UHGV virus genome: UHGV-0033546
Reading direction: 5' to 3' (one strand)
Length of the DNA stretch: 64,000 nucleotides
Source of the DNA: a virus
Shown here: positions 1 to 64,000 of the stretch, piece by piece
How positions within the stretch are numbered: the first letter of the stretch is position 1
Layout: every line of letters begins with the position of its first letter
Notes under the pieces: model-generated
Databases searched by the model: none
Told to the model about the DNA's origin: nothing
The model's input: the letters and a program-made list of their open reading frames with translations, nothing else
Made by a program: the position numbers and the translations under genes

Positions 1-145
1 AGGCTTCAATGATGAACTTAGTAAGAGTAGTCTTACCAGTACCAGCAGGTCCATTAATAGTTACATGATGTTTCTTTTCTTTAATAGCCCTCATAACGAT
101 GTTAAAGGCATTTTTCTGGCCTTCTGTCAAATCATCAAATGTCAT
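1..145 (-). CDS. dda: DNA helicase Dda, N-terminal fragment (continues beyond window start)
   Basis: ATG at 145 reads MTFDDLTEGQKNAFNIVM...HHVTINGPAGTGKTT (Walker A); frame open to window edge. Confidence 0.85.
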   Translation of the reverse strand, partial: MTFDDLTEGQKNAFNIVMRAIKEKKHHVTINGPAGTGKTTLTKFIIEA

Positions 146-453
146 CGTAAATTCCCTGCAATTGGTATACTAACAATACGCCCAGTATCTAAAATTCGCC
201 GATATAATCTTTGTGTGTCTACATCAGGCTTAACATGTTTAACTTCTATTTTATTAAACCAAAACTTGCGTGGAGTCTCAACTAATCTCGGAATTCCCAT
301 ACCTAAAGCTAGTCGATACTGATCTTTAAGAGTTGTAAATACTTTATCAGCAATCTCCCTTTCAAAAAATACAGCAGGACGATGTTCATCAAGCGGAACT
401 GGCACCGCAAATCCATCTTTATCTCTATACACTATCGCATATACATAAACCAT
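142..453 (-). CDS. hypothetical protein (dda.1 position)
   Basis: 103-aa ORF(-), stop overlaps dda start; no motif recognised. Confidence 0.55.
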   Translation of the reverse strand: MVYVYAIVYRDKDGFAVPVPLDEHRPAVFFEREIADKVFTTLKDQYRLALGMGIPRLVETPRKFWFNKIEVKHVKPDVDTQRLYRRILDTGRIVSIPIAGNLR

Positions 454-454
454 A

Positions 455-1210
455 TTATCCTCGGATAAGTTTAAAAATTGAACAATTTAGCGGGTATCCT
501 CTTTTCAGTTTAAGTTTATCAATGAAAGATAAGTTTTGATACCGCTCTACACCTTGAATAATTTTATCACACATATCATATTGCATTTCTGCTTCTGACA
601 ACTTTTTCACAGTTTTCCAATCAGAGCCTTTAAGAAGAACGTTCAGTTTAACAATTTCAGCGCCTTCTGCTATGCGAGAACCGTCAATACGTGCTTTAAG
701 TGTTATAATCCTTAGCTTAATGTCAGAGGTCTGTTTTGATTTAGAAAGCTGAGAAATGTGTTCAATTCGGTTTTCACGTTTTTTCTGTATAGCTTTAATT
801 TGATTATAAGTCTTTTTGATTTTAGCCCATTTCTTTTCATCTAAATTTAGTTTATGAACTTTTTTCGCAGATGAACGACCAATTCGCAAAGCAAATAAAT
901 CACGCTTTTCAATCAACTCTTCTAAAGTATAATCAGAACGAAATGTATTATACTTTTTCTTTACTGCAATAACATTCCCTTTAATGTATCCAACGTTATT
1001 ATCAAAACGTTCTAATGATAATTTCTCGCCTTCAATACGATTATCAAAAGGTTCTCCCGAGTAAGCACAAACTTTTTGATTTAAAATGTTCTTAATGTAA
1101 TTGAAGTCTAAGTTAAAATCTTTAGAACGTCTTTTTGCAGATGCCTGAGTATGCTCTAAGCGACGTTTAATTTTACGAATTTGATTATTAGACATATTAT
1201 GCAGTTTCAT
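455..1210 (-). CDS. Srd-like early protein (assigned by position between dda.1 and modA)
   Basis: 251-aa basic ORF(-); T4 gene order dda-dda.1-srd-modA-modB; identity not verified. Confidence 0.45.
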   Translation of the reverse strand: MKLHNMSNNQIRKIKRRLEHTQASAKRRSKDFNLDFNYIKNILNQKVCAYSGEPFDNRIEGEKLSLERFDNNVGYIKGNVIAVKKKYNTFRSDYTLEELIEKRDLFALRIGRSSAKKVHKLNLDEKKWAKIKKTYNQIKAIQKKRENRIEHISQLSKSKQTSDIKLRIITLKARIDGSRIAEGAEIVKLNVLLKGSDWKTVKKLSEAEMQYDMCDKIIQGVERYQNLSFIDKLKLKRGYPLNCSIFKLIRG

Positions 1211-1246
1211 ATTTTTCTCACATCTTACGGACGGTTAACTACTTAT

Positions 1247-1276
1247 ACTATAACATTTTTACCTTAGCTTGTAAAC
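1247..1276 (-). promoter_or_regulatory. T4-type early promoter
   Basis: minus strand GTTTACA -35, 18-nt spacer, TATAGT -10, between modA and srd-like gene. Confidence 0.55.
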
Positions 1277-1333
1277 AACTTTATGTAAAAATGCTTTAAA
1301 ACTTTCGTGGTATAATGAATCTAAGTCCTTCCA

Positions 1334-1936
1334 TTATAGATTAAATCCTTCAAAATCAAGAGTATAGATAGTGTATGTTGAATACTTTTTATACTCATAT
1401 CTATCTGCAATTCTAAATACACTTCCAGCTGGTATCATTACTTCTTGTTCATCTGAAACTAATTCCATATTACGATAGCGATGGCTATCCGGAAACTTAA
1501 AGCTTGGATTGTATTCTTTACAGCGTAGAGCTTTTATAGCATACTCCTGGAAATTAAATACCATAGGAGCTTTGAATTCAAAAATAATTTGTGTATTGTA
1601 TTCTAATCCAGAAGCAAAATGTAGAGCTATATTTTTATCATATGAAGCTGATACTACTTTATCAAATGTAATAATATCAATTCCTTGATTTAACACTTGT
1701 TTAGTCTCGACTGGAACACCTCTCCAAAGAGGTTTATCGTTTGGTTCCAAACGAGATTTGATTATTTCATTTAACCAAGTGTGGTCATCTGGCTTATTAG
1801 TAATACAATGAATTAAAAGTTCAATTTCGGATAAATTAAACCCTTCAGAAAGTAATTCTTCACGAATAGAAGCACGCACCGATGCATCCATTGATTTGAT
1901 TTTAAAATCATTTAATTGCATTGCTGAATATTTCAT
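1334..1936 (-). CDS. modA: ADP-ribosyltransferase ModA-like
   Basis: 200 aa; R (WRGVP), SxS (SAS) and catalytic-Glu (EQEVMIP) ART motifs; position. Confidence 0.6.
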   Translation of the reverse strand: MKYSAMQLNDFKIKSMDASVRASIREELLSEGFNLSEIELLIHCITNKPDDHTWLNEIIKSRLEPNDKPLWRGVPVETKQVLNQGIDIITFDKVVSASYDKNIALHFASGLEYNTQIIFEFKAPMVFNFQEYAIKALRCKEYNPSFKFPDSHRYRNMELVSDEQEVMIPAGSVFRIADRYEYKKYSTYTIYTLDFEGFNL

Positions 1937-2568
1937 TCAACTACCTCAATATCATAAACTCTAAATGTTCCAAATGAATCGTGTAATTTTTCTTTTGAAA
2001 TAGAAGTTATTTTATACTTTCCAATTGGAACCATCCATTCTTGTTCATGTACAATCATCATTAAGTTATCAGTACGTTCTGAATCTAATCCATCAGTATC
2101 TTCATATGTATACTTGAACTCAGTATTTGGAGAAGAAAGTATAATATCGCTGATATGGTCAGAGTAATTAAAAGCTTTATCAGTTTTTAAGCGAAATATT
2201 ATTTCAGTGAAATATTCAGCATAAGAAAAAGAGCATGCTGTATGCAAACTAGTAGTAAATGAATCTACTCTATTCGTTGAAAACACTTCTCCAACTTGCA
2301 AATCTTTAATGAGTTCTTTTGTCGATTTTGATATACCACGATATAGCTGATAAGGTGATTTAGTTAAATGCTTTTTAACGATTTTATTCAACTGCCGATG
2401 AAGAGCTTCATTCTTTTTGGCTTCCATACATTGCCAAAGAATTGACTGTTCAAAGTCAGTAAATTTTTCACAGACCTTTTTATACATATCATATTGAAAA
2501 TCGACGCTTTCAGCTTTTATAGATAACTGTTCAACATCTGCAGGATTAATAATCATGATAGCCTCCAT
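1933..2568 (-). CDS. modB: ADP-ribosyltransferase ModB-like
   Basis: 211 aa paralog of adjacent ART: YRGIS, STN, EQEWMVP motifs. Confidence 0.6.
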   Translation of the reverse strand: MEAIMIINPADVEQLSIKAESVDFQYDMYKKVCEKFTDFEQSILWQCMEAKKNEALHRQLNKIVKKHLTKSPYQLYRGISKSTKELIKDLQVGEVFSTNRVDSFTTSLHTACSFSYAEYFTEIIFRLKTDKAFNYSDHISDIILSSPNTEFKYTYEDTDGLDSERTDNLMMIVHEQEWMVPIGKYKITSISKEKLHDSFGTFRVYDIEVVE

Positions 2569-2623
2569 ATACTTCAGAAGCTATCATATCATCGTTAGGA
2601 AGGAAAGTAAACAACTTTTTGAA

Positions 2624-2806
2624 TTATTTTGCCCAGGGAGCCCAGGGCGGAGGGTCAAGATGGTATGAAGCTAGTTCTTCTAGAAGAGCATCTGGGGCTT
2701 CAATTCCATAATTCTGTAATACTATACGGTACTCTTTCTTATAATCACTAGAATCATTCTGGATATTCGTAGAATGATTATCTTCTAACATCTCAAATAA
2801 ATCCAT
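2624..2806 (-). CDS. hypothetical protein
   Basis: 60-aa acidic ORF(-). Confidence 0.45.
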   Translation of the reverse strand: MDLFEMLEDNHSTNIQNDSSDYKKEYRIVLQNYGIEAPDALLEELASYHLDPPPWAPWAK

Positions 2807-2814
2807 ATTAATTC

Positions 2815-3285
2815 CTAGCGATAAAAACCAAAATGACGATTAGCTTCAACAATCTTTCTTTCTTCTTCGGACATTCTCCAACGTAGTCCAACATCAAAAT
2901 GAGCCCAGACCATCTTAACAAATGCATTTATATCTTTAATATCTTCAATAATGAATGTTTTACTTTTAGAAGGCTGACTCACTAATTTAACTTTATCATC
3001 TTCAAACAAGTCAAAAAGACCGTATTCATGAGCTCTTTTATATCCTTTAATAGTTAAAGCTTCGGAAGAAGAAAACGGTGAATCCGTATTATGCAAAATA
3101 TCTTCAGTATGCTTTATAATTAGAATAACATTTTCTGGATATTTTCTTTCTTTTATATCTTTAATTAAAATATCCGGATTTTCTGCTAAAGGAATAATTA
3201 ATGAGCAATTTTTATCGAGCGTATTTACTGATTTACCTTCTTTAGACATAAATTCTATTGAATAGTGTTTTGCTACTTCAATCAT
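2815..3285 (-). CDS. hypothetical protein
   Basis: 156-aa ORF(-); start overlaps stop of upstream small ORF (ATGATTGA). Confidence 0.55.
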
Positions 3286-3442
3286 GTGATTTCCTCTTGC
3301 CTACTAATGGACCATCAGGAATTTTGTTTTCCTGGATATACTTCTCATTTTCTTCCATCATTTTACTACCGATTTTAAGAAGCAAATCTAACGCTTCATT
3401 TGCCTTAGCCTTAGCCTCTTCTAACGTCATATTCTTGTTCAT
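3278..3442 (-). CDS. hypothetical small protein (54 aa), translationally coupled
   Basis: ATG 3442 overlaps upstream stop (ATGA); own stop overlaps downstream ATG; [13 protein letters not shown]... Confidence 0.4.
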
Positions 3443-3642
3443 GATTTATCCCCATAGATGTCTCTCATCAATTTAAGTGCTGAGCGCTCTAATTTCTTTT
3501 CTTTCTCAGCGCTAATCATTGATTTCATCCATTCTTCTGATTCGTTCTGCATTTCTTTATTTGCTTGTTCAACCCAATCATCATCAATATACATTGAGTT
3601 TGGTCTATTGAACCATTCAAGCATTTTCTTCAGAACTTTCAT
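3439..3642 (-). CDS. hypothetical protein
   Basis: 67-aa ORF(-). Confidence 0.5.
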
Positions 3643-4114
3643 TTGTTTTACCTAAAACGATAGTATGGACACCGTCAAATTCATGAATTTTTAGCAATTT
3701 TGGATTTAAATTATTCCATAAAGAGGTAATAAAATATGATAGCGCATTTTCTTCTGTAATTATAAATTTATTTCCTTTATCTATTTTCCAGTCATATATT
3801 GAATCATATGAATATAACGGCAATGGTTTATTGTTATAATATGATTCAGCAACATCAATATAGTTAGATTTAGTAAATGCTTGAATTGACATAAATGGAG
3901 AATTTCGTACAGTTTCAATAATTCCGATCTTTTTAAGTTTTATTTCAACATCTTCTGGAACTGGCATTGAAATAAAATCTTCTACTAGATACATGCTATT
4001 ATCATATCTTTTATCAATCATTACTGCTACTGTAATTGGAATATCTTTAGCAAACGCCATGCTATCACTACTAATATACATTTCAAACAAAATCGCTTCC
4101 ATAATTTTCCTCAA
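3617..4114 (-). CDS. hypothetical protein
   Basis: 165-aa ORF(-). Confidence 0.55.
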
Positions 4115-4449
4115 TCACAAGATGTAGATGAACAACTAGAATCACAAGAACTTCCACACGAATCGCCCGTCCATACATGAACAGGAACATTAGTGTCATA
4201 TGAATCAGAACTAGACTGTGTATTCTGCGTATTAGATGATGTAGGTGTTGACCAGCGCCAAGGATTTTTATAATATTCTTGGGCTTCTTCATAAGTCATA
4301 GTAACTGCTTCTACTGTTCCATCTCCCATATAAACATATTCAACTACAGTTAAAGGAAGGTAGTCATTTGAAATAGGAACTACACCTTCTCCGGGAGTTG
4401 TAGAGAAAAAATCCGTAAAGAAACTTTTAAACCAATTAAAGATAAACAT
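4111..4449 (-). CDS. hypothetical protein, hydrophobic N-terminus and Ser/Cys-rich C-terminus
   Basis: 112 aa; C-terminal [15 protein letters not shown]. Confidence 0.5.
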
Positions 4450-4655
4450 TACAAAAAGCCTCTCTTGAATTCAACTTGCTTCTCGCCATAATCATGTCGA
4501 ATCTCTGCATTAAATTCGACAGAACCATCTGCATACATCATAAATGAATGCACAACAACTTCTGTAGACCATGGCTGTAGTTCATATTTTTTCATTACAT
4601 GCCGTGAAATGATAATATCTAAATCTTCATTTGGTTTAATCCAACGATTTAACAT
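4449..4655 (-). CDS. hypothetical protein
   Basis: 68-aa ORF(-) immediately downstream of early promoter. Confidence 0.5.
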   Translation of the reverse strand: MLNRWIKPNEDLDIIISRHVMKKYELQPWSTEVVVHSFMMYADGSVEFNAEIRHDYGEKQVEFKRGFL

Positions 4656-4681
4656 AGTGCTCTCCTCTATAAGATAATTCT

Positions 4682-4711
4682 ATTATACCATACTCATTTT
4701 GGAAAGTAAAC
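4682..4711 (-). promoter_or_regulatory. T4-type early promoter
   Basis: minus strand GTTTACT, 17-nt spacer, TGG-TATAAT. Confidence 0.6.
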
Positions 4712-4721
4712 CGGTAAAATG

Positions 4722-4747
4722 AAAAAAAGGACTCCCGAGGGAGTCCT
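4722..4747 (-). terminator. intrinsic terminator after soc
   Basis: GGACTCCC..GGGAGTCC hairpin followed by T7 run on minus strand. Confidence 0.6.
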
Positions 4748-4753
4748 TAAATT

Positions 4754-4990
4754 TTAACCACCTATTTCTGTAGGTGTAAACATTGCAGCATTTTTAGTTT
4801 TCCAAGTTGCTGCATCAGAAACTACGGTAGAATATGCTGCCTTTTCAGAAGGAAAGGTCTGATAATGAGAATCTGCAATACGGTGTTCATTTGAATATAC
4901 ATCAAATGCTACAGAAACTTCCATACCTTTAACTTCTTTGCCTTCACCTGCCGGATGAGTAAAGGTCTTGATGTTAACGAAACCACCCAT
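4754..4990 (-). CDS. soc: small outer capsid protein Soc
   Basis: 78 aa; VNIKTF...SHYQTFPSEKAAYSTV matches recalled T4 Soc; late promoter upstream. Confidence 0.8.
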   Translation of the reverse strand: MGGFVNIKTFTHPAGEGKEVKGMEVSVAFDVYSNEHRIADSHYQTFPSEKAAYSTVVSDAATWKTKNAAMFTPTEIGG

Positions 4991-5021
4991 AATAAACTCC
5001 TTTATTGTTTAATTACAGGTG

Positions 5022-5029
5022 TATTTATA
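5022..5029 (-). promoter_or_regulatory. late promoter TATAAATA (soc)
   Basis: exact TATAAATA on minus strand about 30 nt upstream of soc ATG. Confidence 0.6.
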
Positions 5030-5032
5030 TCA

Positions 5033-5551
5033 TTAATAACCTCTGTCTTGACGTGCGAAATTTTCTGCATTTTTCAGATAATAAAGTTTAAAGATTTCTT
5101 CAGCAGTAAGACCAAGACCTTGAAACATATTCAGAACGAAATGAAGAATATCAATCATTTCAAATTTAATTTCCAACTGGTCTTGCGGAGACAAATCAGT
5201 AATCAGAGTTTCACGGCGTTCACCATGTTGCGACTTCCAAGGTTTCCATACAGCAGATGCATCTTTTTCGCCATTGCTCATACCACCAAGAGAAGTCAGA
5301 AGTTCACGGAATTCATCATCAATATAGTCTTTCTGATTACGTAGCCAATCAACAACTTCACCGGCAGTAGCCAAATCATCAGGATGACGGTTATATTCAG
5401 GTTTATCTTTAGCTAAACGAACCTGTAAAGATTTCTGCATATCAAGCATAACCTGCAGCGGGTCTTTTTCATCACCGAGAATATCCCAGTATTCATTTTG
5501 AGCTTTATCAGCGCCTTCGATCAGTTGTGAACATTCGTTAAAGTATGCCAT
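5033..5551 (-). CDS. 56: dCTPase/dCTP pyrophosphatase gp56
   Basis: start re-assigned to internal ATG 5551 (MAYFNEC..., AAGGA SD); strong match to recalled T4 gp56. Confidence 0.85.
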   Translation of the reverse strand: MAYFNECSQLIEGADKAQNEYWDILGDEKDPLQVMLDMQKSLQVRLAKDKPEYNRHPDDLATAGEVVDWLRNQKDYIDDEFRELLTSLGGMSNGEKDASAVWKPWKSQHGERRETLITDLSPQDQLEIKFEMIDILHFVLNMFQGLGLTAEEIFKLYYLKNAENFARQDRGY

Positions 5552-5585
5552 TATTTTTCCTTTCAATTCATGGGTTAGTAGATTA

Positions 5586-5609
5586 ATTATACAATAAATA
5601 TATAAAGCA
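5586..5609 (-). promoter_or_regulatory. MotA-dependent middle promoter upstream of gene 56
   Basis: minus strand TGCTTTA (MotA box), 11 nt, TATAAT. Confidence 0.5.
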
Positions 5610-5622
5610 ATAAGGAGGACAT

Positions 5623-5823
5623 ATGGTACAAAAATTAATGGCACTTGTCAATGCCATAAAAGGTAATAAAAAGCGTATAGCTTTTACTATTTCTGCTATG
5701 GTAGGAATTTTACTCTGGAACTTTATTTTATCGCCAATTGCTATTGCTCATGGCGTCAATATTCCAGTAGTTACTCTTGATACATTCGTAGATTTAGCAT
5801 TTGCTTTAGTTGGGCTAATTTAA
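5623..5823 (+). CDS. hypothetical small membrane protein on opposite strand (66 aa)
   Basis: plus ORF in 56-61 intergenic gap; AAGGAGG 4 nt before ATG; two hydrophobic segments; SD overlaps minus promoter, so could be fortuitous. Confidence 0.3.
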   Translation: MVQKLMALVNAIKGNKKRIAFTISAMVGILLWNFILSPIAIAHGVNIPVVTLDTFVDLAFALVGLI

Positions 5824-6848
5824 ATTTTGGCATATTTAGATAGCCGCATTTTAGCCATTAACCCCTGGGCAATATTATTTTTCATATATTCCATAATTTG
5901 TTCAGGGGTTGCACCTTCCTTTCTAATCATATCATTAACATCTTTTGATTTCCAGGGAGATTTATCCCAGAACATAACCCTTTCTCCTGCATTGACTAAT
6001 TTAGTCATTCGCTTAATAGTGTCAGGATGACGAGGTTCATTATCTAAGACCCACACACGTCTATCTTTAAATGGAACAATTTCTAGGTCTAATTGACCAC
6101 CCGTAATAGCTATACCATTTTCAATAAAAAGTGAATCTATAGGTCCTTCTAGAACATATACATCACCATCTTTAACTCGTTCGACTCCATATATTTTTGT
6201 TGCCTCAGGATAAGCTTTAATGGTGATATATTTTTGAGGAGCATCTTTCTTTAATGCACGTCCTTGAAAAGACTCAGCTTTTCCATTAGCATTATAAATT
6301 GGAATAACAAGACGAGGCTCAGAAATTTCCTTTTTGTATGTTCCTGGTGCTATACTATTAACCAATTTTGGCCATTCAGTTGTAAACCAAAGATATTTCC
6401 ATTTATCCTTTGGAATACAACGAGCTTTTACGTATTTTATAATTGGATGGTCTTCCGCCAGTTTATCTAATCTAACACATGACGGAAGAGATTTAATTAT
6501 TTTCTTCTCAGGCTGTTTAGGAAGTTCTTTAGGTTTTTCTACTGGACGACTTTTACCTTTTTCTTTTCTTATTTCAAAGATATACTCGCGATATAAATCA
6601 GGTTCAAACTCCTTTAAATATATTCCGATTGGTGCATGATAGTTACAGTTATAACAATGAATATTTCCTTCATTATTATCGCCATAATACCATCCACGGG
6701 CTTTATTTTGATCGGTTTTTGAATCTCCACAAACAGGGCATCTAAACCGCAATTTAAAAGTTGAACTATTATTTACTTGTGTGAATTTAGGTAAATGAGC
6801 CAATGCACGGTATGCAAACTCATTATCAATCCAAGGTATTGATGACAT
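5820..6848 (-). CDS. 61: DNA primase gp61
   Basis: 342 aa; zinc ribbon CPVCGDS...CYNCNYH; TOPRIM-like region. Confidence 0.9.
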   Translation of the reverse strand: MSSIPWIDNEFAYRALAHLPKFTQVNNSSTFKLRFRCPVCGDSKTDQNKARGWYYGDNNEGNIHCYNCNYHAPIGIYLKEFEPDLYREYIFEIRKEKGKSRPVEKPKELPKQPEKKIIKSLPSCVRLDKLAEDHPIIKYVKARCIPKDKWKYLWFTTEWPKLVNSIAPGTYKKEISEPRLVIPIYNANGKAESFQGRALKKDAPQKYITIKAYPEATKIYGVERVKDGDVYVLEGPIDSLFIENGIAITGGQLDLEIVPFKDRRVWVLDNEPRHPDTIKRMTKLVNAGERVMFWDKSPWKSKDVNDMIRKEGATPEQIMEYMKNNIAQGLMAKMRLSKYAKI

Positions 6849-6850
6849 TT

Positions 6851-7015
6851 TTACTCTTCTTTTTCTTTAGATTCCTCTTTTTTCTTTTTAGGAATCTGTT
6901 CAGGACCTTTATTTACTACAGCACCTGACGTTGTTCCAGTAGAGATATTTTCAGGATTACCACCTGAATCTCCAGCTACCATATCTTCTTTAATAAATTC
7001 TTTATATGTTTTCAT
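6851..7015 (-). CDS. hypothetical small protein (61.1 position) with capsid-targeting-like N-terminus
   Basis: 54 aa MKTYKEFIKEDMVAG...; ATG 1 nt after upstream stop; stop 2 nt before gene 61 ATG. Confidence 0.5.
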   Translation of the reverse strand: MKTYKEFIKEDMVAGDSGGNPENISTGTTSGAVVNKGPEQIPKKKKEESKEKEE

Positions 7016-7016
7016 A

Positions 7017-7373
7017 TTAACCTCTATTCATAAAAGCATTAAAAATTTGGTCATCAATCGATGGAATAGCAACTTTTTCTGCATCATTTAGCAAATCATT
7101 AATTTCATCAGATAGCATAACACATGTACCTTTATTTCCTGTAATTGTTACTGCACAATTACGAACGTTTTCTTTATCAAATTTTAGGTTAATATTTTCG
7201 TAGTGAAAATCCTTTAATGCCGAATATATTTTTAAAATGAAATTGTCTTTTACTACAATAAACCCAACCTCGCTATTAAAACGTGGTTCATGGAAGCTGT
7301 AATAAATCTTTTCATCTATGAAATCGTATGAAATTTTTTCCAATTTTAAATATGAAAATTCAGAACTATACAT
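7017..7373 (-). CDS. hypothetical protein (61.2 position; possible AdfA-like anti-DarT factor by position only)
   Basis: 118-aa ORF(-). Confidence 0.5.
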   Translation of the reverse strand: MYSSEFSYLKLEKISYDFIDEKIYYSFHEPRFNSEVGFIVVKDNFILKIYSALKDFHYENINLKFDKENVRNCAVTITGNKGTCVMLSDEINDLLNDAEKVAIPSIDDQIFNAFMNRG

Positions 7374-7385
7374 ACTAACCTCTAA

Positions 7386-7679
7386 TTATTCACCTACCAC
7401 TTCAGCGATGATATTTTTATTATTAAAGTTTTTATCGCAATACAGAACATAATTATATTGCATTACACCACCAGATTTAAGCTGTTTTTGCACTTCAGCT
7501 TTCATTTCAGGACGATCACGCTCAACGATATTCATAATATCTGCTTCAATTTGAGTTTCAACTTCAGTCTGATCCGCAGTCATAGACCATTCGCACAAAT
7601 CTTTATCATAACCTGCCATGGCAGGCTGAGCAGCACAAGAAGATAAAGCAAAAATTGCAGCAAAGATAAATTTTTTCAT
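7386..7679 (-). CDS. sp: periplasmic spackle protein Sp (superinfection exclusion)
   Basis: 97 aa with signal peptide MKKFIFAAIFALSSCAAQPAMA; size and position match T4 sp (61.3). Confidence 0.65.
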   Translation of the reverse strand: MKKFIFAAIFALSSCAAQPAMAGYDKDLCEWSMTADQTEVETQIEADIMNIVERDRPEMKAEVQKQLKSGGVMQYNYVLYCDKNFNNKNIIAEVVGE

Positions 7680-7705
7680 GATAATCTCCTCAGTAGTTTA
7701 TGTTT

Positions 7706-7735
7706 ATAGTATCTCAATTTCCTGCAAAAGTAAAC
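7706..7735 (-). promoter_or_regulatory. T4-type early promoter
   Basis: minus strand GTTTAC, 18 nt, TACTAT. Confidence 0.5.
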
Positions 7736-7737
7736 AG

Positions 7738-7995
7738 TTATTTTAAAACTTCTGCATAATCACATGTTACAAACTGTTTCTCTAACTTGACGATTTTACG
7801 AAAGTATCTTTTGCATTGGCGAATCTGTCGCTTCGTAGGGCGCACAGCAAACTTAATAAATTCCGCTCGACCAAATGGAGGGCTTTCTTCTGCCGGAATA
7901 TCTAATACTAATTCCCACGTATCTGCAATAAGTGCTTTGAATTGTGTATTTTTCCTGACGTTATACGGAGTAGGTTTAAATAAAACAATATGCAT
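7738..7995 (-). CDS. hypothetical protein (61.4 position; possible TifA-like by position only)
   Basis: 85 aa from ATG 7995 (GAGGA SD, 1 nt after dmd stop); longer ATG at 8037 lacks SD. Confidence 0.5.
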   Translation of the reverse strand: MHIVLFKPTPYNVRKNTQFKALIADTWELVLDIPAEESPPFGRAEFIKFAVRPTKRQIRQCKRYFRKIVKLEKQFVTCDYAEVLK

Positions 7996-7996
7996 A

Positions 7997-8179
7997 TTAT
8001 CCTCGGCAATCCACTTCACATACTTTCTTGCCATCAATGAAAGCTTTAACTAATGCTTTATTAACTTCAGCATATTGAGTAGTAGCCCATTGAACGTCAT
8101 CTTTCATCATTGTGATTTCTTTAGTAAACATGCTTTCGTTCTTAAACCACCCCATAAAAACTACCTTTACCAATTCCAT
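7997..8179 (-). CDS. dmd: Dmd-like antitoxin (discriminator of mRNA degradation)
   Basis: 60 aa MELVKVVFMGWF...; size and position next to gene 41 as T4 dmd (61.5). Confidence 0.6.
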   Translation of the reverse strand: MELVKVVFMGWFKNESMFTKEITMMKDDVQWATTQYAEVNKALVKAFIDGKKVCEVDCRG

Positions 8180-8208
8180 AACAATCTCCTCATTTAACCA
8201 ACAAGACT

Positions 8209-8238
8209 ACTATACCATAATCTTGTCAGCTTGTAAAC
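8209..8238 (-). promoter_or_regulatory. T4-type early promoter
   Basis: minus strand GTTTACA, 18 nt, TGG-TATAGT, overlapping 3' end of gene 41. Confidence 0.55.
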
Positions 8239-9665
8239 TAAAATTTTAATTCATTTGCCAAAGCATCTAACTGAGCTCGAGCGGATTCGTTTCTTTGATA
8301 GCGGTTCTGTTCAGCTTGAATCTGCTGTGAACCTGCTACTTCGTTCACTTCGGTTGGAGTAGAATCTTGTTCAATTTCTACCCATTTCTGATTTCCTTTT
8401 TGAACACCCATCAAAAACTTATTCCATTTATTCTTATCACCATATCGTGATTTGATTTGCTTAATGAGTTGTTGTTCAGCAGCTGCTAACTCTTCAGTTT
8501 CAATGACCGCAAGCATAAAATCGGCTGTCGCTGGAAGACCAGCAGATTCTGCTATATCACTCATGTTAACATCAGAAGAGTCCCAAGCTTGTTTACCAAC
8601 CTGCGCTGCAGTCCAAAGAACAGTTTCAGTTTCAACAGCCAGAGCACGTAATTCCTCTGCAATAGCTTTAACAGTTGTGTAACTATTTTCTGAATAAACT
8701 CGGATGCGGCACGATTTACAAATACCTAGATAGTCGACAATAATGATTGTTGGAACAAAATTCTTCTTGAGCTTCAATTCATTCAAGAGAGACCTGAATG
8801 TGTTAGCATCTGCTCCACCAGTAGGATACTGTTTAACAATTAAACGACCGAGAGTAGATTTCTCACGCCATTTTTCCATTTTTCCTTTATACTCAGCGTA
8901 AGAAATATGCCCATCATCAATGTCATCAAGAGAAACATCAAGCATATTAGCATCAATGCGCTTAGCACAGACTTCTTCTGCCATTTCCATGGAAATGTAA
9001 AGAACATTATGTCCAAGCTGCAAATAATCTGCTGCTAATGAACACAATCCTAATGACTTACCAACGTTAACACCAGCCATTAAAACGTTCAGTGTTCCAG
9101 TCTCAGCTCCGCCTTTAGTAATTTTATTCAGAATTTTGAGTCTAAATGGAACCTTACGAGCTTTATTCATATAAGATAGCCAACGTGCTTCGTAGTCATC
9201 CATCCAATCATGGCCAACGTAGCTATCAAATGAAATTGATAATGCTTGACGCATGATGTCAGGAATAGCACCTACATCTGGCATTTTCTTATTTCGTTTT
9301 TCCGGAGGAAGCTCAGCATTGGTTTGAATTTCAATTATTTTAGACGTAGCATTAAACATCGCCCTTTGCTGAACATATTTTTCTGTTTCTTTTACTAACC
9401 AACTGTGGTCTTCCGGAGAATCAGCTAGTTTTGAAATAAGTGTTTTTACACCAGAATATTCTGTTTCAGTAAATGAACTATTTTCTAATGCAACATTTAA
9501 CGCATTAATAGATGGAACGCTATGGTACTCATTGACATGAGATTTAATTAATTTGAATGTATTTTTAGCTGGACCACTTTCAAAATATTCTGAATCCATA
9601 TATGGCCAAACTTTTGAAAAATAAGCTTGATCAAATATGAGATGAGAAAGAATAATTTCTACCAC
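8238..9665 (-). CDS. 41: replicative DNA helicase gp41
   Basis: 475 aa; DnaB-family Walker A GVNVGKS; matches recalled T4 gp41. Confidence 0.9.
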   Translation of the reverse strand: MVEIILSHLIFDQAYFSKVWPYMDSEYFESGPAKNTFKLIKSHVNEYHSVPSINALNVALENSSFTETEYSGVKTLISKLADSPEDHSWLVKETEKYVQQRAMFNATSKIIEIQTNAELPPEKRNKKMPDVGAIPDIMRQALSISFDSYVGHDWMDDYEARWLSYMNKARKVPFRLKILNKITKGGAETGTLNVLMAGVNVGKSLGLCSLAADYLQLGHNVLYISMEMAEEVCAKRIDANMLDVSLDDIDDGHISYAEYKGKMEKWREKSTLGRLIVKQYPTGGADANTFRSLLNELKLKKNFVPTIIIVDYLGICKSCRIRVYSENSYTTVKAIAEELRALAVETETVLWTAAQVGKQAWDSSDVNMSDIAESAGLPATADFMLAVIETEELAAAEQQLIKQIKSRYGDKNKWNKFLMGVQKGNQKWVEIEQDSTPTEVNEVAGSQQIQAEQNRYQRNESARAQLDALANELKF

Positions 9666-9674
9666 ACTTACTCC

Positions 9675-10019
9675 TTAAAAGAATTTAAATTTTTTCTTTG
9701 ACCTTTTATTAAATGCATCTTGTAGTTGCATTGTAATACATTTTTCTACATGAGGAGCTAACTCAGCTTTTCTTTCTTGGTCAAGAACAGCAAAGTCCAT
9801 TACAACCTTTCCATCAACCCAATCTAATTTTGTCACATACACAATGTGTGTAGAACCATCTTCTAGTTTAATGACAATCTCCTGGATAACATTTTCCATG
9901 GCAGATTTAATTATCTTAAGAGATTCATTAAAAAGACGTTCTTTTCTTTCTTCTTCCCCCTCCGAAGAGGGGGATTCATCGATAATTTCTAGATCTAAAT
10001 CTAAATCATCTTTATTCAT
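9675..10019 (-). CDS. 40: gp40-like head assembly protein
   Basis: 114 aa from ATG 10019 overlapping uvsX stop (ATGAATAA); alternative ATG at 10037. Confidence 0.5.
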   Translation of the reverse strand: MNKDDLDLDLEIIDESPSSEGEEERKERLFNESLKIIKSAMENVIQEIVIKLEDGSTHIVYVTKLDWVDGKVVMDFAVLDQERKAELAPHVEKCITMQLQDAFNKRSKKKFKFF

Positions 10020-11193
10020 TAAATTCTTCCATATCACTTAACTGATCTAGGTCAGTTTCTAAATCAGCTGCTGATTTACTTTTACTTTCTGGAGATTTAA
10101 ATTTTTCAACCTTTGAGTTAATCAATTCATCAACTTCAGCTTCAACAATTTCATTACTATCAATAGCACCTAATTGATAAGCACGTTTAATAGCATCTCG
10201 GAATGGCTGATGCTTAAATAAAGGACCCCAGAATGTAGTGCAGTTGGTATCTTTTGCACGCCAAGATTTTTCTTCGCGAATCATCTCGCCGGTTTCTTCG
10301 TCAAGAAATTCACGAGCATACCAGCCATTTTTTGGTTTTACCACAAATCCTAATTCAAGAGCCATATCTAACAATCCAGAATAAGGATCGATACCACCGT
10401 CAAATTTAACATCAATAAAGAATTTACTTTTTTCTTTAACAGTACGAGATTTTTCTACATTTAGAACAAATTGATACCCCTGAAGATCAGAACCATCTTT
10501 AATCTGGCGCTTACCGATAATGAATACAGTATCAGCCGAATACATTACGCCTGTACCACCTGTCATCACGGTTTTACTAAACATTTCAATTGTTTCAATT
10601 GTATGGTTAACCGCAACACATGGAATATTTTTAATGCTAAAATAAGGAGTAACAATACGGAATAATGACTTCAGCGATTTAGCACGAGTCATATCTGCCA
10701 CAGATTTTTCATTCAAGGCATCTTCCGTTTCTTTCTTAGAAGCCATATTACCGATTGAGTCGATGAATACAATAACCTTTTCACCACGCTCAATAGCTTC
10801 AAGCTGATTCACCATATCAATTTTCAGCTGTTCAACTGACTGGATTGGCGTATGAATTACTCGTTCCGGGTCAACACCCATGGATCGCAAATAAGCTGGA
10901 GTAATACCAAATTCGCTATCATAAAATAGACAAACCGCGTCAGGATATTTGTTCAAATACGCCGCAACCATAGTCAAAGACATATTTGATTTAAAGTGTT
11001 TAGAAGGACCTGCAAAAATGGTTAAACCAGACTGCATACCACCATCAATCGCACCAGAAATAGCGATATTAAGCATTGGGATTTTTGTGCGAATTACATC
11101 CTTTTCATTAAAGAATTTAGATGTAGTCAGTTCAGCAGTCATTTTAGAAGTGGAAGCTTTAATCAAACGGGATTTTAAATCTGCAATAGACAT
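10012..11193 (-). CDS. uvsX: recombinase UvsX (RecA-like)
   Basis: 393 aa; Walker A GPSKHFKS; close match to recalled T4 UvsX. Confidence 0.9.
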   Translation of the reverse strand: MSIADLKSRLIKASTSKMTAELTTSKFFNEKDVIRTKIPMLNIAISGAIDGGMQSGLTIFAGPSKHFKSNMSLTMVAAYLNKYPDAVCLFYDSEFGITPAYLRSMGVDPERVIHTPIQSVEQLKIDMVNQLEAIERGEKVIVFIDSIGNMASKKETEDALNEKSVADMTRAKSLKSLFRIVTPYFSIKNIPCVAVNHTIETIEMFSKTVMTGGTGVMYSADTVFIIGKRQIKDGSDLQGYQFVLNVEKSRTVKEKSKFFIDVKFDGGIDPYSGLLDMALELGFVVKPKNGWYAREFLDEETGEMIREEKSWRAKDTNCTTFWGPLFKHQPFRDAIKRAYQLGAIDSNEIVEAEVDELINSKVEKFKSPESKSKSAADLETDLDQLSDMEEFNE

Positions 11194-11270
11194 TCATTTT
11201 TTCCATAGGCATCATTATATTTTCCTCACTGGTTAAAGATAGAGTAATTATAACACAATAAATTTAGGCA

Positions 11271-12119
11271 TTAATCAACTGCTATTGGATGAATAGCATT
11301 AAACTTATGAAATGCTTCTGATTTTTCTTTACGCGAAACACACATACGAAGAACCTTTAATGGCTCGTCTTCTTCACCCAACGATTTTCGTTTTTCAATA
11401 TTAGAAGTTTTCCAACGAGCTTGCTCTGGAAACTCTCTATTGATTTGCTCAAGAGCTCTATTATGTTTTGAATTACTACGAATTGAACTACACCCACCAG
11501 GAGCTTGTGCTTTTCCAGATACAACTAGATATTTGAACAAGGCCAAATGCGGATAACCTTGATTAATTAAATTGAGAAATGCATACATATCTTCGCATAA
11601 ATCAATTTTTCCATACCCAATTTGTTCTGTGGTAAGTTTTCCTAAATCATACCATGTATTTGTGAATCCATATGAATTTTCACGATAATTACCCCAAGAT
11701 GAAGTAATTTTAAAAATTGGTAGACGAGCATGGCCATGATAATACCCGCAATCCATGGCATCTTCAACGTATTGAATCAATTCATAGAACTGTTCACGAG
11801 TTAATTGATTAATTTTATCTACGCAGCGACGATCATCTTTCTTTCGCATTGAACTCATACGAATAGTAGTATCATCATCAATCATCCAAATTCGTTGACC
11901 TGCATACATATCAGTAATTGCTTTACGAGTACCAGCAATTCCGTTAACATCATCAGGAATAGTTATAATTTTAGCTCTAGACCCGTAAGCGTCATAATAA
12001 GCTTTTTCTTCATGTTTACGCACTACAATATGGGGTTCATAATCAGTCGGAAACATATCAAGGGCAGAAACTGCCCCGACACGCTGATAACTTGGAATTA
12101 CGAATTGAATCATTTCCAC
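11271..12119 (-). CDS. GT-A-type glycosyltransferase at the beta-gt locus (possible T2/T6-type beta-alpha glucosyltransferase)
   Basis: 282 aa; N-terminal FVIPSYQR and DxD (WMIDDD); not like 351-aa T4 beta-gt. Confidence 0.55.
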   Translation of the reverse strand: MEMIQFVIPSYQRVGAVSALDMFPTDYEPHIVVRKHEEKAYYDAYGSRAKIITIPDDVNGIAGTRKAITDMYAGQRIWMIDDDTTIRMSSMRKKDDRRCVDKINQLTREQFYELIQYVEDAMDCGYYHGHARLPIFKITSSWGNYRENSYGFTNTWYDLGKLTTEQIGYGKIDLCEDMYAFLNLINQGYPHLALFKYLVVSGKAQAPGGCSSIRSNSKHNRALEQINREFPEQARWKTSNIEKRKSLGEEDEPLKVLRMCVSRKEKSEAFHKFNAIHPIAVD

Positions 12120-12850
12120 TCACCATTATAATCTTTTTTCGCAATATGAGTTTCGCCAGTATTCCACCAATGGTCAACCAAATAAAACTGATTTTCGTAC
12201 ACATGAAGACTTCCGACATTCCATATAATAGAACCTGCTTTATACTGTCGTGATGGGTCGCCTGCATTCAAATCAGATACTAATTTATCTAGTACGTATT
12301 TTTGCCACGCATAATCATTACGATAGCCTGCCCAGCAGTCATTGCTTCTCATATTAACAACTGCATTGACTTTCTTATCACGAATCAGGTACTGTACTGT
12401 ATTAGTACACATGAAATCTGACATGCCGTCTTTGTTGTAGTCAAACTGCATAGATGGACGAGTATAAATCATGATACCACGCCGAGAATCAGGATTTTGA
12501 CCAAGTTCAGCTAAACACATATCATACTGGGCATAGTTATTTTCTGACCAGATAGCCCAACCATAATTCGAGTTAATTTCGCCTTTAGAAGATGCTACCT
12601 GCTGCCAAATCTTTGGTGTTTCACCTGGAATATCTTTAACAAACAAGCTCTTAGATTTATACCATTCAAGTTCACGCTGAATGTATTCATCATTAAGAGC
12701 GCCAAAAATAAACGGTTCATCTGCTACAAATGATGCGCCAATAATTTCAATAGTTTTAACACCAGTTTTATCAACTACGAAATCTTTTTCCTTTAATGCA
12801 AGCCCCAAATGAAGACGGATTTCTTCAACTGTCATAGAGTCACTAATCAT
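12110..12850 (-). CDS. 42: dCMP hydroxymethylase gp42
   Basis: 246 aa; thymidylate-synthase-like fold; near-identical to recalled T4 gp42. Confidence 0.9.
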   Translation of the reverse strand: MISDSMTVEEIRLHLGLALKEKDFVVDKTGVKTIEIIGASFVADEPFIFGALNDEYIQRELEWYKSKSLFVKDIPGETPKIWQQVASSKGEINSNYGWAIWSENNYAQYDMCLAELGQNPDSRRGIMIYTRPSMQFDYNKDGMSDFMCTNTVQYLIRDKKVNAVVNMRSNDCWAGYRNDYAWQKYVLDKLVSDLNAGDPSRQYKAGSIIWNVGSLHVYENQFYLVDHWWNTGETHIAKKDYNGEWK

Positions 12851-12857
12851 TTAAACC

Positions 12858-13007
12858 TCAATTGATACATTCATATTTAACTTGTAACAGTAATAAACTC
12901 CAACCTAAAATAATAGTTGGAATCATAAGAGGAACCGTTACACTATAGTATATACTTATTATAATCATCAAGATTAAAAGCAATGCTGCTATAATTTTGC
13001 TTTTCAT
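12858..13007 (-). CDS. hypothetical small membrane protein (49 aa)
   Basis: ATG 13007 overlaps imm stop (ATGA); MKSKIIAALLLILMIIISIYY... Confidence 0.35.
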   Translation of the reverse strand: MKSKIIAALLLILMIIISIYYSVTVPLMIPTIILGWSLLLLQVKYECIN

Positions 13008-13255
13008 TCCTTCTCTCTGATGATAATTACTTGATTTGGTTGTGCAGACTTTTTAGTTTCACCTGCAATTGACCAAATAAATGTAATAAACCAACCAATA
13101 ATTGACCAATTAAACAGTAAAGATGTGAAAAAGATTCCTACTGTCGATTTTGACCCACGCATCAAGGCGATGAACCACGGAAGCATGTATATAATAATAG
13201 CCAACACGCCTGAAACTAAAACCATAAAAATTGAACCTGCTACTAAAGTTTCCAT
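13004..13255 (-). CDS. imm: immunity protein Imm (superinfection exclusion)
   Basis: 83 aa, two TM segments; position between 42 and 43 as in T4. Confidence 0.6.
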   Translation of the reverse strand: METLVAGSIFMVLVSGVLAIIIYMLPWFIALMRGSKSTVGIFFTSLLFNWSIIGWFITFIWSIAGETKKSAQPNQVIIIREKE

Positions 13256-13262
13256 GTTTTCC

Positions 13263-13643
13263 TCACTTAGTCAAATTTTTTACACATGAATTATAAGAAT
13301 TCACTACATACTCCATCGGAGCATTTTTACCAGTACGCCATTGGTAATTATTAGCCCAATTAGCCCAAAGTTCGGCACAGTAGTTTTCAATTTTTTCTTC
13401 GCGTGTAATTACATCTGAATTACGATATGCTTGAGCAGATTCATCTGGACGAATAGCCTCGTCAAAATTCGCCTGCATTTGTTCTACCGTCTGTTTTGGA
13501 GCTTCTTTATAACACTTGACGTTAGGATTATAAAACTTACTTGAACAGTTTACAATTTTTCCTACATCAGATTGATTTACTACCGGTCCTTGAGCTACAC
13601 AACCAGTAAGACCCAATGCAATAACTAAAATAGTGATTTTCAT
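13263..13643 (-). CDS. predicted lipoprotein
   Basis: start re-assigned to ATG 13643 (GGAG SD); MKITILVIALGLTGC lipobox; 126 aa. Confidence 0.55.
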   Translation of the reverse strand: MKITILVIALGLTGCVAQGPVVNQSDVGKIVNCSSKFYNPNVKCYKEAPKQTVEQMQANFDEAIRPDESAQAYRNSDVITREEKIENYCAELWANWANNYQWRTGKNAPMEYVVNSYNSCVKNLTK

Positions 13644-13677
13644 TTCATTCTCCAAATCTGTATTGGTTGATAGTTGT

Positions 13678-13707
13678 ATAGTACCATGGAAGAACAGGGA
13701 TGTAAAT
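13678..13707 (-). promoter_or_regulatory. T4-type early promoter (variant -35 ATTTAC)
   Basis: minus strand ATTTACA, 18 nt, TGG-TACTAT; part of 63-bp repeat shared with 56818..56880. Confidence 0.5.
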
Positions 13708-13790
13708 AGTTTTGTGAAAAAATTTTTAATGAATTTACAGGACCTAGAATCATCTATTTTTCCTAAGTATAGATTTATATTACTTGTATG

Positions 13791-13811
13791 AAAAAGGGAC
13801 CCGGAGGTCCC
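13791..13811 (-). terminator. intrinsic terminator after gene 43
   Basis: GGGACC-CGGA-GGTCCC hairpin followed by T5 on minus strand. Confidence 0.55.
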
Positions 13812-13824
13812 TAGATTTATTCTA

Positions 13825-16521
13825 TCAGCCAAACAGGAAGTCTAACGAAGCTTTTTCCTCATAGTCCATACCTGCAGATTCACACATACCCGCAAGCGGT
13901 TTAACAAACGATTTTTGGAACAAAGTTGAGTAGTCAATCCAAGACAGTACGTCAGAACGAATTTCTTTTGGAAGTTCCGTACCCGATGGCCAAGCAATGC
14001 ACTTATCACCAAATGGATTTCCTTCACGTAATGGAAGAACCATTACCTTATTTCCATCCAAAATTGGAGCTACACCTAAACCGTTAACAGCTCGACGATA
14101 AGTTAGTACACCACGAATATGGAACGGACATTTAAATCCTGGCCAACCTTTATCATCATATTTCGCTATATCGTTCGCAGTTTTTACTTCAGCAATAACT
14201 TTATAGTCAAGTTGACGATATTCTTTCTCGAAGTTCTTGTAATATTCTTGGACAGACTCTTCACCTTCCTGAAGAATACGACGAATACTTTCTTCGAGAG
14301 CTTCTTGGACCGCTTTAGGCGTTGAGCTCTGCTGAGTTTCCATACCCATGATTTTTAGATGCGGTTCGGCAAATCGCTTATCTTCCATATCATAAACGTT
14401 CAGAGCATAACGTTTTTTCGCTTTCCAAAATCCACCGACACCCTTTGAACCAAGCGGAGGGCAAGAAATAGCTTCACGGTCCATATGCATCAGATGCTCG
14501 CGGTTATTCATATAATCACATAACTCGCGATATGCAACATCAATCATAGGTTCCATCTTTTTCTTACCGAACTGATTCATGAATTCAACTAAATCATTTT
14601 GTTCTTTAAAGCGATCAAGACCTACTTTTTCAATAACTTTATCTACACAAACATATACCGAATCAGTATCACCTGCTGCGATGAAATCTTCACCATTAGT
14701 TCCACATACTTTATTCAGATATTCATTAATTTTGCGAGCAATCCACTGAATACCGACTTGACCGAAAATTGTGATAGCAGTAGCATTTCGCAAATCATAG
14801 TAACGGAAATGAATATTACCAAGAGCACCATAAAGACTGTTAATAAGAATTTTACGGTTCAGCTGATTTGTGTTAGCAAGTGTAGCAGCTTTTTCACATT
14901 CTTCAATCAGACTATTAAGAACAGATTCGGTGTAATTCGATAATTCGTTTAAGAAATCATCACTGAACTTAACATATCGTTCAACTTCTGGTTTAGTTGA
15001 GCAAGACCCTGCACCTTTCATAATAATCTTTTTAATAGCTTCGGCATTCATTTCTTCCGCGAACATTTTCTTTTTCCAATCTTTACGCTGGAAAAATACT
15101 TTAGCGATTTCCTTTGGAATGATACCTTCTTGGTGCTTATCATACATCCATCCATTCGGAGAGCAAGAATATTCATCACTTGGCTTAGGAGCTGTTCCTG
15201 CGATATATTCATGAATTGGATGAACTTTAAACTGCCCACGAATAGTCTCAGGACTAATGTTAACCTGACGAATAATGCTAGGATACAGAGACGTCAAGTC
15301 AAAACTCATAATGTATCGACGAGCAATCGGTTTAGGTTCAAACACAAATGCACCTGGAAAACTCTGTTTAACGTGCGAACCTTGTTGAGGAATAACCTTA
15401 TGTTCACCTTTCAATGAGTTAAAAATAATAGCATCCCAAGTTTTAATAGGACTCATTACACCAGAAAAAGGCATTTTAGCATAATAAGACATACTTAAAA
15501 CTAGATCGATAAACCCACGAATTTTATCAATTGCTTGAACTGATTCTACGTCAATGATGTTATAACTAATGTATCGTTGATGATTAGTCTCACGAAGTTT
15601 ATTAATAGGACCATCGTACGGCAATTTACCTTTTTTGGTTTCATGTTGAGCAACTGATTCCAAAGAGAATGACGGCAAATTAGTAAAAGCGAATTTCTTG
15701 TACAAATCTAAATAATCAAGAATAGATACGCCATCAATAGAATAAATTTCTTTGCTACCATACATATTTTGAATTAGTTTAGATTTTACTCGACCGATTG
15801 GAGAGAAGCGTTTCATACTGCGTTCGCCCAGAACCATTTTAACACGATTCATGATATACGGAACGTCAAATCCCTCAATATTCCAACCGGTAAAAATAGC
15901 AGGTCGTTTCTGTTCCCAGAGATTAATATATTCCATGAGCATATCACGCTCATTATCGAATGGCATATAAATTACTCGGTCAAGAATTTCTTGAGGAACT
16001 TCATCACCACCTTCACAGTCAAGCTTAGCAGCTAACTTTGCATCCCATTTTGATACTGAACCGTACATTGAATTCAAAAGGTCGAAAACATAAAAACGAT
16101 CATCAATTGAATCATAATGGGTGATAGCATCAATTTCATATTCTGCTTTCATTGGGTCAGGAAATTTATCACCAGTAACCTCAATGTCGCAGTTAGCTAC
16201 ACGAACAAATTTTCGGTCATAAACAATTTCTGAACCATATGTATCACTGATATAAGCGAGTTTAAAATCGTTCATACCAAGAGCTTCGAGACCGATGTCT
16301 TCCATTCGTTTCATCCAATCTCGGGCATCTTTCATTGATGGAAATTTTTGAGGAGCACAGTTTTTACCGTAAATGTCTTTGTACTTTGACTCTTCCTTAC
16401 AGTGCCTAAACATAGTCGGAAGATATTCTACTTCGCGAGTACGTTCCTTTCCGTTTTCATCAATATAACGCTCAACAATGTTATTTCCGACTGTTTCAAT
16501 AGAGATATAAAATTCTTTCAT
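13825..16521 (-). CDS. 43: DNA polymerase gp43 (family B)
   Basis: 898 aa; exo and pol motifs incl. GDTDS; length as T4 gp43. Confidence 0.95.
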   Translation of the reverse strand: MKEFYISIETVGNNIVERYIDENGKERTREVEYLPTMFRHCKEESKYKDIYGKNCAPQKFPSMKDARDWMKRMEDIGLEALGMNDFKLAYISDTYGSEIVYDRKFVRVANCDIEVTGDKFPDPMKAEYEIDAITHYDSIDDRFYVFDLLNSMYGSVSKWDAKLAAKLDCEGGDEVPQEILDRVIYMPFDNERDMLMEYINLWEQKRPAIFTGWNIEGFDVPYIMNRVKMVLGERSMKRFSPIGRVKSKLIQNMYGSKEIYSIDGVSILDYLDLYKKFAFTNLPSFSLESVAQHETKKGKLPYDGPINKLRETNHQRYISYNIIDVESVQAIDKIRGFIDLVLSMSYYAKMPFSGVMSPIKTWDAIIFNSLKGEHKVIPQQGSHVKQSFPGAFVFEPKPIARRYIMSFDLTSLYPSIIRQVNISPETIRGQFKVHPIHEYIAGTAPKPSDEYSCSPNGWMYDKHQEGIIPKEIAKVFFQRKDWKKKMFAEEMNAEAIKKIIMKGAGSCSTKPEVERYVKFSDDFLNELSNYTESVLNSLIEECEKAATLANTNQLNRKILINSLYGALGNIHFRYYDLRNATAITIFGQVGIQWIARKINEYLNKVCGTNGEDFIAAGDTDSVYVCVDKVIEKVGLDRFKEQNDLVEFMNQFGKKKMEPMIDVAYRELCDYMNNREHLMHMDREAISCPPLGSKGVGGFWKAKKRYALNVYDMEDKRFAEPHLKIMGMETQQSSTPKAVQEALEESIRRILQEGEESVQEYYKNFEKEYRQLDYKVIAEVKTANDIAKYDDKGWPGFKCPFHIRGVLTYRRAVNGLGVAPILDGNKVMVLPLREGNPFGDKCIAWPSGTELPKEIRSDVLSWIDYSTLFQKSFVKPLAGMCESAGMDYEEKASLDFLFG

Positions 16522-16579
16522 AGATATTCCTTAGTTTATAGCCCGAGTTATTAGGCTCTTGATATATTATACTCCAAAT

Positions 16580-16597
16580 AAGGGGCCGAAGCCCCTT
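16580..16597 (-). terminator. CUUCGG-tetraloop hairpin between regA and 43
   Basis: AAGGGGC-UUCG-GCCCCUU on minus strand; weak T-run. Confidence 0.5.
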
Positions 16598-16599
16598 GC

Positions 16600-16968
16600 T
16601 TAATTACCAATCGTATATTTAGGAACGAGTTTCCATTCATGTTTTTGTTTAAAAGAAATAACTCGGAAGTTATTAGTTAGATCTTTCATAAAAGTTCTTT
16701 GACCTGGAGCGATTTCAATCAGTCCCCAATCTTCTAACAGCCACGCAATCGAATCACGGCGAACTTCATCTTCTTCTGTCATTTCAACCTGACGGCCATC
16801 CATACGAAGCATTTCTTTAAAATGAACGATATAGTATAGTCCTTTTTTCTGAAGAATATGACAGGACTGATACAAAACTTTATCTTTATTATTAGCAATT
16901 CCCATACGAGTCAAAGTTTCTTTTACTTTCAGAAAATCTTCAGGTTTTTTAAGAGTAATTTCAATCAT
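16600..16968 (-). CDS. regA: translational repressor RegA
   Basis: 122 aa, essentially identical to recalled T4 RegA. Confidence 0.9.
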   Translation of the reverse strand: MIEITLKKPEDFLKVKETLTRMGIANNKDKVLYQSCHILQKKGLYYIVHFKEMLRMDGRQVEMTEEDEVRRDSIAWLLEDWGLIEIAPGQRTFMKDLTNNFRVISFKQKHEWKLVPKYTIGN

Positions 16969-16969
16969 T

Positions 16970-17533
16970 TTACCATTCCAATGCTAGTTTTTTGAGTTGT
17001 TTCTGTTCTTTTACATTCTTAGTCACTTCTTTTAAAAAATCATCCGTGACTAAACCTTTTAGTTCTTTTAATACTAAAGGAAGTTTTCCATTTTTAGTAA
17101 GAATTGATTTATAGTTAATTGCATCATTTGTATTAACTTGATACCGTTTAGCAAGTAACTTAATAATCAATACTTCGGTAGAATCTTCAACCAGTTTTGC
17201 CCATTTACCATATCTTTTACCACGAGGAACTGCAGCCATCAGATAATTAAAATGAGCTTCATCACTTAATCCGGAACCGATTAAATTCATTGCATATACA
17301 GCTGGCATGCACTCCGGAAATTGTGATAATGCATTTTCAACCATGAATTTTGAATAATCTTTTTGAGCAATAGAGCATTTAGTTTTATTATTAATAGCTC
17401 CAATTATTTCAAAAAATTCATTTTCAGATTTTTCCTTAAAAGAATCAGCAGCAGATTGGACAGCTGTCCAATCTTTTGAATACCAAGCAACTTGATGCTT
17501 GTTTAATTGAATATCATCTTCAAATAAGCTCAT
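16970..17533 (-). CDS. 62: clamp-loader subunit gp62
   Basis: 187 aa from ATG 17533 ([11 protein letters not shown]...), TGA-t-ATG junction with gene 44. Confidence 0.85.
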
Positions 17534-17534
17534 A

Positions 17535-18509
17535 TCACTTCCACTGCATTTCACATGCTAATTGAATGAAAAGATATGCTAAATGTAATTCCGTATTAGC
17601 CGCAATTCCATGATACTGATTATTTTCACCAACAATTTCATACATACGAATAATACTTTGCGGAGTTACACGTGAATAAATTTCTTCGGCAAGTTTACCT
17701 ACGAACCACGAATAATCAGCTGCATATTTTGGTGCTAAAGCTCTGAGTTGTTTAACATCTTTATTTTTGAGAGACTCAAGAACATCATCAATAGCACCAC
17801 GATCGTTAGTAACCAATGATAAAATACCAGCATCCAAAACACCTTTAGATGAATAACTATCGAGCTCACCAATAGTTTTACGAAAATCAGGAAAATTCTT
17901 TTTAACCAAAGCTGCTACAACTTTCATATCAGCTATAGCAATTCCTTCATGCTTGCAGATTTCAGTCAATCGACGAATCATCTGCTTCATCATTTCAATT
18001 TTATCTTCATCAGTCGGTTGACCGAATGTAATAACTCGGCAGCGTGACTGAAGCGGTTTAATAATACCATCAATATTGTTAGCAGTAATAATAATACTAC
18101 AGTTTGAACTATAAGCTTCCATAAAGGAACGAAGATGTCGCTGAGACTCTGCTAACCCTGAACGGTCAAATTCATCAATAACGATTACTTTTTGACGACC
18201 ATCAAATGAAGCTGCACTAGCAAAATTAGTCAAAGGACCACGAACGAAATCAATTTTACAATCTGACCCATTCACAAACATCATATCAGCATTTACATCA
18301 TGACACAATGCTTTTGCTACAGTTGTTTTACCTGTTCCTGGAGAAGGAGAATGAAGAATAATATGTGGAATCTTACCTTTACTTGTAATAGATTTAAAGG
18401 TTTCTTTATCAAAGGCGGGAAGAATACATTCATCGATAGTAGATGGACGATATTTCTGTTCAAGAATGTGTTCTTTTTCATTTACAGTAATCATAATTTC
18501 CTCATTCAA
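17535..18509 (-). CDS. 44: clamp-loader ATPase gp44
   Basis: 324 aa; AAA+ Walker A SPGTGKTT, Walker B VIVIDEFD. Confidence 0.9.
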
Positions 18510-18526
18510 GTTTTAGTGTAAATTAT

Positions 18527-18544
18527 AAAGGGCCGAAGCCCTTT
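18527..18544 (-). terminator. CUUCGG-tetraloop hairpin between 45 and 44
   Basis: AAAGGGC-UUCG-GCCCUUU on minus strand immediately after gene 45 stop. Confidence 0.5.
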
Positions 18545-18545
18545 A

Positions 18546-19232
18546 TTAAAAATCATGGGTAGAATCAGCTTCAAGAGCTACTACATAATTCGCGTGTTCA
18601 CCTTCAAATTTAGCAGCACCTTGTTTACCTTTTGCCCAGAGCAGAAGTTTATAATTTCCTGGTTGCATTTTCATATTTGCCATATTGATAATGAAATTAA
18701 ATGTATTTTCACCATCATAATCACCAAGATTCAAAGAATATTTAACACGGGTCAGAGCAGAATCTTCTACTTTATTAAAACCGTTAATTACGATTTTACC
18801 TTCTTTTACCGTGATAGCAATTGTATCAATTTGCAGACCACGAGATACACGCAACAGTTGTTGAAGGTCTTCAGCTTTAATTTCAGTAACAACAGATGCT
18901 ACCGGGAATGGAATTGGTTTATTAGGAGCAACTACTGTACTCGGATCGGCTGCTGGCCAAAAAATTGTTGAACGAGCATCAGCAATTTTAATATTTCCAT
19001 CTTCTGATTGGGAAATTTCTGCATCATCATTAACTAGGGACAGAATACCGAGAAAACCGTTCAAATCGTAAATTGCTACATCAAAATCAATAGTGTCAGA
19101 AATATTTGCTTCCGCATAAGTTGTACCATTAACTGCGCGAGTCATAATAAATTGACCAGATTTAAGCATAATACCGGAGTTAATAGTAGCGAAATTTTTC
19201 AAAATATTCAGTGTGTCTTTAGATAATTTCAT
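18546..19232 (-). CDS. 45: sliding clamp gp45
   Basis: 228 aa nearly identical to recalled T4 gp45. Confidence 0.95.
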   Translation of the reverse strand: MKLSKDTLNILKNFATINSGIMLKSGQFIMTRAVNGTTYAEANISDTIDFDVAIYDLNGFLGILSLVNDDAEISQSEDGNIKIADARSTIFWPAADPSTVVAPNKPIPFPVASVVTEIKAEDLQQLLRVSRGLQIDTIAITVKEGKIVINGFNKVEDSALTRVKYSLNLGDYDGENTFNFIINMANMKMQPGNYKLLLWAKGKQGAAKFEGEHANYVVALEADSTHDF

Positions 19233-20116
19233 TTCAATTTCCTATTTACATAATAGTTAGACCAGGACCGTACAGCACCCTGATAAGATTCGTCGTTAAA
19301 CCCATTAGCTACTGCAATTTTACGAAATTTATTATAACTCGGTTTTCCGTAAGCATGCCATAAAGATTTTAATTCATCTTCATGTTCAATCCAAGTTCCT
19401 CTAGCTTTAGATTTTCTAAATTTTGATTTGAATTCCGGTGAATTATTTCTAACAGTTGCTTGAATTGAAGCTCTCTGTCTTCTTTCAGCATTATTCCATA
19501 ACTCTTTTTGAGATTTAGAAATTTTTGATTTTACACTTTCTGAATTCATTATATCACTAAACTTTTTAGCATAACTGCAATCAAGATATTTCAATTTCAT
19601 CTTATTTGAAAGTTTAAGCTTTTTCTCATCGGTCCAGTGATTCTTCATTGAATTAGATATTTTGTATTTTACGTCAGAACTATGTTTGTAACCTTTACGA
19701 ATACCAACATAATCGGGCGTAATTTCAGATTGCGAAAGCTTTACAATTTTTCCAGTTAAAACATTTTTATATGTTCCATATCCTTTAGCGCCAATTAAAG
19801 TATTTTCATCTGCGTATGCTTTATTAAAATATTTTATATTACTTTTTGCTTTAACTTTTAATTGAAAAAATCTTTCCAATTTTCTTGGATCTAATATAGT
19901 TTCAGCTAAAATTTTGACGGTATATTTAGTGGTTTTAATAAGCTCAAAATATTCATCGCTATAACTCGATGACACGCTTCCAGTATAAATCTTTCCAGCT
20001 GAATCAATTATATTTGTTCCATCGAAAATTGCGTCAATTTTCGAACCTATATAATAACATGGAAAAATATTTTTAGCTTCCCGCTCTGGAAAGCTAATAA
20101 GATATACTAAATTCAT
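19229..20116 (-). CDS. putative GIY-YIG homing endonuclease with NUMOD-like repeats
   Basis: 295 aa; VYLISF...YYIGS; basic KxS repeats; between rpbA and 45. Confidence 0.55.
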
Positions 20117-20502
20117 TTATTAAAATCAGCCGCAATTGTTTCTGCAACAATTTGAGCAGCGACAATTAGACGTTCATCTGCATTACCACAATAATCATCT
20201 TCAAGGCGTTCACCACATGAAGTCATAATAAATTTAGCACCGGCGTTTAAAGATTCTGTCGTATGTTTGCGCATTAGTTCAATCCATTTATTACTTACTT
20301 CACGATCGATAGCTTCATAATACGCATAACGAGCAGGTGCAGATTTAATTTTATCCTGAATAATTTCCATTGCGTTTTCAGAAAGAGACAAAACCCATGC
20401 TCGACGAATTTTATTTTGGTTTTGTGGATTTGAATCAGAACGCACGTGTTTTGGCTGAATATCTTTTACATCAACAGTATAATTCACAGTAATTTTAGTC
20501 AT
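20113..20502 (-). CDS. rpbA: RNA polymerase-binding protein RpbA-like
   Basis: 129 aa; size and position between 46 and 45 as T4 rpbA; sequence not verified. Confidence 0.55.
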
Positions 20503-20511
20503 AATACACCT

Positions 20512-20700
20512 TTAGTCATAATAATCAGTAACAGTCCAAGCTTCATTTCTGTTGGACATTATTTTCATATATTCTGCTTTAAATGCATTCTTAAGCATAG
20601 ATTCAGTAACTATATGCTCTTCATTAGAAAAATTATTTCTCAGAATATATCGTTTTATTTCAGGAATAGTTAATAGATGCTGTCCAGTTGAATATTCCAT
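20512..20700 (-). CDS. hypothetical protein
   Basis: 62-aa ORF(-). Confidence 0.45.
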   Translation of the reverse strand: MEYSTGQHLLTIPEIKRYILRNNFSNEEHIVTESMLKNAFKAEYMKIMSNRNEAWTVTDYYD

Positions 20701-20755
20701 GTTTTTCCTCCATAGAGATTATACTCTAATAAATTAAAGCATAATCTCTTGTAAA

Positions 20756-22438
20756 TTAAACCATTACAGTAAATCGACCAACTTTCTTCATCTGAAGATG
20801 CTGACCATATTCTTGCGGGTCATGGTCTTTATGTGAAATTATAAAAACATTAGTGTTTTTCATTGAATTTATAATATTAGCTACACCTTTAATACCTTCA
20901 GCATCAAATGACCCGTCAAACACTTCATCGAGTATTAATGTACTAATACTAACACCAGATACAATAGAAGCAATATCACGCCAAGTAAATAAAAGAGCAA
21001 TATCAATTCGCGCTTTTTCACCTTCACTAAATGAAGCATAACTAAAATCTTCACGACCACGGGATTTAATTGTTTCATTAAATTCTTCATCTAATGTAAA
21101 CACATAATCCGCTTCCATTATTTTAAGATAATGGTTAATCTGCTTATTAAATAATGGAATGTACTTTTTAATAATAGCACCTTTAATACCAGAATCTTTG
21201 AGCATATCAGTCAAAATTCCTCTGTGGTATTTTTCCATTACTAAATTAGTTTTTGTTTTAACAATTTTATCAAGTTCTTCTTGAAGCAGTGCTATTTCAT
21301 CAGCATGGTCAATAAACTCGGATGATGCTTTTTCGATAGCCGCTTTAACTTTTTTAGCTTTATCTACTGTGGTGATTAAAGACTGCTTTTTATTGCGAAT
21401 ATCATTTGCCAACGTCTGTTGGGTTTTAATATTATCTCGGTATTCATCAACGAGAACTTTTAAATTATCACGATGTGTTGAAAGCTGTTCAAACGAATGT
21501 GTGCATTCAGAAACTTTATCTTTAATTTTAGAAACAACTTTATCACCGGAACTTAATTGTGACAAACAGGTTGGACATAATCCACCTTCGTGATACATAT
21601 TAATGACTTTATTATACGAGTCAATTTTTGATTTAATTAAAAATGCTTCTTGACCGATTTTATTAAATGCATCAGTCGGGTCTTCATCCAAAACAATATT
21701 AACTAATCTTTCATTAGCTTCTTCTATTTCCGATTTTAGTGTTCTAGCTTCTTTTGCCAAATCATCATACATATTCTGTAGACGAGTAAGATTATCACCA
21801 GTTAATTTTTTCTGGCGTTCAACATTATCGTTATATATTTTAATTTGTTGGATAATACTGTCTTTTTTAACATCAAGCACTTGGTTCTGCGAATTTAATT
21901 CACGTATTAGTGCTTTATTAAGCTTATCCATTTCAGCTAATGTTCCTACCTCAAGCAGGTCTTCCACAAGCTTTCTTCGCGCAGGGGTCGACAAACCCAT
22001 GAAAGGGGTATACCCTGCTGTACCAAGGACAACAATCTGCTTGAAACTGGCATATGACATTCCGATAAGCTGTTCAAATTCTGCTTGGAAATCTTTACTG
22101 CTGGCAGATTCATTAAGACGTGTACCGTTAACGGTGATTTCGAAAACGTTTGGTTTTTGTCCTCTTTTGATATAGTACTTTTTCTCATCATATTCCATCC
22201 ACAATTCAACTAAAAGTTCTTTCTTATTTGTGCTGTTTATTAATTGGCCTTTCTTTACATCACGAAATGGCTTGCCAAAAAGCCCAAATGTGATGGCTTC
22301 TAACATAGTAGACTTACCACCGCCATTTCGTCCAGTAATAAGAGTTTTTTGAACCTTATCTAATTGAATGTCAACTCCATTTTGACCAACTGACATTATA
22401 TTTTTATATTTTACTCTATTAAGTTTAAATGATTTCAT
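20756..22438 (-). CDS. 46: recombination endonuclease subunit gp46 (Rad50/SbcC-like)
   Basis: 560 aa; Walker A GRNGGGKST, coiled coil with CPTC zinc hook, signature/D-loop. Confidence 0.9.
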   Translation of the reverse strand: MKSFKLNRVKYKNIMSVGQNGVDIQLDKVQKTLITGRNGGGKSTMLEAITFGLFGKPFRDVKKGQLINSTNKKELLVELWMEYDEKKYYIKRGQKPNVFEITVNGTRLNESASSKDFQAEFEQLIGMSYASFKQIVVLGTAGYTPFMGLSTPARRKLVEDLLEVGTLAEMDKLNKALIRELNSQNQVLDVKKDSIIQQIKIYNDNVERQKKLTGDNLTRLQNMYDDLAKEARTLKSEIEEANERLVNIVLDEDPTDAFNKIGQEAFLIKSKIDSYNKVINMYHEGGLCPTCLSQLSSGDKVVSKIKDKVSECTHSFEQLSTHRDNLKVLVDEYRDNIKTQQTLANDIRNKKQSLITTVDKAKKVKAAIEKASSEFIDHADEIALLQEELDKIVKTKTNLVMEKYHRGILTDMLKDSGIKGAIIKKYIPLFNKQINHYLKIMEADYVFTLDEEFNETIKSRGREDFSYASFSEGEKARIDIALLFTWRDIASIVSGVSISTLILDEVFDGSFDAEGIKGVANIINSMKNTNVFIISHKDHDPQEYGQHLQMKKVGRFTVMV

Positions 22439-22453
22439 TTTGTATCCAATTGT

Positions 22454-23308
22454 TCACAATGAAGAAAATTCTTTAACTAAAGCCTGTAATGAAGCCTCTA
22501 TTGGATATCCATTCTTAACTAACATTTTCCTAAACATCACATGTTTAGGACGATTATATGATATCCACAATTCATACAATTTATCTTTATTATCCCAATG
22601 ATAGCCTTTTCGTCGAGATGCTATATGAGCTTTTCTAATCTCCGGATTTTTCCAACTAGCAGCTACTGAATTTAATATAGCTATTTTATATTCAGGTTTT
22701 GATAAAGCAGCACGAACAGCCTTTTGGTGTTTAATTTTATTTTCTTCGTTATTAAACCATTCCCTTGAAGCCATTGAAATTTTTTGTTTTGTTTTAAAAT
22801 TATTTAATCTTTCTTTGTTATCTTTCCTATTTTTTGCTACTGAAAAATATTTTAATGCCCTTTCTCTAGCAACATTTCTATTTTGTGGATTTGAATAATA
22901 CTGTTGAAGCCTTTTTGATATTGTGTCACTTACATCCTGTCTTATAAAACTATATTCAGCAGCTATTAAATCAACTTCGGCTAAAGATAAATTTTTATAT
23001 GTTTTTCCTGACATCATTCTATTTAAAGCATTTAGCATTTTTCCATTTTTACCTTTTGCTAATAAGAAATGTGCTTTGAAATGATTAAAATGACTTAAAT
23101 TAACTAAATTCCATGTAGATTTTAAATATTCAGGAAATATTGATTTAGGAAGCACGTGGTGTGCTTCCGTTTTACCTGGAGTTTTAACAGTTGAATTCAT
23201 AGAAATAAAATTAATATAAGACTTGGCGTCTTCTTCACTCAACGCTAATTTTTCAACTAATTCCTTTATTAAAAATTCATCATTAATATCAAGTTTAAAA
23301 TTCTTCAC
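22454..23308 (-). CDS. free-standing HNH homing endonuclease
   Basis: 284 aa; HNH core EAHHVLPKS...NLVNLSHFNHFKAH; NUMOD-like repeats. Confidence 0.7.
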   Translation of the reverse strand: MKNFKLDINDEFLIKELVEKLALSEEDAKSYINFISMNSTVKTPGKTEAHHVLPKSIFPEYLKSTWNLVNLSHFNHFKAHFLLAKGKNGKMLNALNRMMSGKTYKNLSLAEVDLIAAEYSFIRQDVSDTISKRLQQYYSNPQNRNVARERALKYFSVAKNRKDNKERLNNFKTKQKISMASREWFNNEENKIKHQKAVRAALSKPEYKIAILNSVAASWKNPEIRKAHIASRRKGYHWDNKDKLYELWISYNRPKHVMFRKMLVKNGYPIEASLQALVKEFSSL

Positions 23309-23520
23309 AAAAGATTCCTTTTAATGTATCTTTTAGACCATTCTATCATATCATCATAATCTAAAAAGTATTCATCAAATTCAGCCATGCAAACAACACC
23401 TTGTGCTGCTTTTGATGTGATATAAATTATTCCAACATATCTAGAATCTTCTTCGGTGTAATCAATATTTGCTATGAATTCATCATTAATGTCAAATGTC
23501 GAAAACTTCACAGTATGCAT
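23305..23520 (-). CDS. hypothetical protein
   Basis: 71 aa from ATG 23520 (AAGGA SD). Confidence 0.45.
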   Translation of the reverse strand: MHTVKFSTFDINDEFIANIDYTEEDSRYVGIIYITSKAAQGVVCMAEFDEYFLDYDDMIEWSKRYIKRNLL

Positions 23521-23755
23521 CCTTAATACAAGATATGGCTGTATCTTGTATTGATTTAGGTGTGTCATTATCTAAAATGTTGAAGTTAAAAGATACAGCC
23601 CAGTCAGTGCAGACCGTAACCTTTTTAATACAGTTATCTTCAACTTCTAGTGGTTCAAACCAGTATTCAATAATTTCTTTATGACCAATATCATCTTTTA
23701 CTTCGCATTCAAAATGCTGACTCATCATAACATTTTTAAATTCATCAAAAGTCAT
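23492..23755 (-). CDS. hypothetical protein
   Basis: 87-aa ORF(-) coupled to gene 47 stop. Confidence 0.45.
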   Translation of the reverse strand: MTFDEFKNVMMSQHFECEVKDDIGHKEIIEYWFEPLEVEDNCIKKVTVCTDWAVSFNFNILDNDTPKSIQDTAISCIKDAYCEVFDI

Positions 23756-24771
23756 TGTGTTGCCTCTACATATAACTGATTTGCATATTGAATAAGTGCT
23801 TCGCGATCAGAATCAGTGATGTCTGGAATTGCATTAATGTATTCTTCCATCAATGTCTGGAGAGATTGAACTTCAACTTCTTCACTATCATCTGACTCGA
23901 CAGAGTTATCAATCTTTGACACAACTCGTAACGAATGCACAACTTTTTCTAGTTCGGATTCGAACTTCGTTAGATTTTTGTCTACTTCAGTTACTATAAC
24001 ACGTACTGATAGATTTGTAAAATCTTTATAGTCAATTTTCCCCTTAAATGGATATTGAATTCGACGATGCCAGGTGGTGTTGTTTGGAATAAATTCCATT
24101 CGTTCTGTTTCTGTATCAAACATCCAGAACCCGCGAGGGTCATTCTCGTCACCTGCAGTTAGTGTCCATGGTGTCCCAATATATCTGACGTTAGCAGCCT
24201 CAGAGATAGTATGGAAGTGACCAGACCACACCTCTTTATAAGTCTTAAGGAAATCAGGTTCAAGACCGTGAGATTTCATTCCTTTATAAAAATAAAATCC
24301 ATTCAGTTCCCAGTGACCGACACAAAAAGAAGCAGATGAAGTTTTGATATGCTCAAGAATTTCACCAGTATTTTCTTCGCACATCCAGGGAATTAAATCA
24401 ATCAAACATCCGTCAAAATCTACTGTGGTAGGCTTATCATATACTTTAACATTAGGATATTTAGCCAAAAGCTCAGTAGAAGCATTTGGATGCATTACAT
24501 TTTTGTAGTGGAGATCGTGATTTCCTACAATAGTATGTAGGGTAATACCAGCATCATCAAGCATTTGAACTATTTCACGAGCGAACTCCATAGTTTTATG
24601 TGTGATTGCTTTTCGCACATCAAAAATATCGCCATATTGAATCCATGTAGTAATTCCATTTTTCTTAGAATATTCTATCGCTTGTTTAATTCCATCAATT
24701 TGAATACCGCGAATCCACTCATCATCAGCTTTAACACCTAAATGCCAATCACCTAAATTTAAAATTTTCAT
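23752..24771 (-). CDS. 47: recombination endonuclease subunit gp47 (Mre11/SbcD-like)
   Basis: 339 aa; calcineurin-like phosphoesterase motifs (GDWHLG, GNHDL). Confidence 0.9.
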   Translation of the reverse strand: MKILNLGDWHLGVKADDEWIRGIQIDGIKQAIEYSKKNGITTWIQYGDIFDVRKAITHKTMEFAREIVQMLDDAGITLHTIVGNHDLHYKNVMHPNASTELLAKYPNVKVYDKPTTVDFDGCLIDLIPWMCEENTGEILEHIKTSSASFCVGHWELNGFYFYKGMKSHGLEPDFLKTYKEVWSGHFHTISEAANVRYIGTPWTLTAGDENDPRGFWMFDTETERMEFIPNNTTWHRRIQYPFKGKIDYKDFTNLSVRVIVTEVDKNLTKFESELEKVVHSLRVVSKIDNSVESDDSEEVEVQSLQTLMEEYINAIPDITDSDREALIQYANQLYVEATQ

Positions 24772-24931
24772 ATGTCAAGAACCGTCATTGAAATGCAAAA
24801 TAAAATTATTGAAATAAACCCATCTGGTGTGCTAAAGAACCCAATCCAACATGCTCTAGTGAATAAATAAAACGCGAGAAAAAGTATCACATATCCAAGA
24901 AATATCATTATATCAAACTCCGTATAAAGCT

Positions 24932-24949
24932 AAAGGGCCGAAGCCCTTT
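24932..24949 (-). terminator. CUUCGG-tetraloop hairpin overlapping alpha-gt stop
   Basis: AAAGGGC-UUCG-GCCCUUU on minus strand. Confidence 0.5.
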
Positions 24950-26150
24950 ATTTTGTAATAATGTCAAACTGTTCTTTAAAGCAGAAGCTTGAATCTTGAT
25001 GCTGATACAAAAATTCATAAGCTTTTTCTCGCTCACGGTCATAAAGAGCTCGGTCAGATGACAGTTCTTTAATACGCTCGAATGTCGATTCCATGTCATT
25101 TTCGTCAAACCAAACGATACCGCTATCATGAGAAATTAACGGAGTATTATCAACACGGAATTTTAAATTTTCGCCAGTAGATTTCCAAAATACCGGAATT
25201 GTTCCACACGCTCCAAGCTCGAGATGAGTATATTCTAAAGAACGTTGTAGATATTTTTTGTCCAACTTACTCAACTGATAACCAAAACCGGATTTACTCA
25301 TGCGTTCAAGCATTTCGCTATTTACATAACGATCAAGAATTTGCGTTGGCAAATTAGGAGCAATTTTAATTTGGTCTACTTGATGAAGACGATAATACTC
25401 GTATGGAATTCCTTTTTCTTTAATAGGAATGAACGCTGGAGAACGTTCCAGACCTTCCATAATAGTACTTAGCCCAGCAGGTTTAAGATGTTTTTCGTGG
25501 AAATCAAACATCTGATAAAAACCTTTCCATGTAGTCGTACGACCAATCCAACGATTGACATTCATGTTAATTTTAGAAACATCTTTCCAGTAGGTTGATC
25601 GAACCTTCGCAATATCCATAGGAGGCTGAAAGTTGTATACAGTCGGTGCTTCTTCAATATCATCAAACAGAGAAACCGTTTCTGGATACCATTCTTTCAT
25701 CAAAACTTTATTAAAATCGCCATTATCAGAATGACTAAAAATAACATCAGCTCGACGAACAGTTTCTTCTAATCCCAAATTTCGACGCAAAGAAAGAGAA
25801 GAATGGTCATGTTGATAAACTACAACACGAACCGAAGGTTTAATGTTATCAATAATTTTTTTATAGTTATTAATAGTGTCTTCTTCGACTGAAGTAGCAG
25901 GAACTGAATTGATAATTAGAATATCACAATCATTTACCAGCTTAAGCGTTTTATCATATTCTTTTGCCAATAAAACCGGAATTGAAAATGATTTATAATC
26001 ATGTGCGCAATTACGAGTAAATGATTTATCTTTAGCATAAACCAAAGTTACTTCATGACCATTTTTAATAAACCAATCACGTTGCTCGAGAGAAAATTTA
26101 GTTACACCACAACCTTCAAGACCCCGAGCCATAAAAATACATACTTTCAT
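24948..26150 (-). CDS. a-gt: DNA alpha-glucosyltransferase
   Basis: 400 aa nearly identical to recalled T4 alpha-gt. Confidence 0.9.
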   Translation of the reverse strand: MKVCIFMARGLEGCGVTKFSLEQRDWFIKNGHEVTLVYAKDKSFTRNCAHDYKSFSIPVLLAKEYDKTLKLVNDCDILIINSVPATSVEEDTINNYKKIIDNIKPSVRVVVYQHDHSSLSLRRNLGLEETVRRADVIFSHSDNGDFNKVLMKEWYPETVSLFDDIEEAPTVYNFQPPMDIAKVRSTYWKDVSKINMNVNRWIGRTTTWKGFYQMFDFHEKHLKPAGLSTIMEGLERSPAFIPIKEKGIPYEYYRLHQVDQIKIAPNLPTQILDRYVNSEMLERMSKSGFGYQLSKLDKKYLQRSLEYTHLELGACGTIPVFWKSTGENLKFRVDNTPLISHDSGIVWFDENDMESTFERIKELSSDRALYDREREKAYEFLYQHQDSSFCFKEQFDIITK

Positions 26151-26200
26151 TTAATATCCTCATTGTTTTGGTTTATTTTACCAAAAATTTATAAAGCAAT

Positions 26201-26220
26201 ATAGGAGCCGAAGCTCCTAT
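26201..26220 (-). terminator. CUUCGG-tetraloop hairpin
   Basis: AUAGGAGC-UUCG-GCUCCUAU on minus strand upstream of alpha-gt. Confidence 0.45.
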
Positions 26221-26390
26221 CCACATAATACACCATACAGAGGCTCATTAGAGCTTCTAAATTTTATACGCTTATATGTTATAGTTCCTTCTGCTTTAGC
26301 TTTATCATGAGACTCTTTAAAGCGTCTCATCATTTCTACTTTAGAGGAACGAATTTTATTATAATCTATTTCACAAGTCTGGGCGTTCAT
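26217..26390 (-). CDS. hypothetical small protein (57 aa)
   Basis: ORF(-) below 60-aa cut-off; stop inside hairpin. Confidence 0.3.
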   Translation of the reverse strand: MNAQTCEIDYNKIRSSKVEMMRRFKESHDKAKAEGTITYKRIKFRSSNEPLYGVLCG

Positions 26391-26393
26391 CTT

Positions 26394-26600
26394 TCACAGC
26401 TGCCACCATTTTTTGACTTGATAAGAATCAACCCACACTTTCATATTAGGGTCTGCTCTTACAATAGGAGGATTAACTTCTTTAATTGAACTATCATGGT
26501 ATTCTTTTTCAGAAATTTTCACACAAAGATGACCGTTCAAAGATTCAGTAAATCCTGCATTAATTTTAAGACGCTTGAATTTTACGTGTGTAAGCATCAA
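26394..26600 (-). CDS. hypothetical protein
   Basis: 68-aa ORF(-). Confidence 0.45.
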   Translation of the reverse strand: MMLTHVKFKRLKINAGFTESLNGHLCVKISEKEYHDSSIKEVNPPIVRADPNMKVWVDSYQVKKWWQL

Positions 26601-26883
26601 TCATATCCTCAATCTGCGATCTAGTAGTCTTCCAAAGAATACTAATGAGTTCATCGTTATATGGCTGTTTTAGAATATCCCGACTTTTCTTGATAGCATA
26701 TTCGTATTGAGCAAAATTATTATTTTCAGCTGCGATCTGAGCGTGCTTATAAAGACGGTTCAGTTCGCGTTTGTTTTTAGACAATAACTTATTTGCTTTT
26801 CTTTCTGCTTCAAGACGGTTCTTTTCTTCAATAGAAGAAATAAGCTTTTCCACTTCATCATTAATTTCGGGTTTATCAGTCAT
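26566..26883 (-). CDS. hypothetical protein
   Basis: 105-aa ORF(-), predicted helical. Confidence 0.5.
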   Translation of the reverse strand: MTDKPEINDEVEKLISSIEEKNRLEAERKANKLLSKNKRELNRLYKHAQIAAENNNFAQYEYAIKKSRDILKQPYNDELISILWKTTRSQIEDMIDAYTRKIQAS

Positions 26884-26884
26884 A

Positions 26885-27103
26885 TTATTTCTCTAATATA
26901 AAATAAAAATCATCATCTGTTAAATGATACCGATAGTTTAATTCTACACCATTAGATTTAAAAGCGGTATCATACGGATTTTCTGGGTCAATATCAATGT
27001 CAAGAGCTAAAACTTCCCTGAGATACATTTTAAGTAAATAGGGAATAGCTTCAACTTCAGGTATTTCTTCCAAGAATCCGGAGAGGTTAATCGTTAGCCT
27101 CAT
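26885..27103 (-). CDS. hypothetical protein
   Basis: 72-aa ORF(-). Confidence 0.5.
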
Positions 27104-27650
27104 ATAAAAAATCCAAACTAGGAGAATCGTCTACAACACTTTTCTTTTCAGCCCCCGGTGTTCTATAGGTTGATTCTTCGTAATGCGTCATTTTATCGTA
27201 GATGTCTTGAATAAAAGTTTCATCTACTAACGCAACCATATCGTCGTCACGACTGTCATAGACATTGTGAACGAAGTAACTATATTTCTTTGCAACTTCC
27301 TTACGTTCTTTTTTAATACGTTGGACGAATGCATTAAAACAAGCTTGAGTTATATATGCATGTGGGTTTTTATATTTCGTTTCATCAAAATTATGAAGTC
27401 CCTTAATAGAAGCTTCTATACCATCTGCAATCATTTCTTGTTTCCAAGATTGGGTGTATCCTGAAAAGTTGAAACGTTTAGATAAGCCTTCTGCAATAAG
27501 CATAATGGCTAATCCAATAGTATCATTCTGACGAACTACTTTATTTGGGTCTTTATTATTTGCTAATTCTGTTTTCCAATCAATAATAGCTTGTAAAAGC
27601 TCTTTATTGTTTACGTAATTATATTTAGGCTTAGTTTCTGACATTTTCAC
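27087..27650 (-). CDS. 55: late sigma factor gp55
   Basis: 187 aa matching recalled T4 gp55. Confidence 0.9.
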
Positions 27651-27722
27651 CTCTTAGCTCAATTCATAGATCTATTATATCATAATATTTGAAGATCTAT
27701 CTTAAAGCATAGAGGATATCAG

Positions 27723-27992
27723 TTATCTAAGTAAACAGTATGCTTGGAACACTTTCTCCATCATCTTTTTAAATTCATGAATATCTATGTAATGACTAGT
27801 TAAATCAGCATGATATAAAAAGTCTAAAAACTTTTCATGTGTGCTAACATATTCACTTTCATTTAATTCAGAAACATGACTTTCCCAATATCCAACACCA
27901 GTCTTATTTGGGAAAAATGAAATTTTCATGTATTGATCAACATAGAAAATGCCATAATTTTCAATAGTAATAGAAATATTAATAAATTTCAT
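27723..27992 (-). CDS. hypothetical protein
   Basis: 89-aa ORF(-). Confidence 0.5.
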   Translation of the reverse strand: MKFINISITIENYGIFYVDQYMKISFFPNKTGVGYWESHVSELNESEYVSTHEKFLDFLYHADLTSHYIDIHEFKKMMEKVFQAYCLLR

Positions 27993-28210
27993 GCATTCAT
28001 CAACTTAGCCGCTTCAAGAGCTGCATCTAGTGAATCAAATTGGTCAACGTATTCAATCAATTCGCCATAATTAGCGTATAACCACCATTGACTAAATTCA
28101 TACTCAAGGATGAATCCGTTTCCTTCAATTTGAGTTAAACCAATGCCATTTGTATTTACTTCATATCCGGCAAGACGCAAATCGTTAATAAGAGCTTCGT
28201 TCATATTCAT
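27989..28210 (-). CDS. hypothetical protein
   Basis: 73-aa ORF(-), coupled. Confidence 0.5.
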   Translation of the reverse strand: MNMNEALINDLRLAGYEVNTNGIGLTQIEGNGFILEYEFSQWWLYANYGELIEYVDQFDSLDAALEAAKLMNA

Positions 28211-28533
28211 ACCTTAGCAATTTTCAGGTCAGCAAATTTTTTCTTGCGTTGATTTTTCATACGACGAATAGTTTTATCGGAAATTTCATGCTTTTGATAA
28301 GCTTTAGATTCTACGCCAAAAGCTTTAACATCAAATTCTGACAAGATATATTGAACCAACAATTCACGGACAGTATTTCGTCCAATCTTCTGATCATTCT
28401 GTTTCATCGTCTGATGAAGCTCTTTTTCCCATTTATCCAAAATTTGAGGAGTTACAATATCGCCTTTTTCTAGCAAAGAAACTACTTTATCATATGCGTA
28501 AGAATTGATGGCGTTTTTAATTTGAATAGTCAT
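28207..28533 (-). CDS. hypothetical protein
   Basis: 108-aa ORF(-). Confidence 0.5.
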   Translation of the reverse strand: MTIQIKNAINSYAYDKVVSLLEKGDIVTPQILDKWEKELHQTMKQNDQKIGRNTVRELLVQYILSEFDVKAFGVESKAYQKHEISDKTIRRMKNQRKKKFADLKIAKV

Positions 28534-28568
28534 ACATTATCCTCAATTACATTAAAATTTTATTATCC

Positions 28569-28587
28569 AAAAAGGGCCGAAGCCCTT
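28569..28587 (-). terminator. intrinsic terminator (CUUCGG hairpin + T-run)
   Basis: AAGGGC-UUCG-GCCCUU followed by T5 on minus strand. Confidence 0.55.
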
Positions 28588-28786
28588 AACTAAACTGTTT
28601 GGCACCCTTCCAGCCTTCATACATCATTGCGGCTGATATTAATATTGCTCCTGAGCAACTTGAATATTTGTGATTCCAAAACCAATTTAGAAAAACTTCG
28701 TCATCAATACCTTGGGCTATCATATTTTCAAAGAACTGACGACGAGCTTCAGCAATTCGTTGCGATAATTTAGATTCAGGATTCAT
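28586..28786 (-). CDS. hypothetical protein
   Basis: 66-aa ORF(-). Confidence 0.45.
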   Translation of the reverse strand: MNPESKLSQRIAEARRQFFENMIAQGIDDEVFLNWFWNHKYSSCSGAILISAAMMYEGWKGAKQFS

Positions 28787-28918
28787 TTAAATTTTCCAGT
28801 TACCATTTTCATCAATAAATTTAATCCAGTCATTTACTGACCACTTGGTCGTATCGCTTTTTGGAGTAACATTTAAAGTATATAACCCTTGTTTAAAAAG
28901 CATTCGTTTGATATTCAT
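28787..28918 (-). CDS. hypothetical small protein
   Basis: 43 aa from ATG 28918 (GAGGA SD); longer starts overlap upstream ORF. Confidence 0.3.
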   Translation of the reverse strand: MNIKRMLFKQGLYTLNVTPKSDTTKWSVNDWIKFIDENGNWKI

Positions 28919-28925
28919 ATTTTCC

Positions 28926-29219
28926 TCAGCTGTAACGATAACACTCATTTGATTTACGTTTAGCAACTCGTTGAGAAGTATTATAATCAAAATCATCGTC
29001 AATGTAAACAGATTTTTTCAATTTTCTTACTTCACCACGTAATTGACGATTTAGCTCATCTTTAACTTCTGAATCGATGCCTTTCATTCTACGCCATTTA
29101 TCTGAGCGAAAAATGTTTTCAACCATATCTTTATGACTTACACCATCAGGAGCTTTACGCTTTCCAAAATAGTCATAATCACGAACTTTTAAGTCTTTAC
29201 GACGATACGTTTTACCCAT
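28926..29219 (-). CDS. hypothetical basic protein
   Basis: 97 aa from ATG 29219 (AGGAA SD). Confidence 0.45.
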   Translation of the reverse strand: MGKTYRRKDLKVRDYDYFGKRKAPDGVSHKDMVENIFRSDKWRRMKGIDSEVKDELNRQLRGEVRKLKKSVYIDDDFDYNTSQRVAKRKSNECYRYS

Positions 29220-29388
29220 GGAGTTTAATTTCCTTAGCAACTGAACTAAATACAGCACGATCGCAAATCAAGCGTTTATTCCATTTAAGTAAAGTATAGT
29301 GAACATCTAGATCATCTACTGCTGTAACAATAACAATATGTCCATTAACACGATAATACTGATCTCTTTTAATCTCTTTATCAACCAT
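29212..29388 (-). CDS. hypothetical small protein (58 aa)
   Basis: ATG 29388 with GAGGA SD; stop overlaps next start. Confidence 0.35.
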   Translation of the reverse strand: MVDKEIKRDQYYRVNGHIVIVTAVDDLDVHYTLLKWNKRLICDRAVFSSVAKEIKLHG

Positions 29389-29418
29389 ATCAAATCCTCA
29401 AAGGCAATTCATATGTTA

Positions 29419-29448
29419 ATAATACCATAGTTTGAACTTGTTGTAAAC
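29419..29448 (-). promoter_or_regulatory. T4-type early promoter
   Basis: minus strand GTTTACA, 18 nt, TGG-TATTAT. Confidence 0.5.
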
Positions 29449-29520
29449 AACTTTGTGAAAATTATTTTAGGTAATGATAAGAAAGGAACGATAGCTTAGA
29501 ATGGTAATATACAGAATGTG

Positions 29521-29543
29521 AGAAAGAAAGGCCCAGAGGGCCC
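29521..29543 (-). terminator. putative terminator after nrdH
   Basis: GGGCC..GGCC hairpin followed by T-rich run on minus strand. Confidence 0.4.
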
Positions 29544-29546
29544 GTC

Positions 29547-29870
29547 TTAATCTTCTATGATATCTCTATCATATCCAAGTGAAATGAGAGTTTCTTTGAA
29601 GTGTTTAATGTTCTTTTGTCTAGAATCATTAATGAAAATGACTGGATACCGAATGTTAAGAGATGTAAATCCAGCACGTTTAGCAAGAGATACAATCAGT
29701 GGACGATCATACTCAATCTTACCATTATTTGTAAGAACTTTATAGAAAGTAAAAGGAGCATTGAGCTCCTTTAGAAGTTTTGTAACTGATTGACATCCAG
29801 GACAACGACCTACTTCATCTGGAATTCCATAGACTTCAATCTTATTCTTTAAGTTCGAGTTTTGTTCCAC
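29547..29870 (-). CDS. nrdH: NrdH-like redoxin
   Basis: CxxC motif (CPGC) after first beta strand; start uncertain, proposed GTG 29870 (AAGGA SD) because first ATG (29999) overlaps upstream ORF by 158 nt. Confidence 0.55.
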   Translation of the reverse strand: MEQNSNLKNKIEVYGIPDEVGRCPGCQSVTKLLKELNAPFTFYKVLTNNGKIEYDRPLIVSLAKRAGFTSLNIRYPVIFINDSRQKNIKHFKETLISLGYDRDIIED

Positions 29871-30153
29871 GAGAAATAATTCCTTGATAAGCCCAATAAG
29901 GAGGATTAACAGAATCCTCACCAGAGTTTTCTTCAGGAAAATAAACTTGGATAACAAATCCAGATGCGTCAAAGGTAAAATAAACTGTAGGCAGTTCACC
30001 TAACAATTCGGCACGAGCATTAATTTCTTCAAGATCGGATTCACGCCCAGCCCAAAAACTAGGATTTAGACTACATTCGTAGAAATAATAGTCATTACCG
30101 AACATATCAAAACCATTCCAGCTTTCCACCACATAACGTTCAAAACTAATCAT
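29842..30153 (-). CDS. hypothetical protein
   Basis: 103-aa ORF(-). Confidence 0.5.
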   Translation of the reverse strand: MISFERYVVESWNGFDMFGNDYYFYECSLNPSFWAGRESDLEEINARAELLGELPTVYFTFDASGFVIQVYFPEENSGEDSVNPPYWAYQGIISRGTKLELKE

Positions 30154-30155
30154 AA

Positions 30156-30371
30156 TTAATCCTTTTTATCAAGAACAGCATTCAGCTTGTTAGTAATTTT
30201 ATCCAGACGCTCATTGAACTCGCTAGAAGACAGTCCTTTTTCTGGAGAAATCAAACTAATTACGAAAAATATAACAATAAAAGGAATAAGGAAAATAGCT
30301 CCAACTGCCATAAACAAAAAGAATGTTACAGTTGTAAGAAAATCAGCTAAACCTTTACGAAATTTATACAT
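30156..30371 (-). CDS. hypothetical membrane protein
   Basis: 71 aa with one long TM segment. Confidence 0.5.
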   Translation of the reverse strand: MYKFRKGLADFLTTVTFFLFMAVGAIFLIPFIVIFFVISLISPEKGLSSSEFNERLDKITNKLNAVLDKKD

Positions 30372-30486
30372 ATTTTACCCTTAATTGATTAACCAAGCAT
30401 TGATAAGCACTAAACTATACTGCGAATAAAATTCTGGACCAAAATGAAAAATCATATCATTTATAGTATCCATAATGTAATTCAAT

Positions 30487-30957
30487 TTAATCATGTTTCC
30501 ACACCCCATTGGTATTTGACCAAAGCCGCTGATTATCTGATCCTCGCCACAGCTTTTTGGTCGGAAGATTTTTCTCATACTTCCCATCAATAATAACATC
30601 AACATATTTAAGCATTTCTAGTTGTTTAATATCTTCAAACTTATATCCTGTCCACAACCAAATGCTTTTATTTGGATAAAGATTTTTGATAGTTTGAACC
30701 ACAGAGTGAATTACATCTCTATTATCAGGATAAAGAGGGTCACCTCCGGTTATAGTTAATCCTTCTATATAATCGTTATTCAAGCATTCAATTAATTGTT
30801 CCAGTGTTTCACCAGTGAATGGAATACCATTTCTAGCATTCCATGTTGATTTATTATAACACCCTTCGCATTTATGCAAACAACCTGTAACGAAAAGAAC
30901 GGTCCTGCACCCAGGACCATTAATAAAATCGCAAGGATAAATTCTATCGTAATTCAT
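30487..30957 (-). CDS. nrdG: anaerobic ribonucleotide reductase activating protein NrdG
   Basis: 156 aa; radical-SAM CLHKCEGC. Confidence 0.9.
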   Translation of the reverse strand: MNYDRIYPCDFINGPGCRTVLFVTGCLHKCEGCYNKSTWNARNGIPFTGETLEQLIECLNNDYIEGLTITGGDPLYPDNRDVIHSVVQTIKNLYPNKSIWLWTGYKFEDIKQLEMLKYVDVIIDGKYEKNLPTKKLWRGSDNQRLWSNTNGVWKHD

Positions 30958-32771
30958 TGATGCTTAACCCTATGCATGATTTCTTTATTTTTACCGAGAT
31001 TAAATCCGCGTTCGTTCGGGTTTCCCAAATATCCGCATGTTCTTCTTATGGTATTCATCTTTTTAGGATCAGTTTCTCCACAAATAGAACAAACAAATCC
31101 GGTTTCAGTAGGAGTCATTTCATGGGTACTTCCACATGTAAAACATTTATCTACTGGCATGTTAACACCAAAATAATCTAAATGTTGTGCAGCATAATCC
31201 CATACAGCCTCAAGACCTTTTAAGTTATTTTTCATATCAGGAAGTTCAACATAAGAAATGTGACCACCTGTTGCAATGAAATGATATGGTGCTTCACGAG
31301 AAATCTTTTCAAACGGGGTGATATTTTCTTCTACTGAAACGTGGAAACTGTTAGTGTACCAGCCTTTATCAGTAACATCCTTTACACTTCCATATTTTTC
31401 GGTATCAAGTTTACAGAAGCGATAACAAAGGTTTTCAGCGGGTGTAGAATACAAGCTAAAAGCAAAACCGGTTCTTTCAGTCCACTGCTTAAGATGAGCA
31501 TTCATTTTAGTTAAAATTTCCTGTCCAATATCACGACCAACAAGAATATTCAATTCATGAATACCAATGTATCCTAGAGACACTGAACTTCTGCCGTTTT
31601 TAAATAACTCAATTATATCGTCATCAGGTTTAAGACGAACCCCGAATGCACCTTCTTGATAAAGAATAGGAGCAACAGTCGCTTTAACTCCTTTTAAGGA
31701 ACTAATTCTACACATCAAAGCTTCAAAACACAAATCCATTCGCTCATTGAATAATTCAACAAATTTCTGTTCATTGAACTGTGTTCCAATATAAGAATCT
31801 AACGCAATGCGAGGAAGATTCAGTGTTACAACACCAAGATTATTACGTCCATCAAGAATTTCATTACCAGTCGAATCTTTCCATACGCTCAAGAAACTAC
31901 GGCAACCCATTGGAGAAACAGGAACAGATGAACCAGTGATAGCTTTATTGTTCTTAGCTGAAATAATATCAGGATACATCCTTTTGCTTGCACACTCTAG
32001 AGCAAGCAGTTTAATATCATAGTTCGGGTCGTCTTTATAAAGATTAACACCTTCTTCAACGAACATAACAAGCTTAGGGAAAATAGGAGTTATCCCATCA
32101 CGACCAAGACCTTTAATGCGATTTTTCAGAATTGCTTTCTGAATCATTCGTTCAGTCCAGTCAGTTCCCGTACCAAATGTAATTGTTACAAAAGGCGTTT
32201 GTCCGTTTGAACTAAAGAGAGTATTTACTTCATATTCATAAGCTTGGAATGCATCGTATACGTCTTTTTCTGTTTTAGATTGAGCATAATTTAACGCATC
32301 AGCGATTTGCCATTTTTCTGCATCCTCAATATGTTTTGCATAGGTGCGTTTAACATAAGGAGAAAGTACTTTATCTACATTCGCAAAAGTCGTTCCGCCA
32401 TATTGGTGAGAAGCAACCTGTGCAGTAATTTGTGCCATAATTGCAGTAGCAACGCCAATTGATTTAGGAGTTTCAATCTGTGCATTACCAAGCTTAAATC
32501 CGTTCTCAAGCATTCCTTTTAAATCTACTAAACAGCAATTAGTAAATGGAAGAGCAGGGGAATAATCAATATCGTGGAAATGAATAATTCCGCTTTCATG
32601 CGCTTTCATAATAAAAGACGGGACCATATTTTTGGCAATGTGTTTAGACACAATACCAGCCATAAGGTCCCGTTGAGTTGGAAAAACACGAGAATCTTTA
32701 TTAGCATTCTCGTTTAAAAGGTCTTTATTAGTTTTATGAATTAATCCTTCAATTTCTTTTTCAATTGTCAT
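30954..32771 (-). CDS. nrdD: anaerobic ribonucleoside-triphosphate reductase NrdD (intronless)
   Basis: 605 aa continuous; C-terminal glycyl radical RRTCGYLG; zinc ribbon CFTCGS...CSICGE. Confidence 0.95.
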   Translation of the reverse strand: MTIEKEIEGLIHKTNKDLLNENANKDSRVFPTQRDLMAGIVSKHIAKNMVPSFIMKAHESGIIHFHDIDYSPALPFTNCCLVDLKGMLENGFKLGNAQIETPKSIGVATAIMAQITAQVASHQYGGTTFANVDKVLSPYVKRTYAKHIEDAEKWQIADALNYAQSKTEKDVYDAFQAYEYEVNTLFSSNGQTPFVTITFGTGTDWTERMIQKAILKNRIKGLGRDGITPIFPKLVMFVEEGVNLYKDDPNYDIKLLALECASKRMYPDIISAKNNKAITGSSVPVSPMGCRSFLSVWKDSTGNEILDGRNNLGVVTLNLPRIALDSYIGTQFNEQKFVELFNERMDLCFEALMCRISSLKGVKATVAPILYQEGAFGVRLKPDDDIIELFKNGRSSVSLGYIGIHELNILVGRDIGQEILTKMNAHLKQWTERTGFAFSLYSTPAENLCYRFCKLDTEKYGSVKDVTDKGWYTNSFHVSVEENITPFEKISREAPYHFIATGGHISYVELPDMKNNLKGLEAVWDYAAQHLDYFGVNMPVDKCFTCGSTHEMTPTETGFVCSICGETDPKKMNTIRRTCGYLGNPNERGFNLGKNKEIMHRVKHQ

Positions 32772-33241
32772 TTTAAACTCTTTCTAAGCTGCTTCTTAAA
32801 TGAAGCTATTAATTGTGTTTTGGTGTCAGATTCATTATATTCAAATCCTCTTTGAAGCATCTCAGCCATCATTTCCTCTTTTCCTAAACGAGAAAATTCC
32901 TTTGATTTATCTCCAACGAAGTTAGGGTGAATATTATTTTGGGTGTAATCGGATTTTAAATAAGTAAGTAAATTTTCTAACCATTCAAGATAATCAACGC
33001 CTTGTCCCTTTAAGCCAGAACGATTAAATTTGTGTTTCATTTGACCTTCCGCAGCATTACATAAATTACAAAGCAATCCACGTACCTTTCCCGCTTTTGG
33101 TCCATTTAATTCATGGTCATGGTCGAGGTGATTAGCTTGAACATCAGGATTTAGTTCTCGTTGGCAAATTAAGCATTTACCGTTTTGTGCATCATAAAAT
33201 TTCTGTTTTTCTTCTTTGTATAATTTGCCAGTCAATAACAT
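32768..33241 (-). CDS. 49: endonuclease VII (Holliday junction resolvase) gp49
   Basis: 157 aa essentially identical to recalled T4 endo VII. Confidence 0.9.
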   Translation of the reverse strand: MLLTGKLYKEEKQKFYDAQNGKCLICQRELNPDVQANHLDHDHELNGPKAGKVRGLLCNLCNAAEGQMKHKFNRSGLKGQGVDYLEWLENLLTYLKSDYTQNNIHPNFVGDKSKEFSRLGKEEMMAEMLQRGFEYNESDTKTQLIASFKKQLRKSLK

Positions 33242-33289
33242 AATAAACCCTTACCTTAAATAGATAAGGGTATTTATTATTTTCAAGTA

Positions 33290-33754
33290 TTAAAATGCTC
33301 GGTCAGAAAAAGAAATTTGAGTTTCAAGCCATTCAATATATTCTGCCGCGGCTTGCATTAAATTTCCTTCATAATCATCAATATCTTTTTTCAACGCCGA
33401 TTTAGATAATGCGTATGAAATGCGTTCACCCTGAAATCCAGCTTTAGGCTTCTGAACAACTTGATTAGTTCGCTCTACAACTTCTTCAATTTCGCCATTT
33501 TCTGCTGATTCAGTATTCCACAAGCACCAATACGTAATTGGCTTATCGTAGATATTAATAATCTTTCCATCAGAAAGTTCAATTTCAATAATTCCAGTAT
33601 CAGGTTCTATATCATCTTCGCATTCTTTTGCAAGTTCACGAACTTTAAAGACAGTACCTGCACTAAGTTCCGGCCAGTAATTACACAGCCCTTTATCAGC
33701 ACGATTAATTCTAAACCACTTATCTACTGCAATCATATCCCATCTCCATATCAA
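33290..33754 (-). CDS. hypothetical protein (possible Pin-like by position)
   Basis: 154-aa ORF(-) immediately downstream of gene 49. Confidence 0.5.
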   Translation of the reverse strand: MIWRWDMIAVDKWFRINRADKGLCNYWPELSAGTVFKVRELAKECEDDIEPDTGIIEIELSDGKIINIYDKPITYWCLWNTESAENGEIEEVVERTNQVVQKPKAGFQGERISYALSKSALKKDIDDYEGNLMQAAAEYIEWLETQISFSDRAF

Positions 33755-33859
33755 TTAAGTCGTTTATCGTTGGTTCATTATATACTGTTTCTTCATCAGT
33801 GTAAACCGGTTCTTCCGGCTCTGGCTCTACTGTTTCCCATCTAGCCGCCCACCAAGGTT

Positions 33860-34207
33860 TTATAGCGTAATCCATTCTCGTATTGTCTGAGTTACTACAC
33901 GTTCACGGGGCTCGACTAGTTCAACAGTCGGAACTGCATAATACCAGTCAGAATGGTAAGAACCTGAGCGAGTTTCATTTACGGAAACATGTACATTGTG
34001 TTTTGGACTAAAATAAACACACTGACGATATTGGCATTTACCATCTTGCACCCAGTCTTCTATTTCGATAGGTTTAAGATAATCCGAAAAATCAAAATCA
34101 TAGTTTTCTGAAAATGCATCATGGTCTTCAATGATTTCATTCAGAACTGCATCAACATCGTAAATCATATTTACCCCAGTTTGACTATACAATCGCCATA
34201 TTTCCAT
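33860..34207 (-). CDS. hypothetical protein
   Basis: 115-aa ORF(-). Confidence 0.5.
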   Translation of the reverse strand: MEIWRLYSQTGVNMIYDVDAVLNEIIEDHDAFSENYDFDFSDYLKPIEIEDWVQDGKCQYRQCVYFSPKHNVHVSVNETRSGSYHSDWYYAVPTVELVEPRERVVTQTIREWITL

Positions 34208-34386
34208 TTAGAAATAGACTTTTCACCATTAGAATAATAAACTTCAAGTTTAGCACGGTTATTTTTAATTTGAATAACCTTGGCTGTCATCAAAGTTCCA
34301 TACCCATAATAAACTGCAACCTCATCACCTACATATACCGCGCTTCCGCGGTAGTCATGGATATAATCAGTTTCTTCGAGCATCAT
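34171..34386 (-). CDS. hypothetical protein
   Basis: 71-aa ORF(-). Confidence 0.45.
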   Translation of the reverse strand: MMLEETDYIHDYRGSAVYVGDEVAVYYGYGTLMTAKVIQIKNNRAKLEVYYSNGEKSISKWKYGDCIVKLG

Positions 34387-34646
34387 TTAAAGTATTCCCG
34401 CAATTGGTCAAATCCACCGATATGACTTCCATCAGGAGCAAATACCTGAGGCATCGTCAAACCGATTTGAGTATCACGACCTAGTTTGGTCAGAAGCTCA
34501 GCGATTTTCTCATCATCAAAAACACCTTTTTCTGGCATAATATTGATAAATTCAAACGGCTGTTTCTTCACGGTCAGAAGACGCTTTGCATTATCGCAAT
34601 ACACGCATTTATGGATGTTGCTATCATAACCATATACTTTAAACAT
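34383..34646 (-). CDS. nrdC: thioredoxin/glutaredoxin NrdC
   Basis: 87 aa; CVYC active site; matches recalled T4 NrdC. Confidence 0.8.
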   Translation of the reverse strand: MFKVYGYDSNIHKCVYCDNAKRLLTVKKQPFEFINIMPEKGVFDDEKIAELLTKLGRDTQIGLTMPQVFAPDGSHIGGFDQLREYFK

Positions 34647-34647
34647 A

Positions 34648-34890
34648 TTATTCCTTAATTCCTAGTACTTGTTTAAAAGTCTCATCGTAATCAAGACTTT
34701 GGCCTGTTTGTTCTTTATGTTTGTATATAATATCACTTACTTCTGATAGCATATTTTTATATGAACGAGTTAAAGCAGATTTAAGAACGCTGTATCTATC
34801 AGGAAATTTACCATGTTCATTATAATAAGCTATTGCTAATTCACGGACTGCCTTTTCAGCAGTCTCCATATATTCTTTACGCTTTGTCAT
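34648..34890 (-). CDS. hypothetical protein
   Basis: 80-aa ORF(-). Confidence 0.5.
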
Positions 34891-35194
34891 TTTCTTCTCG
34901 GTTAAATCGGTGTTTGCAATGACGGCATTTATAACGAAGAATACTAGTCTGCCAATGAATTAATTGAACCTGTTCAGTACCGCATTCAGGACAATTAGGA
35001 ACGTTTTTAGAAGCCCTTTCACGACGTTCAACCATAACCATAATAGCATCCCAGGCTGGAGGTTTAAAATCTAAATCATCACAACCATGAATCTTTCCAC
35101 GCATTTCCAGATCGTCTTCTTCACCCGCTATAATAATTTTAATTAGACTGGAATTACTTGAAGCTGCAATATCTTCTAATAGACGCTTTTTCAT
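34877..35194 (-). CDS. hypothetical zinc-ribbon protein
   Basis: 105 aa; CPECG...CRHCKH. Confidence 0.5.
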
Positions 35195-36117
35195 TTCAAT
35201 ACCTCAATAGCATTACGTAAACCATTTGCTTTGGTGGTTAAAGCCTTAAGAACTTTGGTATGCTCTTCAATTTGTTTTTCAACTTCAATCAAACGAGCAT
35301 TGAGATATTCGCGTTCTTCTTTCATAGTATCATTCCCATGATTGAATTTTGGCGTAGGTTTAAATTCGCTGGGGTCCTTTAACTTAATAACAAATTTAGT
35401 TTCAAACAGTGAAAGACCATAATTCGTATTATCATCAAAGGATTCAACTACATCCATATTAGATAATAACTCACGCAAATTATAAGCCAAAGAACTAATA
35501 GTTTCATTGTGTTTATTAGCTTCGCGCGGTTTCATATACGGAAGATTTTTATATATCTCGTGCGGAGCACAAACAATAATTGACAATTCAAATTGTCCAT
35601 TCTGGGATGATGGAGTGAATTTAGCAGTAACCCAGTCTTTTACATTCACATTAATAGTACGGTTATCACCATGACAAAACAGTCTACGAGAATGCTTAAA
35701 AAGCATATTAACGTTCTCATTAAATTCACTTGAAAACTCACTAGCGAATTTTTCTTTACTATTTTTAGAAAACCATTCTTCTAAATAAGTTCTTTTCACG
35801 TCATTAATAATATTAAATGTAACAACACTAGCATTTGATATATTAGTCTCAATGTAGCTCGGATACATAAATTTTTTAACATTATTAACAGCTATCACAG
35901 AAGATAGTAATCGGGAACGTTTGAACCACTCGAGCAAAGAACCAAGAGAATGTGAATACGCATTTTGTGTATCTTTACAAATATGGTTTTCCCATCCAAT
36001 ATAGTCTAAAAAATCACGAAGAATATTATTGATTACTGCTCTGTGTCCTATCTGATAATTACGATGTTTAGTAATAAGACTGTCAAAATAATCAATATAA
36101 TGTTTACGAGTTTTCAT
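35191..36117 (-). CDS. hypothetical protein, paralog family member 1 (C-terminal coiled coil)
   Basis: 308 aa; N-terminus MKTRKHY; heptad-rich C-terminus. Confidence 0.55.
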   Translation of the reverse strand: MKTRKHYIDYFDSLITKHRNYQIGHRAVINNILRDFLDYIGWENHICKDTQNAYSHSLGSLLEWFKRSRLLSSVIAVNNVKKFMYPSYIETNISNASVVTFNIINDVKRTYLEEWFSKNSKEKFASEFSSEFNENVNMLFKHSRRLFCHGDNRTINVNVKDWVTAKFTPSSQNGQFELSIIVCAPHEIYKNLPYMKPREANKHNETISSLAYNLRELLSNMDVVESFDDNTNYGLSLFETKFVIKLKDPSEFKPTPKFNHGNDTMKEEREYLNARLIEVEKQIEEHTKVLKALTTKANGLRNAIEVLK

Positions 36118-36169
36118 ATTCTTCTCACTTGGTTAATGATTTATGCTCCAAGCCATCCTTGGCTTTAAA

Positions 36170-37171
36170 TTACTTAATTAACTGTAAAGCTTGTTCAAGA
36201 CGATCCAGGCGATTAACAGATTCTTCCCAAATCCTTTTAGCCTGTTCATATTCTTTTTGCGCTTTATTAGAAATTTCTAGAACTTCTTTATAAGCTTTTT
36301 CTAGTGCAATAACTTCTGGACGAATTTCTACTGGTTCAGGCGAATCGTCAAGATTATCCATTAGTTCCTCAAGGGTAGTTTCTTCTTTAGGAGTATTCAC
36401 AATTTCATCACATTTTTGTTGGTAAATTTCTTTATCAGTCGGTGAATACGCACACTTTACTTCACGAAGACTAACTACAATTTTATATCCTTCCCAACCG
36501 CACATATTCTTAAAAGGATAAGTATGAATATTTTCTACTGTTTCCATACATCCAAAAGCTGTCTCTAATTGATGAGTTATAGTGCTAGCAATTGAGAAAA
36601 ATTTATTAATATTCTTTTGGTTAGCTTCTGGTGTAAAAAATTCATAATTCACAAAAATAGCTACTTTATTTTTATCAAGCTCGTATTCTTTTACGATAAT
36701 CATATCAGAAGCTAAAGGATGAATTTGACGATAATCGCCATAGCATAATTTAGAAGCGGATTTTATAATTTGCTTCTTGAAAAGTCTGAAATTACTAACC
36801 CAACGACGAGTAAAAATATTCTCAGGGTCTTCTTTATTATTAAGATGATAAGAATTAACATCACCGAACCAATTATATCCTACTACATTTTTAGTTCGTT
36901 TAATTTCTTTCCCAAATTTACCAAAAATATCCCGATTAACCAAATATGAAAGAAGACGAGACCCTTTAAAGGTTTCCTTAATATCATCTTTATCTGTATG
37001 ACTAGAAATTTTACGAACTTCATGAATAAATTTACTTGAAGAAACAATACTTACATCAGTATTATTGAGCCACTGATTGATAATAGAAAGAACACTATTC
37101 TGACTAGACATAGGTTTAACTTTATCATCAATAACGCTATTGAATGATTTGATATATTCGTTACGAGTCAT
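36170..37171 (-). CDS. hypothetical protein, paralog family member 2
   Basis: 333 aa from ATG 37171 (GAGGAG SD; MTRNEY...); shares QLxxAFxxM motif with member 3. Confidence 0.55.
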   Translation of the reverse strand: MTRNEYIKSFNSVIDDKVKPMSSQNSVLSIINQWLNNTDVSIVSSSKFIHEVRKISSHTDKDDIKETFKGSRLLSYLVNRDIFGKFGKEIKRTKNVVGYNWFGDVNSYHLNNKEDPENIFTRRWVSNFRLFKKQIIKSASKLCYGDYRQIHPLASDMIIVKEYELDKNKVAIFVNYEFFTPEANQKNINKFFSIASTITHQLETAFGCMETVENIHTYPFKNMCGWEGYKIVVSLREVKCAYSPTDKEIYQQKCDEIVNTPKEETTLEELMDNLDDSPEPVEIRPEVIALEKAYKEVLEISNKAQKEYEQAKRIWEESVNRLDRLEQALQLIK

Positions 37172-37228
37172 ATTAATCTCCTCAGTAGAAAGTAAGAACA
37201 TTATACCACATCCTTGTGGCAAAGTAAA

Positions 37229-38233
37229 CTAGTTTAGTGCATTTAGTGCATTGTTCAGTTTAGAACGTTGTTTTGTCAGATTTTGAACCCTTGACTGTGC
37301 TTGTTCTAACACCTTTTCAGCTTCTAACATTTCATTAGTTGCTTTAACTAATTCATCATCTACTGCTTTAAGAGACTTCTCAATCGCATCGGCGTGCCAT
37401 TTTTCTACAGGTTTAAAATTTGAATTTTCAGTAGGAAGAAAACTCACTTTATTAAGTTTACATGCATCTATGTTACTTGAACTATACATCCAGCATTTAG
37501 GATCGTTTGATGAACAGTTAGTTTGGGGTTCAGGTTTTTTCTCTTGCGGGACTTCGTCCTTTCTCAAAAAATCGTATTTAAATGAAACGATCATATCAAG
37601 TTCATATGTTGTTGTGTCTAATTTAAATCGCTCAAAACGAGGTAAAATCTTAGACTGAACAGCGGCAACAACATCCATATACTTAAATGCTTCTGTCAAC
37701 TGTGATTTAAGGCATTCACAAATTGAAAGAGAATTTTTTGTATTAGGTTTAAAGCTAATTCGTGCAGTTCTATTATTTTCTTTTAATGGTCTTACTTCCA
37801 TCTGAAGAGTATAACCATCAAATTTCAGATTCTTTAAGTTAATATCAGAACCTTTTAATCGACTAGCTGTGGACAAAATTTGTTTTAGTTGTGTACGGAA
37901 TAGAGCAATAAATCTCCATTCAATACGATAATGATTTGGATTGAAAAATCCAGATGATAAATCAACCTTACTCTGACCAACACCTTGAACAAATAGAGGA
38001 TTTTTATAATCAATAGTTTTACAGAAATCGGTGAGCTGCTCACGAGCAGTCATTTGTGTAATATACCCCGCTTTACTAAAATGACGTAACCATTCACTGC
38101 TATTCATATATTTAAAGTGAATATCATGATTAACTTTATCAGGGTCTAAATTATTTTGACACAAAAATGTCATAACATCACGAGTATAGCTGGCATTACG
38201 AACCATATCTTCAATTTGAGAACGAGTTTTCAT
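37229..38233 (-). CDS. hypothetical protein, paralog family member 3
   Basis: 334 aa; MKTRSQ... N-terminus; coiled-coil C-terminus. Confidence 0.55.
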   Translation of the reverse strand: MKTRSQIEDMVRNASYTRDVMTFLCQNNLDPDKVNHDIHFKYMNSSEWLRHFSKAGYITQMTAREQLTDFCKTIDYKNPLFVQGVGQSKVDLSSGFFNPNHYRIEWRFIALFRTQLKQILSTASRLKGSDINLKNLKFDGYTLQMEVRPLKENNRTARISFKPNTKNSLSICECLKSQLTEAFKYMDVVAAVQSKILPRFERFKLDTTTYELDMIVSFKYDFLRKDEVPQEKKPEPQTNCSSNDPKCWMYSSSNIDACKLNKVSFLPTENSNFKPVEKWHADAIEKSLKAVDDELVKATNEMLEAEKVLEQAQSRVQNLTKQRSKLNNALNALN

Positions 38234-38241
38234 GGTGTTCC

Positions 38242-38847
38242 TTAAGATTTAAGTAAATCAACAATTTTAATTAACTTTTCACGCTCAGATTTAGCTTTAC
38301 TACTCAATCCAGATAGTCTGAAAATTTCATCATCATATTGTTGAATAGAAATATTCAGTTCTTCAATCTGTTTATTAAAATAATCAATTTGTTCAGAGTG
38401 TTTTTCGTTACTACGAACTGGTACGGGTTTCGTAGGCAATTTAGTTGAACTAGATTCATCCGGGCGATAAATTAAAATACAACTTGAACCAATTGGGCAT
38501 TTTGCACCAGATGAATATTCCAATGTTCCAGATTCTTTTAAAACTTCAAAAGCTAAACAGAGATGATGCCCCATATTAACATAATCTGTAGAGCGAGCTC
38601 TGATGTAATAATCATCGCCACGAATACTAAATTTAAAGCATTTAAGGTCTTCTGTATTATTGGTCTTAAAAATCATTTGCTTATCTAGACCTTTAGCTAA
38701 TCGAGCGCCTAATGCTAATAATCGTCGCTGATTTTCCCACAAATCCGCAATCATTTGATCGAATGACAATTTCGGCATCAGTCGACCATAAAGATCATAG
38801 CCTTTATTATAATTACGAAGGATTTCACTCGCGTTAATACGAGACAA
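38242..38847 (-). CDS. hypothetical protein, paralog family member 4 (shorter)
   Basis: 201 aa; MSRINASE... N-terminus; N-terminal 70 nt overlap upstream ORF. Confidence 0.5.
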   Translation of the reverse strand: MSRINASEILRNYNKGYDLYGRLMPKLSFDQMIADLWENQRRLLALGARLAKGLDKQMIFKTNNTEDLKCFKFSIRGDDYYIRARSTDYVNMGHHLCLAFEVLKESGTLEYSSGAKCPIGSSCILIYRPDESSSTKLPTKPVPVRSNEKHSEQIDYFNKQIEELNISIQQYDDEIFRLSGLSSKAKSEREKLIKIVDLLKS

Positions 38848-39128
38848 TGCTCCAATTTATTAAGGGCTTTCATAATGCGATTAGATAAACCCATTCCAGA
38901 CCCATTTGTTCGCTGCAAATGTTTTTCTAATCCAAATCCAATATCAACTTTAAACTTATCTAAAATTTCTGCATGAACATCTCTGTCAATAACATTCAAA
39001 TCCAAAGTTGGGTTAAATCTATGAAAAAATTTATCTGGCTCTCCACGACGAAGTACAGTCCATTCATTCAATTTTTTATTAACTAAAGATTTAATTACTG
39101 CATTGACATTATTAATCACTACTGGCAT
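38778..39128 (-). CDS. hypothetical protein
   Basis: 116 aa from ATG 39128 (GAGGAAA SD). Confidence 0.45.
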   Translation of the reverse strand: MPVVINNVNAVIKSLVNKKLNEWTVLRRGEPDKFFHRFNPTLDLNVIDRDVHAEILDKFKVDIGFGLEKHLQRTNGSGMGLSNRIMKALNKLEHCLVLTRVKSFVIIIKAMIFMVD

Positions 39129-39135
39129 ATTTTCC

Positions 39136-39543
39136 TCACTCAATTTCAATTTTACTAAATACATAGAATATGATTGAACAGACTACATAAGCGCCACACA
39201 CAGATTGAACTAATACCATTCCAAAGAACCAAACAATATTATCAAACAGTGTCTGTTTTACGTCGAAAGGACGTAAACTTACAGTAATATTATCGCCTTT
39301 TTCTATTGATGAATACATCTCTGGTGAAATATATTCGCTAAATCTATAACCGTCTTTTAGTTCATATATGGCAATAAACGATAAACTAGACCCCTTTCCT
39401 TGTGTTCCTGTAATGGTATTAACTACAGTAACATCATAATCTTTATAATGCATATAATCATTAATAGCATAATAACCATATGCAATCGCTATACATAAAC
39501 AACATATCAATAAATTCAATCTTTTAATTATCAACTGTTTCAT
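39136..39543 (-). CDS. hypothetical membrane protein
   Basis: 135 aa with N- and C-terminal TM segments. Confidence 0.5.
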   Translation of the reverse strand: MKQLIIKRLNLLICCLCIAIAYGYYAINDYMHYKDYDVTVVNTITGTQGKGSSLSFIAIYELKDGYRFSEYISPEMYSSIEKGDNITVSLRPFDVKQTLFDNIVWFFGMVLVQSVCGAYVVCSIIFYVFSKIEIE

Positions 39544-39598
39544 AATAATCTCAATTAAAAGGGCTTAGAACCATTATACCATCCTTGGTATAAAGCGG

Positions 39599-40126
39599 TT
39601 ATGCGAGTACCGTCTTTAACCGTTCTTCAAACTTCCGAAGAGTATTTTGGCGTTCAGCTCTTTGCTTTTTGTAAGTTTCAATACGCTCTGAAATGAGAGT
39701 GTATCGTTCATTTACTGATTCTTTCATAAAATCAGGAATTTCACGAGAAGCTTTAATCTCGTCAAATTTATCAATAACAGCTTGCTCTTCAGCAATTAAA
39801 TTATCATACATTAAAATATCTTTCTTGATGAACTCAATATCTTCTTGAGTTACACGAGATAATTTAGATGCTTTATCCTTTTTGTACTGTTCGTTAGTAT
39901 CACGAGACCAGTGTAATGTACGATTTTTATTCGTATTTTTGTAAATTTCTACAATACCAATCTCATCAATAATAACGATCCAATTCCAACGTGATTTGTA
40001 AATTTGTCCTCCATCAACAGTGATTTCACCTCCGATTGAGATGTCATTAAAGAACTTGCTTTGTGCTTCAGATTTAAATTTACCATCATTGTAATTTACC
40101 AAGTTGAAAATATCTTTAGCGTTCAT
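39599..40126 (-). CDS. hypothetical protein with C-terminal coiled coil
   Basis: 175-aa ORF(-) just downstream of early promoter. Confidence 0.5.
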   Translation of the reverse strand: MNAKDIFNLVNYNDGKFKSEAQSKFFNDISIGGEITVDGGQIYKSRWNWIVIIDEIGIVEIYKNTNKNRTLHWSRDTNEQYKKDKASKLSRVTQEDIEFIKKDILMYDNLIAEEQAVIDKFDEIKASREIPDFMKESVNERYTLISERIETYKKQRAERQNTLRKFEERLKTVLA

Positions 40127-40154
40127 TTTCTGTTCCTCCGTAGTTGATAGTTGT

Positions 40155-40184
40155 ATAGTACCACAGAGGAACAGTCTTGTAAAC
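40155..40184 (-). promoter_or_regulatory. T4-type early promoter
   Basis: minus strand GTTTACA, 18 nt, TGG-TACTAT. Confidence 0.55.
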
Positions 40185-40186
40185 CA

Positions 40187-40501
40187 CTAAAAGAAACTTC
40201 TTTCACAATTTTTTCCACTGAACCAGGCGCTCACTGCTTTCTTAGTCTCAGGAGCAGTGTTATCCATAAACCATTCAAAGGCAGCCTTTTTATGATTCTG
40301 GAGGGCTTCTCGGGCTTTAATCTGCTCACGGTCTATTAACACTAACACATGAGCCTTTCTTGTCACCATGGGCTTCTTATGATTTTTTGAATACTCCCAG
40401 TCATTTGTCCATCGCATTGTCGTTGCGAACTGAAATACTGCTTCTTTAATTTTAGTTTCGTAAATTTCACGAGCCTTTGAGTATAACATCACTACCTCCA
40501 T
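40187..40501 (-). CDS. hypothetical protein
   Basis: 104-aa ORF(-). Confidence 0.5.
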   Translation of the reverse strand: MEVVMLYSKAREIYETKIKEAVFQFATTMRWTNDWEYSKNHKKPMVTRKAHVLVLIDREQIKAREALQNHKKAAFEWFMDNTAPETKKAVSAWFSGKNCERSFF

Positions 40502-40590
40502 TCACCAGTTTAATTCTAGTCATCTTTTTAATGGCAGTCCATATAATCTATTTCTGAACTGCCTTTTTGTCATAGAAGTCCTCTTATGAA

Positions 40591-41577
40591 TTATTTCAGA
40601 AGAGTAACCTCAGCGATTTCTTCCCAACCGTTTTTGTCGGTCATAATAAAGTCAGCAAGATAAAGAGCAGTACGCAGTGAAACATTGCGTAAACGATTAA
40701 CATTAACTTTCATCCATGATAATGCTTTATAAGTTTCTTCATCAGAAAGACCGCGCTTTTGCATCATGTCAGTTGAAAGAATAACATCTTCAACCCTGAC
40801 CATAATTTCTTCATTAGTGTGAACACCCAAATCTAAATAAACCGAGCGGGACACTAATGCTTGTAAATGTGGAGCAAGTTTAGTACCACGGTCTAATTCG
40901 CGGTCAATGTCAACGTTTGTGATAAAAACAATCGTTCCTTTAAATTCAAACTCACGCTCAATGCCTTTTTCTTCTAAGTAAGAAGACGCAGTGCTCCAGC
41001 AGACTTTACGGGTCTCTCCAGTGTCCAGAGCAGCTTTTAGAAGATTAAGAATGTCCATATCAGAGAAAACATCCACATCATCAATCAAAAGGACAGAATT
41101 CTCTTCACGATTATTCCAAAGCTGCTCATAAAGACCAATACCAGAGATTTTACCATTAATGCTTTTATATTCAATGTATCCAATATCATTTGCTTTATTT
41201 AAAGCTTTATCTAAAGAATACGTTTTACCAATACCTGCCGCTCCTGAGATAATTAATGAACGAATATTTCCGTTAATAATACCATTCGTCATCATTCCCA
41301 TAACATTAAATCTTTTATTAATGCGGGTTTTCATATCTTCATATGATTCTTTAACTTCTTCAACTTTTACACCATCATATGAAATATCTGATTTGTAAAC
41401 CCAAACACCGCGACGCTTACCGTCAATTTCAACAAAAACTTTACCATCTCCTTGTGCATCTACCGGAGCATTATCTGGGAACCATTCGCCTAAGAGCTCA
41501 AAAGTTCCAGAGATTTCTTTACCGAAGTAGATACCCTTATTGATAGTTACAGTTTTCATTTTATTCTCCAATTTCAC
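40591..41577 (-). CDS. P-loop (AAA+-like) ATPase
   Basis: 328 aa; Walker A GAAGIGKT, Walker B VLLIDDVD after a 100-aa N-terminal domain. Confidence 0.65.
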   Translation of the reverse strand: MKLENKMKTVTINKGIYFGKEISGTFELLGEWFPDNAPVDAQGDGKVFVEIDGKRRGVWVYKSDISYDGVKVEEVKESYEDMKTRINKRFNVMGMMTNGIINGNIRSLIISGAAGIGKTYSLDKALNKANDIGYIEYKSINGKISGIGLYEQLWNNREENSVLLIDDVDVFSDMDILNLLKAALDTGETRKVCWSTASSYLEEKGIEREFEFKGTIVFITNVDIDRELDRGTKLAPHLQALVSRSVYLDLGVHTNEEIMVRVEDVILSTDMMQKRGLSDEETYKALSWMKVNVNRLRNVSLRTALYLADFIMTDKNGWEEIAEVTLLK

Positions 41578-41595
41578 ATTTGTTTTGATAGGGTA

Positions 41596-41625
41596 ATAGT
41601 ATCACACTACTACCCTACTGTAAAC
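41596..41625 (-). promoter_or_regulatory. T4-type early promoter
   Basis: minus strand GTTTACA, 18 nt, TACTAT. Confidence 0.55.
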
Positions 41626-41628
41626 AAT

Positions 41629-41892
41629 TTATTTTAATGTTTGCCAAATTTTTACTGCTTCGCGACGAGATACTTCTACAGCTCCAAGTTCTACGGCTTT
41701 TTGGCGTCGCCGAGCATGTAAGTCATAATGTTTAATGCGTTTATCTTGAAACCAAGAACGTTTCATTCCTATTGCTTCTGCCATTTTATGAAGCTCTTCA
41801 ATATCTCCATCAGTGAACATATGACAATTTTTAGTTGGATGACCGCGAAGTTTCCATCCATGATTCATTAAAACATCTACGTAAACTGTCAT
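41629..41892 (-). CDS. small DUF4031-like protein
   Basis: 87 aa; pattern HxFTDGDxEELHxxAxxIGxxRSWFQ...HYDL recalled for DUF4031 (unverified). Confidence 0.5.
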   Translation of the reverse strand: MTVYVDVLMNHGWKLRGHPTKNCHMFTDGDIEELHKMAEAIGMKRSWFQDKRIKHYDLHARRRQKAVELGAVEVSRREAVKIWQTLK

Positions 41893-42074
41893 TGATTCTG
41901 CTCCAAATATGTTTCTATAATTTTCTGAGCGAGATAAACTGCGTTATCTTCAGTTGCATCTTCTAAGAAACTTTCAAAACACTCTGAAATTTCTTCTGTG
42001 TCAATCAACTTTTTTACTTCAATTGGTGTAATTTTCATTTTGTTTTCCGTTTATGTGTTTGTTTTGATAGTTGT

Positions 42075-42104
42075 ATAGTACTACAAAGCTCTATGCTTGT
42101 AAAC
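42075..42104 (-). promoter_or_regulatory. T4-type early promoter
   Basis: minus strand GTTTACA, 18 nt, TACTAT. Confidence 0.55.
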
Positions 42105-42128
42105 AGTTTTGTGAAAAATTTTTGAAAT

Positions 42129-42152
42129 AAAAAAGGGAGCCCGAAGGCTCCC
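42129..42152 (-). terminator. intrinsic terminator (CUUCGG hairpin + T-run)
   Basis: GGGAGCC-UUCG-GGCUCCC followed by T6 on minus strand. Confidence 0.6.
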
Positions 42153-42154
42153 TA

Positions 42155-43168
42155 TCATTTATAATAACTTCGATGGTTTTCAAGATAGACCTTCTCAAGG
42201 AAGTCATCCCAGAAACTCATGTCTACTTTTTGCTGCATACCGTTCTTAGAAGCTTCAGTAGATGCTGCTTCTACTTGATCGACCACATCTTCCAAAAACT
42301 CTTGGACTGTTTTAAATGGATGTTTACCCAACTTCACGTCGAGAATAAATGGAGCGTCTTGAAGTGGATAGACTAAGTCACCAGTTTTGTAAATTTCCAA
42401 TAGTTGAAGTCCACCACGACAAGCATGACTCAGAGCTTTCCAATCAATGCCCTCATTCGCTTCAGCCTTACGAGCACGTTCACCGTATTCAGCATCTAGT
42501 TTGTTCAAAGATTGCTTAAGCTCAATAAGAGAAAGTGTTGTCTGATATTTGCGACCCAACACAGTGTAGAACGTTTGTGGACCTGTTTTCTCATGATTAT
42601 GGAATACCCATTCACAAAATTCGTTCTCTGGAAGACGATGCTTAATATCTTCAATTTTAACGCGACGTTGTCCTTGTGTTCCATCTTCTCGGTAGACATT
42701 CCGTTGATCAGGAATTTGATTAATTACTTTCAACACATCACGTAATGCAGCCAAACGAGAACCTTTAACACCATATTTAGAAGCTTGCTTACGAACATAT
42801 CCTAAATAGGACTTCATGTTGGTTGTATAAAAACGAGAACGGTTGTCTTGAATAAACTTCCACACATCAGGCAAATCAGATTTAACCACTAGTTCAGGTG
42901 GAGTGTGAAGCATATCTAATGCGACAGTTTCGCCATCTGCTGCTAATTTAAAGAAATACTTAAGACTGTATAGTTCATGGTCAATATCATCTTTAGTGTT
43001 TTTAGATGATGTATTGTTAGTGTTTTTACTCATGTGCTCTTTGACATTTCCGATAAGAATATCACGAGCAGGAGGAACAAAAATTTCTTTAAAATCTACA
43101 TCAGATTCTGGGGTAGAAGTTCCATAAAGATGACTACCAAAATAGCTTTTCATTACTGTTTTCATCAT
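42155..43168 (-). CDS. predicted nucleotidyltransferase (Pol-beta superfamily)
   Basis: 337 aa; N-terminal GSHLYGTSTPESDVDF (GS...DxD) at residues 11-26. Confidence 0.6.
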   Translation of the reverse strand: MMKTVMKSYFGSHLYGTSTPESDVDFKEIFVPPARDILIGNVKEHMSKNTNNTSSKNTKDDIDHELYSLKYFFKLAADGETVALDMLHTPPELVVKSDLPDVWKFIQDNRSRFYTTNMKSYLGYVRKQASKYGVKGSRLAALRDVLKVINQIPDQRNVYREDGTQGQRRVKIEDIKHRLPENEFCEWVFHNHEKTGPQTFYTVLGRKYQTTLSLIELKQSLNKLDAEYGERARKAEANEGIDWKALSHACRGGLQLLEIYKTGDLVYPLQDAPFILDVKLGKHPFKTVQEFLEDVVDQVEAASTEASKNGMQQKVDMSFWDDFLEKVYLENHRSYYK

Positions 43169-43626
43169 TCAGCCTTATATTCAATAACAGGACATACTTT
43201 AGCTTTACGAGCTTTTAAAAATTCGACGATAATCGATTTCTTGGGTTGAATAGGAGGTAAACCTTTAGCCTTCCTATCAATATTTTCTACATGTAAAGCA
43301 TAATCCTTTTTCCATTTATAATCTTTATATTTTTCATGTAGTTGCGCAGGAATAACAAATGAACCTATAATAAGTAAAACAATCAAAAGAGCAAATATAA
43401 ATGCTGATGGAAGAAGAGTCCATAAACTACCAAAAATAAGCCAACGCTGTAGGCTTTCTGCACAAATAATTGTTAACCCTACGAGTATAGCACATCCAAA
43501 AATAGAAACGAAAAATGTAGGGATAACAATAGACCAAAAGTATGCACATAGTGTCTTAGGTCGTTTCCATTCGTCGTTAAACAGTTTGAATAATTTATAA
43601 TGCCAAGAGTTTTCATTAATAATCAT
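43165..43626 (-). CDS. hypothetical membrane protein
   Basis: 153 aa; three hydrophobic segments; coupled to downstream gene. Confidence 0.5.
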   Translation of the reverse strand: MIINENSWHYKLFKLFNDEWKRPKTLCAYFWSIVIPTFFVSIFGCAILVGLTIICAESLQRWLIFGSLWTLLPSAFIFALLIVLLIIGSFVIPAQLHEKYKDYKWKKDYALHVENIDRKAKGLPPIQPKKSIIVEFLKARKAKVCPVIEYKAE

Positions 43627-43628
43627 AA

Positions 43629-44150
43629 TTATCCTTTCATTGAAGGTGTAACAGTTGTTAAATACTTAATCATAGCTTCAGCTTCTGATTTTGATAATGA
43701 AATTTCTCCATTGTTTTGACGAATAGAAATAAAATCCGGATGACGGTCACCACCAGCTTTTAAAACACACATATAAGTATCAACTTCATCTTCAATATCT
43801 GAAATGATTGAAGCAGTTCCACACGAATGTGGTTTTTGATAAATCAATACAGCTTTTCTTCCACCGTTTGACTGTTCATAAACTTTTAACACATCAAACA
43901 AATCACTTCTTTTATCAATAGCTAAGATGTTGTTTTCATCTTCAATGTTAAATCCTTCGGATACTTCATAAAGTGTCACCCATAAATCGCCAATATCAAT
44001 AACAGCGTTCACTTTTCCATGACTTTCAAGAGCATGACAAATTTTCTTGATTTCGTCATAACTCATTTTAATAATATCATCTCCTTGAATAAGAAAGATG
44101 TCATTTTTAAATTCAACACGAATTAAACCACTTCCACTTGAAATAAACAT
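43629..44150 (-). CDS. hypothetical protein (paralog of 44157..44708)
   Basis: 173 aa; shared IGDLWV / YLTTVTPSM motifs. Confidence 0.5.
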   Translation of the reverse strand: MFISSGSGLIRVEFKNDIFLIQGDDIIKMSYDEIKKICHALESHGKVNAVIDIGDLWVTLYEVSEGFNIEDENNILAIDKRSDLFDVLKVYEQSNGGRKAVLIYQKPHSCGTASIISDIEDEVDTYMCVLKAGGDRHPDFISIRQNNGEISLSKSEAEAMIKYLTTVTPSMKG

Positions 44151-44156
44151 ATTTCC

Positions 44157-44708
44157 TCACTTTGAAATCATAGTTGGAATGACAGAATCAAGATAAGTCT
44201 TTAGCGCAATAGCTTCGTCTTTGGTAAATGTGACAATATGCACTCGAGAATCATCAATTTGACGAACAAGTACAACATCACCATCTTCATAAGAAGTCTT
44301 GACATCCAAAGTCGTAGTATAGTTTGCAGCTACTGGATTAATAATGCTAGCACTGCGGTCTTTAGCCCATTGAAGTTTAGCCTTTTCGGGTGTTTCGACT
44401 GTTTCAGATTCCAAGAATTCTTTCACCTTGGCAACGAATGTTTCCCAATTGTTGATAGAAATACATGCAAGTTCAGTTTCAATATTACCACCGTGAGAGC
44501 CACGATAAAAACGAACTTGGAGGTCGCCTGTAATAGTTATACTGGTAACTCCTGAGGGAGCATAAGATAAAATCGCAGCCAGTTCCATAGGAAGAATAAT
44601 AATATTATCGTTTCCCTGCGTCAGAACGTATACATTACCACGTTTTTCGATAACCAGGTCACCGAATAAATTAGTTGTTTCAATTACAGCTTTCATATTA
44701 TTCACCAA
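44157..44708 (-). CDS. hypothetical protein (paralog of 43629..44150)
   Basis: 183 aa; TGDLQV / YLDSVIPTM motifs. Confidence 0.5.
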   Translation of the reverse strand: MVNNMKAVIETTNLFGDLVIEKRGNVYVLTQGNDNIIILPMELAAILSYAPSGVTSITITGDLQVRFYRGSHGGNIETELACISINNWETFVAKVKEFLESETVETPEKAKLQWAKDRSASIINPVAANYTTTLDVKTSYEDGDVVLVRQIDDSRVHIVTFTKDEAIALKTYLDSVIPTMISK

Positions 44709-44889
44709 TTAAAGTCTCAATTAATTCTCTTAATTTAAAAGCTTGCTCATTTGTCATTACATACTCCTCTGAATCATATCAATAATGTTGTTCACCAAAT
44801 TATAAGTAAACATTGGGTAATTATATTGAATCATCACATACACAACAAGCAAAACTTTCATTCTCTTCTCCTTGGCAGTTGACAAGATT

Positions 44890-44919
44890 ACTATACCATA
44901 ACCTTGCCAACTTGTAAAC
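44890..44919 (-). promoter_or_regulatory. T4-type early promoter
   Basis: minus strand GTTTACA, 18 nt, TGG-TATAGT. Confidence 0.55.
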
Positions 44920-44921
44920 CA

Positions 44922-45095
44922 TTAAATGACGTTTTCGATAAAATTCTGAAGCTTTGTGTGAGCATCAACCATGATTTTCATTTCTTCCTTTGCGAAAGCT
45001 GTACCTCTTTCCCGAGCAGAATACTCATAGTCAGAAACTGCATTAGCATATTCTTCAATTAGCTTCATTAAAAACATCTGCTTTTCAGTTTTCAT
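44922..45095 (-). CDS. hypothetical small protein (57 aa)
   Basis: ORF(-) below cut-off; ATG overlaps upstream gene end. Confidence 0.3.
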   Translation of the reverse strand: MKTEKQMFLMKLIEEYANAVSDYEYSARERGTAFAKEEMKIMVDAHTKLQNFIENVI

Positions 45096-45279
45096 TATTC
45101 CACCTAATCATTTCAAGATATTGAACTAACTTAGCTTTGGATTTATCCAAATCCTTTTTAGCAGCTTCTATACCGTCGTATGAATATCCTTCACAATGCT
45201 CAACTGCTAATTGGTATGAATCTATTTCAATATCACGTGCTAATTTAATGATTTTTTCAAACTGTTCACGTGTCAGCAT
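45085..45279 (-). CDS. hypothetical protein
   Basis: 64-aa ORF(-). Confidence 0.45.
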   Translation of the reverse strand: MLTREQFEKIIKLARDIEIDSYQLAVEHCEGYSYDGIEAAKKDLDKSKAKLVQYLEMIRWNNEN

Positions 45280-45281
45280 AC

Positions 45282-45521
45282 TTAAACTCTCGTATTATGA
45301 TCGATAATTTCATCAAGAAACATATCTAAAGCTTCTACAGCATTATCAACTTTATCTTCAAGTTCATCAATACCTTTATTTGCAATACCTGACGAAAACC
45401 AAGCAAAGTCGCTAAGTTCCTCATCTGCTTTACGAATTAAAGCTACCAATTCTTTAATCTTATCCGCTTGTTCAATGCTAATCATTATTCCACCACGTAT
45501 GAAAGAGAGAATATTGCACAC
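45282..45521 (-). CDS. hypothetical protein
   Basis: 79-aa ORF(-). Confidence 0.45.
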
Positions 45522-45718
45522 GCCATATGTGTTGCAGCTTCATCACACATATCATAACGTTTCTTAAGAAGTTCTACAAGCTCTTCACTAGTAACTTCAT
45601 CCATGTCGACGAAAAAATCACCATTAATGATGACGTAGATATTTCCTTCTTGATTGAGTGCTTCAATTTTCATGATGTTCTCCTCTTTATCTGATAGTTG
45701 TATAGTATCACAGCTCAA
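45485..45718 (-). CDS. hypothetical protein
   Basis: 77-aa ORF(-) downstream of early promoter. Confidence 0.45.
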
Positions 45719-45731
45719 ATGGAAAGTAAAC
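45702..45731 (-). promoter_or_regulatory. T4-type early promoter
   Basis: minus strand GTTTACT, 18 nt, TACTAT; same module as at 4682..4747. Confidence 0.55.
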
Positions 45732-45741
45732 CGGTAAAATG

Positions 45742-45763
45742 AAAAAAGTCTCCCGAAGGAGAC
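45742..45763 (-). terminator. intrinsic terminator (CUUCGG hairpin + T-run)
   Basis: GUCUCC-UUCG-GGAGAC followed by T6 on minus strand. Confidence 0.6.
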
Positions 45764-45768
45764 TAATG

Positions 45769-46155
45769 TTATTCGAGGGAAAGAAGATATTTGCTCTGGT
45801 AAAACATCCCAGTAATATCATCTATCGTGCTTTGAATGGCTGGAGGCATTTCTTTATAAATGCTGTTAGATTGGTCTAGTATGTGATCAATCATTTTAAT
45901 TGTGTCGGTAGGAAGTTTACTGGCATCTGGAATAGAAGGCGTGTATTTTCTACCAGAATACCCCAAATATTGCTCACCAAATTTGTCAATCAAATCTGGC
46001 AACTCAGAAAAAATAAAATCGTATGCTTTGTGTCTAGCATAACTTTTAGTTTCAAAATGTGCAGAATGAAAATAAGCTTGTGCAGCCATTAATAAACCTG
46101 AGTATTCATCTGCCTTCGAAGGTTTTCCACTCTGTGAAAAGTCGCTGAATTTCAT
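45769..46155 (-). CDS. hypothetical protein
   Basis: 128-aa ORF(-). Confidence 0.5.
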
Positions 46156-46445
46156 TCAGTCTCCAATTTAATGTTCATAATTCTAGCGTATGATTGTGCC
46201 ATCTCCGCGCCTCGTTCTATACATTCAAAATCGGAAGAGCACGGGTCATTTTTATAAGTCGTTCTCATAAAACTATAGAACTGTTCAGATGATTCTACGC
46301 TTTTATTTTCAAAAAGCATATAAACATGTCTAATACCAGATTCCATAAATTTATCAAAATGAGGATCGACATTCGCTTCAATTGGTGGAGATAAAGCAAA
46401 CGCTAATCCTAGCATGGCAAATAGTGCCGTTGCTTTTAAGGCCAT
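46152..46445 (-). CDS. rI: lysis inhibition regulator RI
   Basis: 97 aa with N-terminal signal-anchor; size and position next to tk as T4 rI. Confidence 0.7.
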   Translation of the reverse strand: MALKATALFAMLGLAFALSPPIEANVDPHFDKFMESGIRHVYMLFENKSVESSEQFYSFMRTTYKNDPCSSDFECIERGAEMAQSYARIMNIKLETE

Positions 46446-46457
46446 AAAGGCCTCCTA

Positions 46458-46670
46458 TCATTTTTGTCCTGTATTTACTTTATGCCGATGTACGGCCTTA
46501 ACTTTATCAAGGTATTTTTCAAAATTTCGCAATCTGGTATAGTCTGCCGGAGATTGGTTGAGTGATACTTCTCGACGCAAAGCTGAAATAACATTTCCAA
46601 CTTCCCTACGAATTTCATCTAATTGAAGCACAGTAAGATTGCGAAGTTGCTTTTCAGTTAATTGTAGCAT
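46458..46670 (-). CDS. hypothetical protein
   Basis: 70-aa ORF(-). Confidence 0.45.
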
Positions 46671-46712
46671 ATATACCCCTTTAGTTAGATAAACCTATTT
46701 ATAACTTTTGCA

Positions 46713-47294
46713 CTAACCGAGCTTTTTAGTTAATTCATTCCAATGTTTTCTACATAAAGAAACATAAATTTCATCACCAATACAGATTTGATTACCTTCT
46801 TTAACAGGTGTTCCATCTTCCATTAATCGAGCTGTCATAATCGCTTTTTTACCACAATGACAAACTGCCTTTAGTTCAATAAGTTTATCTGCAATCGCTA
46901 AAAGTTCTTTAGAACCTTCGAATAATTTTCCAGCGAAATCAGTTCTTAATCCATAAGCCATAACAGGAACATTATATGTATCAACAATTCGGCTTAATTG
47001 GTGCACCTGTTCAGTTTTTAAAAACTGAGCTTCATCTACAAATACGCAATGAATATCTTTTTGTGCTTCAGCCCATTTATAGAACTCGAAAATATCCATA
47101 TCATCCGTAATAATATTCGCTTCCTGTTTAATTCCAATGCGAGAAACGACTTCACAAACAGAATCGCGAGTATCAATAGCAGGCTTAAGAACTAATACAC
47201 CCATTCCGCGTTCTTTATAATTATGCGCAGCAGTCAAAAGAGAAGCAGATTTTCCAGCATTCATTGCTGCATAAGTAAAAATTAAACTCGCCAT
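46713..47294 (-). CDS. tk: thymidine kinase
   Basis: 193 aa; P-loop AMNAGKS; C-terminal zinc motif CHCGKK...C..C. Confidence 0.85.
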   Translation of the reverse strand: MASLIFTYAAMNAGKSASLLTAAHNYKERGMGVLVLKPAIDTRDSVCEVVSRIGIKQEANIITDDMDIFEFYKWAEAQKDIHCVFVDEAQFLKTEQVHQLSRIVDTYNVPVMAYGLRTDFAGKLFEGSKELLAIADKLIELKAVCHCGKKAIMTARLMEDGTPVKEGNQICIGDEIYVSLCRKHWNELTKKLG

Positions 47295-47303
47295 ATCACC
47301 TTC

Positions 47304-47489
47304 TTAAAGCGTATTCACATAAGCTATTAATTCGTTTTCTTTCTTATCAAACCGACCAGCAAATTCTTCCTGCTGTTCGGGAGATATCGGGCCATATTCA
47401 TCATAAAAGGCGTTTGCTTCTGTATGCTCATCTAGAAGTTCATGGATAAGCTCAAACAATTTATCTTTTTGTTCTTTACTTAGGCTCAT
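47304..47489 (-). CDS. hypothetical protein
   Basis: 61-aa acidic ORF(-). Confidence 0.45.
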   Translation of the reverse strand: MSLSKEQKDKLFELIHELLDEHTEANAFYDEYGPISPEQQEEFAGRFDKKENELIAYVNTL

Positions 47490-47659
47490 ATATTAATTTC
47501 CAGAAGTTTTAAAATAATTCGCTTTTGCTTAAATATTTCCATAGTTAAATGATCAGTATCTTTTTGACCAATTCCAATGGCAAAACCTTTATTAGCAGCG
47601 AGTTCAATTAAATTATCAAGTTCATGTAACACTTCGTATTGTAACTCAGAGCTATTCAT
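47486..47659 (-). CDS. hypothetical small protein (57 aa)
   Basis: ATGA overlaps at both ends with neighbours. Confidence 0.3.
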   Translation of the reverse strand: MNSSELQYEVLHELDNLIELAANKGFAIGIGQKDTDHLTMEIFKQKRIILKLLEINI

Positions 47660-47883
47660 TTCGGTTTACCTTCTTTAACGAAATCAGGATAAGGATAAAA
47701 TCCTGAATAAAATCCTTCGCCTTTATGATTGATGCATCCTTTATTAGAACAATAGCACCAATAATCAAAATCACAAGCCATTTCATCATTACATAAAGCA
47801 AATACAACTGGCCATTCGCACTTTTCGCAGTGGGCATTTTTAAGAATACTAGTTTGGCTCATAACCATGTAACCTTTAAGCAA
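47656..47883 (-). CDS. hypothetical Cys-rich protein
   Basis: 75 aa; CEKCEW...C..C.C...C. Confidence 0.45.
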   Translation of the reverse strand: MLKGYMVMSQTSILKNAHCEKCEWPVVFALCNDEMACDFDYWCYCSNKGCINHKGEGFYSGFYPYPDFVKEGKPK

Positions 47884-48071
47884 TATTCTTCTACGTGTTG
47901 TTTACGACCTTTCTTATCAATAAAGGTATATTCAACGAATGTTCCAATGTAGTCTTTATCTACATCATGTGGACTATTAATTGGGCATTTAGTACGGCAA
48001 ATGCGTTCCCATTGACGAATAATTACTGCTTTGTTTTTAGGATCAAACGGATGCGGGTAATGTGCTTTCAT
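47859..48071 (-). CDS. hypothetical protein
   Basis: 70-aa ORF(-). Confidence 0.45.
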   Translation of the reverse strand: MKAHYPHPFDPKNKAVIIRQWERICRTKCPINSPHDVDKDYIGTFVEYTFIDKKGRKQHVEEYCLKVTWL

Positions 48072-48522
48072 AATCCACCACTATTAAATCAATATCAGGA
48101 GTAAACATGTCGATTAATTTAGAAACCTTATCCCAATCACCGCCAGCAATACCACAACCTATACGTGGAATGTAAATTACTGGTTTAAACAAAAGGGTTT
48201 CTGCCTGTAGATTTAATTCTATCATACAGTTTACTAAAGCACCATAATCAAGATTAGAACCCGGTTCGTATTGCGTATACAAATTATAGCACATACTAAA
48301 TCCTGTAGGATTATGTTTAAAAACAATAGACATGTCGCCTAATTTATCACGAGAACCGTACTCGGTAGTGGTTTTATCTATTTCTAAAATTTTGGGATAG
48401 GCTCTTGCTAATTGACCCGCTACGCCAGAGCCCATTGTATGGAAGCAATTGCACCCGTGCGCAATAATATTACCTCCAAGAAAGAGGGCGACAATATCGC
48501 CCTTGATATATTTTACAATCAT
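48043..48522 (-). CDS. macro-domain protein (predicted ADP-ribose binding/hydrolase)
   Basis: 159 aa; YIKGDIVALF..GNIIAHGCNC...MGSGVAGQL and IPRIGCGIAGGDW resemble macro-domain Gly-rich loops. Confidence 0.6.
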   Translation of the reverse strand: MIVKYIKGDIVALFLGGNIIAHGCNCFHTMGSGVAGQLARAYPKILEIDKTTTEYGSRDKLGDMSIVFKHNPTGFSMCYNLYTQYEPGSNLDYGALVNCMIELNLQAETLLFKPVIYIPRIGCGIAGGDWDKVSKLIDMFTPDIDLIVVDYESTLPASV

Positions 48523-48866
48523 CTAGTACTCAATCCTCGATTATAAGAATCTACTAAACGGTCAACCATTGAACGACAAGCGGCTTTGTCTTTTTCCTCC
48601 GCGACTGAGCATTCTAAGGTATTCCATTTTTTAGCATATCGTTTTAATAATGTATCGTTTTTGTATCTGCTTGATTTATCTCTTTCTCCGTCTTTATATG
48701 CATATATTAATTTCTGCGCAAATTCAGCTTGACATGCTTTATTTTTCCCACAATAATCTGCCGCAGTGCGGTTTACATACTCTCTAATTTCAGTATATGA
48801 TGTATCTGCTGACGCAGAAGCAGAAATTGAAATTAATCCTATACATAAAACCAAAATTTTAGTCAT
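48519..48866 (-). CDS. secreted hypothetical protein
   Basis: 115 aa; signal peptide MTKILVLCIGLISISASASA. Confidence 0.5.
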   Translation of the reverse strand: MTKILVLCIGLISISASASADTSYTEIREYVNRTAADYCGKNKACQAEFAQKLIYAYKDGERDKSSRYKNDTLLKRYAKKWNTLECSVAEEKDKAACRSMVDRLVDSYNRGLSTR

Positions 48867-49404
48867 TTACTATTTCCAAAAGTTTATTATTTTTAAGGTA
48901 ATTAGCCTTTTCTAGGACTTCAGAAGCATATTTAGAACCTGCTTTAACATTCCATCCCGAATTATAAGAGGATATTGCTTTTCTTATATCGCCCTTATGT
49001 ATATTTAACCAATAAGAAAGTTCAATGTACGCCCAGGAAGCTGAATTGGACCGTTTATTCAACATTCTTTTTATTTCAGCATCGGTCATATTATAACCAA
49101 GTTCCTTAACTCTTGCTCGCATAGTTGGCAAATAATTTTGGAACATTCCATAGGCATGATGCTTTGGTTTAGATTTTAAATTAACTCCGCCAGAGCTTTC
49201 TTGCCATAAAATGGCTGCCATTATATGACCTAATCCACTCTTATGAACATTTTGGTGTGTTTTATATTTTCCATCCTTAGAAAACTGTTCCCCGAATTGA
49301 TACGCGTAACGCATGTTATCGAGTTGGACATTACTGAAAGTATGCTCGGAGCTATGTGCCATCATAGAAATGGCCAATAGACCAGCGAGTAGTGCTTTTC
49401 TCAT
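48859..49404 (-). CDS. secreted lysozyme-like (SLT-type) protein
   Basis: 181 aa; signal peptide; WQESSGG catalytic-Glu motif. Confidence 0.55.
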   Translation of the reverse strand: MRKALLAGLLAISMMAHSSEHTFSNVQLDNMRYAYQFGEQFSKDGKYKTHQNVHKSGLGHIMAAILWQESSGGVNLKSKPKHHAYGMFQNYLPTMRARVKELGYNMTDAEIKRMLNKRSNSASWAYIELSYWLNIHKGDIRKAISSYNSGWNVKAGSKYASEVLEKANYLKNNKLLEIVND

Positions 49405-49411
49405 GTTTACC

Positions 49412-49873
49412 TCATTGAGTTTTAATTACTGCTTTAGAAGCCTTTCCTGGTAAACGACGACTGTTGATAATTGCCATCCTACATTGAAGTGACGGGTCTT
49501 TGAACTTCGCATTAGGTTTACAAACCGTAAATCCAAGCCAAAGATTTCCATCTGTGATTTCTAAACGTCCAGGACGATATTCAACTCCATCAATAAAATC
49601 CTCGTCAATATCAGGACGCGGAGGCATACTCAGGAATTCATTAACTTCTAAAACATGGTCTTTTATTTTATGGAATAATTCAAAAACATATGTCTCATCA
49701 ATCTCCCGTTGAATTGCACGATCAAGAAGATGTTGAGAATATTTTAGATGAAACGATGAGACTCCTGCTGCTTTTGATGCCTCACGAATCTCATTGTTAA
49801 TTTGACGAAACTCCGACTCAAAGTGACGACGAAGCTTATTTCGACGGATAAAAACTTCTGTGTTGATAGTCAT
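49412..49873 (-). CDS. regB: endoribonuclease RegB
   Basis: 153 aa matching recalled T4 RegB. Confidence 0.85.
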   Translation of the reverse strand: MTINTEVFIRRNKLRRHFESEFRQINNEIREASKAAGVSSFHLKYSQHLLDRAIQREIDETYVFELFHKIKDHVLEVNEFLSMPPRPDIDEDFIDGVEYRPGRLEITDGNLWLGFTVCKPNAKFKDPSLQCRMAIINSRRLPGKASKAVIKTQ

Positions 49874-49899
49874 GTTATTCTCCTCTTAACTGATAGGAA

Positions 49900-49929
49900 A
49901 ATTATACCACAGTCAAGAGGAAAAGTAAA
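49900..49929 (-). promoter_or_regulatory. T4-type early promoter
   Basis: minus strand GTTTACT, 18 nt, TGG-TATAAT upstream of regB. Confidence 0.6.
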
Positions 49930-49932
49930 CAG

Positions 49933-50211
49933 TTATTCTTTAAATCTAATCAATTTATTCATAGACTTTGTAACTTCTGCACGGACCTCATGCAGGTTTT
50001 TAAGCTGTTCAAGACGTTGCTCATAGTAAGCAATTTCATCTTCTTCGAGACAGTCGTCAGAATCTTCTTTAAGATAACGCGCATAGTCCTGGAAAGCTTT
50101 ACGAACTACTTCTTGGAAGTCATCAAGACTTTGAATTTTCTTAGGAGCAACAGATACACGACGAGGGGCGGTATAATACTCGTAACCAAACCCTGCGCTT
50201 AATTGAGCCAT
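49933..50211 (-). CDS. hypothetical protein (one of two Acb2/Vs.4 positional candidates)
   Basis: 92 aa from ATG 50211 (AGGAAA SD); overlaps upstream ORF by 71 nt. Confidence 0.4.
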
Positions 50212-50476
50212 TAATATTTTTCCTCTGGTTGGAACACTGCACGACAAGCCCACATACTGGCTTCTTTGAGTTTCGTTTAGCAATAGTTAACTGATCGAGG
50301 CTTTCGGCGTAATTCTTCGCGAATTCATAGTCTTCACAATTATCTAGTGCTTCCCAGAATTCGTCATATAAAGCGGAAAAGATAAGTCCTAAACGAACTT
50401 CAGCGTCTTTGATAGCATTCACTTTACCGATTTTCTCTTCAGTATGTGGTTTATAACCTTTAATATCTTCAATCAT
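50141..50476 (-). CDS. hypothetical protein (boundaries uncertain)
   Basis: 111 aa from ATG 50476 (ATGA with upstream stop); low-complexity C-terminus, so a frameshift is possible. Confidence 0.4.
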
Positions 50477-50690
50477 ATTTGACTTCCTCGCCAGTACCCA
50501 AATCATATTCAACTAAACGAATAGGTTCATGAATGCCATATCCTTGAACAGAAATTTCTGTCGTAGGATAAATTCCATCAATATCACCCATATTCCATGC
50601 CTCATTAAATTGTTGTTCGCCTGAATTACTAAACCATTCAGCGAAAGCATTTAGTACATCTTCAGAACCTTCAATAATTATCTTTGCCAT
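50469..50690 (-). CDS. hypothetical protein
   Basis: 73-aa acidic ORF(-). Confidence 0.45.
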   Translation of the reverse strand: MAKIIIEGSEDVLNAFAEWFSNSGEQQFNEAWNMGDIDGIYPTTEISVQGYGIHEPIRLVEYDLGTGEEVKYD

Positions 50691-51052
50691 TATAAGCTCT
50701 CAGTAAAGGTACGAGCGATAACGTCGCGCTGCTGTTCCGGAGTCAGAGAGTTAAAGCGAACTGCATAACCGGATACACGGATGGTCAGCTGCGGATATTT
50801 TTCCGGATGCTTAACTGCATCTTCCAGAGTTTCACGACGCAGAACGTTAACGTTCAGGTGTTGACCACCTTCAATTTTAACTGTAGGCTGTGACTCAATT
50901 TCAATTTCACGGGCATGCAAACCATAGAAAATTTCTGGGTCTACAAAAGAGTCCTCTTTAAAAGTTTTAGAGACAATAATTCGTGCTTGAATACCATCTT
51001 CAAAATAAATAGTACCTTTATGTGTGCCTTCAAGAATTTGATATGCTTTCAT
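50690..51052 (-). CDS. autonomous glycyl radical cofactor (GrcA/YfiD-like)
   Basis: 120 aa; C-terminal [59 protein letters not shown] with RVSGY glycyl-radical motif. Confidence 0.7.
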
Positions 51053-51058
51053 ATAACC

Positions 51059-51388
51059 TCAATTAGAAAATAAATTTATCCAAGATTGTTCTTTAATTAA
51101 AAATGGCTCAGAATCATATGCCATTAAACTTTGGGTAATTAATCCTTTAAATGGTCCATCAATAAATTCCATTGTAAAATATGGAATTTTATTCATTAAC
51201 CGTGCATTAGGAGCAGTGCACAAAACTCTGCATCCTTTGAATACACCTTTCTGTAATTTATATTGCTTGGGATAAAATTCGCTCAAGACGTTGTTATTTG
51301 CTAAAATTTCAAAATGATTCACCAACTTATTTTTAATAGTTTTTGGCGAAAAATAAAGATATTCAAAAAGCTGCGCATCTGTCATCAT
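51059..51388 (-). CDS. hypothetical protein
   Basis: 109 aa from ATG 51388 (ATGATGA junction). Confidence 0.45.
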   Translation of the reverse strand: MMTDAQLFEYLYFSPKTIKNKLVNHFEILANNNVLSEFYPKQYKLQKGVFKGCRVLCTAPNARLMNKIPYFTMEFIDGPFKGLITQSLMAYDSEPFLIKEQSWINLFSN

Positions 51389-51924
51389 TGCATTCCAATT
51401 ACGAAAAACTGTGGACGAGTAATACCACCAATGCAACATTTACTATTGCAGCAGTAGTGTACAGTGTCCATATGGGCGCTATAAATCTTATCCATATCAG
51501 GAGATTTAACAGGCTCATCAATTATATACAAAATTCGCGAAAGCGATAAACCTATAAACTTGCTTCCTTTATTACCAATAAAACTACGGACAGAATCGGT
51601 AAATAAACGAAAACGTATATCGTCATTAGAATAACGCGAAAATTCCTTTTTGATGTTATCTGCAGAAATTTTAGCGTAAGCTGAAGTATTAGAAAGAACA
51701 ATAACTGTTCCGCCATCATACAGCCAATTAGCAGCAAAGTTAGTCACAGCAGTTGATTTACCGGATTGACGTCCACCATCTAGTCGAAGAGTGCAATACT
51801 GTTTAAGCAAGTCTTCAAATGGCAAGATATAATCGTTTTTACAAATTTCTTCTACTCTAGCATCAGAATGGTGTGTAAAAGCATTCATCAGGGATAGATA
51901 AGGACCAGTCAAAAATGTTCTCAT
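51385..51924 (-). CDS. hypothetical P-loop protein
   Basis: 179 aa from ATG 51924; Walker A-like GGRQSGKST. Confidence 0.5.
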   Translation of the reverse strand: MRTFLTGPYLSLMNAFTHHSDARVEEICKNDYILPFEDLLKQYCTLRLDGGRQSGKSTAVTNFAANWLYDGGTVIVLSNTSAYAKISADNIKKEFSRYSNDDIRFRLFTDSVRSFIGNKGSKFIGLSLSRILYIIDEPVKSPDMDKIYSAHMDTVHYCCNSKCCIGGITRPQFFVIGMQ

Positions 51925-52077
51925 TTTGTTCTCTCTAGATTTGGGCCATTCCATGGCACATGAATTGTCCATTCCTGTATTTACCCATTACCGCGCCCGG
52001 GCTCGACCTTATTACAGGTTGGCGGGAATCCCTCACAGAATCATGAGGTCCAGGTTGTTCCCATGTTATTTACTGTA

Positions 52078-52551
52078 TTATTTAAATGATTTGACGTACT
52101 GAACAGAACCTTTGCTATTCACGAAAGCGATTTTACCATTTTTGTTATACATGGTAGCAGTACGCTGATAGCCATAAGTTTGCTTACCAGATTGATAACC
52201 AACTAATGCAAAATTATCTTCGCCCATTTTATTCTGTTTAGCACGAATACGCTCATGACCGTGAGCCATAAGAACCTTAGCATCGCCAGTTGCAATGGAT
52301 CTACGAGTTTTTTCATCTTCAACTGTATTAACAAAGTCGTCAAATGAATCAAATTTAGCATGAGATTTATTATACAGTTTTCCATCTACTGCATAATTAT
52401 ATCCCTGTACATCCATCTCAACTTCTGTACCATCATCCAATACAGCAGTGATTTTTTGACCTTTTTTAAATTTCAAAAGATCAGTAAAAGATTCAGCAAT
52501 AATTTGAGAATTAATAGCTGCTTCAGTGATAAATTCTTGATATGTTTTCAT
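52078..52551 (-). CDS. internal (capsid-packaged) protein
   Basis: 157 aa; N-terminal capsid-targeting sequence MKTYQEFITEA; ip locus next to denV/e. Confidence 0.6.
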   Translation of the reverse strand: MKTYQEFITEAAINSQIIAESFTDLLKFKKGQKITAVLDDGTEVEMDVQGYNYAVDGKLYNKSHAKFDSFDDFVNTVEDEKTRRSIATGDAKVLMAHGHERIRAKQNKMGEDNFALVGYQSGKQTYGYQRTATMYNKNGKIAFVNSKGSVQYVKSFK

Positions 52552-52560
52552 GTGTTTCCT

Positions 52561-52977
52561 TTAAATGTAAATATTTTTACCGTAATACTTATACCAGTGT
52601 GGTTTCATTAAAATTTTTTCATCGAGTCGTTGTTGACTCAACTTAATAGCTGATTTGCATGGGTTATAATCATTTTTCCATTCTACTGGAATATCGCTGA
52701 TGTCAGGAACTTCAGTATCTTTTATACTGAACCCGCGTTTTAAGCATTCCGTTATAATGTCTGATTGACGCTTTCGCAAAAATTCTAACTTATCGTAAAA
52801 GAACGTAACATGACCAGAACCTAAAATAAACTCGGAAGATATTTTAAAATCTTTAACTCTCTTACCATTTGCCACATGTTTACGAACTATACCAAAAACG
52901 CGTGGCAATTCACGGTATTCTGCAATTAAATGCTGATCAGCAAGTTCAGATACTAAAGTCAAATTAATACGAGTCAT
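52561..52977 (-). CDS. denV: endonuclease V (pyrimidine dimer glycosylase)
   Basis: 138 aa near-identical to recalled T4 endo V. Confidence 0.9.
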
Positions 52978-53002
52978 TTTATCCCTCCAAGTAACTGTGA
53001 AT

Positions 53003-53032
53003 ATACTATCACAATTCTAGGAGAAAGTAAAC
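53003..53032 (-). promoter_or_regulatory. T4-type early promoter
   Basis: minus strand GTTTACT, 18 nt, TAGTAT upstream of denV. Confidence 0.55.
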
Positions 53033-53036
53033 AACT

Positions 53037-53567
<531 letters not shown>

Positions 53568-54008
53568 TTAAAAGAGGTTGTTCATTATTCGGTAAAGTGA
53601 AGGACCCATCACATATTGCCATTGAGTACGAGGAATAAGAGCAAAAGCGTCCATCTCTGGAATCATAACTCCATCTTTATTTTCAAAATAAGACTCGCAA
53701 TGGCAATTTCTGAACATCTCATGCTCTACTGGAATCGTATAATAAAATAACTGCAGGTCTTTATTACTAGAATATTTAAATACACCTAGGTCTTCTAGAA
53801 GGTCTGGATTATAATTGCTAAAACCAGTCTCTTCTAAGCATTCTCTTTTTGCAGCTTCCAGCGCATTCAAATCAGAACTTTCTACACGCCCCTTTGGAAT
53901 ATCCCAACGATGCGCCATCATTCCAGGCTTACGAGAACCGGTGACCCGCCCCATAAATAAATCTTTATCTTCTGTCATAAAGATAATACCAGCTGATAGT
54001 GTTTTCAT
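53568..54008 (-). CDS. nudE: Nudix hydrolase NudE
   Basis: 146 aa; Nudix box GRVESSDLNALEAAKRECLEETGF. Confidence 0.75.
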   Translation of the reverse strand: MKTLSAGIIFMTEDKDLFMGRVTGSRKPGMMAHRWDIPKGRVESSDLNALEAAKRECLEETGFSNYNPDLLEDLGVFKYSSNKDLQLFYYTIPVEHEMFRNCHCESYFENKDGVMIPEMDAFALIPRTQWQYVMGPSLYRIMNNLF

Positions 54009-54493
54009 TTTAATTTCCTACATTCAGTGATAAAGTTATTTAAATTTTGAGTATATTTCTTTTCATCAAAAATCTTTTGTTGTCTACGTAAACGCCATGG
54101 CATTTCAATGAACACACACCATATTCCTGATATTACTGCTGTTATAAAAACATTAACAAGCAGAGTAAAAAGAGCCCAATCTCCTATTCTATCCATTGGA
54201 TTTTTTCCAAAGAAATAAAATACGAATGATGACATAGGAAAACTAATGATATACCACAGAAGCATATTCTTGCCTGTAAACCAATCAGCGTTCGTTAACT
54301 TAGCGCGACCGTTTTGAATACACACGAATTTATCGTCTGTTAAAGTAGATGGCTTAACTGCTTGATATCCCATTCTAAACTCCCTAATTAACAAATTTTT
54401 CATATCTTCGGAACAACCATTCCAGTCAACTCTATCAACTGAAATGCCATCATCCCCATCATCTAAATCATACCAGCGAGTTTTAAAAATCAT
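54005..54493 (-). CDS. hypothetical membrane protein
   Basis: 162 aa; two TM segments. Confidence 0.5.
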   Translation of the reverse strand: MIFKTRWYDLDDGDDGISVDRVDWNGCSEDMKNLLIREFRMGYQAVKPSTLTDDKFVCIQNGRAKLTNADWFTGKNMLLWYIISFPMSSFVFYFFGKNPMDRIGDWALFTLLVNVFITAVISGIWCVFIEMPWRLRRQQKIFDEKKYTQNLNNFITECRKLK

Positions 54494-54852
54494 TTAATTT
54501 TCCTACAATCACTCACAAACTCTTTCATTGATTCGTTTTCAATATAAGACATGTAGCTATTATATTCCTTTAATTGTATTTTGTAATCCTTTTTTCTTTG
54601 CCAATTTATTTTAAAATTATCATAATGAAAATATAACATGGTACCAAAGAATGAAAATAATGAAATCGCTATAGTATAACGAAGTTCACTCCAAACCTCT
54701 GTTATAATTACTGTGCCGTCAATGTTTAAAATAAAACAGTCAATTAACAATCCAATAAGACTACCAGCAAGAGCTGTAAATACTGATACGGCAAGAATTA
54801 ATAGTGCCTCAGGAAACGAATATTTGACTTTATTTAATTTTGGCTTTTGCAT
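54490..54852 (-). CDS. hypothetical membrane protein
   Basis: 120 aa; three TM segments. Confidence 0.5.
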   Translation of the reverse strand: MQKPKLNKVKYSFPEALLILAVSVFTALAGSLIGLLIDCFILNIDGTVIITEVWSELRYTIAISLFSFFGTMLYFHYDNFKINWQRKKDYKIQLKEYNSYMSYIENESMKEFVSDCRKIK

Positions 54853-54921
54853 CGTGATTCCTTAACAAATTTCATAATTTCATCAAATTCATACGCAGCA
54901 AGTTTAAGTTGGTGTTCCTTT

Positions 54922-55221
54922 TTAATCTTTCCAATCGCGTACGCGTTTACGGTAATGTCTTCCTTGATACCAGTATCCTATCCAATTTACGGGTACTAAT
55001 AAAAGTGGAATTATCATTGGAAGAATTAGTGTTGACACAAATATTACACCAAATTTATTGGCAGTCATAACGTCTATAACCATTCCAACTACAAATGATA
55101 CAACTACCACAGGACCCATTAATACATCAGTAGAAATTATCTGACGCTTTAATTCATACTTCAACGGTTTACTTGGAAGGTATAGTGATGGTTTTGACAT
55201 ATTCTCTACATTCCTTAACAA
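54922..55221 (-). CDS. hypothetical membrane protein
   Basis: 99-aa ORF(-); start may be ATG 55200. Confidence 0.45.
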   Translation of the reverse strand: MLRNVENMSKPSLYLPSKPLKYELKRQIISTDVLMGPVVVVSFVVGMVIDVMTANKFGVIFVSTLILPMIIPLLLVPVNWIGYWYQGRHYRKRVRDWKD

Positions 55222-55783
55222 ATTTTTCTAATAATAAATCGCTTTCAAAATTGGGATTTTCTACGAATTTATCAAAAAGATCATCAACAATAGTTAAGAT
55301 ATTCTTTTTACTAAGAATACGTTTATTTTCATGCTTCGTTTCAGAATCAACTATAAGAGTAAAGAAATATTTCTTGCCATGAAATTTTACAGTAGTATCA
55401 ATATAGAACAAATTTGACTTTTGTAAATTACGTTTAAACCATGCGTCACTTAAACTATAAACGCCAAGATAATCATAATCGTCATTTAAATAACAAACTG
55501 TCCATTCAGGAGAAATGAAATCAGTAAATTCAACATCAAAATCACATGTCAATGAATGAATTGATTCAATGCTGTTAATAAGTATTCCAGGACGTATTAA
55601 AGACTTTTTACCTCTGGAAAATCTTCCAGAAAGGCTTTCATCAGTTTCATATGAAGAACCCCAATAATAATTACGTCCTTCTGCCATACGTTTAAGAGCA
55701 TTTAGTAATTGGTCTGGAACATCAACCTGTCTTTGGAACTCTTCAAACATTGAATTGAAATCACTTTGCATTTTCATTTTCAT
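55169..55783 (-). CDS. hypothetical protein
   Basis: 204-aa ORF(-). Confidence 0.5.
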   Translation of the reverse strand: MKMKMQSDFNSMFEEFQRQVDVPDQLLNALKRMAEGRNYYWGSSYETDESLSGRFSRGKKSLIRPGILINSIESIHSLTCDFDVEFTDFISPEWTVCYLNDDYDYLGVYSLSDAWFKRNLQKSNLFYIDTTVKFHGKKYFFTLIVDSETKHENKRILSKKNILTIVDDLFDKFVENPNFESDLLLEKFVKECREYVKTITIPSK

Positions 55784-55803
55784 TCCTATTTACTCCAAGT
55801 AAT

Positions 55804-55819
55804 AGGGGCCGAAGCCCCT
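55804..55819 (-). terminator. CUUCGG-tetraloop hairpin
   Basis: AGGGGC-UUCG-GCCCCU on minus strand just downstream of 55825..56418. Confidence 0.45.
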
Positions 55820-55824
55820 TATCA

Positions 55825-56418
55825 TTATTTCAGAGAATTAATGTATTCCTGAACATCGGCAGAGGTAGTTTCAACCCCAGAAATATTACCGTTAAAGGTT
55901 TCAACTCGAGCAAGGGTATCTTCAATATCAACCTTAGTCAGTGCTGCAATTTCAACTACATCATCGGCAGTACTAATTCCAAGGGCATTTGCTGCACGAG
56001 TTTCACGGATATATTCCAATTTAACCGCAAGTTCTTGACGAGCATCATCTAACTCAACTACTTTCTTGGCGATTTCAATTCGCATTTCAGCATAACCGTC
56101 AGCCTTAGTAGTCAACTGCTCAGCTGTTCGACGATATAGTAAACCGAGTTTAGCATGCATTGTTACATCTTGACCTTCGGAAAGAAGTTTACGAATTTCA
56201 CGCTCTTTTGATTCGGCCTGTCGATTCTTTTCGATAACAAGTTCACGAATACGTTTTTCTTCGTTAATAGATTTAATAGAAGCAGTTTTTAGATCTTTAA
56301 TTTTATCAAGTAGTTTTGCTGCTGCAGCAGTATACTGTTCTTCGACAGATAGATTTTTAGCCATAGCAGAACCAAGTTTAGTGCGAATAAACTCAACAAT
56401 TTTCTTCAGTGTGTTCAT
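55825..56418 (-). CDS. coiled-coil protein, possible PspA/IM30-like
   Basis: 197 aa predicted all-helical; architecture resembles PspA; weak evidence. Confidence 0.45.
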
Positions 56419-56522
56419 AGTATTTCCTTAGGTTGATTAAGATTTAAAATCCGTAAAAGTAGTATTATACTCTATCATCAAGTCACAGGCTCATAATATC
56501 TCAATCATGAGCCTATGTAAAC

Positions 56523-56798
56523 TTATTTCATATTATTGAAATATTCTTCTGCGATTTCGTCGTTATCATGGTAAACTTTAGAAGACAGTTTAACATAACC
56601 TTCAGCAGTGAACATGTTAATCACAACCTTTACAGTATACCACTGACCGTCTTCATTACCCATTACTGCGTAAGTTTCAAACATCGGATGATCAGGACCG
56701 ATAACTTTAATATCATTCACTGTACGACCAAAATCTTCTGAAACGCATTTCATAAAGAAGTTAAACAGTTCGCCGTAATTATCCATTTCATTCTCCAA
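56523..56798 (-). CDS. hypothetical protein
   Basis: 91-aa acidic ORF(-). Confidence 0.5.
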   Translation of the reverse strand: MENEMDNYGELFNFFMKCVSEDFGRTVNDIKVIGPDHPMFETYAVMGNEDGQWYTVKVVINMFTAEGYVKLSSKVYHDNDEIAEEYFNNMK

Positions 56799-56829
56799 GT
56801 TGTTTTCTGTATCAGTAGTTGATAGTTGT

Positions 56830-56859
56830 ATAGTACCATGGAAGAACAGTCTTGTAAAC
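56830..56859 (-). promoter_or_regulatory. T4-type early promoter
   Basis: minus strand GTTTACA, 18 nt, TGG-TACTAT; part of 63-bp repeat shared with 13666..13728. Confidence 0.55.
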
Positions 56860-56992
56860 AGTTTTGTGAAAAAATTTTTAAAAATTTTTAGGGAATTCTA
56901 GGGCAGGGAGGGGAAATTAAAAGGTAGGATAATATATTATAAAGGGTATAAACTAAATGATGCCTAGAAAGGCCCGGAAAGGCCTAGATACC

Positions 56993-57020
56993 AAAAAGCC
57001 CCAACCTTTCGGCTGGGGCT
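56993..57020 (-). terminator. intrinsic terminator (repeat copy 1)
   Basis: AGCCCCAGCC-GAAA-GGUUGGGGCU hairpin + T5 on minus strand; near-identical copy at 57551..57579. Confidence 0.6.
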
Positions 57021-57027
57021 AAGAATG

Positions 57028-57501
57028 TTATTTGATTTGTTTAGCAGACCAAATGCGGTCTTTAATAATTTTTTGGATGTCTTCAACATACTCTAGGTCA
57101 TGAGCATGTGGATTATCTTTAAAACTATGAGCTCGCGCAAGTTTCTGGCCTTCGGTCTTAATTACCAAAAGTTCTTTAAGGATAGCTTCATATTTAGAGA
57201 TAATTCCTTTAACAATATTTTTCTCTTGTGCGGCTTTAGGATCTGCTTTAGGAGCAGGTTTACCCGAAGCCTTTGCAAAAGCAGCTCCAGTAGCAACTAG
57301 ACTTTTCCAGGCCATACTAACCGCATTTCCCGTAAATCCTTCTGCTTTCATGTCGCGAGCAAATTGGAATCGTGATTCGTCAGAAGCATCTTTATAAGAA
57401 TATTTACCCGCTGCAATGGCTGCTTTTGCAACAGCTTGAATTTCGGTGCTAGATGCTTCATTTAACACCGCTTCATTTAAAAATTGAGTATATGATTTCA
57501 T
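57028..57501 (-). CDS. internal (capsid-packaged) protein
   Basis: 157 aa; capsid-targeting-like N-terminus MKSYTQFLNEA; Ala/Lys-rich; flanked by duplicated terminators. Confidence 0.6.
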   Translation of the reverse strand: MKSYTQFLNEAVLNEASSTEIQAVAKAAIAAGKYSYKDASDESRFQFARDMKAEGFTGNAVSMAWKSLVATGAAFAKASGKPAPKADPKAAQEKNIVKGIISKYEAILKELLVIKTEGQKLARAHSFKDNPHAHDLEYVEDIQKIIKDRIWSAKQIK

Positions 57502-57541
57502 CTTATTTCCTGTTTTAATTCGTGGATTTAATATACTACTA

Positions 57542-57549
57542 TATTTATA
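57542..57549 (-). promoter_or_regulatory. late promoter TATAAATA
   Basis: exact TATAAATA on minus strand about 40 nt upstream of 57501 ATG. Confidence 0.5.
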
Positions 57550-57550
57550 C

Positions 57551-57579
57551 TAAAAAGCCCCAACCTTTCGGTCGGGGCT
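57551..57579 (-). terminator. intrinsic terminator (repeat copy 2)
   Basis: AGCCCCGACC-GAAA-GGUUGGGGCU hairpin + T5 on minus strand. Confidence 0.6.
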
Positions 57580-57885
57580 AAGCCTTGCGGCAACCTTGTC
57601 GGGGTTCCACCTGCTAAGGCAAGTGTTTGTACGAAACGCCGGGATTCGAACCCGGTTATTAAGTAGTTGACGCTACTCAATATTTTTAAAAGGCCATATC
57701 TCGACCATATCCGAACGTTCCGTCAAAAACGCTACTCGGCTTACGGTAAAGATATTTCCTCGAATCGATAATTCGGTGCGCCGTTTCAGCTGTGATAGTA
57801 AAGAACCAGAACACAGTAAAACTGTGGGAGGAACTATACTCCAGGGAACATCAGTCCGACGACTTACCGGTAGCGACCCGGTTTC

Positions 57886-58236
57886 TTAATATTCTTTTAA
57901 AGTATCAATCTGTTCACGACGTTTACGCCATAAATCAATTGCTTCATACGCAGATTCAGCATTTCGAATTAGTCGGCATTTGTGTAAAGACTTATGATTT
58001 TGATATTGTGTAGATAACGGAATTTTATCTAAAAGGTCTTTACGTTCAAAGTATTCGTAACCATCTAAGCCAAATGAACGATTTTTAAGAAATTGCCAAT
58101 GACCATATTCGTTTTCGACATAAACATAATCCGCGTGTTGATAAAGCAAATTAATTACACGTTCAGAAATAACAGTGTCATTGTGATTAAAATAAAATGT
58201 TAAATCATGAACTACTAAATAAACATTACCTTTCAT
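57886..58236 (-). CDS. hypothetical protein adjacent to tRNA cluster
   Basis: 116-aa ORF(-); no confident motif. Confidence 0.45.
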   Translation of the reverse strand: MKGNVYLVVHDLTFYFNHNDTVISERVINLLYQHADYVYVENEYGHWQFLKNRSFGLDGYEYFERKDLLDKIPLSTQYQNHKSLHKCRLIRNAESAYEAIDLWRKRREQIDTLKEY

Positions 58237-58252
58237 ATTTTCCTCACTTAAT

Positions 58253-58328
58253 TGGTCGAGGCAGTAGGGATCGAACCTACGACCTAGGACTTAGAAGGTC
58301 CTTGCTCTTCCTTCTGAGCTATGCCCCG
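58253..58328 (-). tRNA. tRNA-Arg (anticodon TCT)
   Basis: manual cloverleaf: acceptor CGGGGCA/TGCCTCG, anticodon loop CTTCTAA, T-loop TTCGATC, CCA encoded. Confidence 0.8.
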
Positions 58329-58332
58329 TAAT

Positions 58333-58408
58333 TGGGGTGACCGATGGGAGTCGAACCCATGACTACGAGAATCACAATCTCGAGTTCTACCAACTGAACT
58401 ACGGCCAC
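58333..58408 (-). tRNA. tRNA-His (anticodon GTG)
   Basis: manual cloverleaf: anticodon loop TTGTGAT, T-arm ATGGG-TTCGACT-CCCAT, discriminator C, CCA encoded. Confidence 0.7.
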
Positions 58409-58522
58409 ATTAATACCTACTCCAACAATCAAGATGTCTTCACACGAAATTAAGAGAAGAATGATCAGTTCAACCCTTATAATCGCGTCAAGTAGATATT
58501 AATGTGACAGTTGTCACAAATT

Positions 58523-58597
58523 TGGCGGACATGCATGGATTCGAACCATGGACCAATTGATTAACAGTCAACTGCTCTACCACTGAGCTACACATCC
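58523..58597 (-). tRNA. tRNA-Asn (anticodon GTT)
   Basis: manual cloverleaf: D-stem GCTC/GAGC, anticodon loop CTGTTAA, T-loop TTCGAAT, CCA encoded. Confidence 0.7.
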
Positions 58598-58601
58598 AAA
58601 T

Positions 58602-58688
58602 TGGTGGGGAGTGATGGAGTCGAACCACCCGAGTCGCAATGACAATGGATTTACAGTCCACACCGCTACCTCTACGGGATAACTCCCC
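58602..58688 (-). tRNA. tRNA-Tyr (anticodon GTA), type II
   Basis: 87 nt; perfect acceptor GGGGAGT/ACTCCCC, anticodon loop CTGTAAA, long variable arm; D-arm pairing imperfect. Confidence 0.6.
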
Positions 58689-58701
58689 CTAATTCATAAT
58701 T

Positions 58702-58776
58702 TGGTGGCCCTGGGTGGAATTGAACCACCATCTGGCGATTATGAGTCGCTTGCTTGAACCTTCCAGCTACAGGGCC
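58702..58776 (-). tRNA. tRNA with anticodon CAT (Ile2-lysidine type or Met)
   Basis: acceptor GGCCCTG/CAGGGCC, anticodon loop CTCATAA, T-arm GGTGG-TTCAATT-CCACC, CCA encoded. Confidence 0.65.
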
Positions 58777-58777
58777 T

Positions 58778-58853
58778 TGGTGCTGATTGACGGAATCGAA
58801 CCGCCGACATCCTCATTACAAGTGAGGTGCTCTACCTACTGAGCTAAATCAGC
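58778..58853 (-). tRNA. tRNA-Thr (anticodon TGT)
   Basis: acceptor GCTGATT/AATCAGC, anticodon loop CTTGTAA, CCA encoded. Confidence 0.8.
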
Positions 58854-58858
58854 AAAAC

Positions 58859-58948
58859 TGGCGGAGGCGATAGGATTTGAACCTATGAGTCGCCGGAGCG
58901 ACTGCCGGTTTTCAAGACCGGTGCATTAAACCACTCTGCCACGCCTCC
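58859..58948 (-). tRNA. tRNA-Ser (anticodon TGA), type II
   Basis: 90 nt; anticodon stem CCGGT/ACCGG, loop CTTGAAA, long variable arm, CCA encoded. Confidence 0.8.
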
Positions 58949-58950
58949 AG

Positions 58951-59024
58951 TCTCCATACAAGGATTTGAACCTTGGACCTCCTGATCCCAAATCAGGCGC
59001 TCTACCAAACTGAGCTACACGGAG
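58951..59024 (-). tRNA. tRNA-Pro (anticodon TGG), CCA not encoded
   Basis: anticodon loop TTTGGGA, T-arm CAAGG-TTCAAAT-CCTTG; 2 nt from tRNA-Ser (dimeric precursor as in T4). Confidence 0.8.
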
Positions 59025-59034
59025 TAAATTAAAT

Positions 59035-59108
<74 letters not shown>

Positions 59109-59113
59109 AAATT

Positions 59114-59200
59114 TGGTGCGAGAAGTGGGACTCGAACCCACAAGGAAATCATTCCGCAGCATTTTAAGTGCTGTGCCTTTACCAATTTGACCATTCTCGC
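59114..59200 (-). tRNA. tRNA-Leu (anticodon TAA), type II
   Basis: 87 nt; anticodon stem CAGCA/TGCTG, loop CTTAAAA, long variable arm, CCA encoded. Confidence 0.8.
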
Positions 59201-59201
59201 G

Positions 59202-59274
59202 CTGGGAATAAAGGACTCGAACCTTTGCATCCTGGAATCAAAATCCAGTGCCTTACCAACTTGGCTAATTCCCA
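59202..59274 (-). tRNA. tRNA-Gln (anticodon TTG), CCA not encoded
   Basis: acceptor TGGGAAT/ATTCCCA, anticodon loop TTTTGAT; 1 nt from tRNA-Leu (dimeric precursor). Confidence 0.8.
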
Positions 59275-59371
59275 ATTATTAACAAAGGCTCTTAAGCAAG
59301 AACCCTTGATGATAGAGGGTATTAATCAGTGCGATATGAGTTAATAATAACAAATAATTCTTAAAGCATAT

Positions 59372-59665
59372 TTACCATTTATGATAATACATATTTACGA
59401 TGCATTCAAGACCCAAAGGATTCTTGAAAATATCATATTCAAGAGGACCTTTTTCTGTTTCAATAAAGAAATCAAAATTTACTGTATTAAATTTACGATC
59501 TTCCTTCACTAATTTAACTTGAGAAGATGAACGGTCAATGTAAACCTTTTCAACTTCAAAATATGTTAAAATGCCATAATCATCAATCAAGGCTTTAGCT
59601 GCTTCTTGATCATATTTATATCCATTTTCAATGGATGATACTTTCGCATAAAGAATCATTATCAA
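59372..59665 (-). CDS. hypothetical protein
   Basis: 97-aa ORF(-). Confidence 0.45.
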   Translation of the reverse strand: MIMILYAKVSSIENGYKYDQEAAKALIDDYGILTYFEVEKVYIDRSSSQVKLVKEDRKFNTVNFDFFIETEKGPLEYDIFKNPLGLECIVNMYYHKW

Positions 59666-60063
59666 CCTTCATCAACAATAGTGTGCGTATTGGCATTTAC
59701 AATTTGCCACCAATCAAAGCGATTAGAACCACACATCGCTTTGTTTTCATTTTCTTTGATAATGTCACGAAGTTCATCTTCAGTGGAGGCTTTCGCGATT
59801 AAATCAGTATACCCACCACGTGGATAATAATTATCACCTGCAAACAAAAGGAAATTTACCTTCCCGGAAGGAACATATGCTTCCTTAGGATACTTGTTTC
59901 CTGCGTGGTCAACCACTTCAATATAACGGTAAGGAATATCGGTTCTTTCAACCCATTGCCATGCCGCTGCAGGGGAATCGAAAGCATCTACACCTAAACG
60001 ATTATCTTCATCTTTAGATGGATTATTTTCGTAATCCGCATATACATAGTATTCAACGTTCAT
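59662..60063 (-). CDS. hypothetical protein
   Basis: 133-aa ORF(-), coupled. Confidence 0.5.
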   Translation of the reverse strand: MNVEYYVYADYENNPSKDEDNRLGVDAFDSPAAAWQWVERTDIPYRYIEVVDHAGNKYPKEAYVPSGKVNFLLFAGDNYYPRGGYTDLIAKASTEDELRDIIKENENKAMCGSNRFDWWQIVNANTHTIVDEG

Positions 60064-60248
60064 TATTCACCTTTAGAAATTTTATCCATAACGATAGCGA
60101 TTAAACCAATTAAAAATGCTACTACAAGTGAAAACACATTTTCTGCTGTAGTTAATAATCCACATATAAATCCAACAAACATTGAAAAACTAAAAGCGGA
60201 AGCAGAAATTGCAATAGCAACATTTCGAATTAATTCACAACGTTTCAT
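60063..60248 (-). CDS. hypothetical small membrane protein
   Basis: 61 aa, two hydrophobic segments. Confidence 0.45.
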   Translation of the reverse strand: MKRCELIRNVAIAISASAFSFSMFVGFICGLLTTAENVFSLVVAFLIGLIAIVMDKISKGE

Positions 60249-60276
60249 TTTATTCTCCTCAGTAGTTGATAGGGTA

Positions 60277-60306
60277 ATAGTATCACTACTAAAACCCTAT
60301 GTAAAC
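60277..60306 (-). promoter_or_regulatory. T4-type early promoter
   Basis: minus strand GTTTAC, 18 nt, TACTAT. Confidence 0.5.
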
Positions 60307-60325
60307 AACTTTGTGAAATTGTTTA

Positions 60326-60613
60326 TTACAAAAGATTTTTAGCAATAATCTTGAGATGTGCTGCAGAAATGTGTTTAGCTTTAAACAACGCAGTTTCTTC
60401 AGCAGGAGAGATAACGATTGTAGCACCATCCTTTTTAGCAGACCACCCATCACCTAGGTAAACAGTACCTTTGATTTCTTCGCCATCAACCAGACTAATC
60501 ATTGGTTTACCTTCTCGTCCTTTATTTGCTTTAATAACTTCAGAAGTAAGAGTAGCCTCGGTAATGGTAGAAACCGGGGTAGTTGTAGAAGTAAATTCTT
60601 TGAAAGTTTTCAT
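60326..60613 (-). CDS. internal protein I-like (capsid-packaged)
   Basis: 95 aa; capsid-targeting-like N-terminus MKTFKEFTS; position upstream of 57B/57A as T4 ipI. Confidence 0.55.
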   Translation of the reverse strand: MKTFKEFTSTTTPVSTITEATLTSEVIKANKGREGKPMISLVDGEEIKGTVYLGDGWSAKKDGATIVISPAEETALFKAKHISAAHLKIIAKNLL

Positions 60614-60643
60614 TTTATTTTCCTAATTAATTTTGATGAGATA

Positions 60644-60673
60644 ATAGTATCACTACCTCATCAGCGTGTAAAC
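60644..60673 (-). promoter_or_regulatory. T4-type early promoter
   Basis: minus strand GTTTAC, 18 nt, TACTAT. Confidence 0.5.
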
Positions 60674-60685
60674 AACTTTGTGAAA

Positions 60686-61382
<697 letters not shown>

Positions 61383-61383
<1 letters not shown>

Positions 61384-62108
61384 TATAGTACCTTTAGTGT
61401 ATTTTTAATTTTAGAAAAAAGTTCTTCAAGAGAACCATCGTTTGTAATTACTAAATCACCATCACGAATTGGCAATCCAGCTTCTGTAATATGTGTATCA
61501 TTGGATTTTTGACCAGGACGAACTACATGAATTACTGTAGCACCCATCGCCCTAGCCGCATCCATTTCATGATCTTGACGAGTATCAGGAACGATATAAT
61601 AATCATAACCTGAATTAAATTTATCAAGATAATCTAAAGCAAATAATTTTACCCAATACATGCGGTCGAAGTTATTAACAATCAAATCCGTACCTAGGGC
61701 TTGCATCAGACGACGGACTGACCATTGATCTTCAATATTATTTATAACGTCAATAATCTTGTTAAATGCTACGGAATTAACTGATTCTTGTCCTTCGTCA
61801 TCAAAAACAAACACACCCTTAATTGGGCTTTTACCGTTAAGATAGCAAAATGCTTGTTCCATAATCGTGATTACTTCTAATTTAGTCAGATTTAAATTAG
61901 TCTCACGATCATAGTCAATTCCTTCAAACTCTTTACGAGTCAAGCAAGGATAGTCAGTGTTTGCTGCAAATACAGCCCATGCATAAGCCAATGCATCCTT
62001 AATCGGACCAGCAAGTTGGTATTTAACTGCAGAATAACTGTTCATAATAAAATCAGCAGTAGTATCTTTTCCACTACGCTTTACACCGCTTAAAAAGATT
62101 AATTTCAT
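61383..62108 (-). CDS. 1: deoxynucleoside monophosphate kinase gp1
   Basis: 241 aa from ATG 62108 (GAGGAG SD); MKLIFLSGVKRSGKDT P-loop. Confidence 0.9.
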
Positions 62109-62157
62109 GTGTTTCTCCTCAAATTTAATTAAGATTATAACACACAAAACTGAAGCA

Positions 62158-62688
62158 TTAAACTTCTGCTATAATTTTGCCATCTTTTTCTACTTGAAAA
62201 TAGGTGTAAGGAATCGTTGCAGTACATACTAAAGCCGGGTCTGAATCTTCCGTGTAGCTAAATTCTACTTCAGATAGGTCAGAAACCCAAGGCTTATAAA
62301 AATTTATTGACATCACGATTTCAGTTTTGCTATTATCTAAGATGTAAAGCGTAATGTACTCAGGACCTGTTTTTTGGGCAGTATTTTCACCTGTAAGATA
62401 GTTGCTAGTTCCTAGCATCCATTCATACATTCCTATCCACGACTTAAGCTCTTCATCAACTATAAATCTCACGATGAGTGGATCGTACTCAAATGTAACT
62501 CCTGGACGTTGTGCTCGGCCCAGTCCAAACGGCCCAGTCACGGTATCAGTAACAGGTATTCTAATTCCCGGAATAGGAACTGACTGAGCATTTAAAGTAA
62601 AAGCAGATGTAGTATTACTATGTGGTATTGATACTACAAAGTTAGTTGTATTTGCTTGGTTAAAAATTTGTTGTAATGCTTGCGACAT
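62158..62688 (-). CDS. 3: tail completion / sheath stabiliser gp3
   Basis: 176 aa from ATG 62688 (GAGGAA SD); MSQALQQIFNQANTTNFVV... matches recalled T4 gp3. Confidence 0.85.
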   Translation of the reverse strand: MSQALQQIFNQANTTNFVVSIPHSNTTSAFTLNAQSVPIPGIRIPVTDTVTGPFGLGRAQRPGVTFEYDPLIVRFIVDEELKSWIGMYEWMLGTSNYLTGENTAQKTGPEYITLYILDNSKTEIVMSINFYKPWVSDLSEVEFSYTEDSDPALVCTATIPYTYFQVEKDGKIIAEV

Positions 62689-62794
62689 ATATTCCTCATA
62701 ATGCTTTATAAATGTTGGTGGTATAATGGGTCTAAGTCCCTTCCATTCAATTCCATTTAGAACAAACAACAGAAAAGAATGGAAGATAATAGAA

Positions 62795-63619
62795 TTAAAT
62801 ATTTGACCAGACTTTGTTTGCAGAGAAACGTTTTCCTTTGGAGTAGAAGCTTTGGAGTGGCATTAACACAACGTTCGCCCAGTCTTTCGGGGCGATTTCA
62901 ACAAGGCTACCCATAATATTACCAGGTATATATGCCTTAATCATTTGGTCTGCACCTCTAAATCCTTTCACTTGACTCCAATCAATTTTTAATTTCGTTT
63001 TATTAGTAATAGTAGGTGTATTTGAATATTGCTTTAAAAGCTCTTCTAGAAATTGCTGACGAGCTTTAGGTGGAATATAGTGCAAGTTCAATCCATACAT
63101 TAAATTATGCTTACCTAAACCAAGGTAAATTATCAAAGGAAATTTATCCCAATAAGGAAGAGTTTCCTTGTGTTTAGCATCATAAGCAAAAGCATATATT
63201 CGTCCCGGCTGCGGGCGAACAACTTTATGTCCTTTTACTTGCTTAATAGTTTCAGCAAACCACTTTCTGGTTTTATTATTAATTGCTGCACCTTCATTAC
63301 GAATTTTATCACGTAATGTTTGTCTGAATGAATTTATCATAAGCAACTGTCTTTCTTGCTTATTGAGTTTATTCATTGGTTTTGATTCAAGCTTTTGAAT
63401 CTTTTCAGCCGTTTTAATTCCTGAAGCATATTTTGACATTGCTGAAGTAAATGTAGAGTATTTGATTCCTCTTTCTTCAGCAAATTGCTTTCCTGTCATT
63501 CCTTTTGCTTTGGCCTTTTTATATTCAAGACCTATCTGAATCCATTTCTTTTCGTTTAATGATTGCTTAACCTTTGGAACTTGGGGAGTGCTTTCATTAA
63601 TTATTTGAAAAATAGCCAT
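62795..63619 (-). CDS. 2: DNA end-protector protein gp2
   Basis: 274 aa; size and position between genes 3 and 4 as T4 gp2; sequence not verified. Confidence 0.7.
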
Positions 63620-64000
63620 TATGCCCCCTTAAAGCCAAGAGCTCGTAATCCATCTTCCGTTAGAATTCTAAATTTTATTCCACGCTTTTCAGCTAAAGAT
63701 TGCGCTGCTTTCCATTTGTCAGTATTAACGGAATATGTATAAATTTCATTCATGAATCTTTTCTTCGCTGCAGTTGTTAGATGTGCTGGTTTAACTGGTG
63801 GTTGAGTTTCTTTTTTAGGTTTTATTTCAATAAAAAATTCTTGTCCAGAAGAATCTTTCATCCAAATATCCATGAAGTATCTACGTTTTTTCCCTTCTGC
63901 ATTACAAAAATAAGGAATTACTGCTGTTTCACTACCCCATGCAATAATTTCTGGATTTTTATCTAACCATTCAAAAAAGAATTTTTCCCAATTTGATCTA
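63619..64000 (-). CDS. 4: head completion protein gp4, C-terminal part (gene starts beyond window end)
   Basis: frame open from window edge to stop at 63619; position after gene 2. Confidence 0.65.

Follow-up and report, generated by a model that had tools for sequence, protein, structure and literature searches.

The analysed window, a 64,000-nucleotide stretch of a Tequatrovirus genome (~97.5% identity to phage EC121), was found to encode two endonuclease-like proteins, G and H, that carry different nuclease heads on a related C-terminal tail. ORF G (19229-20116; 295 residues) and ORF H (22454-23308; 284 residues, GTG start) lie on the minus strand, as do the protein regions and gene 46 starts located below. 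We place at about 0.85 the probability that both are modular homing endonucleases whose tails were taken from a pool of DNA-binding parts common to the seg and mob endonucleases. Each protein would consist of an N-terminal nuclease head, short basic NUMOD3-like helical repeats, and a terminal three-helix module of ~55 residues. An earlier note on this DNA had placed the two ORFs correctly, and the C-terminal peptides that it aligned correspond to residues 246-282 of G and 242-279 of H.

Very probably, G and H are homing endonuclease genes of a T4-like phage, free-standing and independent of each other. G, of the SegG GIY-YIG type, is inserted between gene 45 and rpbA, where it substitutes for the 51-bp intergenic region of T4, and is found in only some related phages. 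H, of the MobD HNH type, separates genes 46 and 46.1 and is inserted at the 5′ end of the former. T4 has neither gene at these sites, and its flanking sequences are 96-97% identical to those of the window up to the insert edges; both G and H are therefore polymorphic among phages, being present or absent at one fixed site flanked by conserved genes. At the H locus, H now begins with the ancestral gene 46 start (GTG and the codons for MKNFKL; 23287-23308), which matches the 5′ end of gene 46 in T4 (34963-34984) identically and in register. Gene 46 itself has a replacement start (ATG and MKSFKL; 22420-22438), a direct repeat that has diverged from the ancestral one and that sequence and blastn boundaries place at the 3′ limit of the H insert. 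Among the matches listed, five records covered the whole region, and many others covered 86% of it in two pieces, which is compatible with the absence of one element of ~870 bp. Twenty-five phage records contain the G module at an identity of at least 95%, and 72 contain the H module at an identity of at least 99%. T2 and RB68 carry a module sequence 100% identical to that of H at the equivalent place in their genomes, and T6 matches there too. When the sequence was scanned for T4 late and MotA-type promoters, no exact pattern match fell inside G or H; a loose MotA-like site was noted at 19331-19355.

The nuclease heads of the two proteins differ in kind, a conclusion supported by sequence comparison. 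ORF G matched PHROG 655 ("homing endonuclease", E = 3e-32) and PHROG 7504 (E = 3.4e-17), and its residues 1-102 (19811-20116) are homologous to the GIY-YIG domain of T4 SegG (39% identity to residues 1-100, E = 8e-15) and show the GIY-YIG α/β fold. No Pfam GIY-YIG family (PF01541, PF19835) matched G at E ≤ 1, and alignment of the G/SegG family with the canonical Seg heads (hhalign probability 68%, E = 5e-5) extended over the Glu/Asn half of the domain only. Residues Y5, Y22 (in YYIGSK), E81, and N98 (in YFNK) are invariant in the family alignment. An invariant arginine after the YIG strand, the counterpart of the I-TevI-type catalytic arginine, was not evident in that alignment, in which K26 and K42 are invariant. 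SegG, one of the T4 GIY-YIG homing endonucleases (PMC2988022; PMC2330249), shares with G the "MN(I/L)VY" N-terminus and the YYIGSK and YFN motifs. The two differ in location, SegG being found between genes 32 and 59, and in their C-terminal halves, the module being undetected by profile in SegG, whereas G bears a tail of the MobD/SegA type.

ORF H also matched PHROG 655 (E = 1.2e-44), as well as PHROG 12434 ("HNH endonuclease", E = 4.8e-15). Its HNH core (residues ~44-90; 23039-23179) was delimited by invariant alignment columns and by profile matches to solved HNH nucleases. The H-N-H motif is present, with H50, H51, P54, N67, H76, and H80 invariant across 25 relatives that include T4 MobB-E. 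The H family profile matched the HNH domain of a group II intron maturase (6me0, E = 2.9e-5) and McrA (6ghc, E = 6.3e-5), followed by Cas8f-HNH (2.6e-4), pyocin AP41 (1.4e-3), and IscB. As a single sequence, H gave no Pfam HNH match; PF01844 was matched by 11 of the relatives that bear the module. More generally, Pfam and NCBIfam searches with G and H as single proteins gave nothing significant, and PDB sequence searches with G, H, and the module profile returned no match. The closest known system is T4 MobD, a free-standing HNH homing endonuclease listed as uncharacterised so far (PMC2988022), with which H aligns from its HNH motif through to the C-terminus (30% identity over 243 residues, E = 6e-17); both combine an HNH head, basic repeats of ~17 residues, and the same terminal module. 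They differ in that MobD adjoins nrdC.11, and in that H has the longer N-terminal extension. Where H reads "KSIFPEYLKSTW" between its HH and N motif residues, the T4 Mob proteins read "GGxDDxxN".

The earlier note had proposed that G and H share a homologous C-terminal module, and this proposal held up when the alignment was given a significance estimate. The last ~60 residues of G and H share 19 identities over 53 positions (36%; BLASTP with compositional adjustment, E = 5e-10), and the Smith-Waterman score of the tails was 82, compared with a mean of 23 (sd 4.6, maximum 50-52) in 2000 shuffles (z = 13, Gumbel p ~3e-8). The homology of the terminal modules is thus supported. Restricting the shared part to the C-terminal 50 residues proved too narrow, since the similarity continues upstream through ~100 residues of basic repeats. 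In the full-length comparison it spans G93-286 and H70-282 (BLASTP, E = 2e-12), and the middle region alone (G91-240 and H66-235) gave z = 7.8 and p ~2e-5. No similarity was detected between the N-terminal ~65-90 residues (z = 0.3). Judged by these alignments, the shared region is a tail of ~150-200 residues that comprises the helical repeats and the terminal module.

The basic KxS repeats pointed out in the earlier note are present in both proteins as runs of units of ~16-18 residues. In G they occupy residues 141-232 (19421-19696), and were assigned from model helices, a weak NUMOD3 match, and significant similarity to the central part of H. In the AlphaFold model, each repeat unit of G forms one helix (147-160, 163-177, 180-190, 193-208, 210-224, and 227-234). 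In H the repeats, of the form PExRxKxSxxxKxxWxN and ~17 residues long, were read from the sequence of residues 125-227 (22628-22936), and align with those of G and MobD. The sole Pfam trace of these repeats was NUMOD3 (PF07460) on G 142-158 (E = 0.65; 10.4 bits, below the gathering cut-off of 20.4), with no Pfam match to NUMOD3 in H. The repeats in G and H are therefore best named NUMOD3-like.

The terminal module occupies residues 233-290 of G (19247-19420), where it is preceded by a basic arm, and residues 228-284 of H (22457-22627), which scored 76.1 bits against the module profile. Its consensus, of ~55 residues, is R-K-g-x-h-W-x2-y-D-E-L-y-x-L-W-x5-K-P-x4-F-R-k-i-A-v-x-n-G-Y-P-D-x-s-Y-x2-m-V-x2-F. 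A word-indexed homologue search with the module alignment had returned nothing. An exhaustive profile search of 1.84 billion entries revealed 90 proteins at E ≤ 1e-3 (18 at E ≤ 1e-10), each a protein-cluster representative, in which the module lies nearly always at the extreme C-terminus, with two to three tandem copies in some. Both head types were found among the module-bearing proteins (~41 GIY and ~32 HNH by sequence motif); Pfam assigned NUMOD3 to 25 of the 90, HNH-type families to ~15, and GIY-YIG or SegE_GIY-YIG to up to 10. The nearest-neighbour module sits on the other head type in 36 of 93 cases, a figure to which the weak phylogenetic signal of a 55-residue domain could partly contribute. 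The profile also detected three T4 proteins, MobD (69 bits), SegA (48-50 bits), and SegF (17-18 bits), encoded by genes dispersed in the T4 genome. SegA and SegF have canonical Seg GIY-YIG heads ("Y.GSG"), unlike the SegG-type head of G, and their linkers differ too; since they carry the module, as MobD does, the sharing between GIY-YIG and HNH enzymes that is seen in the window already exists within T4. Swapped tails were also observed: the SegG-like head recurs with a different tail in P0005 and P0006, and the H-like head recurs in P0009-P0011, where it is joined to a tail with an I-TevI-type HTH. The occurrence of one module on both head types in ~90 clusters indicates that domain shuffling over evolutionary time, in the general sense of the modular exchange suggested in the earlier note, is the right reading.

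Which part moved is less clear-cut. It is possible, at somewhat below even odds, that a MobD-like protein gave the repeat-plus-module scaffold and that a SegG-type GIY-YIG head replaced the HNH head in the G lineage, so that the nuclease was the exchanged unit. The G/H similarity begins just past the heads and runs for ~200 residues, H and MobD have a common overall layout, and the G-type head occurs in SegG, where the profile detects no module, and on other tails in P0005 and P0006. However, the middle repeats are degenerate and only modestly similar, the present data are compatible with either direction of exchange, and an origin on the Seg side is equally possible because the canonical SegA and SegF also bear the module.

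The module is predicted to fold as a basic, homeodomain-like HTH of three helices. No Pfam-A family matches it, and Pfam-A overlooks it in SegA, SegF, and MobD too. Identity with the I-TevI-type terminal HTH (NUMOD1/IENR1 of I-TevI, SegD, MobB, MobC, and I-TevII) was rejected (hhalign probability 0.5%), and none of the 90 module-bearing proteins matched NUMOD1 in Pfam. The N-terminal repeats of I-Bth0305I have been described as NUMOD2-like (PMC3239194), and the module profile gave no match to this enzyme even at E = 100 with filters off, in two 50-kb pieces of phage 0305phi8-36. We tentatively suggest that the module may represent a distinct family of DNA-binding domains associated with nucleases, as yet unnamed. 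It would be a homeodomain-like HTH that carries a basic N-terminal arm, stands apart from NUMOD1, NUMOD3, and NUMOD4, and serves, in single or tandem copies, both Seg-type GIY-YIG and Mob-type HNH enzymes. P0018 and P0070 may be stand-alone proteins that consist of the module only. A role other than DNA binding, such as forming dimers or docking to a protein of the phage or its host, would accord with the mostly conserved hydrophobic residues of helix 3, but appears improbable: the module is basic (mean charge +3.9) and follows a basic arm, occurs in tandem arrays and adjoins NUMOD3 repeats, has the DNA-binding domains of transposases and homeodomains as its best structural neighbours, and occupies the same end of the protein as the DNA-binding domains of I-TevI and the T4 mob proteins (PMC2988022).

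A recent local copying of the tail or module between G and H, in this genome or lineage, would fit their proximity and a similarity that spans the whole tail, but is very improbable, and was rejected after comparison of the nucleotide sequences and of the nearest neighbours. Identity between the two modules is just 32-36%, and blastn found no colinear nucleotide similarity between the genes. Outside their own families, the nearest relative of the G module is in the HNH protein P0029 (47%) and that of the H module in the GIY protein P0042 (52%), both closer than the G and H modules are to each other. In more distant phages, the G family is also found at the same gene 45-adjacent site, with a module that is 73-74% identical. 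The absence of DNA-level similarity and the closer relatives elsewhere indicate that the shuffling is old and family-wide. The 4-kb spacing, which the earlier note took as a sign of exchange between the two genes, is uninformative for the same reasons, and because the three T4 module genes are dispersed. Chance or compositional likeness of two lysine-rich, low-complexity tails, in which K/S/E-rich repetition could inflate local alignment scores, can be dismissed, as the similarity survived compositional adjustment, the last ~55 residues are not of low complexity, none of the 2000 composition-preserving shuffles reached the observed score, and the module profile recovers a coherent family that keeps the W, L, LW, P, F, and GYP positions.

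We therefore return to assembly from a common pool. Under this reading, the seg and mob endonucleases of T4-type phages would have recombined a pool of DNA-binding "beads" many times, and the G and H tails would be homologous because both were drawn from it. In phages without the gene, the tail would bind a long stretch of DNA at or close to the unoccupied insertion site (for G, putatively the 45/rpbA junction; for H, putatively the gene 46 5′ end), and the tethered head, as a presumed nuclease, would nick or cut nearby. Recombinational repair during a mixed infection would then transfer a copy of the endonuclease gene, with the sequences that flank it, to the genome that had been cut. The same logic is seen in I-TevI and I-HmuI, in which a nuclease head precedes short helical repeats for the minor groove (NUMOD3) and, at the end, an HTH; the zinc finger of I-TevI is absent from G and H.

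G and H are an ordinary case of phage homing endonucleases assembled from common reusable parts. Small modules have been described as "beads-on-a-string" in both endonuclease families (PMC2988022), homing endonuclease genes undergo domain shuffling (PMC10448857), and NUMODs (Sitbon and Pietrokovski 2003, cited in PMC2330249, PMC1564403, and PMC3239194) are modular DNA-binding domains reused by GIY-YIG and HNH enzymes. Modular DNA-binding tails common to the two families are thus already established, and the picture of homing endonuclease evolution is unchanged. A family model for the terminal module would be useful, because Pfam-A overlooks it in the three T4 proteins that carry it. If the module is an autonomous, sequence-specific DNA-binding unit, it could provide an extra part for chimeric nucleases of the I-TevI fusion type and aid the prediction of homing sites. 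The gain for annotation is that both can be described as free-standing homing endonucleases, G as a SegG-like GIY-YIG enzyme and H as a MobD-like HNH enzyme, where most deposited records have the label "hypothetical protein".

The C-terminal parts of the GIY-YIG endonuclease (G; minus-strand ORF 19229-20116, 295 residues) and the HNH endonuclease (H; minus-strand ORF 22454-23308, 284 residues, GTG start) were found to be homologous. The peptides that the earlier note had quoted as evidence of a shared C-terminal module were located at G 246-282 and H 242-279. The last ~60 residues of the two proteins are 36% identical over 53 aa, with significance retained after adjustment for composition (BLASTP, E 5e-10), and alignment of the last ~55 residues gave a score of 82, compared with a mean of 23 in 2000 shuffles (z = 13, p about 3e-8). 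The similarity is therefore real, but its proposed extent of ~50 residues was too small: full-length BLASTP aligned G93-286 with H70-282 (27% identity over 221 columns, E 2e-12), and the middle region by itself reached z = 7.8 in shuffles. The N-termini are unrelated by the same measure (z = 0.3).

The labels given to the two N-terminal nuclease domains, or heads, proved right, since G is homologous to SegG, and H is homologous to MobD and matches HNH profiles. Residues 1-102 of G are 39% identical to residues 1-100 of T4 SegG (E 8e-15), making this a SegG-type GIY-YIG head, and its structure was predicted with pLDDT 80-93. No curated Pfam or NCBIfam model matches G itself. In a profile-profile comparison, the G/SegG family was related to canonical Seg heads in the half of the domain that carries the Glu and Asn (E 5e-5); the family retains the two motif tyrosines, one Glu, and one Asn, and the catalytic Arg is not identifiable in its alignment. 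H is 30% identical to T4 MobD over 243 aa (E 6e-17), in an alignment that begins at the HNH motif and continues to the C-terminus, and its head also aligns with those of MobB, MobC, and MobE. Residues H50, H51, P54, N67, H76, and H80 are invariant across 25 relatives of this MobD-type protein, and the profile of these relatives matches solved HNH nucleases (6me0, E 2.9e-5; McrA, E 6.3e-5).

The tail that follows the head in G and H consists of two parts, a series of basic repeats and then the terminal module. The repeat units span roughly 16-18 residues, with the pattern PExRxKxSxxxKxxWxN in H. They are termed NUMOD3-like here because each unit of G was modelled by AlphaFold as one helix, a Pfam match of G to NUMOD3 was present below threshold, and significant NUMOD3 matches were found in 25 of 90 related module-bearing proteins. 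The module was modelled by AlphaFold, from an 87-sequence alignment, as three helices with a core pLDDT of 83-87, corresponding to residues 241-255, 261-270, and 279-292 of G. It is basic (mean net charge +3.9), a conserved R/K-rich arm lies before it, and its A-V-x-N-G-Y-P-D-x-S-Y-x-x-M-V segment would fit a helix-turn-helix pattern. The predicted fold, the basic charge and arm, the helix-turn-helix-like pattern, the C-terminal position, and the occurrence of tandem copies point to DNA binding as the module's most probable function. An I-TevI-type helix-turn-helix was rejected (hhalign probability 0.5%). The module profile did not match the repeats of I-Bth0305I, which are described as NUMOD2-like (PMC3239194) and through which alone NUMOD2 was compared, and a search of the PDB returned no sequence relative.

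When 1.84 billion representative proteins were searched with the module profile, 90 matched at E <= 1e-3, and 18 of these reached E <= 1e-10. Nearly all are 200-400 aa in length and terminate in the module, which some carry in two or three tandem copies. Pfam assigned HNH-type families to about 15 of the 90 and GIY-YIG or SegE_GIY-YIG to up to 10, and no Pfam family covered the module in any of them; when module-bearing proteins were classified by motif, about 41 were assigned a GIY-type head and about 32 an HNH-type head, and 22 were fragments or were left unassigned. The profile also detected the module in T4 MobD (69 bits), SegA (48-50 bits), and SegF (17-18 bits), so the reference phage itself already shows sharing between GIY and HNH enzymes. 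Heads are likewise found with other tails: two proteins (P0005 and P0006) join a SegG-like head to a different tail, three (P0009-P0011) combine an H-like head with an I-TevI-type helix-turn-helix tail, and a third endonuclease of phage N2 couples a Mob-like HNH head to Cys/His repeats (CxxC...WHxxNC) without the module. The gene for the latter lies between 45.2 and 46, on the opposite strand (L002 2756-3472, plus strand of the locus). Some database proteins, P0018 (121 aa), P0070 (201 aa), P0030 (52 aa), and P0048 (65 aa), lack a nuclease head and consist of one to three modules alone; they may be remnants left by the breakage of endonuclease genes, or DNA-binding proteins that arose from such genes and now stand alone. 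Residues ~150-200 of T4 SegG (L006 47909-48541; ...YENYVLLLSSNLYGKTPGWRRVKGNINITDTTAKSMVKYFNSG...) bear a loose likeness to the module pattern by eye and may be a degenerate copy; the module profile does not detect the C-terminal part of SegG.

The presence of two nuclease cores with one module within 4 kb had been taken as a sign of modular exchange. Homology and shuffling over evolution stand, but a local exchange between G and H was rejected. The genes share no colinear nucleotide similarity, and their modules are just 32-36% identical, whereas, its own family aside, the G module comes closest to that of an HNH protein (47%), and the H module comes closest to that of a GIY protein (52%). 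In the family as a whole, the module most similar to a given one sits on the other head type in 36 of 93 cases, a pattern consistent with repeated old shuffling, as far as the limited phylogenetic signal of a 55-residue domain can tell. The closeness of the two genes merely reflects the dense endonuclease-gene load of T4-like genomes; T4 itself has 15 homing endonuclease genes (PMC2988022). NUMODs common to GIY-YIG and HNH enzymes are widely cited (PMC2330249, PMC1564403, PMC3239194), and domain shuffling between homing endonuclease genes has been explicitly described (PMC10448857), so the sharing between G and H is a valid further instance of a known principle. The sole new element is possibly the module, as a domain without a name, family model, or structure.

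The window belongs to a T4-like phage. At least 80% of the segment 18500-24800 is matched by Escherichia phage EC121 and by ~90 further Tequatrovirus records, with 97-97.5% identity in the best-matching records. The minus-strand gene order is 44, 45, G, rpbA, 45.2, 46, H, 46.1, 46.2, 47; in T4, 45 directly adjoins rpbA, 46 directly adjoins 46.1, and both inserts are absent. By blastn against T4, the G insert (19244-20118, 875 bp, essentially ORF G) replaces a 51-bp 45/rpbA intergenic region, and the H insert (~22430-23286, ORF H) sits within gene 46, a few codons past its start. In many related phages, the matches to the 6.3-kb query fall into two blocks that together cover just 86% of it, consistent with the absence of one ~870-bp element. 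To judge from the insert edges and this two-block coverage, G and H behave like optional cassettes, each with a fixed site.

The start of H, at 23287-23308 (minus strand), is the ancestral start of gene 46 (GTG plus MKNFKL codons), with in-register identity to T4 34963-34984, and a replacement start (ATG plus MKSFKL; 22420-22438, minus strand) lies where the insert ends on its 3′ side. A direct repeat of the gene 46 5′ end, now diverged, brackets the H insert; speculatively, the differing codons 2-3, AAA TCA versus AAG AAT, might shield the occupied allele from cleavage. G overlaps its neighbours by ATGA at both ends, with the rpbA stop at its start (20113-20116) and with the gene 45 start at its stop (19229-19232). 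The T4 45/rpbA intergenic region (L004, T4 32614-32664) contains, in minus-strand reading, TGCTTTA followed by TATAAA, which we take to resemble a MotA-dependent middle promoter. If that promoter is real, expression of gene 45 here would need read-through or a promoter inside G. A loose MotA-box-like TGCTTAC, 13 nt, and TATAAT occur at 19331-19355 (minus strand), within the stretch of G that encodes the module and upstream of gene 45, and fail the strict promoter pattern used in the scan. The EC121 copy of G (L001 1230-2117) is interrupted by stop codons within the first ~15 codons, its annotation beginning at a later start, and the RB68 copy of H (P0008, 208 aa) is frameshifted after residue ~176; both show signs of decay, and the copies in the window are intact.

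Follow-up and report, generated by a model that had tools for sequence, protein, structure and literature searches.

A probable free-standing homing endonuclease gene of the Mob type at the start of gene 46 in a T-even phage genome

The 284-aa open reading frame (ORF) situated between genes 46.1 and 46 in a 64,000-nt stretch of virus DNA (UHGV-0033546, hereafter the window) is very likely a free-standing HNH homing endonuclease gene of the Mob type, with the architecture of T4 MobD, probably expressed without a promoter of its own and predicted to home at gene 46. The gene is an uncharacterised member of the T-even Mob family which is already annotated in RefSeq: copies 98-99% identical to that of the window are labelled ‘homing endonuclease’ in phages T6, CM8, and G28, and the gene of the T2 RefSeq record is labelled likewise. 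In the literature on endonucleases at the 46/46.1 locus, no paper was found that names or characterises the gene, its target or its mobility. The endonuclease thus adds an uncharacterised Mob-type member in the classic phages T2 (where it is defective) and T6 (where it is intact); it is an ordinary kind of element, and it leaves the overall view of homing endonucleases in T4-like phages unaltered.

The window corresponds to the early-gene region of a T-even phage (Tequatrovirus) and is collinear with T4 coordinates ~10.6-77 kb. The genes flanking the endonuclease share 97-98% DNA identity with the annotated T4 genes, the value for gene 46 being 97%. An earlier reading of the DNA, made from the letters only (the sequence-only reading), had described a 284-aa ORF with an HNH motif that interrupts the pair of recombination nuclease genes 47 and 46. 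The ORF was indeed recovered at exactly that place on the minus strand, with the quoted motif, and it sits in the cluster precisely between 46.1 and 46 (Table 1). It is free-standing, on the same strand as both neighbours and outside any intron or intein. Gene 46.1 has the same length as in the T4 and T6 annotations, and its stop codon overlaps the GTG start codon of the endonuclease (GTGA).

Table 1. Features of the endonuclease locus, with positions in the window.
Feature	Position	Strand	Basis
Homing endonuclease ORF, 284 aa, GTG start, TGA stop	22454..23308	-	ORF listing; PHROG 655; RefSeq copies
HNH (beta-beta-alpha-metal) nuclease core, residues 44-84, with E48, H50, H51, P54, N67, H76, H80	23057..23179	-	Alignment; AlphaFold (AF2); T4 MobB/C/D cores
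Helical repeat region, residues 128-234, NUMOD3-like / Seg-Mob-type, presumed DNA-binding linker	22607..22927	-	Regex scan; all-helical prediction
C-terminal module, residues 236-284 (HWDNKDKLYELWISYNRPK...GYPIEASLQALVKEF), presumed helix-turn-helix DNA-binding domain	22457..22603	-	Common to MobD, SegA, SegF
870-bp insertion relative to T4, boundaries ambiguous within the 9-bp repeat	22430..23299		Base-by-base T4 comparison; 12-phage junction alignment
Left copy of 9-bp direct repeat AAGTTTAAA, codons 4-6 (TTT AAA CTT) of present gene 46	22421..22429		T4 comparison; junction alignment
Right copy of 9-bp direct repeat, codons 4-6 of endonuclease ORF	23291..23299		T4 comparison; junction alignment
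Captured gene 46 translation start (putative)	23291..23319	-	Identity to T4 46.1/46 junction
Replacement gene 46 start on cassette (putative): 15-nt spacer (ACAATTGGATACAAA), then ATG AAA TCA	22430..22453	-	Sequence comparison
Gene 46 (Rad50/SbcC-like recombination nuclease subunit), downstream neighbour, presumed target gene	20756..22438	-	Pfam AAA_23 / SMC_N / Rad50 zinc hook
Gene 46.1 (DUF5487), upstream neighbour	23305..23511	-	Pfam DUF5487 E 2e-48
Genes 46.1 / 46.2 / 47, upstream of endonuclease ORF, same strand	23305-24771	-	Pfam; DNA identity to T4
Substitution patch linked to endonuclease gene, gene 46 codons 6-22, candidate target and self-immunity region	22373..22423	-	Two-genus codon alignments; database counts

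By sequence comparison, the 46.1/46 site of T4 is empty, as the sequence-only reading had expected. A 1901-bp query across the locus retrieved 563 phage records, 72 of which contain the whole segment; the locus spans 1901 bp with the insert and 1031 bp without it, the flanks then being joined directly. Carriers of the insert include T2, T6, SHFML-26, CM8, and G28, and empty sites were found in T4, RB14, and RB32. The junctions are identical in all six carrier genomes examined. The proposed mobile insertion is thus seen as an 870-bp presence/absence polymorphism, and the synteny comparison places the gene outside the core set of this phage group. Identity between carrier genomes peaks at and beside the insert (0.985-0.997) and is ~0.96-0.97 a few hundred bp off, a pattern which, in this small sample, is consistent with recent spread and co-conversion. 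The T6 copy is intact, the T2 copy has suffered a 2-bp deletion whose frameshift cuts the protein short after residue ~203, and RB68 has a truncated copy; such independent decay in T2 and RB68 fits the life cycle of a selfish gene.

The junctions also indicate how the gene may be translated. In T4 the stop codon of 46.1 overlaps the start codon of gene 46 (...AAGGAATCTTTT GTG A...), which then reads GTG AAG AAT TTT AAA CTT AAT AGA. The endonuclease of the window starts with GTG AAG AAT TTT AAA CTT and continues with GAT ATT AAT..., its first six codons being those of T4 gene 46. The Shine-Dalgarno sequence AGGA (23316-23319) precedes the GTG (23306-23308), and codons 2-6 (AAG AAT TTT AAA CTT) are identical to those of T4 gene 46. 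Gene 46 of the window now starts with ATG AAA TCA TTT AAA CTT, a replacement that changes gp46 only from MKNFKL to MKSFKL, and the new ribosome-binding site (GGA) is weak. As judged from these alignments, the endonuclease uses the original GTG and ribosome-binding site of gene 46, which receives a new ATG from the cassette. The new start (GGATACAAA ATG AAA TCA TTT AAA) is similar to the one native to gene 46 in the Mosigvirus phage RB69 (GAATACAT ATG AAA TCA TTT AAA), a likeness which suggests that the cassette arrived with a piece of a foreign gene 46 start. The earlier placing of the insertion between genes therefore needs amendment: its position between 46.1 and 46 stands, but it is not strictly intergenic, because the point of entry lies within the first six codons of gene 46.

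Transcription of the cassette would also depend on its neighbours. The late-promoter consensus (TATAAATA) has no match within 17 kb, and sigma-70-like matches, many of which occur across the region, are no commoner there than in shuffled sequence; the cassette is thus probably promoterless, and the endonuclease gene is most likely a promoterless passenger of the 47-46 transcript. Endonuclease genes without promoters that are transcribed from upstream include mobE and several other genes of T4 (PMC2988022, PMC2790892). The captured start would illustrate how a selfish gene that lacks a promoter can settle harmlessly in an operon, by taking the start signals of the resident gene and bringing a replacement.

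A hairpin was noticed within the ORF at 23148-23168. It has a near-perfect 9-bp stem (GGAAGCACG/TGG/TGTGCTTCC), lies exactly over the codons for E-A-H-H-V-L-P, and has a local RNA fold z of -2.9. A T-run follows it on the plus (antisense) strand, where the hairpin could terminate antisense transcripts. Its candidacy as an internal terminator like that of MobE was rejected, as no U-tract follows it in the sense direction and the Mosigvirus orthologue has not conserved it.

That orthologue, from phages AV112 and phiEC1, is the nearest non-identical relative of the window's protein, the two being 45% identical along their full length. Within Mosigvirus (the RB69 group) it sits at the same locus as in the window, immediately upstream of gene 46, between 46.2 and 46 and replacing 46.1. 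It occurs in 10 of ~155 records, with junctions identical within the genus; RB69 and most others have 46.1 instead. Whereas the window's ORF is fused to the first six codons of gene 46, the Mosigvirus ORF opens with the seven initial codons of RB69 gene 46.1 (MTKTDYE), and its 3' end overlaps the start of gene 46. On the alignments, it appears to be a second case of an endonuclease ORF fused to the start of a resident gene.

Both orthologues are accompanied by an altered stretch at the start of gene 46 (codons 6-22 in the window; the same linked patch lies at codons 12-21 in AV112 and phiEC1). Between the patch and the corresponding naive (RB14-type) sequence there are ~14 differences in 51 nt, against a divergence of ~3% in the adjoining DNA. 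The naive form encodes NRVRYQNIMSVGGNPID, a protein sequence that is identical across both genera, and was found in RB14, RB32, fPS-90, and NBG2 of Tequatrovirus and in RB69, JS09, and phage 55 of Mosigvirus. The patch form encodes ...Y-K-NIMSVG-Q-N-(G/F)... All eight sampled carriers (the window, T2, T6, LYE-01, CM8, G28, AV112, and phiEC1) possess the patch, as do three of the ten non-carriers sampled across the two genera (T4, ACG-C40, and WFL6982), an association that is purely comparative and drawn from phylogenetically non-independent sequences. Database counts gave ~365-372 naive, ~60-74 patch-only, and 72-82 carrier records, with at most two carriers that could be naive-like. The patch probably marks the target and self-immunity site of the endonuclease, and by analogy with MobE the enzyme would recognise the naive sequence within about the first 70 nt of gene 46. 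Since the patch also occurs without the gene in T4, ACG-C40, and WFL6982, it could instead belong to an older haplotype in which the gene landed by chance. Genomes of the T4 type may accordingly represent either the pre-insertion haplotype or former carriers from which the gene was lost across the 9-bp repeat.

The last possibility has a more general form, in which the gene is ancestral and has been deleted repeatedly by recombination between the 9-bp repeats rather than spread by insertion. The direct repeat is perfect and deletion across it regenerates the exact T4 sequence, and the T4-type empty sites share the gene 46 patch with the carriers; a history of this kind is nonetheless very unlikely, as the gene is found in only ~13% of Tequatrovirus and ~6% of Mosigvirus records and its junctions differ by genus, with fusion to gene 46 codons in one and to 46.1 codons, 46.1 itself being replaced, in the other. 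Furthermore, an insertion bringing in foreign sequence has its signature in the gene 46 start, which is duplicated and altered, and the majority naive haplotype, with the same protein sequence in both genera, is what would be expected of the ancestral state. Spread by insertion is thus preferred, and some losses, such as in T4 and WFL6982, are plausible within it.

The protein encoded by the insert has the residues of an HNH nuclease, arranged as E48-A-H50-H51-V-L-P54-K-S ... W66-N67-L-V-N-L-S-H-F-N-H76-F-K-A-H80. In an alignment of 79 family members, five residues (H50, H51, P54, H76, and H80) never vary, and conservation reaches at least 90% at E48, K55, and N67. The spacing of the core, HH-16-N-9-H-4-H, is that of the classical H-N-H motif; the same 16/9/4 spacing occurs in colicin E9 (H102, H103 / N118 / H127 / H131). 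AlphaFold (AF2) predicts strands at residues 47-51 and 68-72 and a helix at 73-84, with pLDDT >90 over the motif, and hence a putative beta-beta-alpha fold around it. The family profile aligned weakly with the McrA core (0.78), with the residues placed alike.

In the phage-specific library, the endonuclease matched PHROG 655 (‘homing endonuclease’, E 1.2e-44) and PHROG 12434 (‘HNH endonuclease’, E 4.8e-15), and an exhaustive phmmer search found 998 cluster representatives at E<=1e-3. Scans of the protein itself found no HNH or NUMOD model in Pfam and nothing in NCBIfam at E<0.1, and a PDB sequence search gave no match at E up to 10. Among the 79 homologues, 12 match the Pfam HNH model (PF01844) and 40 match NUMOD3. 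The Pfam families putAbiC and DUF6526, whose matches to the protein fell below threshold, were dismissed as chance. The HNH assignment made in the sequence-only reading is supported by the conserved motif, the predicted fold, and the PHROG match, and the catalytic His and Asn residues are in place. With its metal-binding and catalytic residues all intact, the protein would be expected to act as a nuclease. Comparison of five intact copies revealed 10 synonymous and 6 non-synonymous changes (dN/dS ~0.14), and therefore purifying selection on the endonuclease protein.

Beyond the nuclease core, a regex scan of residues 128-234 identified three to five repeats of the form S-x6-[WY]-x-N-P-E-x-R, and the family profile gave a weak match (E 0.017) to the I-TevI DNA-binding domain 1i3j. 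The NUMOD-like repeats of the earlier reading were thus partly upheld: degenerate repeats of a related form are present and 40 of the 79 relatives match NUMOD3, but the protein itself reaches no NUMOD model at the threshold used, and on this evidence it resembles the NUMOD family rather than belonging to it by direct Pfam membership. Some family members also match the Pfam models I-HmuI_NUMOD-like and I-TevI_DNA-bd. The joining of a nuclease to NUMOD-type DNA-binding modules recalls I-HmuI, the HNH nicking enzyme encoded in an intron of SPO1, and the DNA-binding domain of I-TevI. I-HmuI is intron-encoded, while the gene of the window is free-standing, and PDB searches gave no significant sequence or fold match between the I-HmuI and I-TevI structures and the window's endonuclease.

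Among T4 proteins, MobD is the closest. A BLASTP search of the translated T4 record gave 30% identity with MobD over 243 residues (E 4e-17), in an alignment that runs from the nuclease core through the helical [WY]xNPExR repeats to the C-terminal ‘LYELWISYNRPK...GYP’ module. The two proteins share the same domain order, consisting of an N-terminal HH..N..H..H core, helical repeats, and a C-terminal ‘LY.LW....RPK....GYP’ segment. The C-terminal module is also found in T4 SegA and SegF and in a 295-aa ORF of the window. MobB (E 2e-7) and MobC (E 1e-6) were matched over the HNH core, and tblastn searches with the endonuclease found annotated mobC and mobD genes. The attribution to the mob type therefore agrees with these results, particularly with the full-length resemblance to MobD. 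MobD is encoded at another locus (nrdC.11/mobD.1), and the window lacks mobD at the T4 position. In addition, the core loop of the window's endonuclease, HHVLPKSIFPEY..WN (HHVLPKSIFPE...WN), differs from that of the T4 Mob proteins (HHIIP..MGG.DD..N), and the endonuclease is therefore assigned to a distinct subgroup. In the table of a 2010 review, the activity of T4 MobA-D is entered as not determined, with MobE as the only T4 Mob entered as active; for MobD this applies to both activity and target (PMC2988022).

The scarcity of demonstrated activity among T4 Mob proteins (PMC2988022) is compatible with the window's gene being a relic, that is, a homing endonuclease descendant which no longer cuts and is kept as its deletion would harm the start of the essential gene 46. 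The frameshifted T2 copy, the truncated RB68 copy, and the escape of the protein from Pfam HNH models would be explained in this way, and imprecise loss would be harmful because the cassette now gives gene 46 its start codon. The 9-bp repeat would permit precise loss, however, so that retention is not enforced. The intact metal-binding and catalytic residues and the low dN/dS, which argues for selection on the protein, also weigh against a relic, as do copies that remain 98-99% identical across phages with more diverged flanks, with carrier identity peaking at the insert. A gene that has stopped cutting is therefore an unlikely explanation.

An active homing endonuclease gene could operate as follows. 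The cassette would be read from the early/middle 47-46.2-46.1-46 transcript, and the enzyme would be translated from the T4-type ribosome-binding site and GTG of gene 46, coupled to 46.1 by the GTGA overlap, with the 3' end of the cassette giving gene 46 its new spacer and ATG. In a mixed infection, the enzyme might nick or cut a co-infecting genome that lacks the gene; the most likely site is the naive sequence ...TAT CAA AAY ATM ATG TCR GTA GGT GGR AAT CCT ATT..., inside the opening ~70 nt of gene 46. Recombinational repair from the carrier genome would then transfer the gene, along with a short tract of flanking DNA. The carrier would itself escape cutting because its own codons 6-22 are patched and its original 46.1/46 junction is split.

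The nearest functional model is T4 MobE, at the nrdA/nrdB locus, which is likewise a promoterless cassette with a target in the 5' part of a conserved downstream gene. MobE nicks the 5' region of the neighbouring nrdB, where polymorphisms are thought to spare its own genome, and co-conversion of flanks occurs (PMC2790892). This likeness is one of function and not of sequence comparison, and MobE differs in having an internal intrinsic terminator, the hairpin of the window's ORF being without a sense U-tract.

Cutting of a rival allele could also benefit the phage rather than the endonuclease gene alone, if the enzyme served as a weapon of competition or exclusion or as a trigger of recombination, cutting the gene 46 region of rivals and so excluding markers or stimulating recombination or amplification. 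Precedents for homing endonucleases in phage competition and in anti-defence gene amplification appear in two reports (PMC11620839, PMC13096335), and the presumed target is an essential recombination gene. Nothing in the sequence separates such a role from ordinary homing, the mechanism is the same, and the proposal differs in selective benefit and not in molecular explanation; as a separate account it is extremely improbable. Ordinary homing by a Mob-type endonuclease is retained as the preferred reading.

A broader proposal, which we put forward tentatively and regard as possible rather than likely, is that a single lineage of endonucleases has tracked the 5' end of gene 46 through the two genera, each time borrowing a resident gene's translation start by fusion to its first 6-7 codons and carrying the codon 6-22 immunity patch. 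Patch-only phages such as T4 and WFL6982 would then be former carriers in which deletion across the 9-bp repeat removed the gene. If this is true, T4 itself would be resistant to a T6-type enzyme, and the local divergence hot spot at the start of an essential recombination gene would be explained. Together with a specific target prediction, the comparison provides three natural alleles (naive, patch-only, and carrier), which are available in two genera.

The window also contains a second free-standing endonuclease-like ORF, the 295-aa ORF mentioned above, at 19229-20116 on the minus strand between gene 45 and rpbA. It represents an 876-bp insertion relative to T4 and is present in 25 of 521 related records. 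Its N-terminus is GIY-YIG-like (VYLISF...CYYIGS), and its C-terminal two-thirds are homologous to the HNH endonuclease (27% identity over 221 aa, E 2e-11), suggesting that a DNA-binding module has been shuffled between nuclease types.

Relative to T4, the window lacks segF, segA with beta-gt, mobB, mobC, the nrdD intron with I-TevII, and mobD; the corresponding sites are at 4935-5033, 11181-12128, 26141-26166, 30937-30957, 32233-32236, and 43169-44132, and the mobD position is occupied by two unrelated ORFs of 153 and 173 aa. The phage's own set of endonucleases fits the known variable endonuclease content among T-even phages. The dam methyltransferase gene of T4 (T4 16825-17725) also appears to be absent, with ~21 bp between T4-matching flanks (window 5591-5612), and the adjacent gene 56 is unusually diverged (78% identity). 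The internal-protein genes ipII and ipIII (T4 65359-66454) have no counterpart in the window, at 52981-52988. Within the phage collection, no record exceeds ~97% identity to the window over an 18-kb stretch, the best being EC121 and vB_Eco-B1.1, so that the window derives from a Tequatrovirus outside the collection or is a mosaic of known ones.

Further endonuclease genes were observed near gene 46 in other phages. Downstream of gene 46, the loci of RB32 (1-358) and G28 (1-358) contain a gene resembling mobB on the opposite strand. In LYE-01, G28 (4350-4901), fPS-90, and NBG2, the place of 47.1 is taken by an ORF that overlaps gene 47 at its 5' end, extending from about 4350/3480 to the locus end in loci L006, L011, and L012; it is annotated as ‘HNH endonuclease’ in G28 and NBG2 and as ‘hypothetical protein’ in LYE-01 and fPS-90. 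Endonuclease insertions appear to have a hot spot in the 45-47 region.

Follow-up and report, generated by a model that had tools for sequence, protein, structure and literature searches.

Tandem paralogs among the nrdC.x genes of a T4-like phage as candidate inhibitors of host defence

The window, a stretch of 64,000 nucleotides, comes from a Tequatrovirus (T4-like) phage whose closest DNA match is KMB42 at 95%. In it, the preliminary description had recognized a tandem array of four or five divergent paralogs with variable N-terminal domains and coiled-coil C-termini. These ORFs, which all lie on the minus strand, are nrdC.3, nrdC.4, nrdC.5, nrdC.6 and nrdC.8 (Table 1), and they are present where described, apart from the delimitation of the fourth member. 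The nrdC.3 product is 91% identical to T4 NrdC.3, nrdC.4 is delimited as in the T4 annotation (1002 nt) and has a GAGGA ribosome-binding site, recognised by eye, upstream of its start, and nrdC.5 shares 90% amino-acid identity and position with T4 NrdC.5.

Table 1. Genes and other features of the nrdC.3–nrdC.8 interval, in window coordinates
Feature	Position	Strand	Basis
nrdC.3, family A, 308 aa	35191..36117	-	ORF; phrog_1435, E 4e-99; opens MKTRKHY
nrdC.3 C-terminal heptad helix	residues ~270-308 (35194-35310)	-	heptad scan
nrdC.4, family A, paralog of nrdC.3, 333 aa	36170..37171	-	phrog_1435, E 5.7e-165; opens MTRNEY
nrdC.4 C-terminal heptad helix	residues ~286-330	-	heptad scan
Promoter-like site, TTTACT-17-TATAAT with TG, nrdC.5/nrdC.4 intergenic gap	37200..37228	-	consensus scan
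nrdC.5, family B, 334 aa	37229..38233	-	Pfam DUF7235, 362 bits
nrdC.5 C-terminal helix	residues 276-334 (37232-37408)	-	AlphaFold2 model
nrdC.5 alpha/beta core	residues 54-226 (37556-38074)	-	AlphaFold2 model
nrdC.6, family C, broken; intact form 295 aa	38242..39164	-	DNA alignment to KMB42
nrdC.6 frameshift site	38856..38859	-	AATAAAATT -> AATAAATT
nrdC.7, 135 aa, within array, not a family member	39136..39543	-	ORF; no heptad tail
nrdC.8, family D, 175 aa	39599..40126	-	phrog_2274; orthologue of Bas37_0203
Promoter-like site, TTTACA-17-TACTAT with TG, nrdC.9/nrdC.8 gap	40155..40183	-	consensus scan

Two promoter-like sites lie in the intergenic gaps. The one ahead of nrdC.4 may be an early promoter for nrdC.4-nrdC.3, and the one ahead of nrdC.8 may be such a promoter for the genes from nrdC.8 to nrdC.5. 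Both are pattern matches only, from a scan that found no more sites in all than shuffled sequence gave. The hexamer pair of the latter site is found again at 41596-41624 and 42075-42103. The interposed nrdC.7 product is hydrophobic at both ends as judged by eye and is a predicted membrane protein in the T4 annotation; its homologue adjoins nrdC in Mosigvirus JS09, unlike its position here.

The order nrdC.8, nrdC.6, nrdC.5 and an A-type gene (nrdC.3/nrdC.4-type) is kept across four genera, while the duplication of the A-type gene is found among them in Tequatrovirus only. The same interval in the more distant T4-like phages KPV15, KMB19, Moon and Acj61 encodes between one and three proteins, ~260-336 aa in length, some of which have tails like these. 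Among these, KMB19_332 alone joins family C (E 3.5e-7), and the remaining ones give weak, suggestive matches only.

The heptad-rich C-termini are as first described. A heptad segment that scores 0.80 or more across 39-57 residues at the C-terminus is present in all five genes and in one other ORF of the ~100 in the window, by a crude home-made score that is not a calibrated predictor. By our own hypergeometric estimate, the chance that five of six tail-bearing ORFs fall within seven consecutive ORFs is ~2e-4. AlphaFold2, here in monomer models, also predicts long C-terminal helices in nrdC.5 (a single one, residues 276-333) and nrdC.6. The last residues in families A, B and C follow L-x-x-(A/I)-(L/I/V)-x-x-L-K, and this extreme C-terminus is the best-conserved block between genera.

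At the sequence level, nrdC.3 and nrdC.4 are the only significant BLASTP pair among the window proteins (24.5% over 269 aa). Each matches PHROG 1435 over its whole 334-position profile, and both fall in one Pfam family, PF26897 Phage_T4_Y04OP, seen here only as a precomputed label on the L033 A-type gene and on a chimera (P0057) that carries the C-terminal part of nrdC.3. Profile-profile alignment by hhalign adds nrdC.5: families A and B align with 95.1% probability and E 3.4e-8 over 262 collinear columns reaching the C-terminus, against E 0.33 for the reversed control. The internal motif noted earlier (QLETAF..M/QLTEAF..M) sits in aligned columns of this alignment. The similar openings reported for these three proteins are also real, as M(K)TR-x-(E/H/Q)-(Y/I/L) opens nearly all nrdC.3/nrdC.4-type and nrdC.5-type proteins of the four genera.

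Judged from these alignments, nrdC.3, nrdC.4 and nrdC.5 are homologous over their whole length. Less sensitive searches do not see this. With membership in PF23882 DUF7235 (NrdC.5/Y05A) defined as a match above the 30-bit gathering threshold over the whole model, nrdC.5 is a member at 362.1 bits (model positions 1-307), and nrdC.3, with 13.3 bits on the C-terminal helix only, is therefore not. An nrdC.5-family HMMER profile run against 1.84 billion representatives returned 12 hits, all nrdC.5-type, with no cellular homologues and no A-type or C-type proteins, so plain HMMER is blind to the family link.

The tails by themselves say less. Aligned alone, the C-terminal 60 residues of A and B are in register (E 7e-4) but give no significant link to C and D; hence the tails alone are no proof of common descent. 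Pfam and NCBIfam scans found no functional domain, and the weak matches to Cas6b_C, prefoldin, SNARE and DUF4164 were set aside as helix or composition noise. In sequence-profile searches of the PDB, no match to nrdC.5 or nrdC.6 had an E-value under 0.03.

The fourth member had been delimited wrongly. DNA alignment to KMB42 places a 1-nt deletion in an A-run of nrdC.6, leaving an N-terminal 128-aa ORF (38778-39164) and the 201-aa ORF taken before as the gene (38242-38847). Its supposed opening, MSRINAS, is an artefact that starts at an internal TTG, the true opening being MSVVINN. Since the frame is split and the 201-aa ORF matches only positions 86-303 of PHROG 2257 (phrog_2257, E 2.5e-108), the window nrdC.6 is a disrupted member of its family, whose intact homologues carry PF26899 Phage_T4_Y05B. 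The deletion occurs in 0 of 367 phage records matching a 141-nt stretch around it (best 97.2% over a 142-nt target), and a programmed frameshift was rejected because every other record keeps the frame intact.

The relationship of nrdC.6 to the others is remote. In hhalign, family C aligns with A, B and A+B at E 7.8e-4, 2.9e-3 and 1.2e-4, collinearly and in the same region, with weak probabilities of 11-55% and reversed controls at E 0.09-0.3. Structure prediction, done for nrdC.5 and nrdC.6 only, points the same way at the level of element order: both models have their secondary-structure elements in the same order, followed by a linker and a terminal helix, which in the intact nrdC.6 homologue P0156 is a single long one (242-294). 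By Foldseek, both hit three common BFVD proteins with probability 1.0, all uncharacterised T4-like proteins (PM2 A0A0A0PZG4, fHe-Yen9-01 A0A1V0DXL6 and Mineola A0A2Z4QAR2). From the collinear weak profiles, the predicted element order and these hits, nrdC.6 is probably a remote fourth family member.

The fifth proposed paralog, nrdC.8, is not demonstrably one. Against families A, B and C, hhalign detects no relationship (E 0.03-0.35), and the helical tail is all that nrdC.8 has in common with them; it differs in length from nrdC.3-nrdC.6 and does not start with M(K)TR. By eye, its N-terminal ~75 residues look strand-rich and its C-terminal half helical, with heptads at 136-175, and a sequence-profile search of the PDB gave only a weak lysozyme match (E 0.003) and coiled-coil-type ones. 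Because homology is undetectable, its tail resemblance may be convergence. Of the four or five paralogs described, three thus stand at the sequence level, BLAST linking nrdC.3 with nrdC.4 and profiles adding nrdC.5; nrdC.6 is a probable remote member and nrdC.8 not a demonstrable one.

In the nrdC.5 model, residues 1-53 are of low confidence, and a disordered linker (227-275) separates the alpha/beta core from the terminal helix. The variation does not cover a whole N-terminal domain, as was thought, but lies in the N-terminal ~50 residues, one beta-hairpin and the linker. In nrdC.3, there are two allele classes that differ only in the central domain, a pattern of mosaic allele replacement. 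The array has also undergone independent decay events, namely frameshifts and one fusion.

The rapid evolution ascribed to the array is true of nrdC.3-nrdC.5, which evolve several-fold faster than the flanking genes, and untrue of nrdC.6 and nrdC.8. Between genera, nrdC.5 retains 22-27% identity, against 68-90% for nrdC.8, nrdC.10, nrdC and endonuclease VII. Inside the genus, nrdC.3, nrdC.4 and nrdC.5 have a dN/dS of 0.12-0.41, against 0-0.10 for the same four genes. It is 0.00-0.06 for nrdC.6 and nrdC.8 (nrdC.6 0.01-0.06), except that nrdC.6 gives 0.17 when compared with the T4 reference copy, which is aberrant. That nrdC.6 is conserved in the genus yet broken here fits a dispensable rather than a strongly selected gene.

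Functions are on record for some of these genes. T4 nrdC.5 counteracts Dsr1, an NAD-depleting sirtuin, restoring infection on Dsr1-bearing cells, and plasmid-borne nrdC.5 alone restores the infection of such cells by a T4 deletion mutant (Srikant et al. 2022, PMC9391042). Bas37_0203 of phage KarlGJung is a reported inhibitor of Druantia type III, its transposon mutants being depleted on CFE303 (log2FC -5.80), according to the HIDEN-SEQ preprint (10.1101/2025.11.20.689424). In the HIDEN-SEQ data examined, disrupting the Bas37 orthologues of nrdC.3-nrdC.6 by insertion makes no significant difference on CFT073, CFE299 or CFE303.

Nearby, nrdC.1 is reported to inhibit Septu and gp49.2 to inhibit OLD, and transposon mapping finds all nrdC.x genes non-essential. 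The literature naming nrdC.3, nrdC.4 and nrdC.6 reports no defence phenotype for them. The host-interaction role suggested for this array in an accessory region fits the published experiments on nrdC.5 with Dsr1 and on the nrdC.8 orthologue with Druantia III.

We favour, with a probability of roughly two-thirds, the reading that nrdC.3-nrdC.8 are part of the known early-gene anti-defence island in which nrdC.3-nrdC.5, and probably nrdC.6, are tandem-duplicated inhibitors. Since one copy, nrdC.5, and a neighbour, nrdC.8, are reported inhibitors, the remaining copies are good candidates, and we infer that nrdC.3, nrdC.4 and nrdC.6 act against host defence. The island itself is known; what is new here is the family relationship that nominates these three.

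One ancestral gene would have given rise by tandem duplication to nrdC.3, nrdC.4, nrdC.5 and probably nrdC.6. Their predicted common plan begins with a variable N-terminal segment, headed in nrdC.3, nrdC.4 and nrdC.5 by a conserved short opening. Next come an alpha/beta core of two helices, a beta-hairpin, a helix and a beta-hairpin, then a disordered linker, and finally an amphipathic terminal helix of 40-58 residues that extends to the C-terminus. Each protein is most likely cytoplasmic, non-essential and made early in infection. The nrdC.8 product would carry a helical tail like theirs on a body that is unrelated.

Each paralog would have its own target among the immune proteins of the host, which it would bind directly and neutralise, with specificity coming from the core and the variable loops. 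The terminal helix would oligomerise the protein and so lend avidity for oligomeric sensors. A bolder version, which we hold tentatively and at somewhat below even odds, is that nrdC.3-nrdC.6 are one diversifying family of modular immune antagonists, in which scaffold and oligomerising helix are kept, core surfaces are exchangeable and each paralog or allele class is directed at a different sensor.

The strongest rival, though an unlikely one, gives nrdC.3, nrdC.4 and nrdC.6 a part in host takeover or physiology that has nothing to do with immunity, for instance in envelope or nucleic-acid processes of the host, with nrdC.5 alone recruited to counter-defence. The literature's silence on defence for the three genes, the null effects on three clinical strains in the Bas37 data and gene-wide dN/dS of 0.12-0.41, indicating purifying selection overall, are all consistent with it. 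Their homology to a demonstrated anti-Dsr1 protein argues otherwise, as do the four reported anti-defence genes around them, their dispensability in the laboratory, and the allele replacement and divergence typical of host-range genes.

It is improbable that the proteins form a single hetero-oligomer, joined through their C-terminal helices, and act jointly instead of each inhibiting on its own. In favour of this, every one of the five has an amphipathic helix at its end, A, B and C share a terminal pattern conserved best between genera, and the genes are co-oriented and closely spaced. Nevertheless, nrdC.5 suffices from a plasmid for rescue on Dsr1 cells, and the CFE303 phenotype arises from Bas37_0203 insertions alone and not from those in its neighbours. 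Single members are also lost or broken in natural isolates that retain the others, and the A-type copy number varies between genera.

Least probable of all is that the array arose by accident, unrelated neighbours in a gene-dense accessory region having independently acquired helical heptad-rich tails. In favour of this, nrdC.5, nrdC.6 and nrdC.8 sit in separate Pfam families, BLASTP pairs only nrdC.3 with nrdC.4, the nrdC.5 HMMER profile finds no A-type or C-type protein and nrdC.8 lacks any profile signal. The A-B alignment with its clean reversed control, the N-terminal motif of A and B, the element order and Foldseek targets common to nrdC.5 and nrdC.6, and the adjacency of five of the six tail-bearing ORFs in 64 kb speak against it. 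For nrdC.8 alone, independent tail acquisition is the leading reading.

The reading of tandem-duplicated inhibitors has counterparts in known systems. The window nrdC.5 is the orthologue of T4 NrdC.5, as its identity and full-length DUF7235 match attest; the allele differs mainly at residues 10-60, at about 190-210 and in the linker, and its anti-Dsr1 role is assigned by orthology. The nrdC.8 product is identical to Bas37_0203 at 174 of 175 residues, both lying between nrdC.7 and nrdC.9, and resembles nrdC.3-nrdC.6 only in the heptad-rich tail; it is strongly conserved and not fast-evolving, unlike nrdC.3-nrdC.5. DSAD1 of SPbeta-like phages, which inhibits the sirtuin DSR2, is a functional analogue of nrdC.5 as a phage blocker of a SIR2-type NADase. 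DSR2 senses the tail tube and Dsr1 the major capsid protein, each a structural protein.

The T-even internal proteins are likewise encoded by clustered, small, non-essential and fast-diverging genes, each directed against a different host defence, and in them, too, a variable body is paired with a signal conserved at one terminus. They are packaged via an N-terminal capsid-targeting sequence, whereas the nrdC array has no such signal. It has a conserved C-terminal helix instead, and three or four of its members are true paralogs.

The T-even phages are the main model of phage counter-defence, and most accessory genes there have no assigned function. Our results turn nrdC.3, nrdC.4 and nrdC.6 from 'hypothetical' genes into specific, testable inhibitor candidates and correct the widespread 'thioredoxin' label on the nrdC.x genes. 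The plan of core, linker and terminal helix is a guide to mutagenesis, and the two nrdC.3 allele classes offer a natural experiment on specificity determinants. If the modular-antagonist reading is true, nrdC.3, nrdC.4 and nrdC.6 would be three undiscovered inhibitors, and the swapping of core domains between T-even genera would be one way in which host range changes.

The window carries T4 endonuclease VII, the NrdC thioredoxin and the genes after NrdC. The 4.9-kb array (35191-40126) matched 699 phage records, the top one being Tequatrovirus KMB42 (95% in DNA), and annotated relatives name its genes nrdC.3, nrdC.4, nrdC.5, nrdC.6, nrdC.7 and nrdC.8, all on the minus strand. The preliminary description read four or five of them as tandem divergent paralogs with variable N-termini and coiled-coil C-termini, acting as host-interaction factors. 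Its five ORFs were all recovered on the minus strand. We find that nrdC.3, nrdC.4 and nrdC.5 are paralogs and that nrdC.6 is probably (roughly 75%) a remote fourth member; nrdC.8 has no detectable kinship to the other array genes beyond a helical tail.

Many GenBank records label nrdC.3-nrdC.8 'thioredoxin'. A domain scan found no thioredoxin domain in the array proteins, so the label was apparently inherited from the gene names. More widely, GenBank records H1-H30 give 'thioredoxin' for nrdC.1 to nrdC.11 and 'ribonucleotide reductase' for gp49.2, again apparently carried over from gene names because no such domains were detected.

Locations of the array genes and associated features (plain numbers, window; L-prefixed numbers, comparison loci of other phages)
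Feature	Location	Strand	Description
nrdC.3	35191-36117	minus	
nrdC.4	36170-37171	minus	
nrdC.5	37229-38233	minus	
nrdC.6	38242-39164	minus	295-aa gene, broken into two overlapping ORFs (128 aa and 201 aa)
nrdC.6 deletion	about 38856-38859		1 nt, in an A-run
nrdC.8	39599-40126	minus	
Promoter-like pair	40155-40183; 41596-41624; 42075-42103	coding strand	TTTACA-17-TACTAT
nrdC.10	40591-41577		AAA/STAND-like NTPase
Hairpin, then T-run	42134-42153		directly after nrdC.11
nrdC.11	42155-43168		RlaP-type nucleotidyltransferase
Heptad-bearing ORF outside array	55825-56418		197 aa, phrog_1203
nrdC.6 of T4 NC_000866	L007:10067-10894		275 aa
Split nrdC.4 of IMG/VR genome UViG_2974742932	L003:7054-8086; L011:9948-10980		ORFs of 193 and 158 aa
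Loci compared with the window's nrdC.3	L005:8137-9066; L008:4970-5920		
nrdC.7 homologue of Mosigvirus JS09	L008:4252-4665		membrane protein

By BLASTP, only nrdC.3 and nrdC.4 match significantly (24.5% identity over 269 aa), and both fall in PHROG 1435 and Pfam PF26897 'Phage_T4_Y04OP'. The array proteins collected from Tequatrovirus, Mosigvirus, Dhakavirus and Gaprivervirus form four groups in the fixed order D (nrdC.8), C (nrdC.6), B (nrdC.5) and A (nrdC.4 type), the last duplicated to nrdC.3 and nrdC.4 in Tequatrovirus only. With the larger alignments and reversed-profile controls, A and B align at 95.1% probability (E 3.4e-8; reversed control 0.33) over 262 collinear columns reaching the C-terminus, compared with 81% and E 1.2e-5 in a first run with smaller alignments. 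The QLETAF/QLTEAF motif noticed earlier lies within the aligned columns. Across the four genera, almost every protein of the nrdC.3/nrdC.4 type or the nrdC.5 type begins with M(K)TR-x-(E/H/Q)-(Y/I/L), an opening whose similarity among the members had been noted before; nrdC.6-type proteins are without it.

Group C aligns in the same region and order, with A at 25% (E 7.8e-4), with B at 11% (E 2.9e-3) and with A and B combined at 54.5% (E 1.2e-4); reversed C gave E 0.09 against B and 0.3 against A and B combined. The non-significant B-C alignment still keeps five blocks in order: a helix G-x-(L/I)-(S/T)-(R/Q)-x-x-A, a helix end A-(S/A)-(R/K)-L...G-x-D, a helix L-x-x-A-(F/L) that holds the QLETAF/QLTEAF motif, a P-(V/I) segment ahead of the tail and a terminal L-x-x-(A/I)-(L/I/V)-x-x-L-K. 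Group D gave no profile-profile signal with B and C (E 0.06-0.16) and E 0.03 with A.

An HMMER profile of the nrdC.5 family returned only 12 proteins from 1.84 billion representatives, all of the nrdC.5 type, which indicates a family confined to T-even phages and linked to group A at the profile-profile level only. Separately, in the more distant T4-like phages KPV15, Acj61, KMB19 and Moon, the interval from nrdC.10 to nrdC encodes between one and three proteins, each about 260-336 aa long. Several of these have helical tails like those of the array, and KPV15 also has a 175-aa protein with the A/B-type motif 'L..AL.HMDVV'. These proteins may be further remote family members.

The predicted structures of nrdC.5 and of P0156, an nrdC.6 homologue, were compared by the order of their elements, which is identical. 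In Foldseek searches of BFVD, both match the same uncharacterised proteins of T4-like phages (about 310-326 aa, probability 1.0), with E values for the nrdC.5 and nrdC.6 models, respectively, of 1e-5 and 2e-6 at PM2 A0A0A0PZG4, 1.7e-5 and 1.7e-4 at fHe-Yen9-01 A0A1V0DXL6, and 4e-7 and 4e-4 at Mineola A0A2Z4QAR2.

Elements of the two predicted structures (residues)
Element	nrdC.5 model	P0156 model
Mean pLDDT	69 (core: most 10-residue blocks 72-92)	76
N-terminal part	10-52, low confidence	helical
Helix pair	104-114, 116-126	123-132, 134-146
First hairpin	143-148, 156-161	166-170, 173-177
Helix	168-184	186-200
Second hairpin	189-200, 208-218	204-211, 214-221
Linker (pLDDT < 50)	227-274	227-241
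Terminal helix	276-333	242-294

The heptad-rich C-termini proposed for the array were borne out by a simple heptad score, which gives each of the five genes a segment of 39-57 residues but detects none in nrdC.1, nrdC.2, nrdC.7 and nrdC.9. Outside the array, only one other of the about 100 ORFs in the window has such a segment; this phrog_1203 protein looks helical by eye and no relationship to the array was seen. A rival reading is that the tails of the array genes are convergent.

The window's nrdC.6 is disrupted. The 1-nt deletion, located by DNA alignment to KMB42, is shared by none of the 367 phage records matching that stretch and so would be either a mutation private to this genome or a sequencing error in the homopolymer. 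Because it splits the gene, 'MSRINAS', taken before as an N-terminal opening, is at an internal TTG and not at a start codon. The fourth ORF was likewise bounded wrongly, as the PHROG 2257 match to its 201 aa begins at profile position 86.

A different frameshift occurs in the T4 reference nrdC.6, whose aberrant C-terminus (ELIFLFNNMMMKFSDYLD) is without the helical tail. For T4D, the HIDEN-SEQ supplement annotates nrdC.6 as an 891-nt gene (10.1101/2025.11.20.689424), and the discrepancy reflects either genuine variation between strains or a mistake in old sequencing. The split nrdC.4 of the IMG/VR genome adds a further, independently arisen break in an array gene. On a 167-kb contig, the chimeric ORF P0057 joins the nrdC.5 middle to the nrdC.3 C-terminal half at a short NKVN/NVNM similarity, with nrdC.4 deleted. 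Decay is frequent among the array genes.

Amino acid identities of the window proteins to other genera are 22-27% for nrdC.5, 34-55% for nrdC.6, 42-55% for nrdC.3 and nrdC.4 (closest counterparts), 68-84% for nrdC.8, 78-79% for nrdC.10, 84-90% for nrdC and 83-90% for endonuclease VII. Within Tequatrovirus, nrdC.3, nrdC.4 and nrdC.5 have dN/dS values of 0.12-0.41. Those of nrdC.8, nrdC and endonuclease VII do not exceed 0.06, and those of nrdC.10 lie at 0-0.10. The range for nrdC.6 is 0.01-0.06, apart from a value of 0.17 in the comparison with the aberrant copy of the T4 reference. The variable columns of nrdC.5 alleles cluster at residues 10-60, about 190-210 and the linker.

Two classes of nrdC.3 allele occur within Tequatrovirus: roughly 140 records have identities of 90% or above, and roughly 294 fall at 60-80%. 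The two classes are identical at their ends and 25-60% identical in the middle; in this central part, most of the second-class sequence shares 80-95% identity with the Mosigvirus gene. This pattern suggests core-domain exchange between genera.

As to the surroundings, the array between nrdC.10/nrdC.11 and nrdC is restricted to a few T-even genera. Relatives of nrdC.10 reach out to Vibrio, Aeromonas and jumbo phages, and nrdC.11 keeps 51-82% identity out to Acinetobacter phage Acj61. The place of nrdC.7 inside the array is not conserved, since its JS09 homologue adjoins nrdC and is not between nrdC.6 and nrdC.8.

In the work of others, nrdC.5 and nrdC.8 have each been shown to overcome one defence system. 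Expressed T4 nrdC.5 lets a T4 deletion mutant plate again on cells with ECOR17 Dsr1 (PMC9391042), whose sensor recognises the major capsid protein (PMC13581612). The KarlGJung (Bas37) gene bas37_0203 is reported to inhibit Druantia type III, and its insertion mutants are depleted on CFE303 (log2FC -5.80) with those of its neighbours not depleted (10.1101/2025.11.20.689424). By the preprint annotation table and the GenBank record it lies between the nrdC.7 and nrdC.9 orthologues, and 174 of 175 residues are identical to the window's nrdC.8. Nearby, nrdC.1 is reported to inhibit Septu, the nrdC.x genes are all non-essential in the laboratory host (10.1101/2025.11.20.689424), and gp49.2 is an OLD inhibitor according to a separate paper.

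Non-immune functions are the alternative for the remaining members, as literature naming these genes reports no phenotype of nrdC.3, nrdC.4 and nrdC.6. An obligate hetero-oligomeric complex of the array proteins is made less likely by the activity of nrdC.5 and Bas37_0203 as single genes. The genes, two of the functions and the kinship of nrdC.3 with nrdC.4 were known already; in the literature naming these genes we found no mention that nrdC.5 is linked to nrdC.3/nrdC.4, that nrdC.6 probably belongs with them or that they share an architecture.

In a consensus scan, the intergenic gaps ahead of nrdC.8 and nrdC.4 each contained a promoter-like site. The promoter-like pair is repeated in three intergenic gaps, with an upstream TG at two of the three copies, and the hairpin after nrdC.11 is strong. 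For the immune reading, the family members would be early cytoplasmic proteins, whose alpha/beta core and variable loops may bind a host immune protein and whose terminal helix may oligomerise. Duplication and core exchange would then give rise to new specificities.

Follow-up and report, generated by a model that had tools for sequence, protein, structure and literature searches.

Organization of the nrdC.11-nrdC.10 junction

The locus described here occupies positions 40591..43168 of a 64-kb stretch (64,000 nucleotides, hereafter the window) of UHGV virus genome UHGV-0033546. A first-pass annotation had placed three ORFs in this interval, encoding a P-loop ATPase, a small DUF4031-like protein and a nucleotidyltransferase. 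The coordinates of all three were confirmed, each on the minus strand, and a fourth ORF that had been overlooked, orf49, was found among them. The genes and associated features, including the nearest early promoter upstream of the interval, are listed by descending coordinate.

45702..45731, minus strand: T4-type early promoter (GTTTACT...TACTAT), the nearest one upstream of nrdC.11
42155..43165, minus strand: nrdC.11, RlaP-family Pol-beta nucleotidyltransferase, 336 aa
42124..42153 (hairpin 42134..42153), minus strand: intrinsic terminator with an 8-bp GC-rich stem, UUCG loop and U-run
42075..42104, minus strand: early promoter (GTTTACA-N17-TACTAT) upstream of orf49 and the DUF4031 gene
42058..42070, minus strand: left 13-bp direct repeat CTATCAAAACAAA, cassette boundary
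41889..42038, minus strand: orf49, acidic protein of 49 aa, phrog_6888 at E 1.4e-30
41629..41892, minus strand: DUF4031 protein, 87 aa, stand-alone domain
41596..41625, minus strand: early promoter (GTTTACA-N17-TACTAT) upstream of nrdC.10
41579..41591, minus strand: right 13-bp direct repeat CTATCAAAACAAA, cassette boundary
40591..41559, minus strand: nrdC.10, AAA+ ATPase, 322 aa

Judged by their identity, the two large proteins are orthologues of T4 gene products that are already catalogued: NrdC.10 of the window (phrog_1250) is 99% identical to T4 NrdC.10, and its NrdC.11 (phrog_388 nucleotidyltransferase, E 8e-136) is 95% identical to T4 NP_049709. Homology to these T4 genes had previously been left undecided. 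The ATPase had been assigned 328 aa from GTG 41577, but its start is most likely ATG 41559 (322 aa), which is preceded by a GGAG Shine-Dalgarno sequence and is common to T4 and 34 homologues. An alternative ATG for nrdC.11, at 43168, overlaps the stop codon of the upstream gene. The assignment of the small protein held: it matches Pfam PF13223 at E 1.6e-21 (76.7 bits, cutoff 25.6), and RefSeq records already label it 'DUF4031 domain-containing protein'. The stop codon of orf49 overlaps the DUF4031 start codon (ATGA), an arrangement by which the two genes appear to be translationally coupled.

Transcription signals divide the interval

The T4 early-promoter pattern matched the window at 17 places, every one of them on the minus strand, compared to 0.28 expected. 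GTTTACA-N17-TACTAT occurs exactly at 41596..41625 and 42075..42104, where early promoters had been proposed, and the terminator that had been placed at 42129..42152 corresponds to a hairpin at 42134..42153 (dG -17.3 kcal/mol, z -3.5) that is identical in T4 by alignment. A Rfam L20-leader match over this terminator was sub-threshold (28 bits versus 58.7) and was taken as chance.

The proposal that each gene stands behind its own promoter did not survive this analysis. A pattern scan revealed no early or MotA-box promoter motif between 45702..45731 and nrdC.11, and we infer that 45702..45731 marks the start of a polycistronic early unit ending with nrdC.11. Since the 42075..42104 promoter precedes orf49 rather than the DUF4031 gene directly, and nrdC.11 lacks a promoter of its own, there are two promoters for four genes. 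In the arrangement that these signals suggest, nrdC.11 would come last in a longer early unit closed by the strong terminator, orf49 and the DUF4031 gene would be expressed from the 42075..42104 promoter as an accessory 'moron', and nrdC.10 would be transcribed from the promoter at 41596..41625. A 14-bp hairpin at about 41588..41618 (dG -17.8 kcal/mol, z -4.7) overlaps the spacer and -10 box of the nrdC.10 promoter. By inspection, the potential to form a hairpin at this promoter is kept in loci L005 and L008 despite differing spacer sequences.

A mobile two-gene cassette

T4 lacks the orf49-DUF4031 pair, and comparison of the two junctions defines how they differ. The 13-bp repeat CTATCAAAACAAA has only two exact copies in the window, 479 bp apart, which lie in the two promoter-region copies that bound the cassette. 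The single junction of T4 is a chimera in which the left promoter is joined, through the shared CTATCAAAACAAA, to the Shine-Dalgarno region of the right side. Among T4-like loci the content of the cassette is always orf49 plus the DUF4031 gene, and it sits at one of two sites, the nrdC.11-nrdC.10 junction itself or a point about 2 kb beyond nrdC.10 on the downstream side. Between phages with 50-77% identity in the flanks, the cassette DNA retains 88-95% identity, a pattern indicating that the cassette moves laterally. At locus L008, one further ORF is inserted at the nrdC.11-nrdC.10 junction.

The nrdC-tk region is a known indel hot spot (Arbiol et al. 2010, PMC2839356; Comeau et al. 2014, PMC4122927), and the junction resembles the promoter-early stem-loop (PeSL) elements, the mobile regulatory cassettes of T4-type phages that those studies describe, in having a terminator stem-loop followed by an early promoter beside an indel in a hyperplastic region. 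In the left copy (42153..42075), a hairpin and U-run are followed by TTTACA-N17-TACTAT, which fits the PST/T4 PeSL promoter consensus TTTACW-N17-TAYWAT (Comeau et al. 2014, PMC4122927); the indel separates close relatives, and the crossover falls inside the repeated promoter segment. The right copy differs from these elements in that it has no separate GC-rich terminator, the 14-bp hairpin overlapping the promoter instead. PMC4122927 does not mention the nrdC.11-nrdC.10 junction (the string 'nrdC' has 0 occurrences). The route by which the cassette recombined in would have been the early-promoter segment present in two copies, in keeping with the PeSL-type shuffling already published. Taken as a whole, the interval is likely to be the T4 nrdC.11-nrdC.10 junction of the hyperplastic nrdC-tk region into which a 479-bp mobile two-gene cassette has recombined, giving three separate early transcription units rather than one module.

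NrdC.11 is an RlaP-family nucleotidyltransferase

NrdC.11 matches the Pfam RlaP model PF10127 above its gathering threshold (E 2e-11, 44.5 bits, cutoff 23), and the same domain is carried by 120 of 120 NrdC.11 homologues among the matches listed. The nucleotidyltransferase motif that had been reported is present, with the spacing GS-x10-DxD rather than x9. Residues G10-S11, D22 and D24 are invariant in eight homologues, and position 84 is D in these sequences, or E in a Vibrio phage. Loss of the catalytic carboxylates among homologues had been named as grounds for abandoning the first-pass reading; they are instead retained down to 31% identity.

Bacterial RlaPs add 1-2 nt to RNA 3'-OH ends, and RNA was the sole E. 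coli macromolecule that the assayed enzymes accepted; NMP addition has been demonstrated for the P. fluorescens (PfRlaP) and P. aeruginosa (PaRlaP) enzymes only (Carruthers, Fatma & Huang 2025; 10.64898/2025.12.29.696909). The family is named after the RNA ligase genes (RtcB or a 5'-P ligase) that lie next to its members, and the same authors, who point to T4 as the founding case of tRNA repair in phages, have suggested that it acts in counter-defence by repairing tRNAs (10.64898/2025.12.29.696909). Homology makes it most likely that NrdC.11, too, extends RNA 3'-OH ends by one or two nucleotides, and in this way it may help the phage Pnkp/RNA-ligase pathway to restore tRNAs trimmed by host anticodon nucleases. 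The first-pass suggestion of a nucleic-acid-modifying, possibly counter-defensive function is therefore borne out to the extent that the nucleotidyltransferase belongs to an RNA-modifying family for which counter-defence has been proposed; its extension to a joint ATPase-nucleotidyltransferase module is not.

NrdC.11 shares with the RlaP family the GS...DxD...D/E motif, and T4 NrdC.11 is part of the published RlaP network, but there it falls in cluster 5, whereas the assayed enzymes are in cluster 1a, and the preprint describes it as of unknown function (10.64898/2025.12.29.696909). The Pfam alignment is confined to the N-terminal half of the model (profile positions 23-142 of 249) and does not reach the C-terminal half of the ~336-aa protein; in the RlaP family, a helical domain at the C-terminus makes a cleft together with the nucleotidyltransferase domain. 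Given this partial match and the different network cluster, the activity of NrdC.11 could differ from that of the assayed enzymes. The name-giving bacterial members lie beside an RNA ligase or RtcB gene and NrdC.11 does not; no RNA ligase gene is annotated in an 18-kb stretch around T4 nrdC.11, nor in two close relatives.

These differences, together with a weak motif-level match to the MntA adenylyltransferase (E 0.06; NCBIfam returned only sub-threshold Hda and MntA motif matches), are what could be expected if NrdC.11 had no part in RNA repair and instead nucleotidylylated proteins or small molecules in the manner of MntA and kanamycin nucleotidyltransferase, tailed host or phage RNAs for decay, or made a signalling nucleotide. 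We regard this as unlikely in view of the RlaP score above the gathering cutoff, the restriction of the assayed RlaPs to RNA, the founding place of T4 in phage tRNA repair and the lack of any HEPN or toxin partner gene adjoining nrdC.11. A search of the PDB yielded no sequence match to NrdC.11. In its main text, the T4 genome-reduction paper gives only nrdC.11-mobD.3 among spontaneously lost blocks.

NrdC.10 is an AAA+ ATPase conserved apart from RlaP

The Walker A (GAAGIGKT) and Walker B (LLIDDVD) motifs that had been reported for the ATPase are present, together with a sensor-1 Asn, an SRS (SRC-like) arginine and a helical lid. From its N-terminus, the protein is built of a beta domain (residues 1-61) and a linker helix (73-96), followed by the AAA+ core (101-243), which carries a pre-sensor-1 insertion, and by the lid (249-319). 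All of the defining elements of the AAA+ superfamily (Walker A and B, sensor 1, arginine finger, lid and alpha-beta-alpha core) were found. Among solved folds, the nearest are the MoxR-type NorQ/CbbQ proteins, NtrC-type sigma54 activators and DnaA/ORC/Cdc6/RFC, yet no above-threshold HMM match or clearly best structural match placed it in the MoxR, NtrC, DnaA/ORC/Cdc6 or RFC clades, and sequence and profile searches of the PDB returned nothing usable. NrdC.10 is probably a ring-type member of the superfamily, unclassified at the clade level, and across Straboviridae it is conserved whether or not RlaP is present. Its divergent homologues adjoin UvsW, UvsY, UvsX, gp32 and NrdAB, with UvsW or UvsY a frequent neighbour. 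Because it lies among recombination and replication genes in these distant T4-like phages, the most likely role for NrdC.10 is the remodelling of a nucleoprotein or DNA-metabolism complex, not partnership with the nucleotidyltransferase.

DUF4031 and its acidic companion

DUF4031 is a large family (7,338 clusters at 50% identity) that almost always occurs as a stand-alone domain of ~90 aa; in an exhaustive search, the ten longest matches (161-206 aa) had no second Pfam domain. D6, H24, Q49 and H55-Y56-D57 are invariant, the H55-Y56-D57 triplet in 43 sequences, and these residues suggest a small enzyme or a metal site. No significant solved structural relative was found, and searching the PDB by sequence and by profile yielded no usable match. 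Neither was there a conserved partner gene in 70 non-T4 viral loci, and a profile scan with an actinobacterial DUF4031 sub-alignment returned prophage-like contexts only. In T4-like loci orf49 is always directly upstream of the DUF4031 gene, with 38-98% identity and a pI of about 4.1-4.3; as a general partner of DUF4031 it was ruled out, being confined to T4-like cassettes. More speculatively, DUF4031 might be a new small enzyme or ligand-binding effector (with, for example, a counter-defence or host-takeover function) that T4-like phages shuttle between genera on promoter cassettes along with its dedicated acidic 49-aa partner, and that acts independently of NrdC.10 and NrdC.11; we hold this view only tentatively and consider it rather improbable as stated.

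A literature search for functional studies of nrdC.10, nrdC.11, DUF4031, PF13223 or PF10127 found only the RlaP preprint, and no experiments on T4 NrdC.10, T4 NrdC.11 or any DUF4031 protein were found in the literature.

Linkage of the genes and alternative readings

Among 50,697 phage records, NrdC.10 was present in 1312, NrdC.11 in 1518 and DUF4031 in 325. In all of the examined loci from T-even-like, Karam-like and Acinetobacter phages, nrdC.11 is the gene directly before nrdC.10. This holds even where protein identity falls to 54-68%, and the adjacency could reflect selection for linkage rather than simply inherited gene order. One could imagine that the AAA+ ATPase works with the nucleotidyltransferase, and perhaps with DUF4031, as a functional module, for instance in counter-defence by nucleotide signalling or nucleic-acid modification, with the ATPase loading, remodelling or regulating the nucleotidyltransferase. 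The wider distribution of the genes speaks against this. NrdC.11 lay within 10 kb of NrdC.10 at 9 of 9 close loci but at 0 of 60 divergent ones (absence was judged by tblastn, which very divergent RlaPs could escape), and the ATPase-nucleotidyltransferase adjacency appears confined to T-even-like and Acinetobacter phages. Pseudotevenvirus Margaery carries NrdC.11 and lacks NrdC.10, the counts by genus are discordant (149 NrdC.10 versus 286 NrdC.11 in Klebsiella, 121 versus 59 in Vibrio), and a 2006 genome comparison reported nrdC.10 in three of six genomes and COG3541 domain matches for five of six nrdC.11 orthologs. Within the junction, a strong terminator and a separate promoter come between nrdC.11 and nrdC.10, in T4 as well as here, and the site tolerates a foreign cassette and, in L008, an extra ORF. 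A superficial likeness to CBASS, in which a CD-NTase is found with Trip13/HORMA, lies in the placement of a Pol-beta-fold nucleotidyltransferase gene next to an AAA+ ATPase gene; here, however, there is no HORMA or effector gene, the transcription units are separate and the genes are not co-inherited outside one clade. A CBASS-like reading was rejected on the grounds that the nucleotidyltransferase is an RlaP and not a CD-NTase, that none of the four proteins had a PADLOC match and that a terminator separates the genes. Furthermore, Trip13 was no better a match to NrdC.10 than dozens of other AAA+ proteins, and the partners of bacterial RlaPs are RNA ligases, not AAA+ ATPases (10.64898/2025.12.29.696909). 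A functional module of this kind is, in our estimation, very improbable.

A narrower tie, in which orf49 and DUF4031 serve NrdC.10 as, for example, a regulator, adaptor or substrate-generating enzyme, would explain their constant proximity: in 19 of 19 DUF4031-bearing T4-like loci, the DUF4031 gene is directly upstream of nrdC.10 or at most about 2 kb downstream of it. The two genes are not separated by a terminator, so read-through could also co-transcribe them. Yet only about a quarter as many records carry DUF4031 as carry NrdC.10, and an NrdC.10-like ATPase is not among the recurrent neighbours of DUF4031 in the 70 non-T4 viral loci or in 12 mycobacterial ones. Because nrdC-tk is an indel hot spot, the proximity may only mirror the PeSL sites that are available, and we judge a dedicated link between DUF4031 and NrdC.10 to be quite improbable. 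The reading that we favor is that of a cassette insertion into a T4 junction: the genes are neighbours within a variable region and not a dedicated three-gene machine, and what had been described as a three-gene functional cluster is a T4 gene pair, split by a terminator and a promoter, that has acquired a facultative two-gene cassette absent from T4.

Implications

The practical value of this analysis is corrective. What looks like a trio of ATPase, small protein and nucleotidyltransferase is a by-product of the shuffling of modules within a hyperplastic region, and hence is not to be followed up as a defence-like operon. Much of the background was already known: both T4 genes are catalogued, NrdC.11 was named as an RlaP in a 2025 preprint, and PeSL shuffling has been published. 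The junction provides a clean, sequence-resolved case of promoter-mediated cassette exchange. The role of NrdC.10, which is very widely conserved and lies beside UvsW and UvsY in distant T4-like phages, and the biochemistry of DUF4031, a large family and a structural orphan, are separate, testable questions. Finally, if NrdC.11 does restore nucleotides, it would supply the missing step that lets T4 Pnkp/Rnl1 defeat nucleotide-excising anticodon nucleases such as RloC, an idea already raised in the RlaP preprint (10.64898/2025.12.29.696909).

Gene content of the nrdC-tk interval

The window derives from a T4-like phage (Tequatrovirus), with top matches showing 96% identity over 4.2 kb and 753 matching phage records. 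Every gene of the region is carried on the minus strand, and the three ORFs recognized in the first-pass annotation (an ATPase, a DUF4031 protein and a nucleotidyltransferase) are all present. T4 NrdC.10 and T4 NrdC.11 are the counterparts of the ATPase (99% identity) and the nucleotidyltransferase (95%), respectively. By comparison with annotated relatives and T4, these genes sit in the hyperplastic nrdC-tk region, where the succession is nrdC.9, nrdC.10, DUF4031 (where present), nrdC.11, mobD or substitutes, rI, tk. A fourth gene, orf49, had been overlooked: it encodes a 49-aa acidic product matching phrog_6888 (E 1.4e-30), and its stop codon overlaps the DUF4031 start.

Genes of the region
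40591..41559, minus: nrdC.10, AAA+ ATPase
41629..41892, minus: DUF4031 gene
41889..42038, minus: orf49
42155..43165, minus: nrdC.11, nucleotidyltransferase
43165..43626, minus: predicted membrane protein, 153 aa, in place of T4 mobD
43629..44150, minus: 173-aa ORF, in place of T4 mobD
44157..44708, minus: mobD.1-like ORF

The ATPase almost certainly starts at ATG 41559, yielding 322 aa, because this codon follows a GGAG Shine-Dalgarno sequence and gives an N-terminus common to T4 and 34 homologues; GTG 41577 represents an upstream extension of the ORF. Across 43165..44708 (minus), two other ORFs replace the T4 mobD homing-endonuclease gene that adjoins nrdC.11, the second being a distant paralogue of the neighboring mobD.1-like ORF (28% identity, E 4e-9). 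Many GenBank/RefSeq records systematically misannotate nrdC.4-nrdC.11, ATPase and nucleotidyltransferase included, as 'thioredoxin', and many label mobD.1 or mobD.4 'molybdopterin-guanine dinucleotide biosynthesis protein MobD'; gene names are evidently the source from which these two errors spread.

Early transcription signals

Seventeen matches to the T4 early-promoter pattern GTTTAC-N18-TANNAT are present in the window (0.28 expected), always on the minus strand, and GC skew is negative throughout (1..64000), a picture that agrees with a single long early region read leftward. Two promoters proposed at first pass, 41596..41625 and 42075..42104, coincide exactly with two of these matches, and the proposed terminator corresponds to a canonical hairpin at 42134..42153 (8-bp stem, UUCG loop, U-run, dG -17.3 kcal/mol). 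The claim that each gene lies behind its own promoter fails for nrdC.11: a pattern scan of the window found no early or MotA-type motif 5' of this gene before 45702..45731, and we therefore infer that a longer early unit has nrdC.11 as its final gene and stops at the terminator. The promoter at 42075..42104 serves orf49 and DUF4031, and that at 41596..41625 serves nrdC.10. Thus, a terminator and a promoter stand between nrdC.11 and nrdC.10, as they also do in T4.

A 14-bp hairpin encloses the nrdC.10 promoter (within 41585..41635, minus; UAGGGUAGUAGUGU/ACACUAUUACCCUA-like; dG -17.8 kcal/mol, z -4.7) directly 3' of the DUF4031 stop codon. By inspection, the spacer differs in other phages yet an inverted repeat appears to persist, namely in comparison locus L005 (5240-5340; GGTATGAG/CTCATACC) and in the Tequatrovirus contig L008 (5240-5600; GGTCTGTAG/CTATAGACC), hinting that such promoter cassettes have the hairpin as a conserved structural feature.

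The orf49-DUF4031 cassette

In T4, nrdC.11 and nrdC.10 are separated by only 114 bp and DUF4031 is absent. In the window, both promoters flanking orf49 and DUF4031 are followed by CTATCAAAACAAA, which has exactly two copies in the 64 kb, spaced 479 bp apart. The single T4 junction is a chimera, with promoter and spacer matching the left copy, the Shine-Dalgarno region matching the right copy, and the switch falling in the shared CTATCAAAACAAA segment. Across 22 T4-like loci, orf49 and DUF4031 always occur together, lodged in the nrdC.11-nrdC.10 interval or ~2 kb downstream of nrdC.10. Enterobacter-type phages, whose NrdC.10 and NrdC.11 are just 68-74% identical to the window proteins, share 88-95% identity in cassette DNA versus 50-77% in flanking DNA, a disparity that indicates recent lateral transfer. 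The repeats, the chimeric junction and this mobility fit the published mechanism of promoter-early stem-loop (PeSL) cassettes (PMC2839356, PMC4122927), for which the T4/PST promoter consensus is TTTACW-N17-TAYWAT (PMC4122927). In L008 (5262-5590), an extra small ORF followed by another hairpin and a CTATCAAA-type element lies between DUF4031 and nrdC.10; this junction therefore takes serial insertions.

Conservation of the ATPase-nucleotidyltransferase pairing

NrdC.10 is widespread (1312 phage records; 1007 database homologues) and well conserved: its versions in Escherichia, Acinetobacter and Aeromonas phages are about 55-65% identical to one another. We surveyed 69 diverse loci with NrdC.10 relatives for NrdC.11 within 10 kb. 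It lies immediately upstream in all nine loci with ≥66% NrdC.10 identity; none of the 60 loci of greater divergence showed it inside that distance. Moreover, NrdC.11 occurs in Pseudotevenvirus Margaery without any NrdC.10 inside 12 kb, genus counts for NrdC.10 and NrdC.11 are discordant (Klebsiella 149 vs 286; Vibrio 121 vs 59), an older comparison found nrdC.10 in just three of six T4-like genomes, and PADLOC returned no matches for the locus proteins. For these reasons the adjacency looks like the inherited gene order of one clade rather than a module, and clade-specific cooperation seems improbable. The cluster was largely, if incompletely, described at first pass; its reading as a three-gene or ATPase-nucleotidyltransferase module lacks support.

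Predicted functions

NrdC.11 exceeds the Pfam threshold for RlaP (PF10127), in an alignment covering the N-terminal half of the model only, and matches the phrog_388 nucleotidyltransferase. Loss of catalytic residues among homologues, which would have argued against this activity, was not seen: G10-S11, D22, D24 and D/E84 are kept down to 31% identity. According to a December 2025 preprint (10.64898/2025.12.29.696909), two RlaPs from Pseudomonas extend RNA 3'-OH ends by one or two NMPs, favor damaged RNA and can rescue tRNAs short of a nucleotide; its authors propose that RlaP counteracts nucleotide-excising ribotoxins, for example RloC, and explicitly assign "T4NrdC.11" to the family (cluster 5, function unknown). 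By homology, RlaP-type RNA-end repair is the most likely mechanism: NrdC.11 would add nucleotides to RNA 3' ends and so counter such ribotoxins. The assayed enzymes are the Pseudomonas pair, outside the T4 clade. No RNA ligase gene adjoins nrdC.11 in T4 or annotated relatives. Translated from NC_000866 (L003:13436-14446), T4 NrdC.11 has X at residue 107 (PDXWK), implying an ambiguous base in that record.

Divergent NrdC.10 loci place the ATPase among UvsY, UvsW helicase, UvsX, gp32 and NrdAB, frequently with UvsW as the next gene. In marine T4-like viral contigs (L099-L140), full-length homologues (31-38% identity) are flanked by UvsY and a UvsW-type helicase, also near UvsX, gp32 and NrdAB (for example L130:4508-5269, with UvsW at 7328-8785). 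This context suggests a place for NrdC.10 among the functions of DNA recombination and replication. Jumbo-phage homologues (KM507819, 121Q; LR596615, fHe-Yen9-04) align from about residue 75 on, without the N-terminal beta domain. Near the nrdC.10 3' end, the T4 reference carries one additional base (GCTACGGG vs GCTG-AGG; L003 12344-12380 vs window 40591-40620) that puts the final residues in another frame; since the window and 34/34 aligned homologues end in ...AEVTLLK, the T4 C-terminus reflects a strain mutation or sequencing error.

The DUF4031 protein has a clear Pfam match. Residues D6, H24, Q49, H55-Y56-D57 and G70, invariant in 43 sequences, suggest a catalytic or metal site; the predicted structure is confident (pLDDT 93.8), and Foldseek returned no significant structural match. 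Clustered at 50% identity, the hits of an exhaustive profile search number 7,338 clusters, almost all of 86-206 aa, with no second domain in the longest proteins. The acidic partner is confined to T4-like cassettes, and 70 non-T4 viral loci revealed no constant neighbor. DUF5131 (phage Gp37/Gp68, PF07505) recurs nearby in 8 of these 70 and in 7 of 12 mycobacterial prophage-like loci, sometimes overlapping DUF4031 outside T4-like phages (L014, L026, L031:3397-4491, L155:1462-2736, L157:6651-8816). The mycobacterial block includes an ADP-ribosyltransferase-domain protein of 721 aa and therefore looks prophage-derived. A literature search found no published work on DUF4031 function.

Together, the components are catalogued T4 genes and a known type of mobile cassette. 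Interest now centers on three separate points, namely the probable part of NrdC.11 in RNA repair, what NrdC.10 acts on, and how DUF4031 works biochemically.
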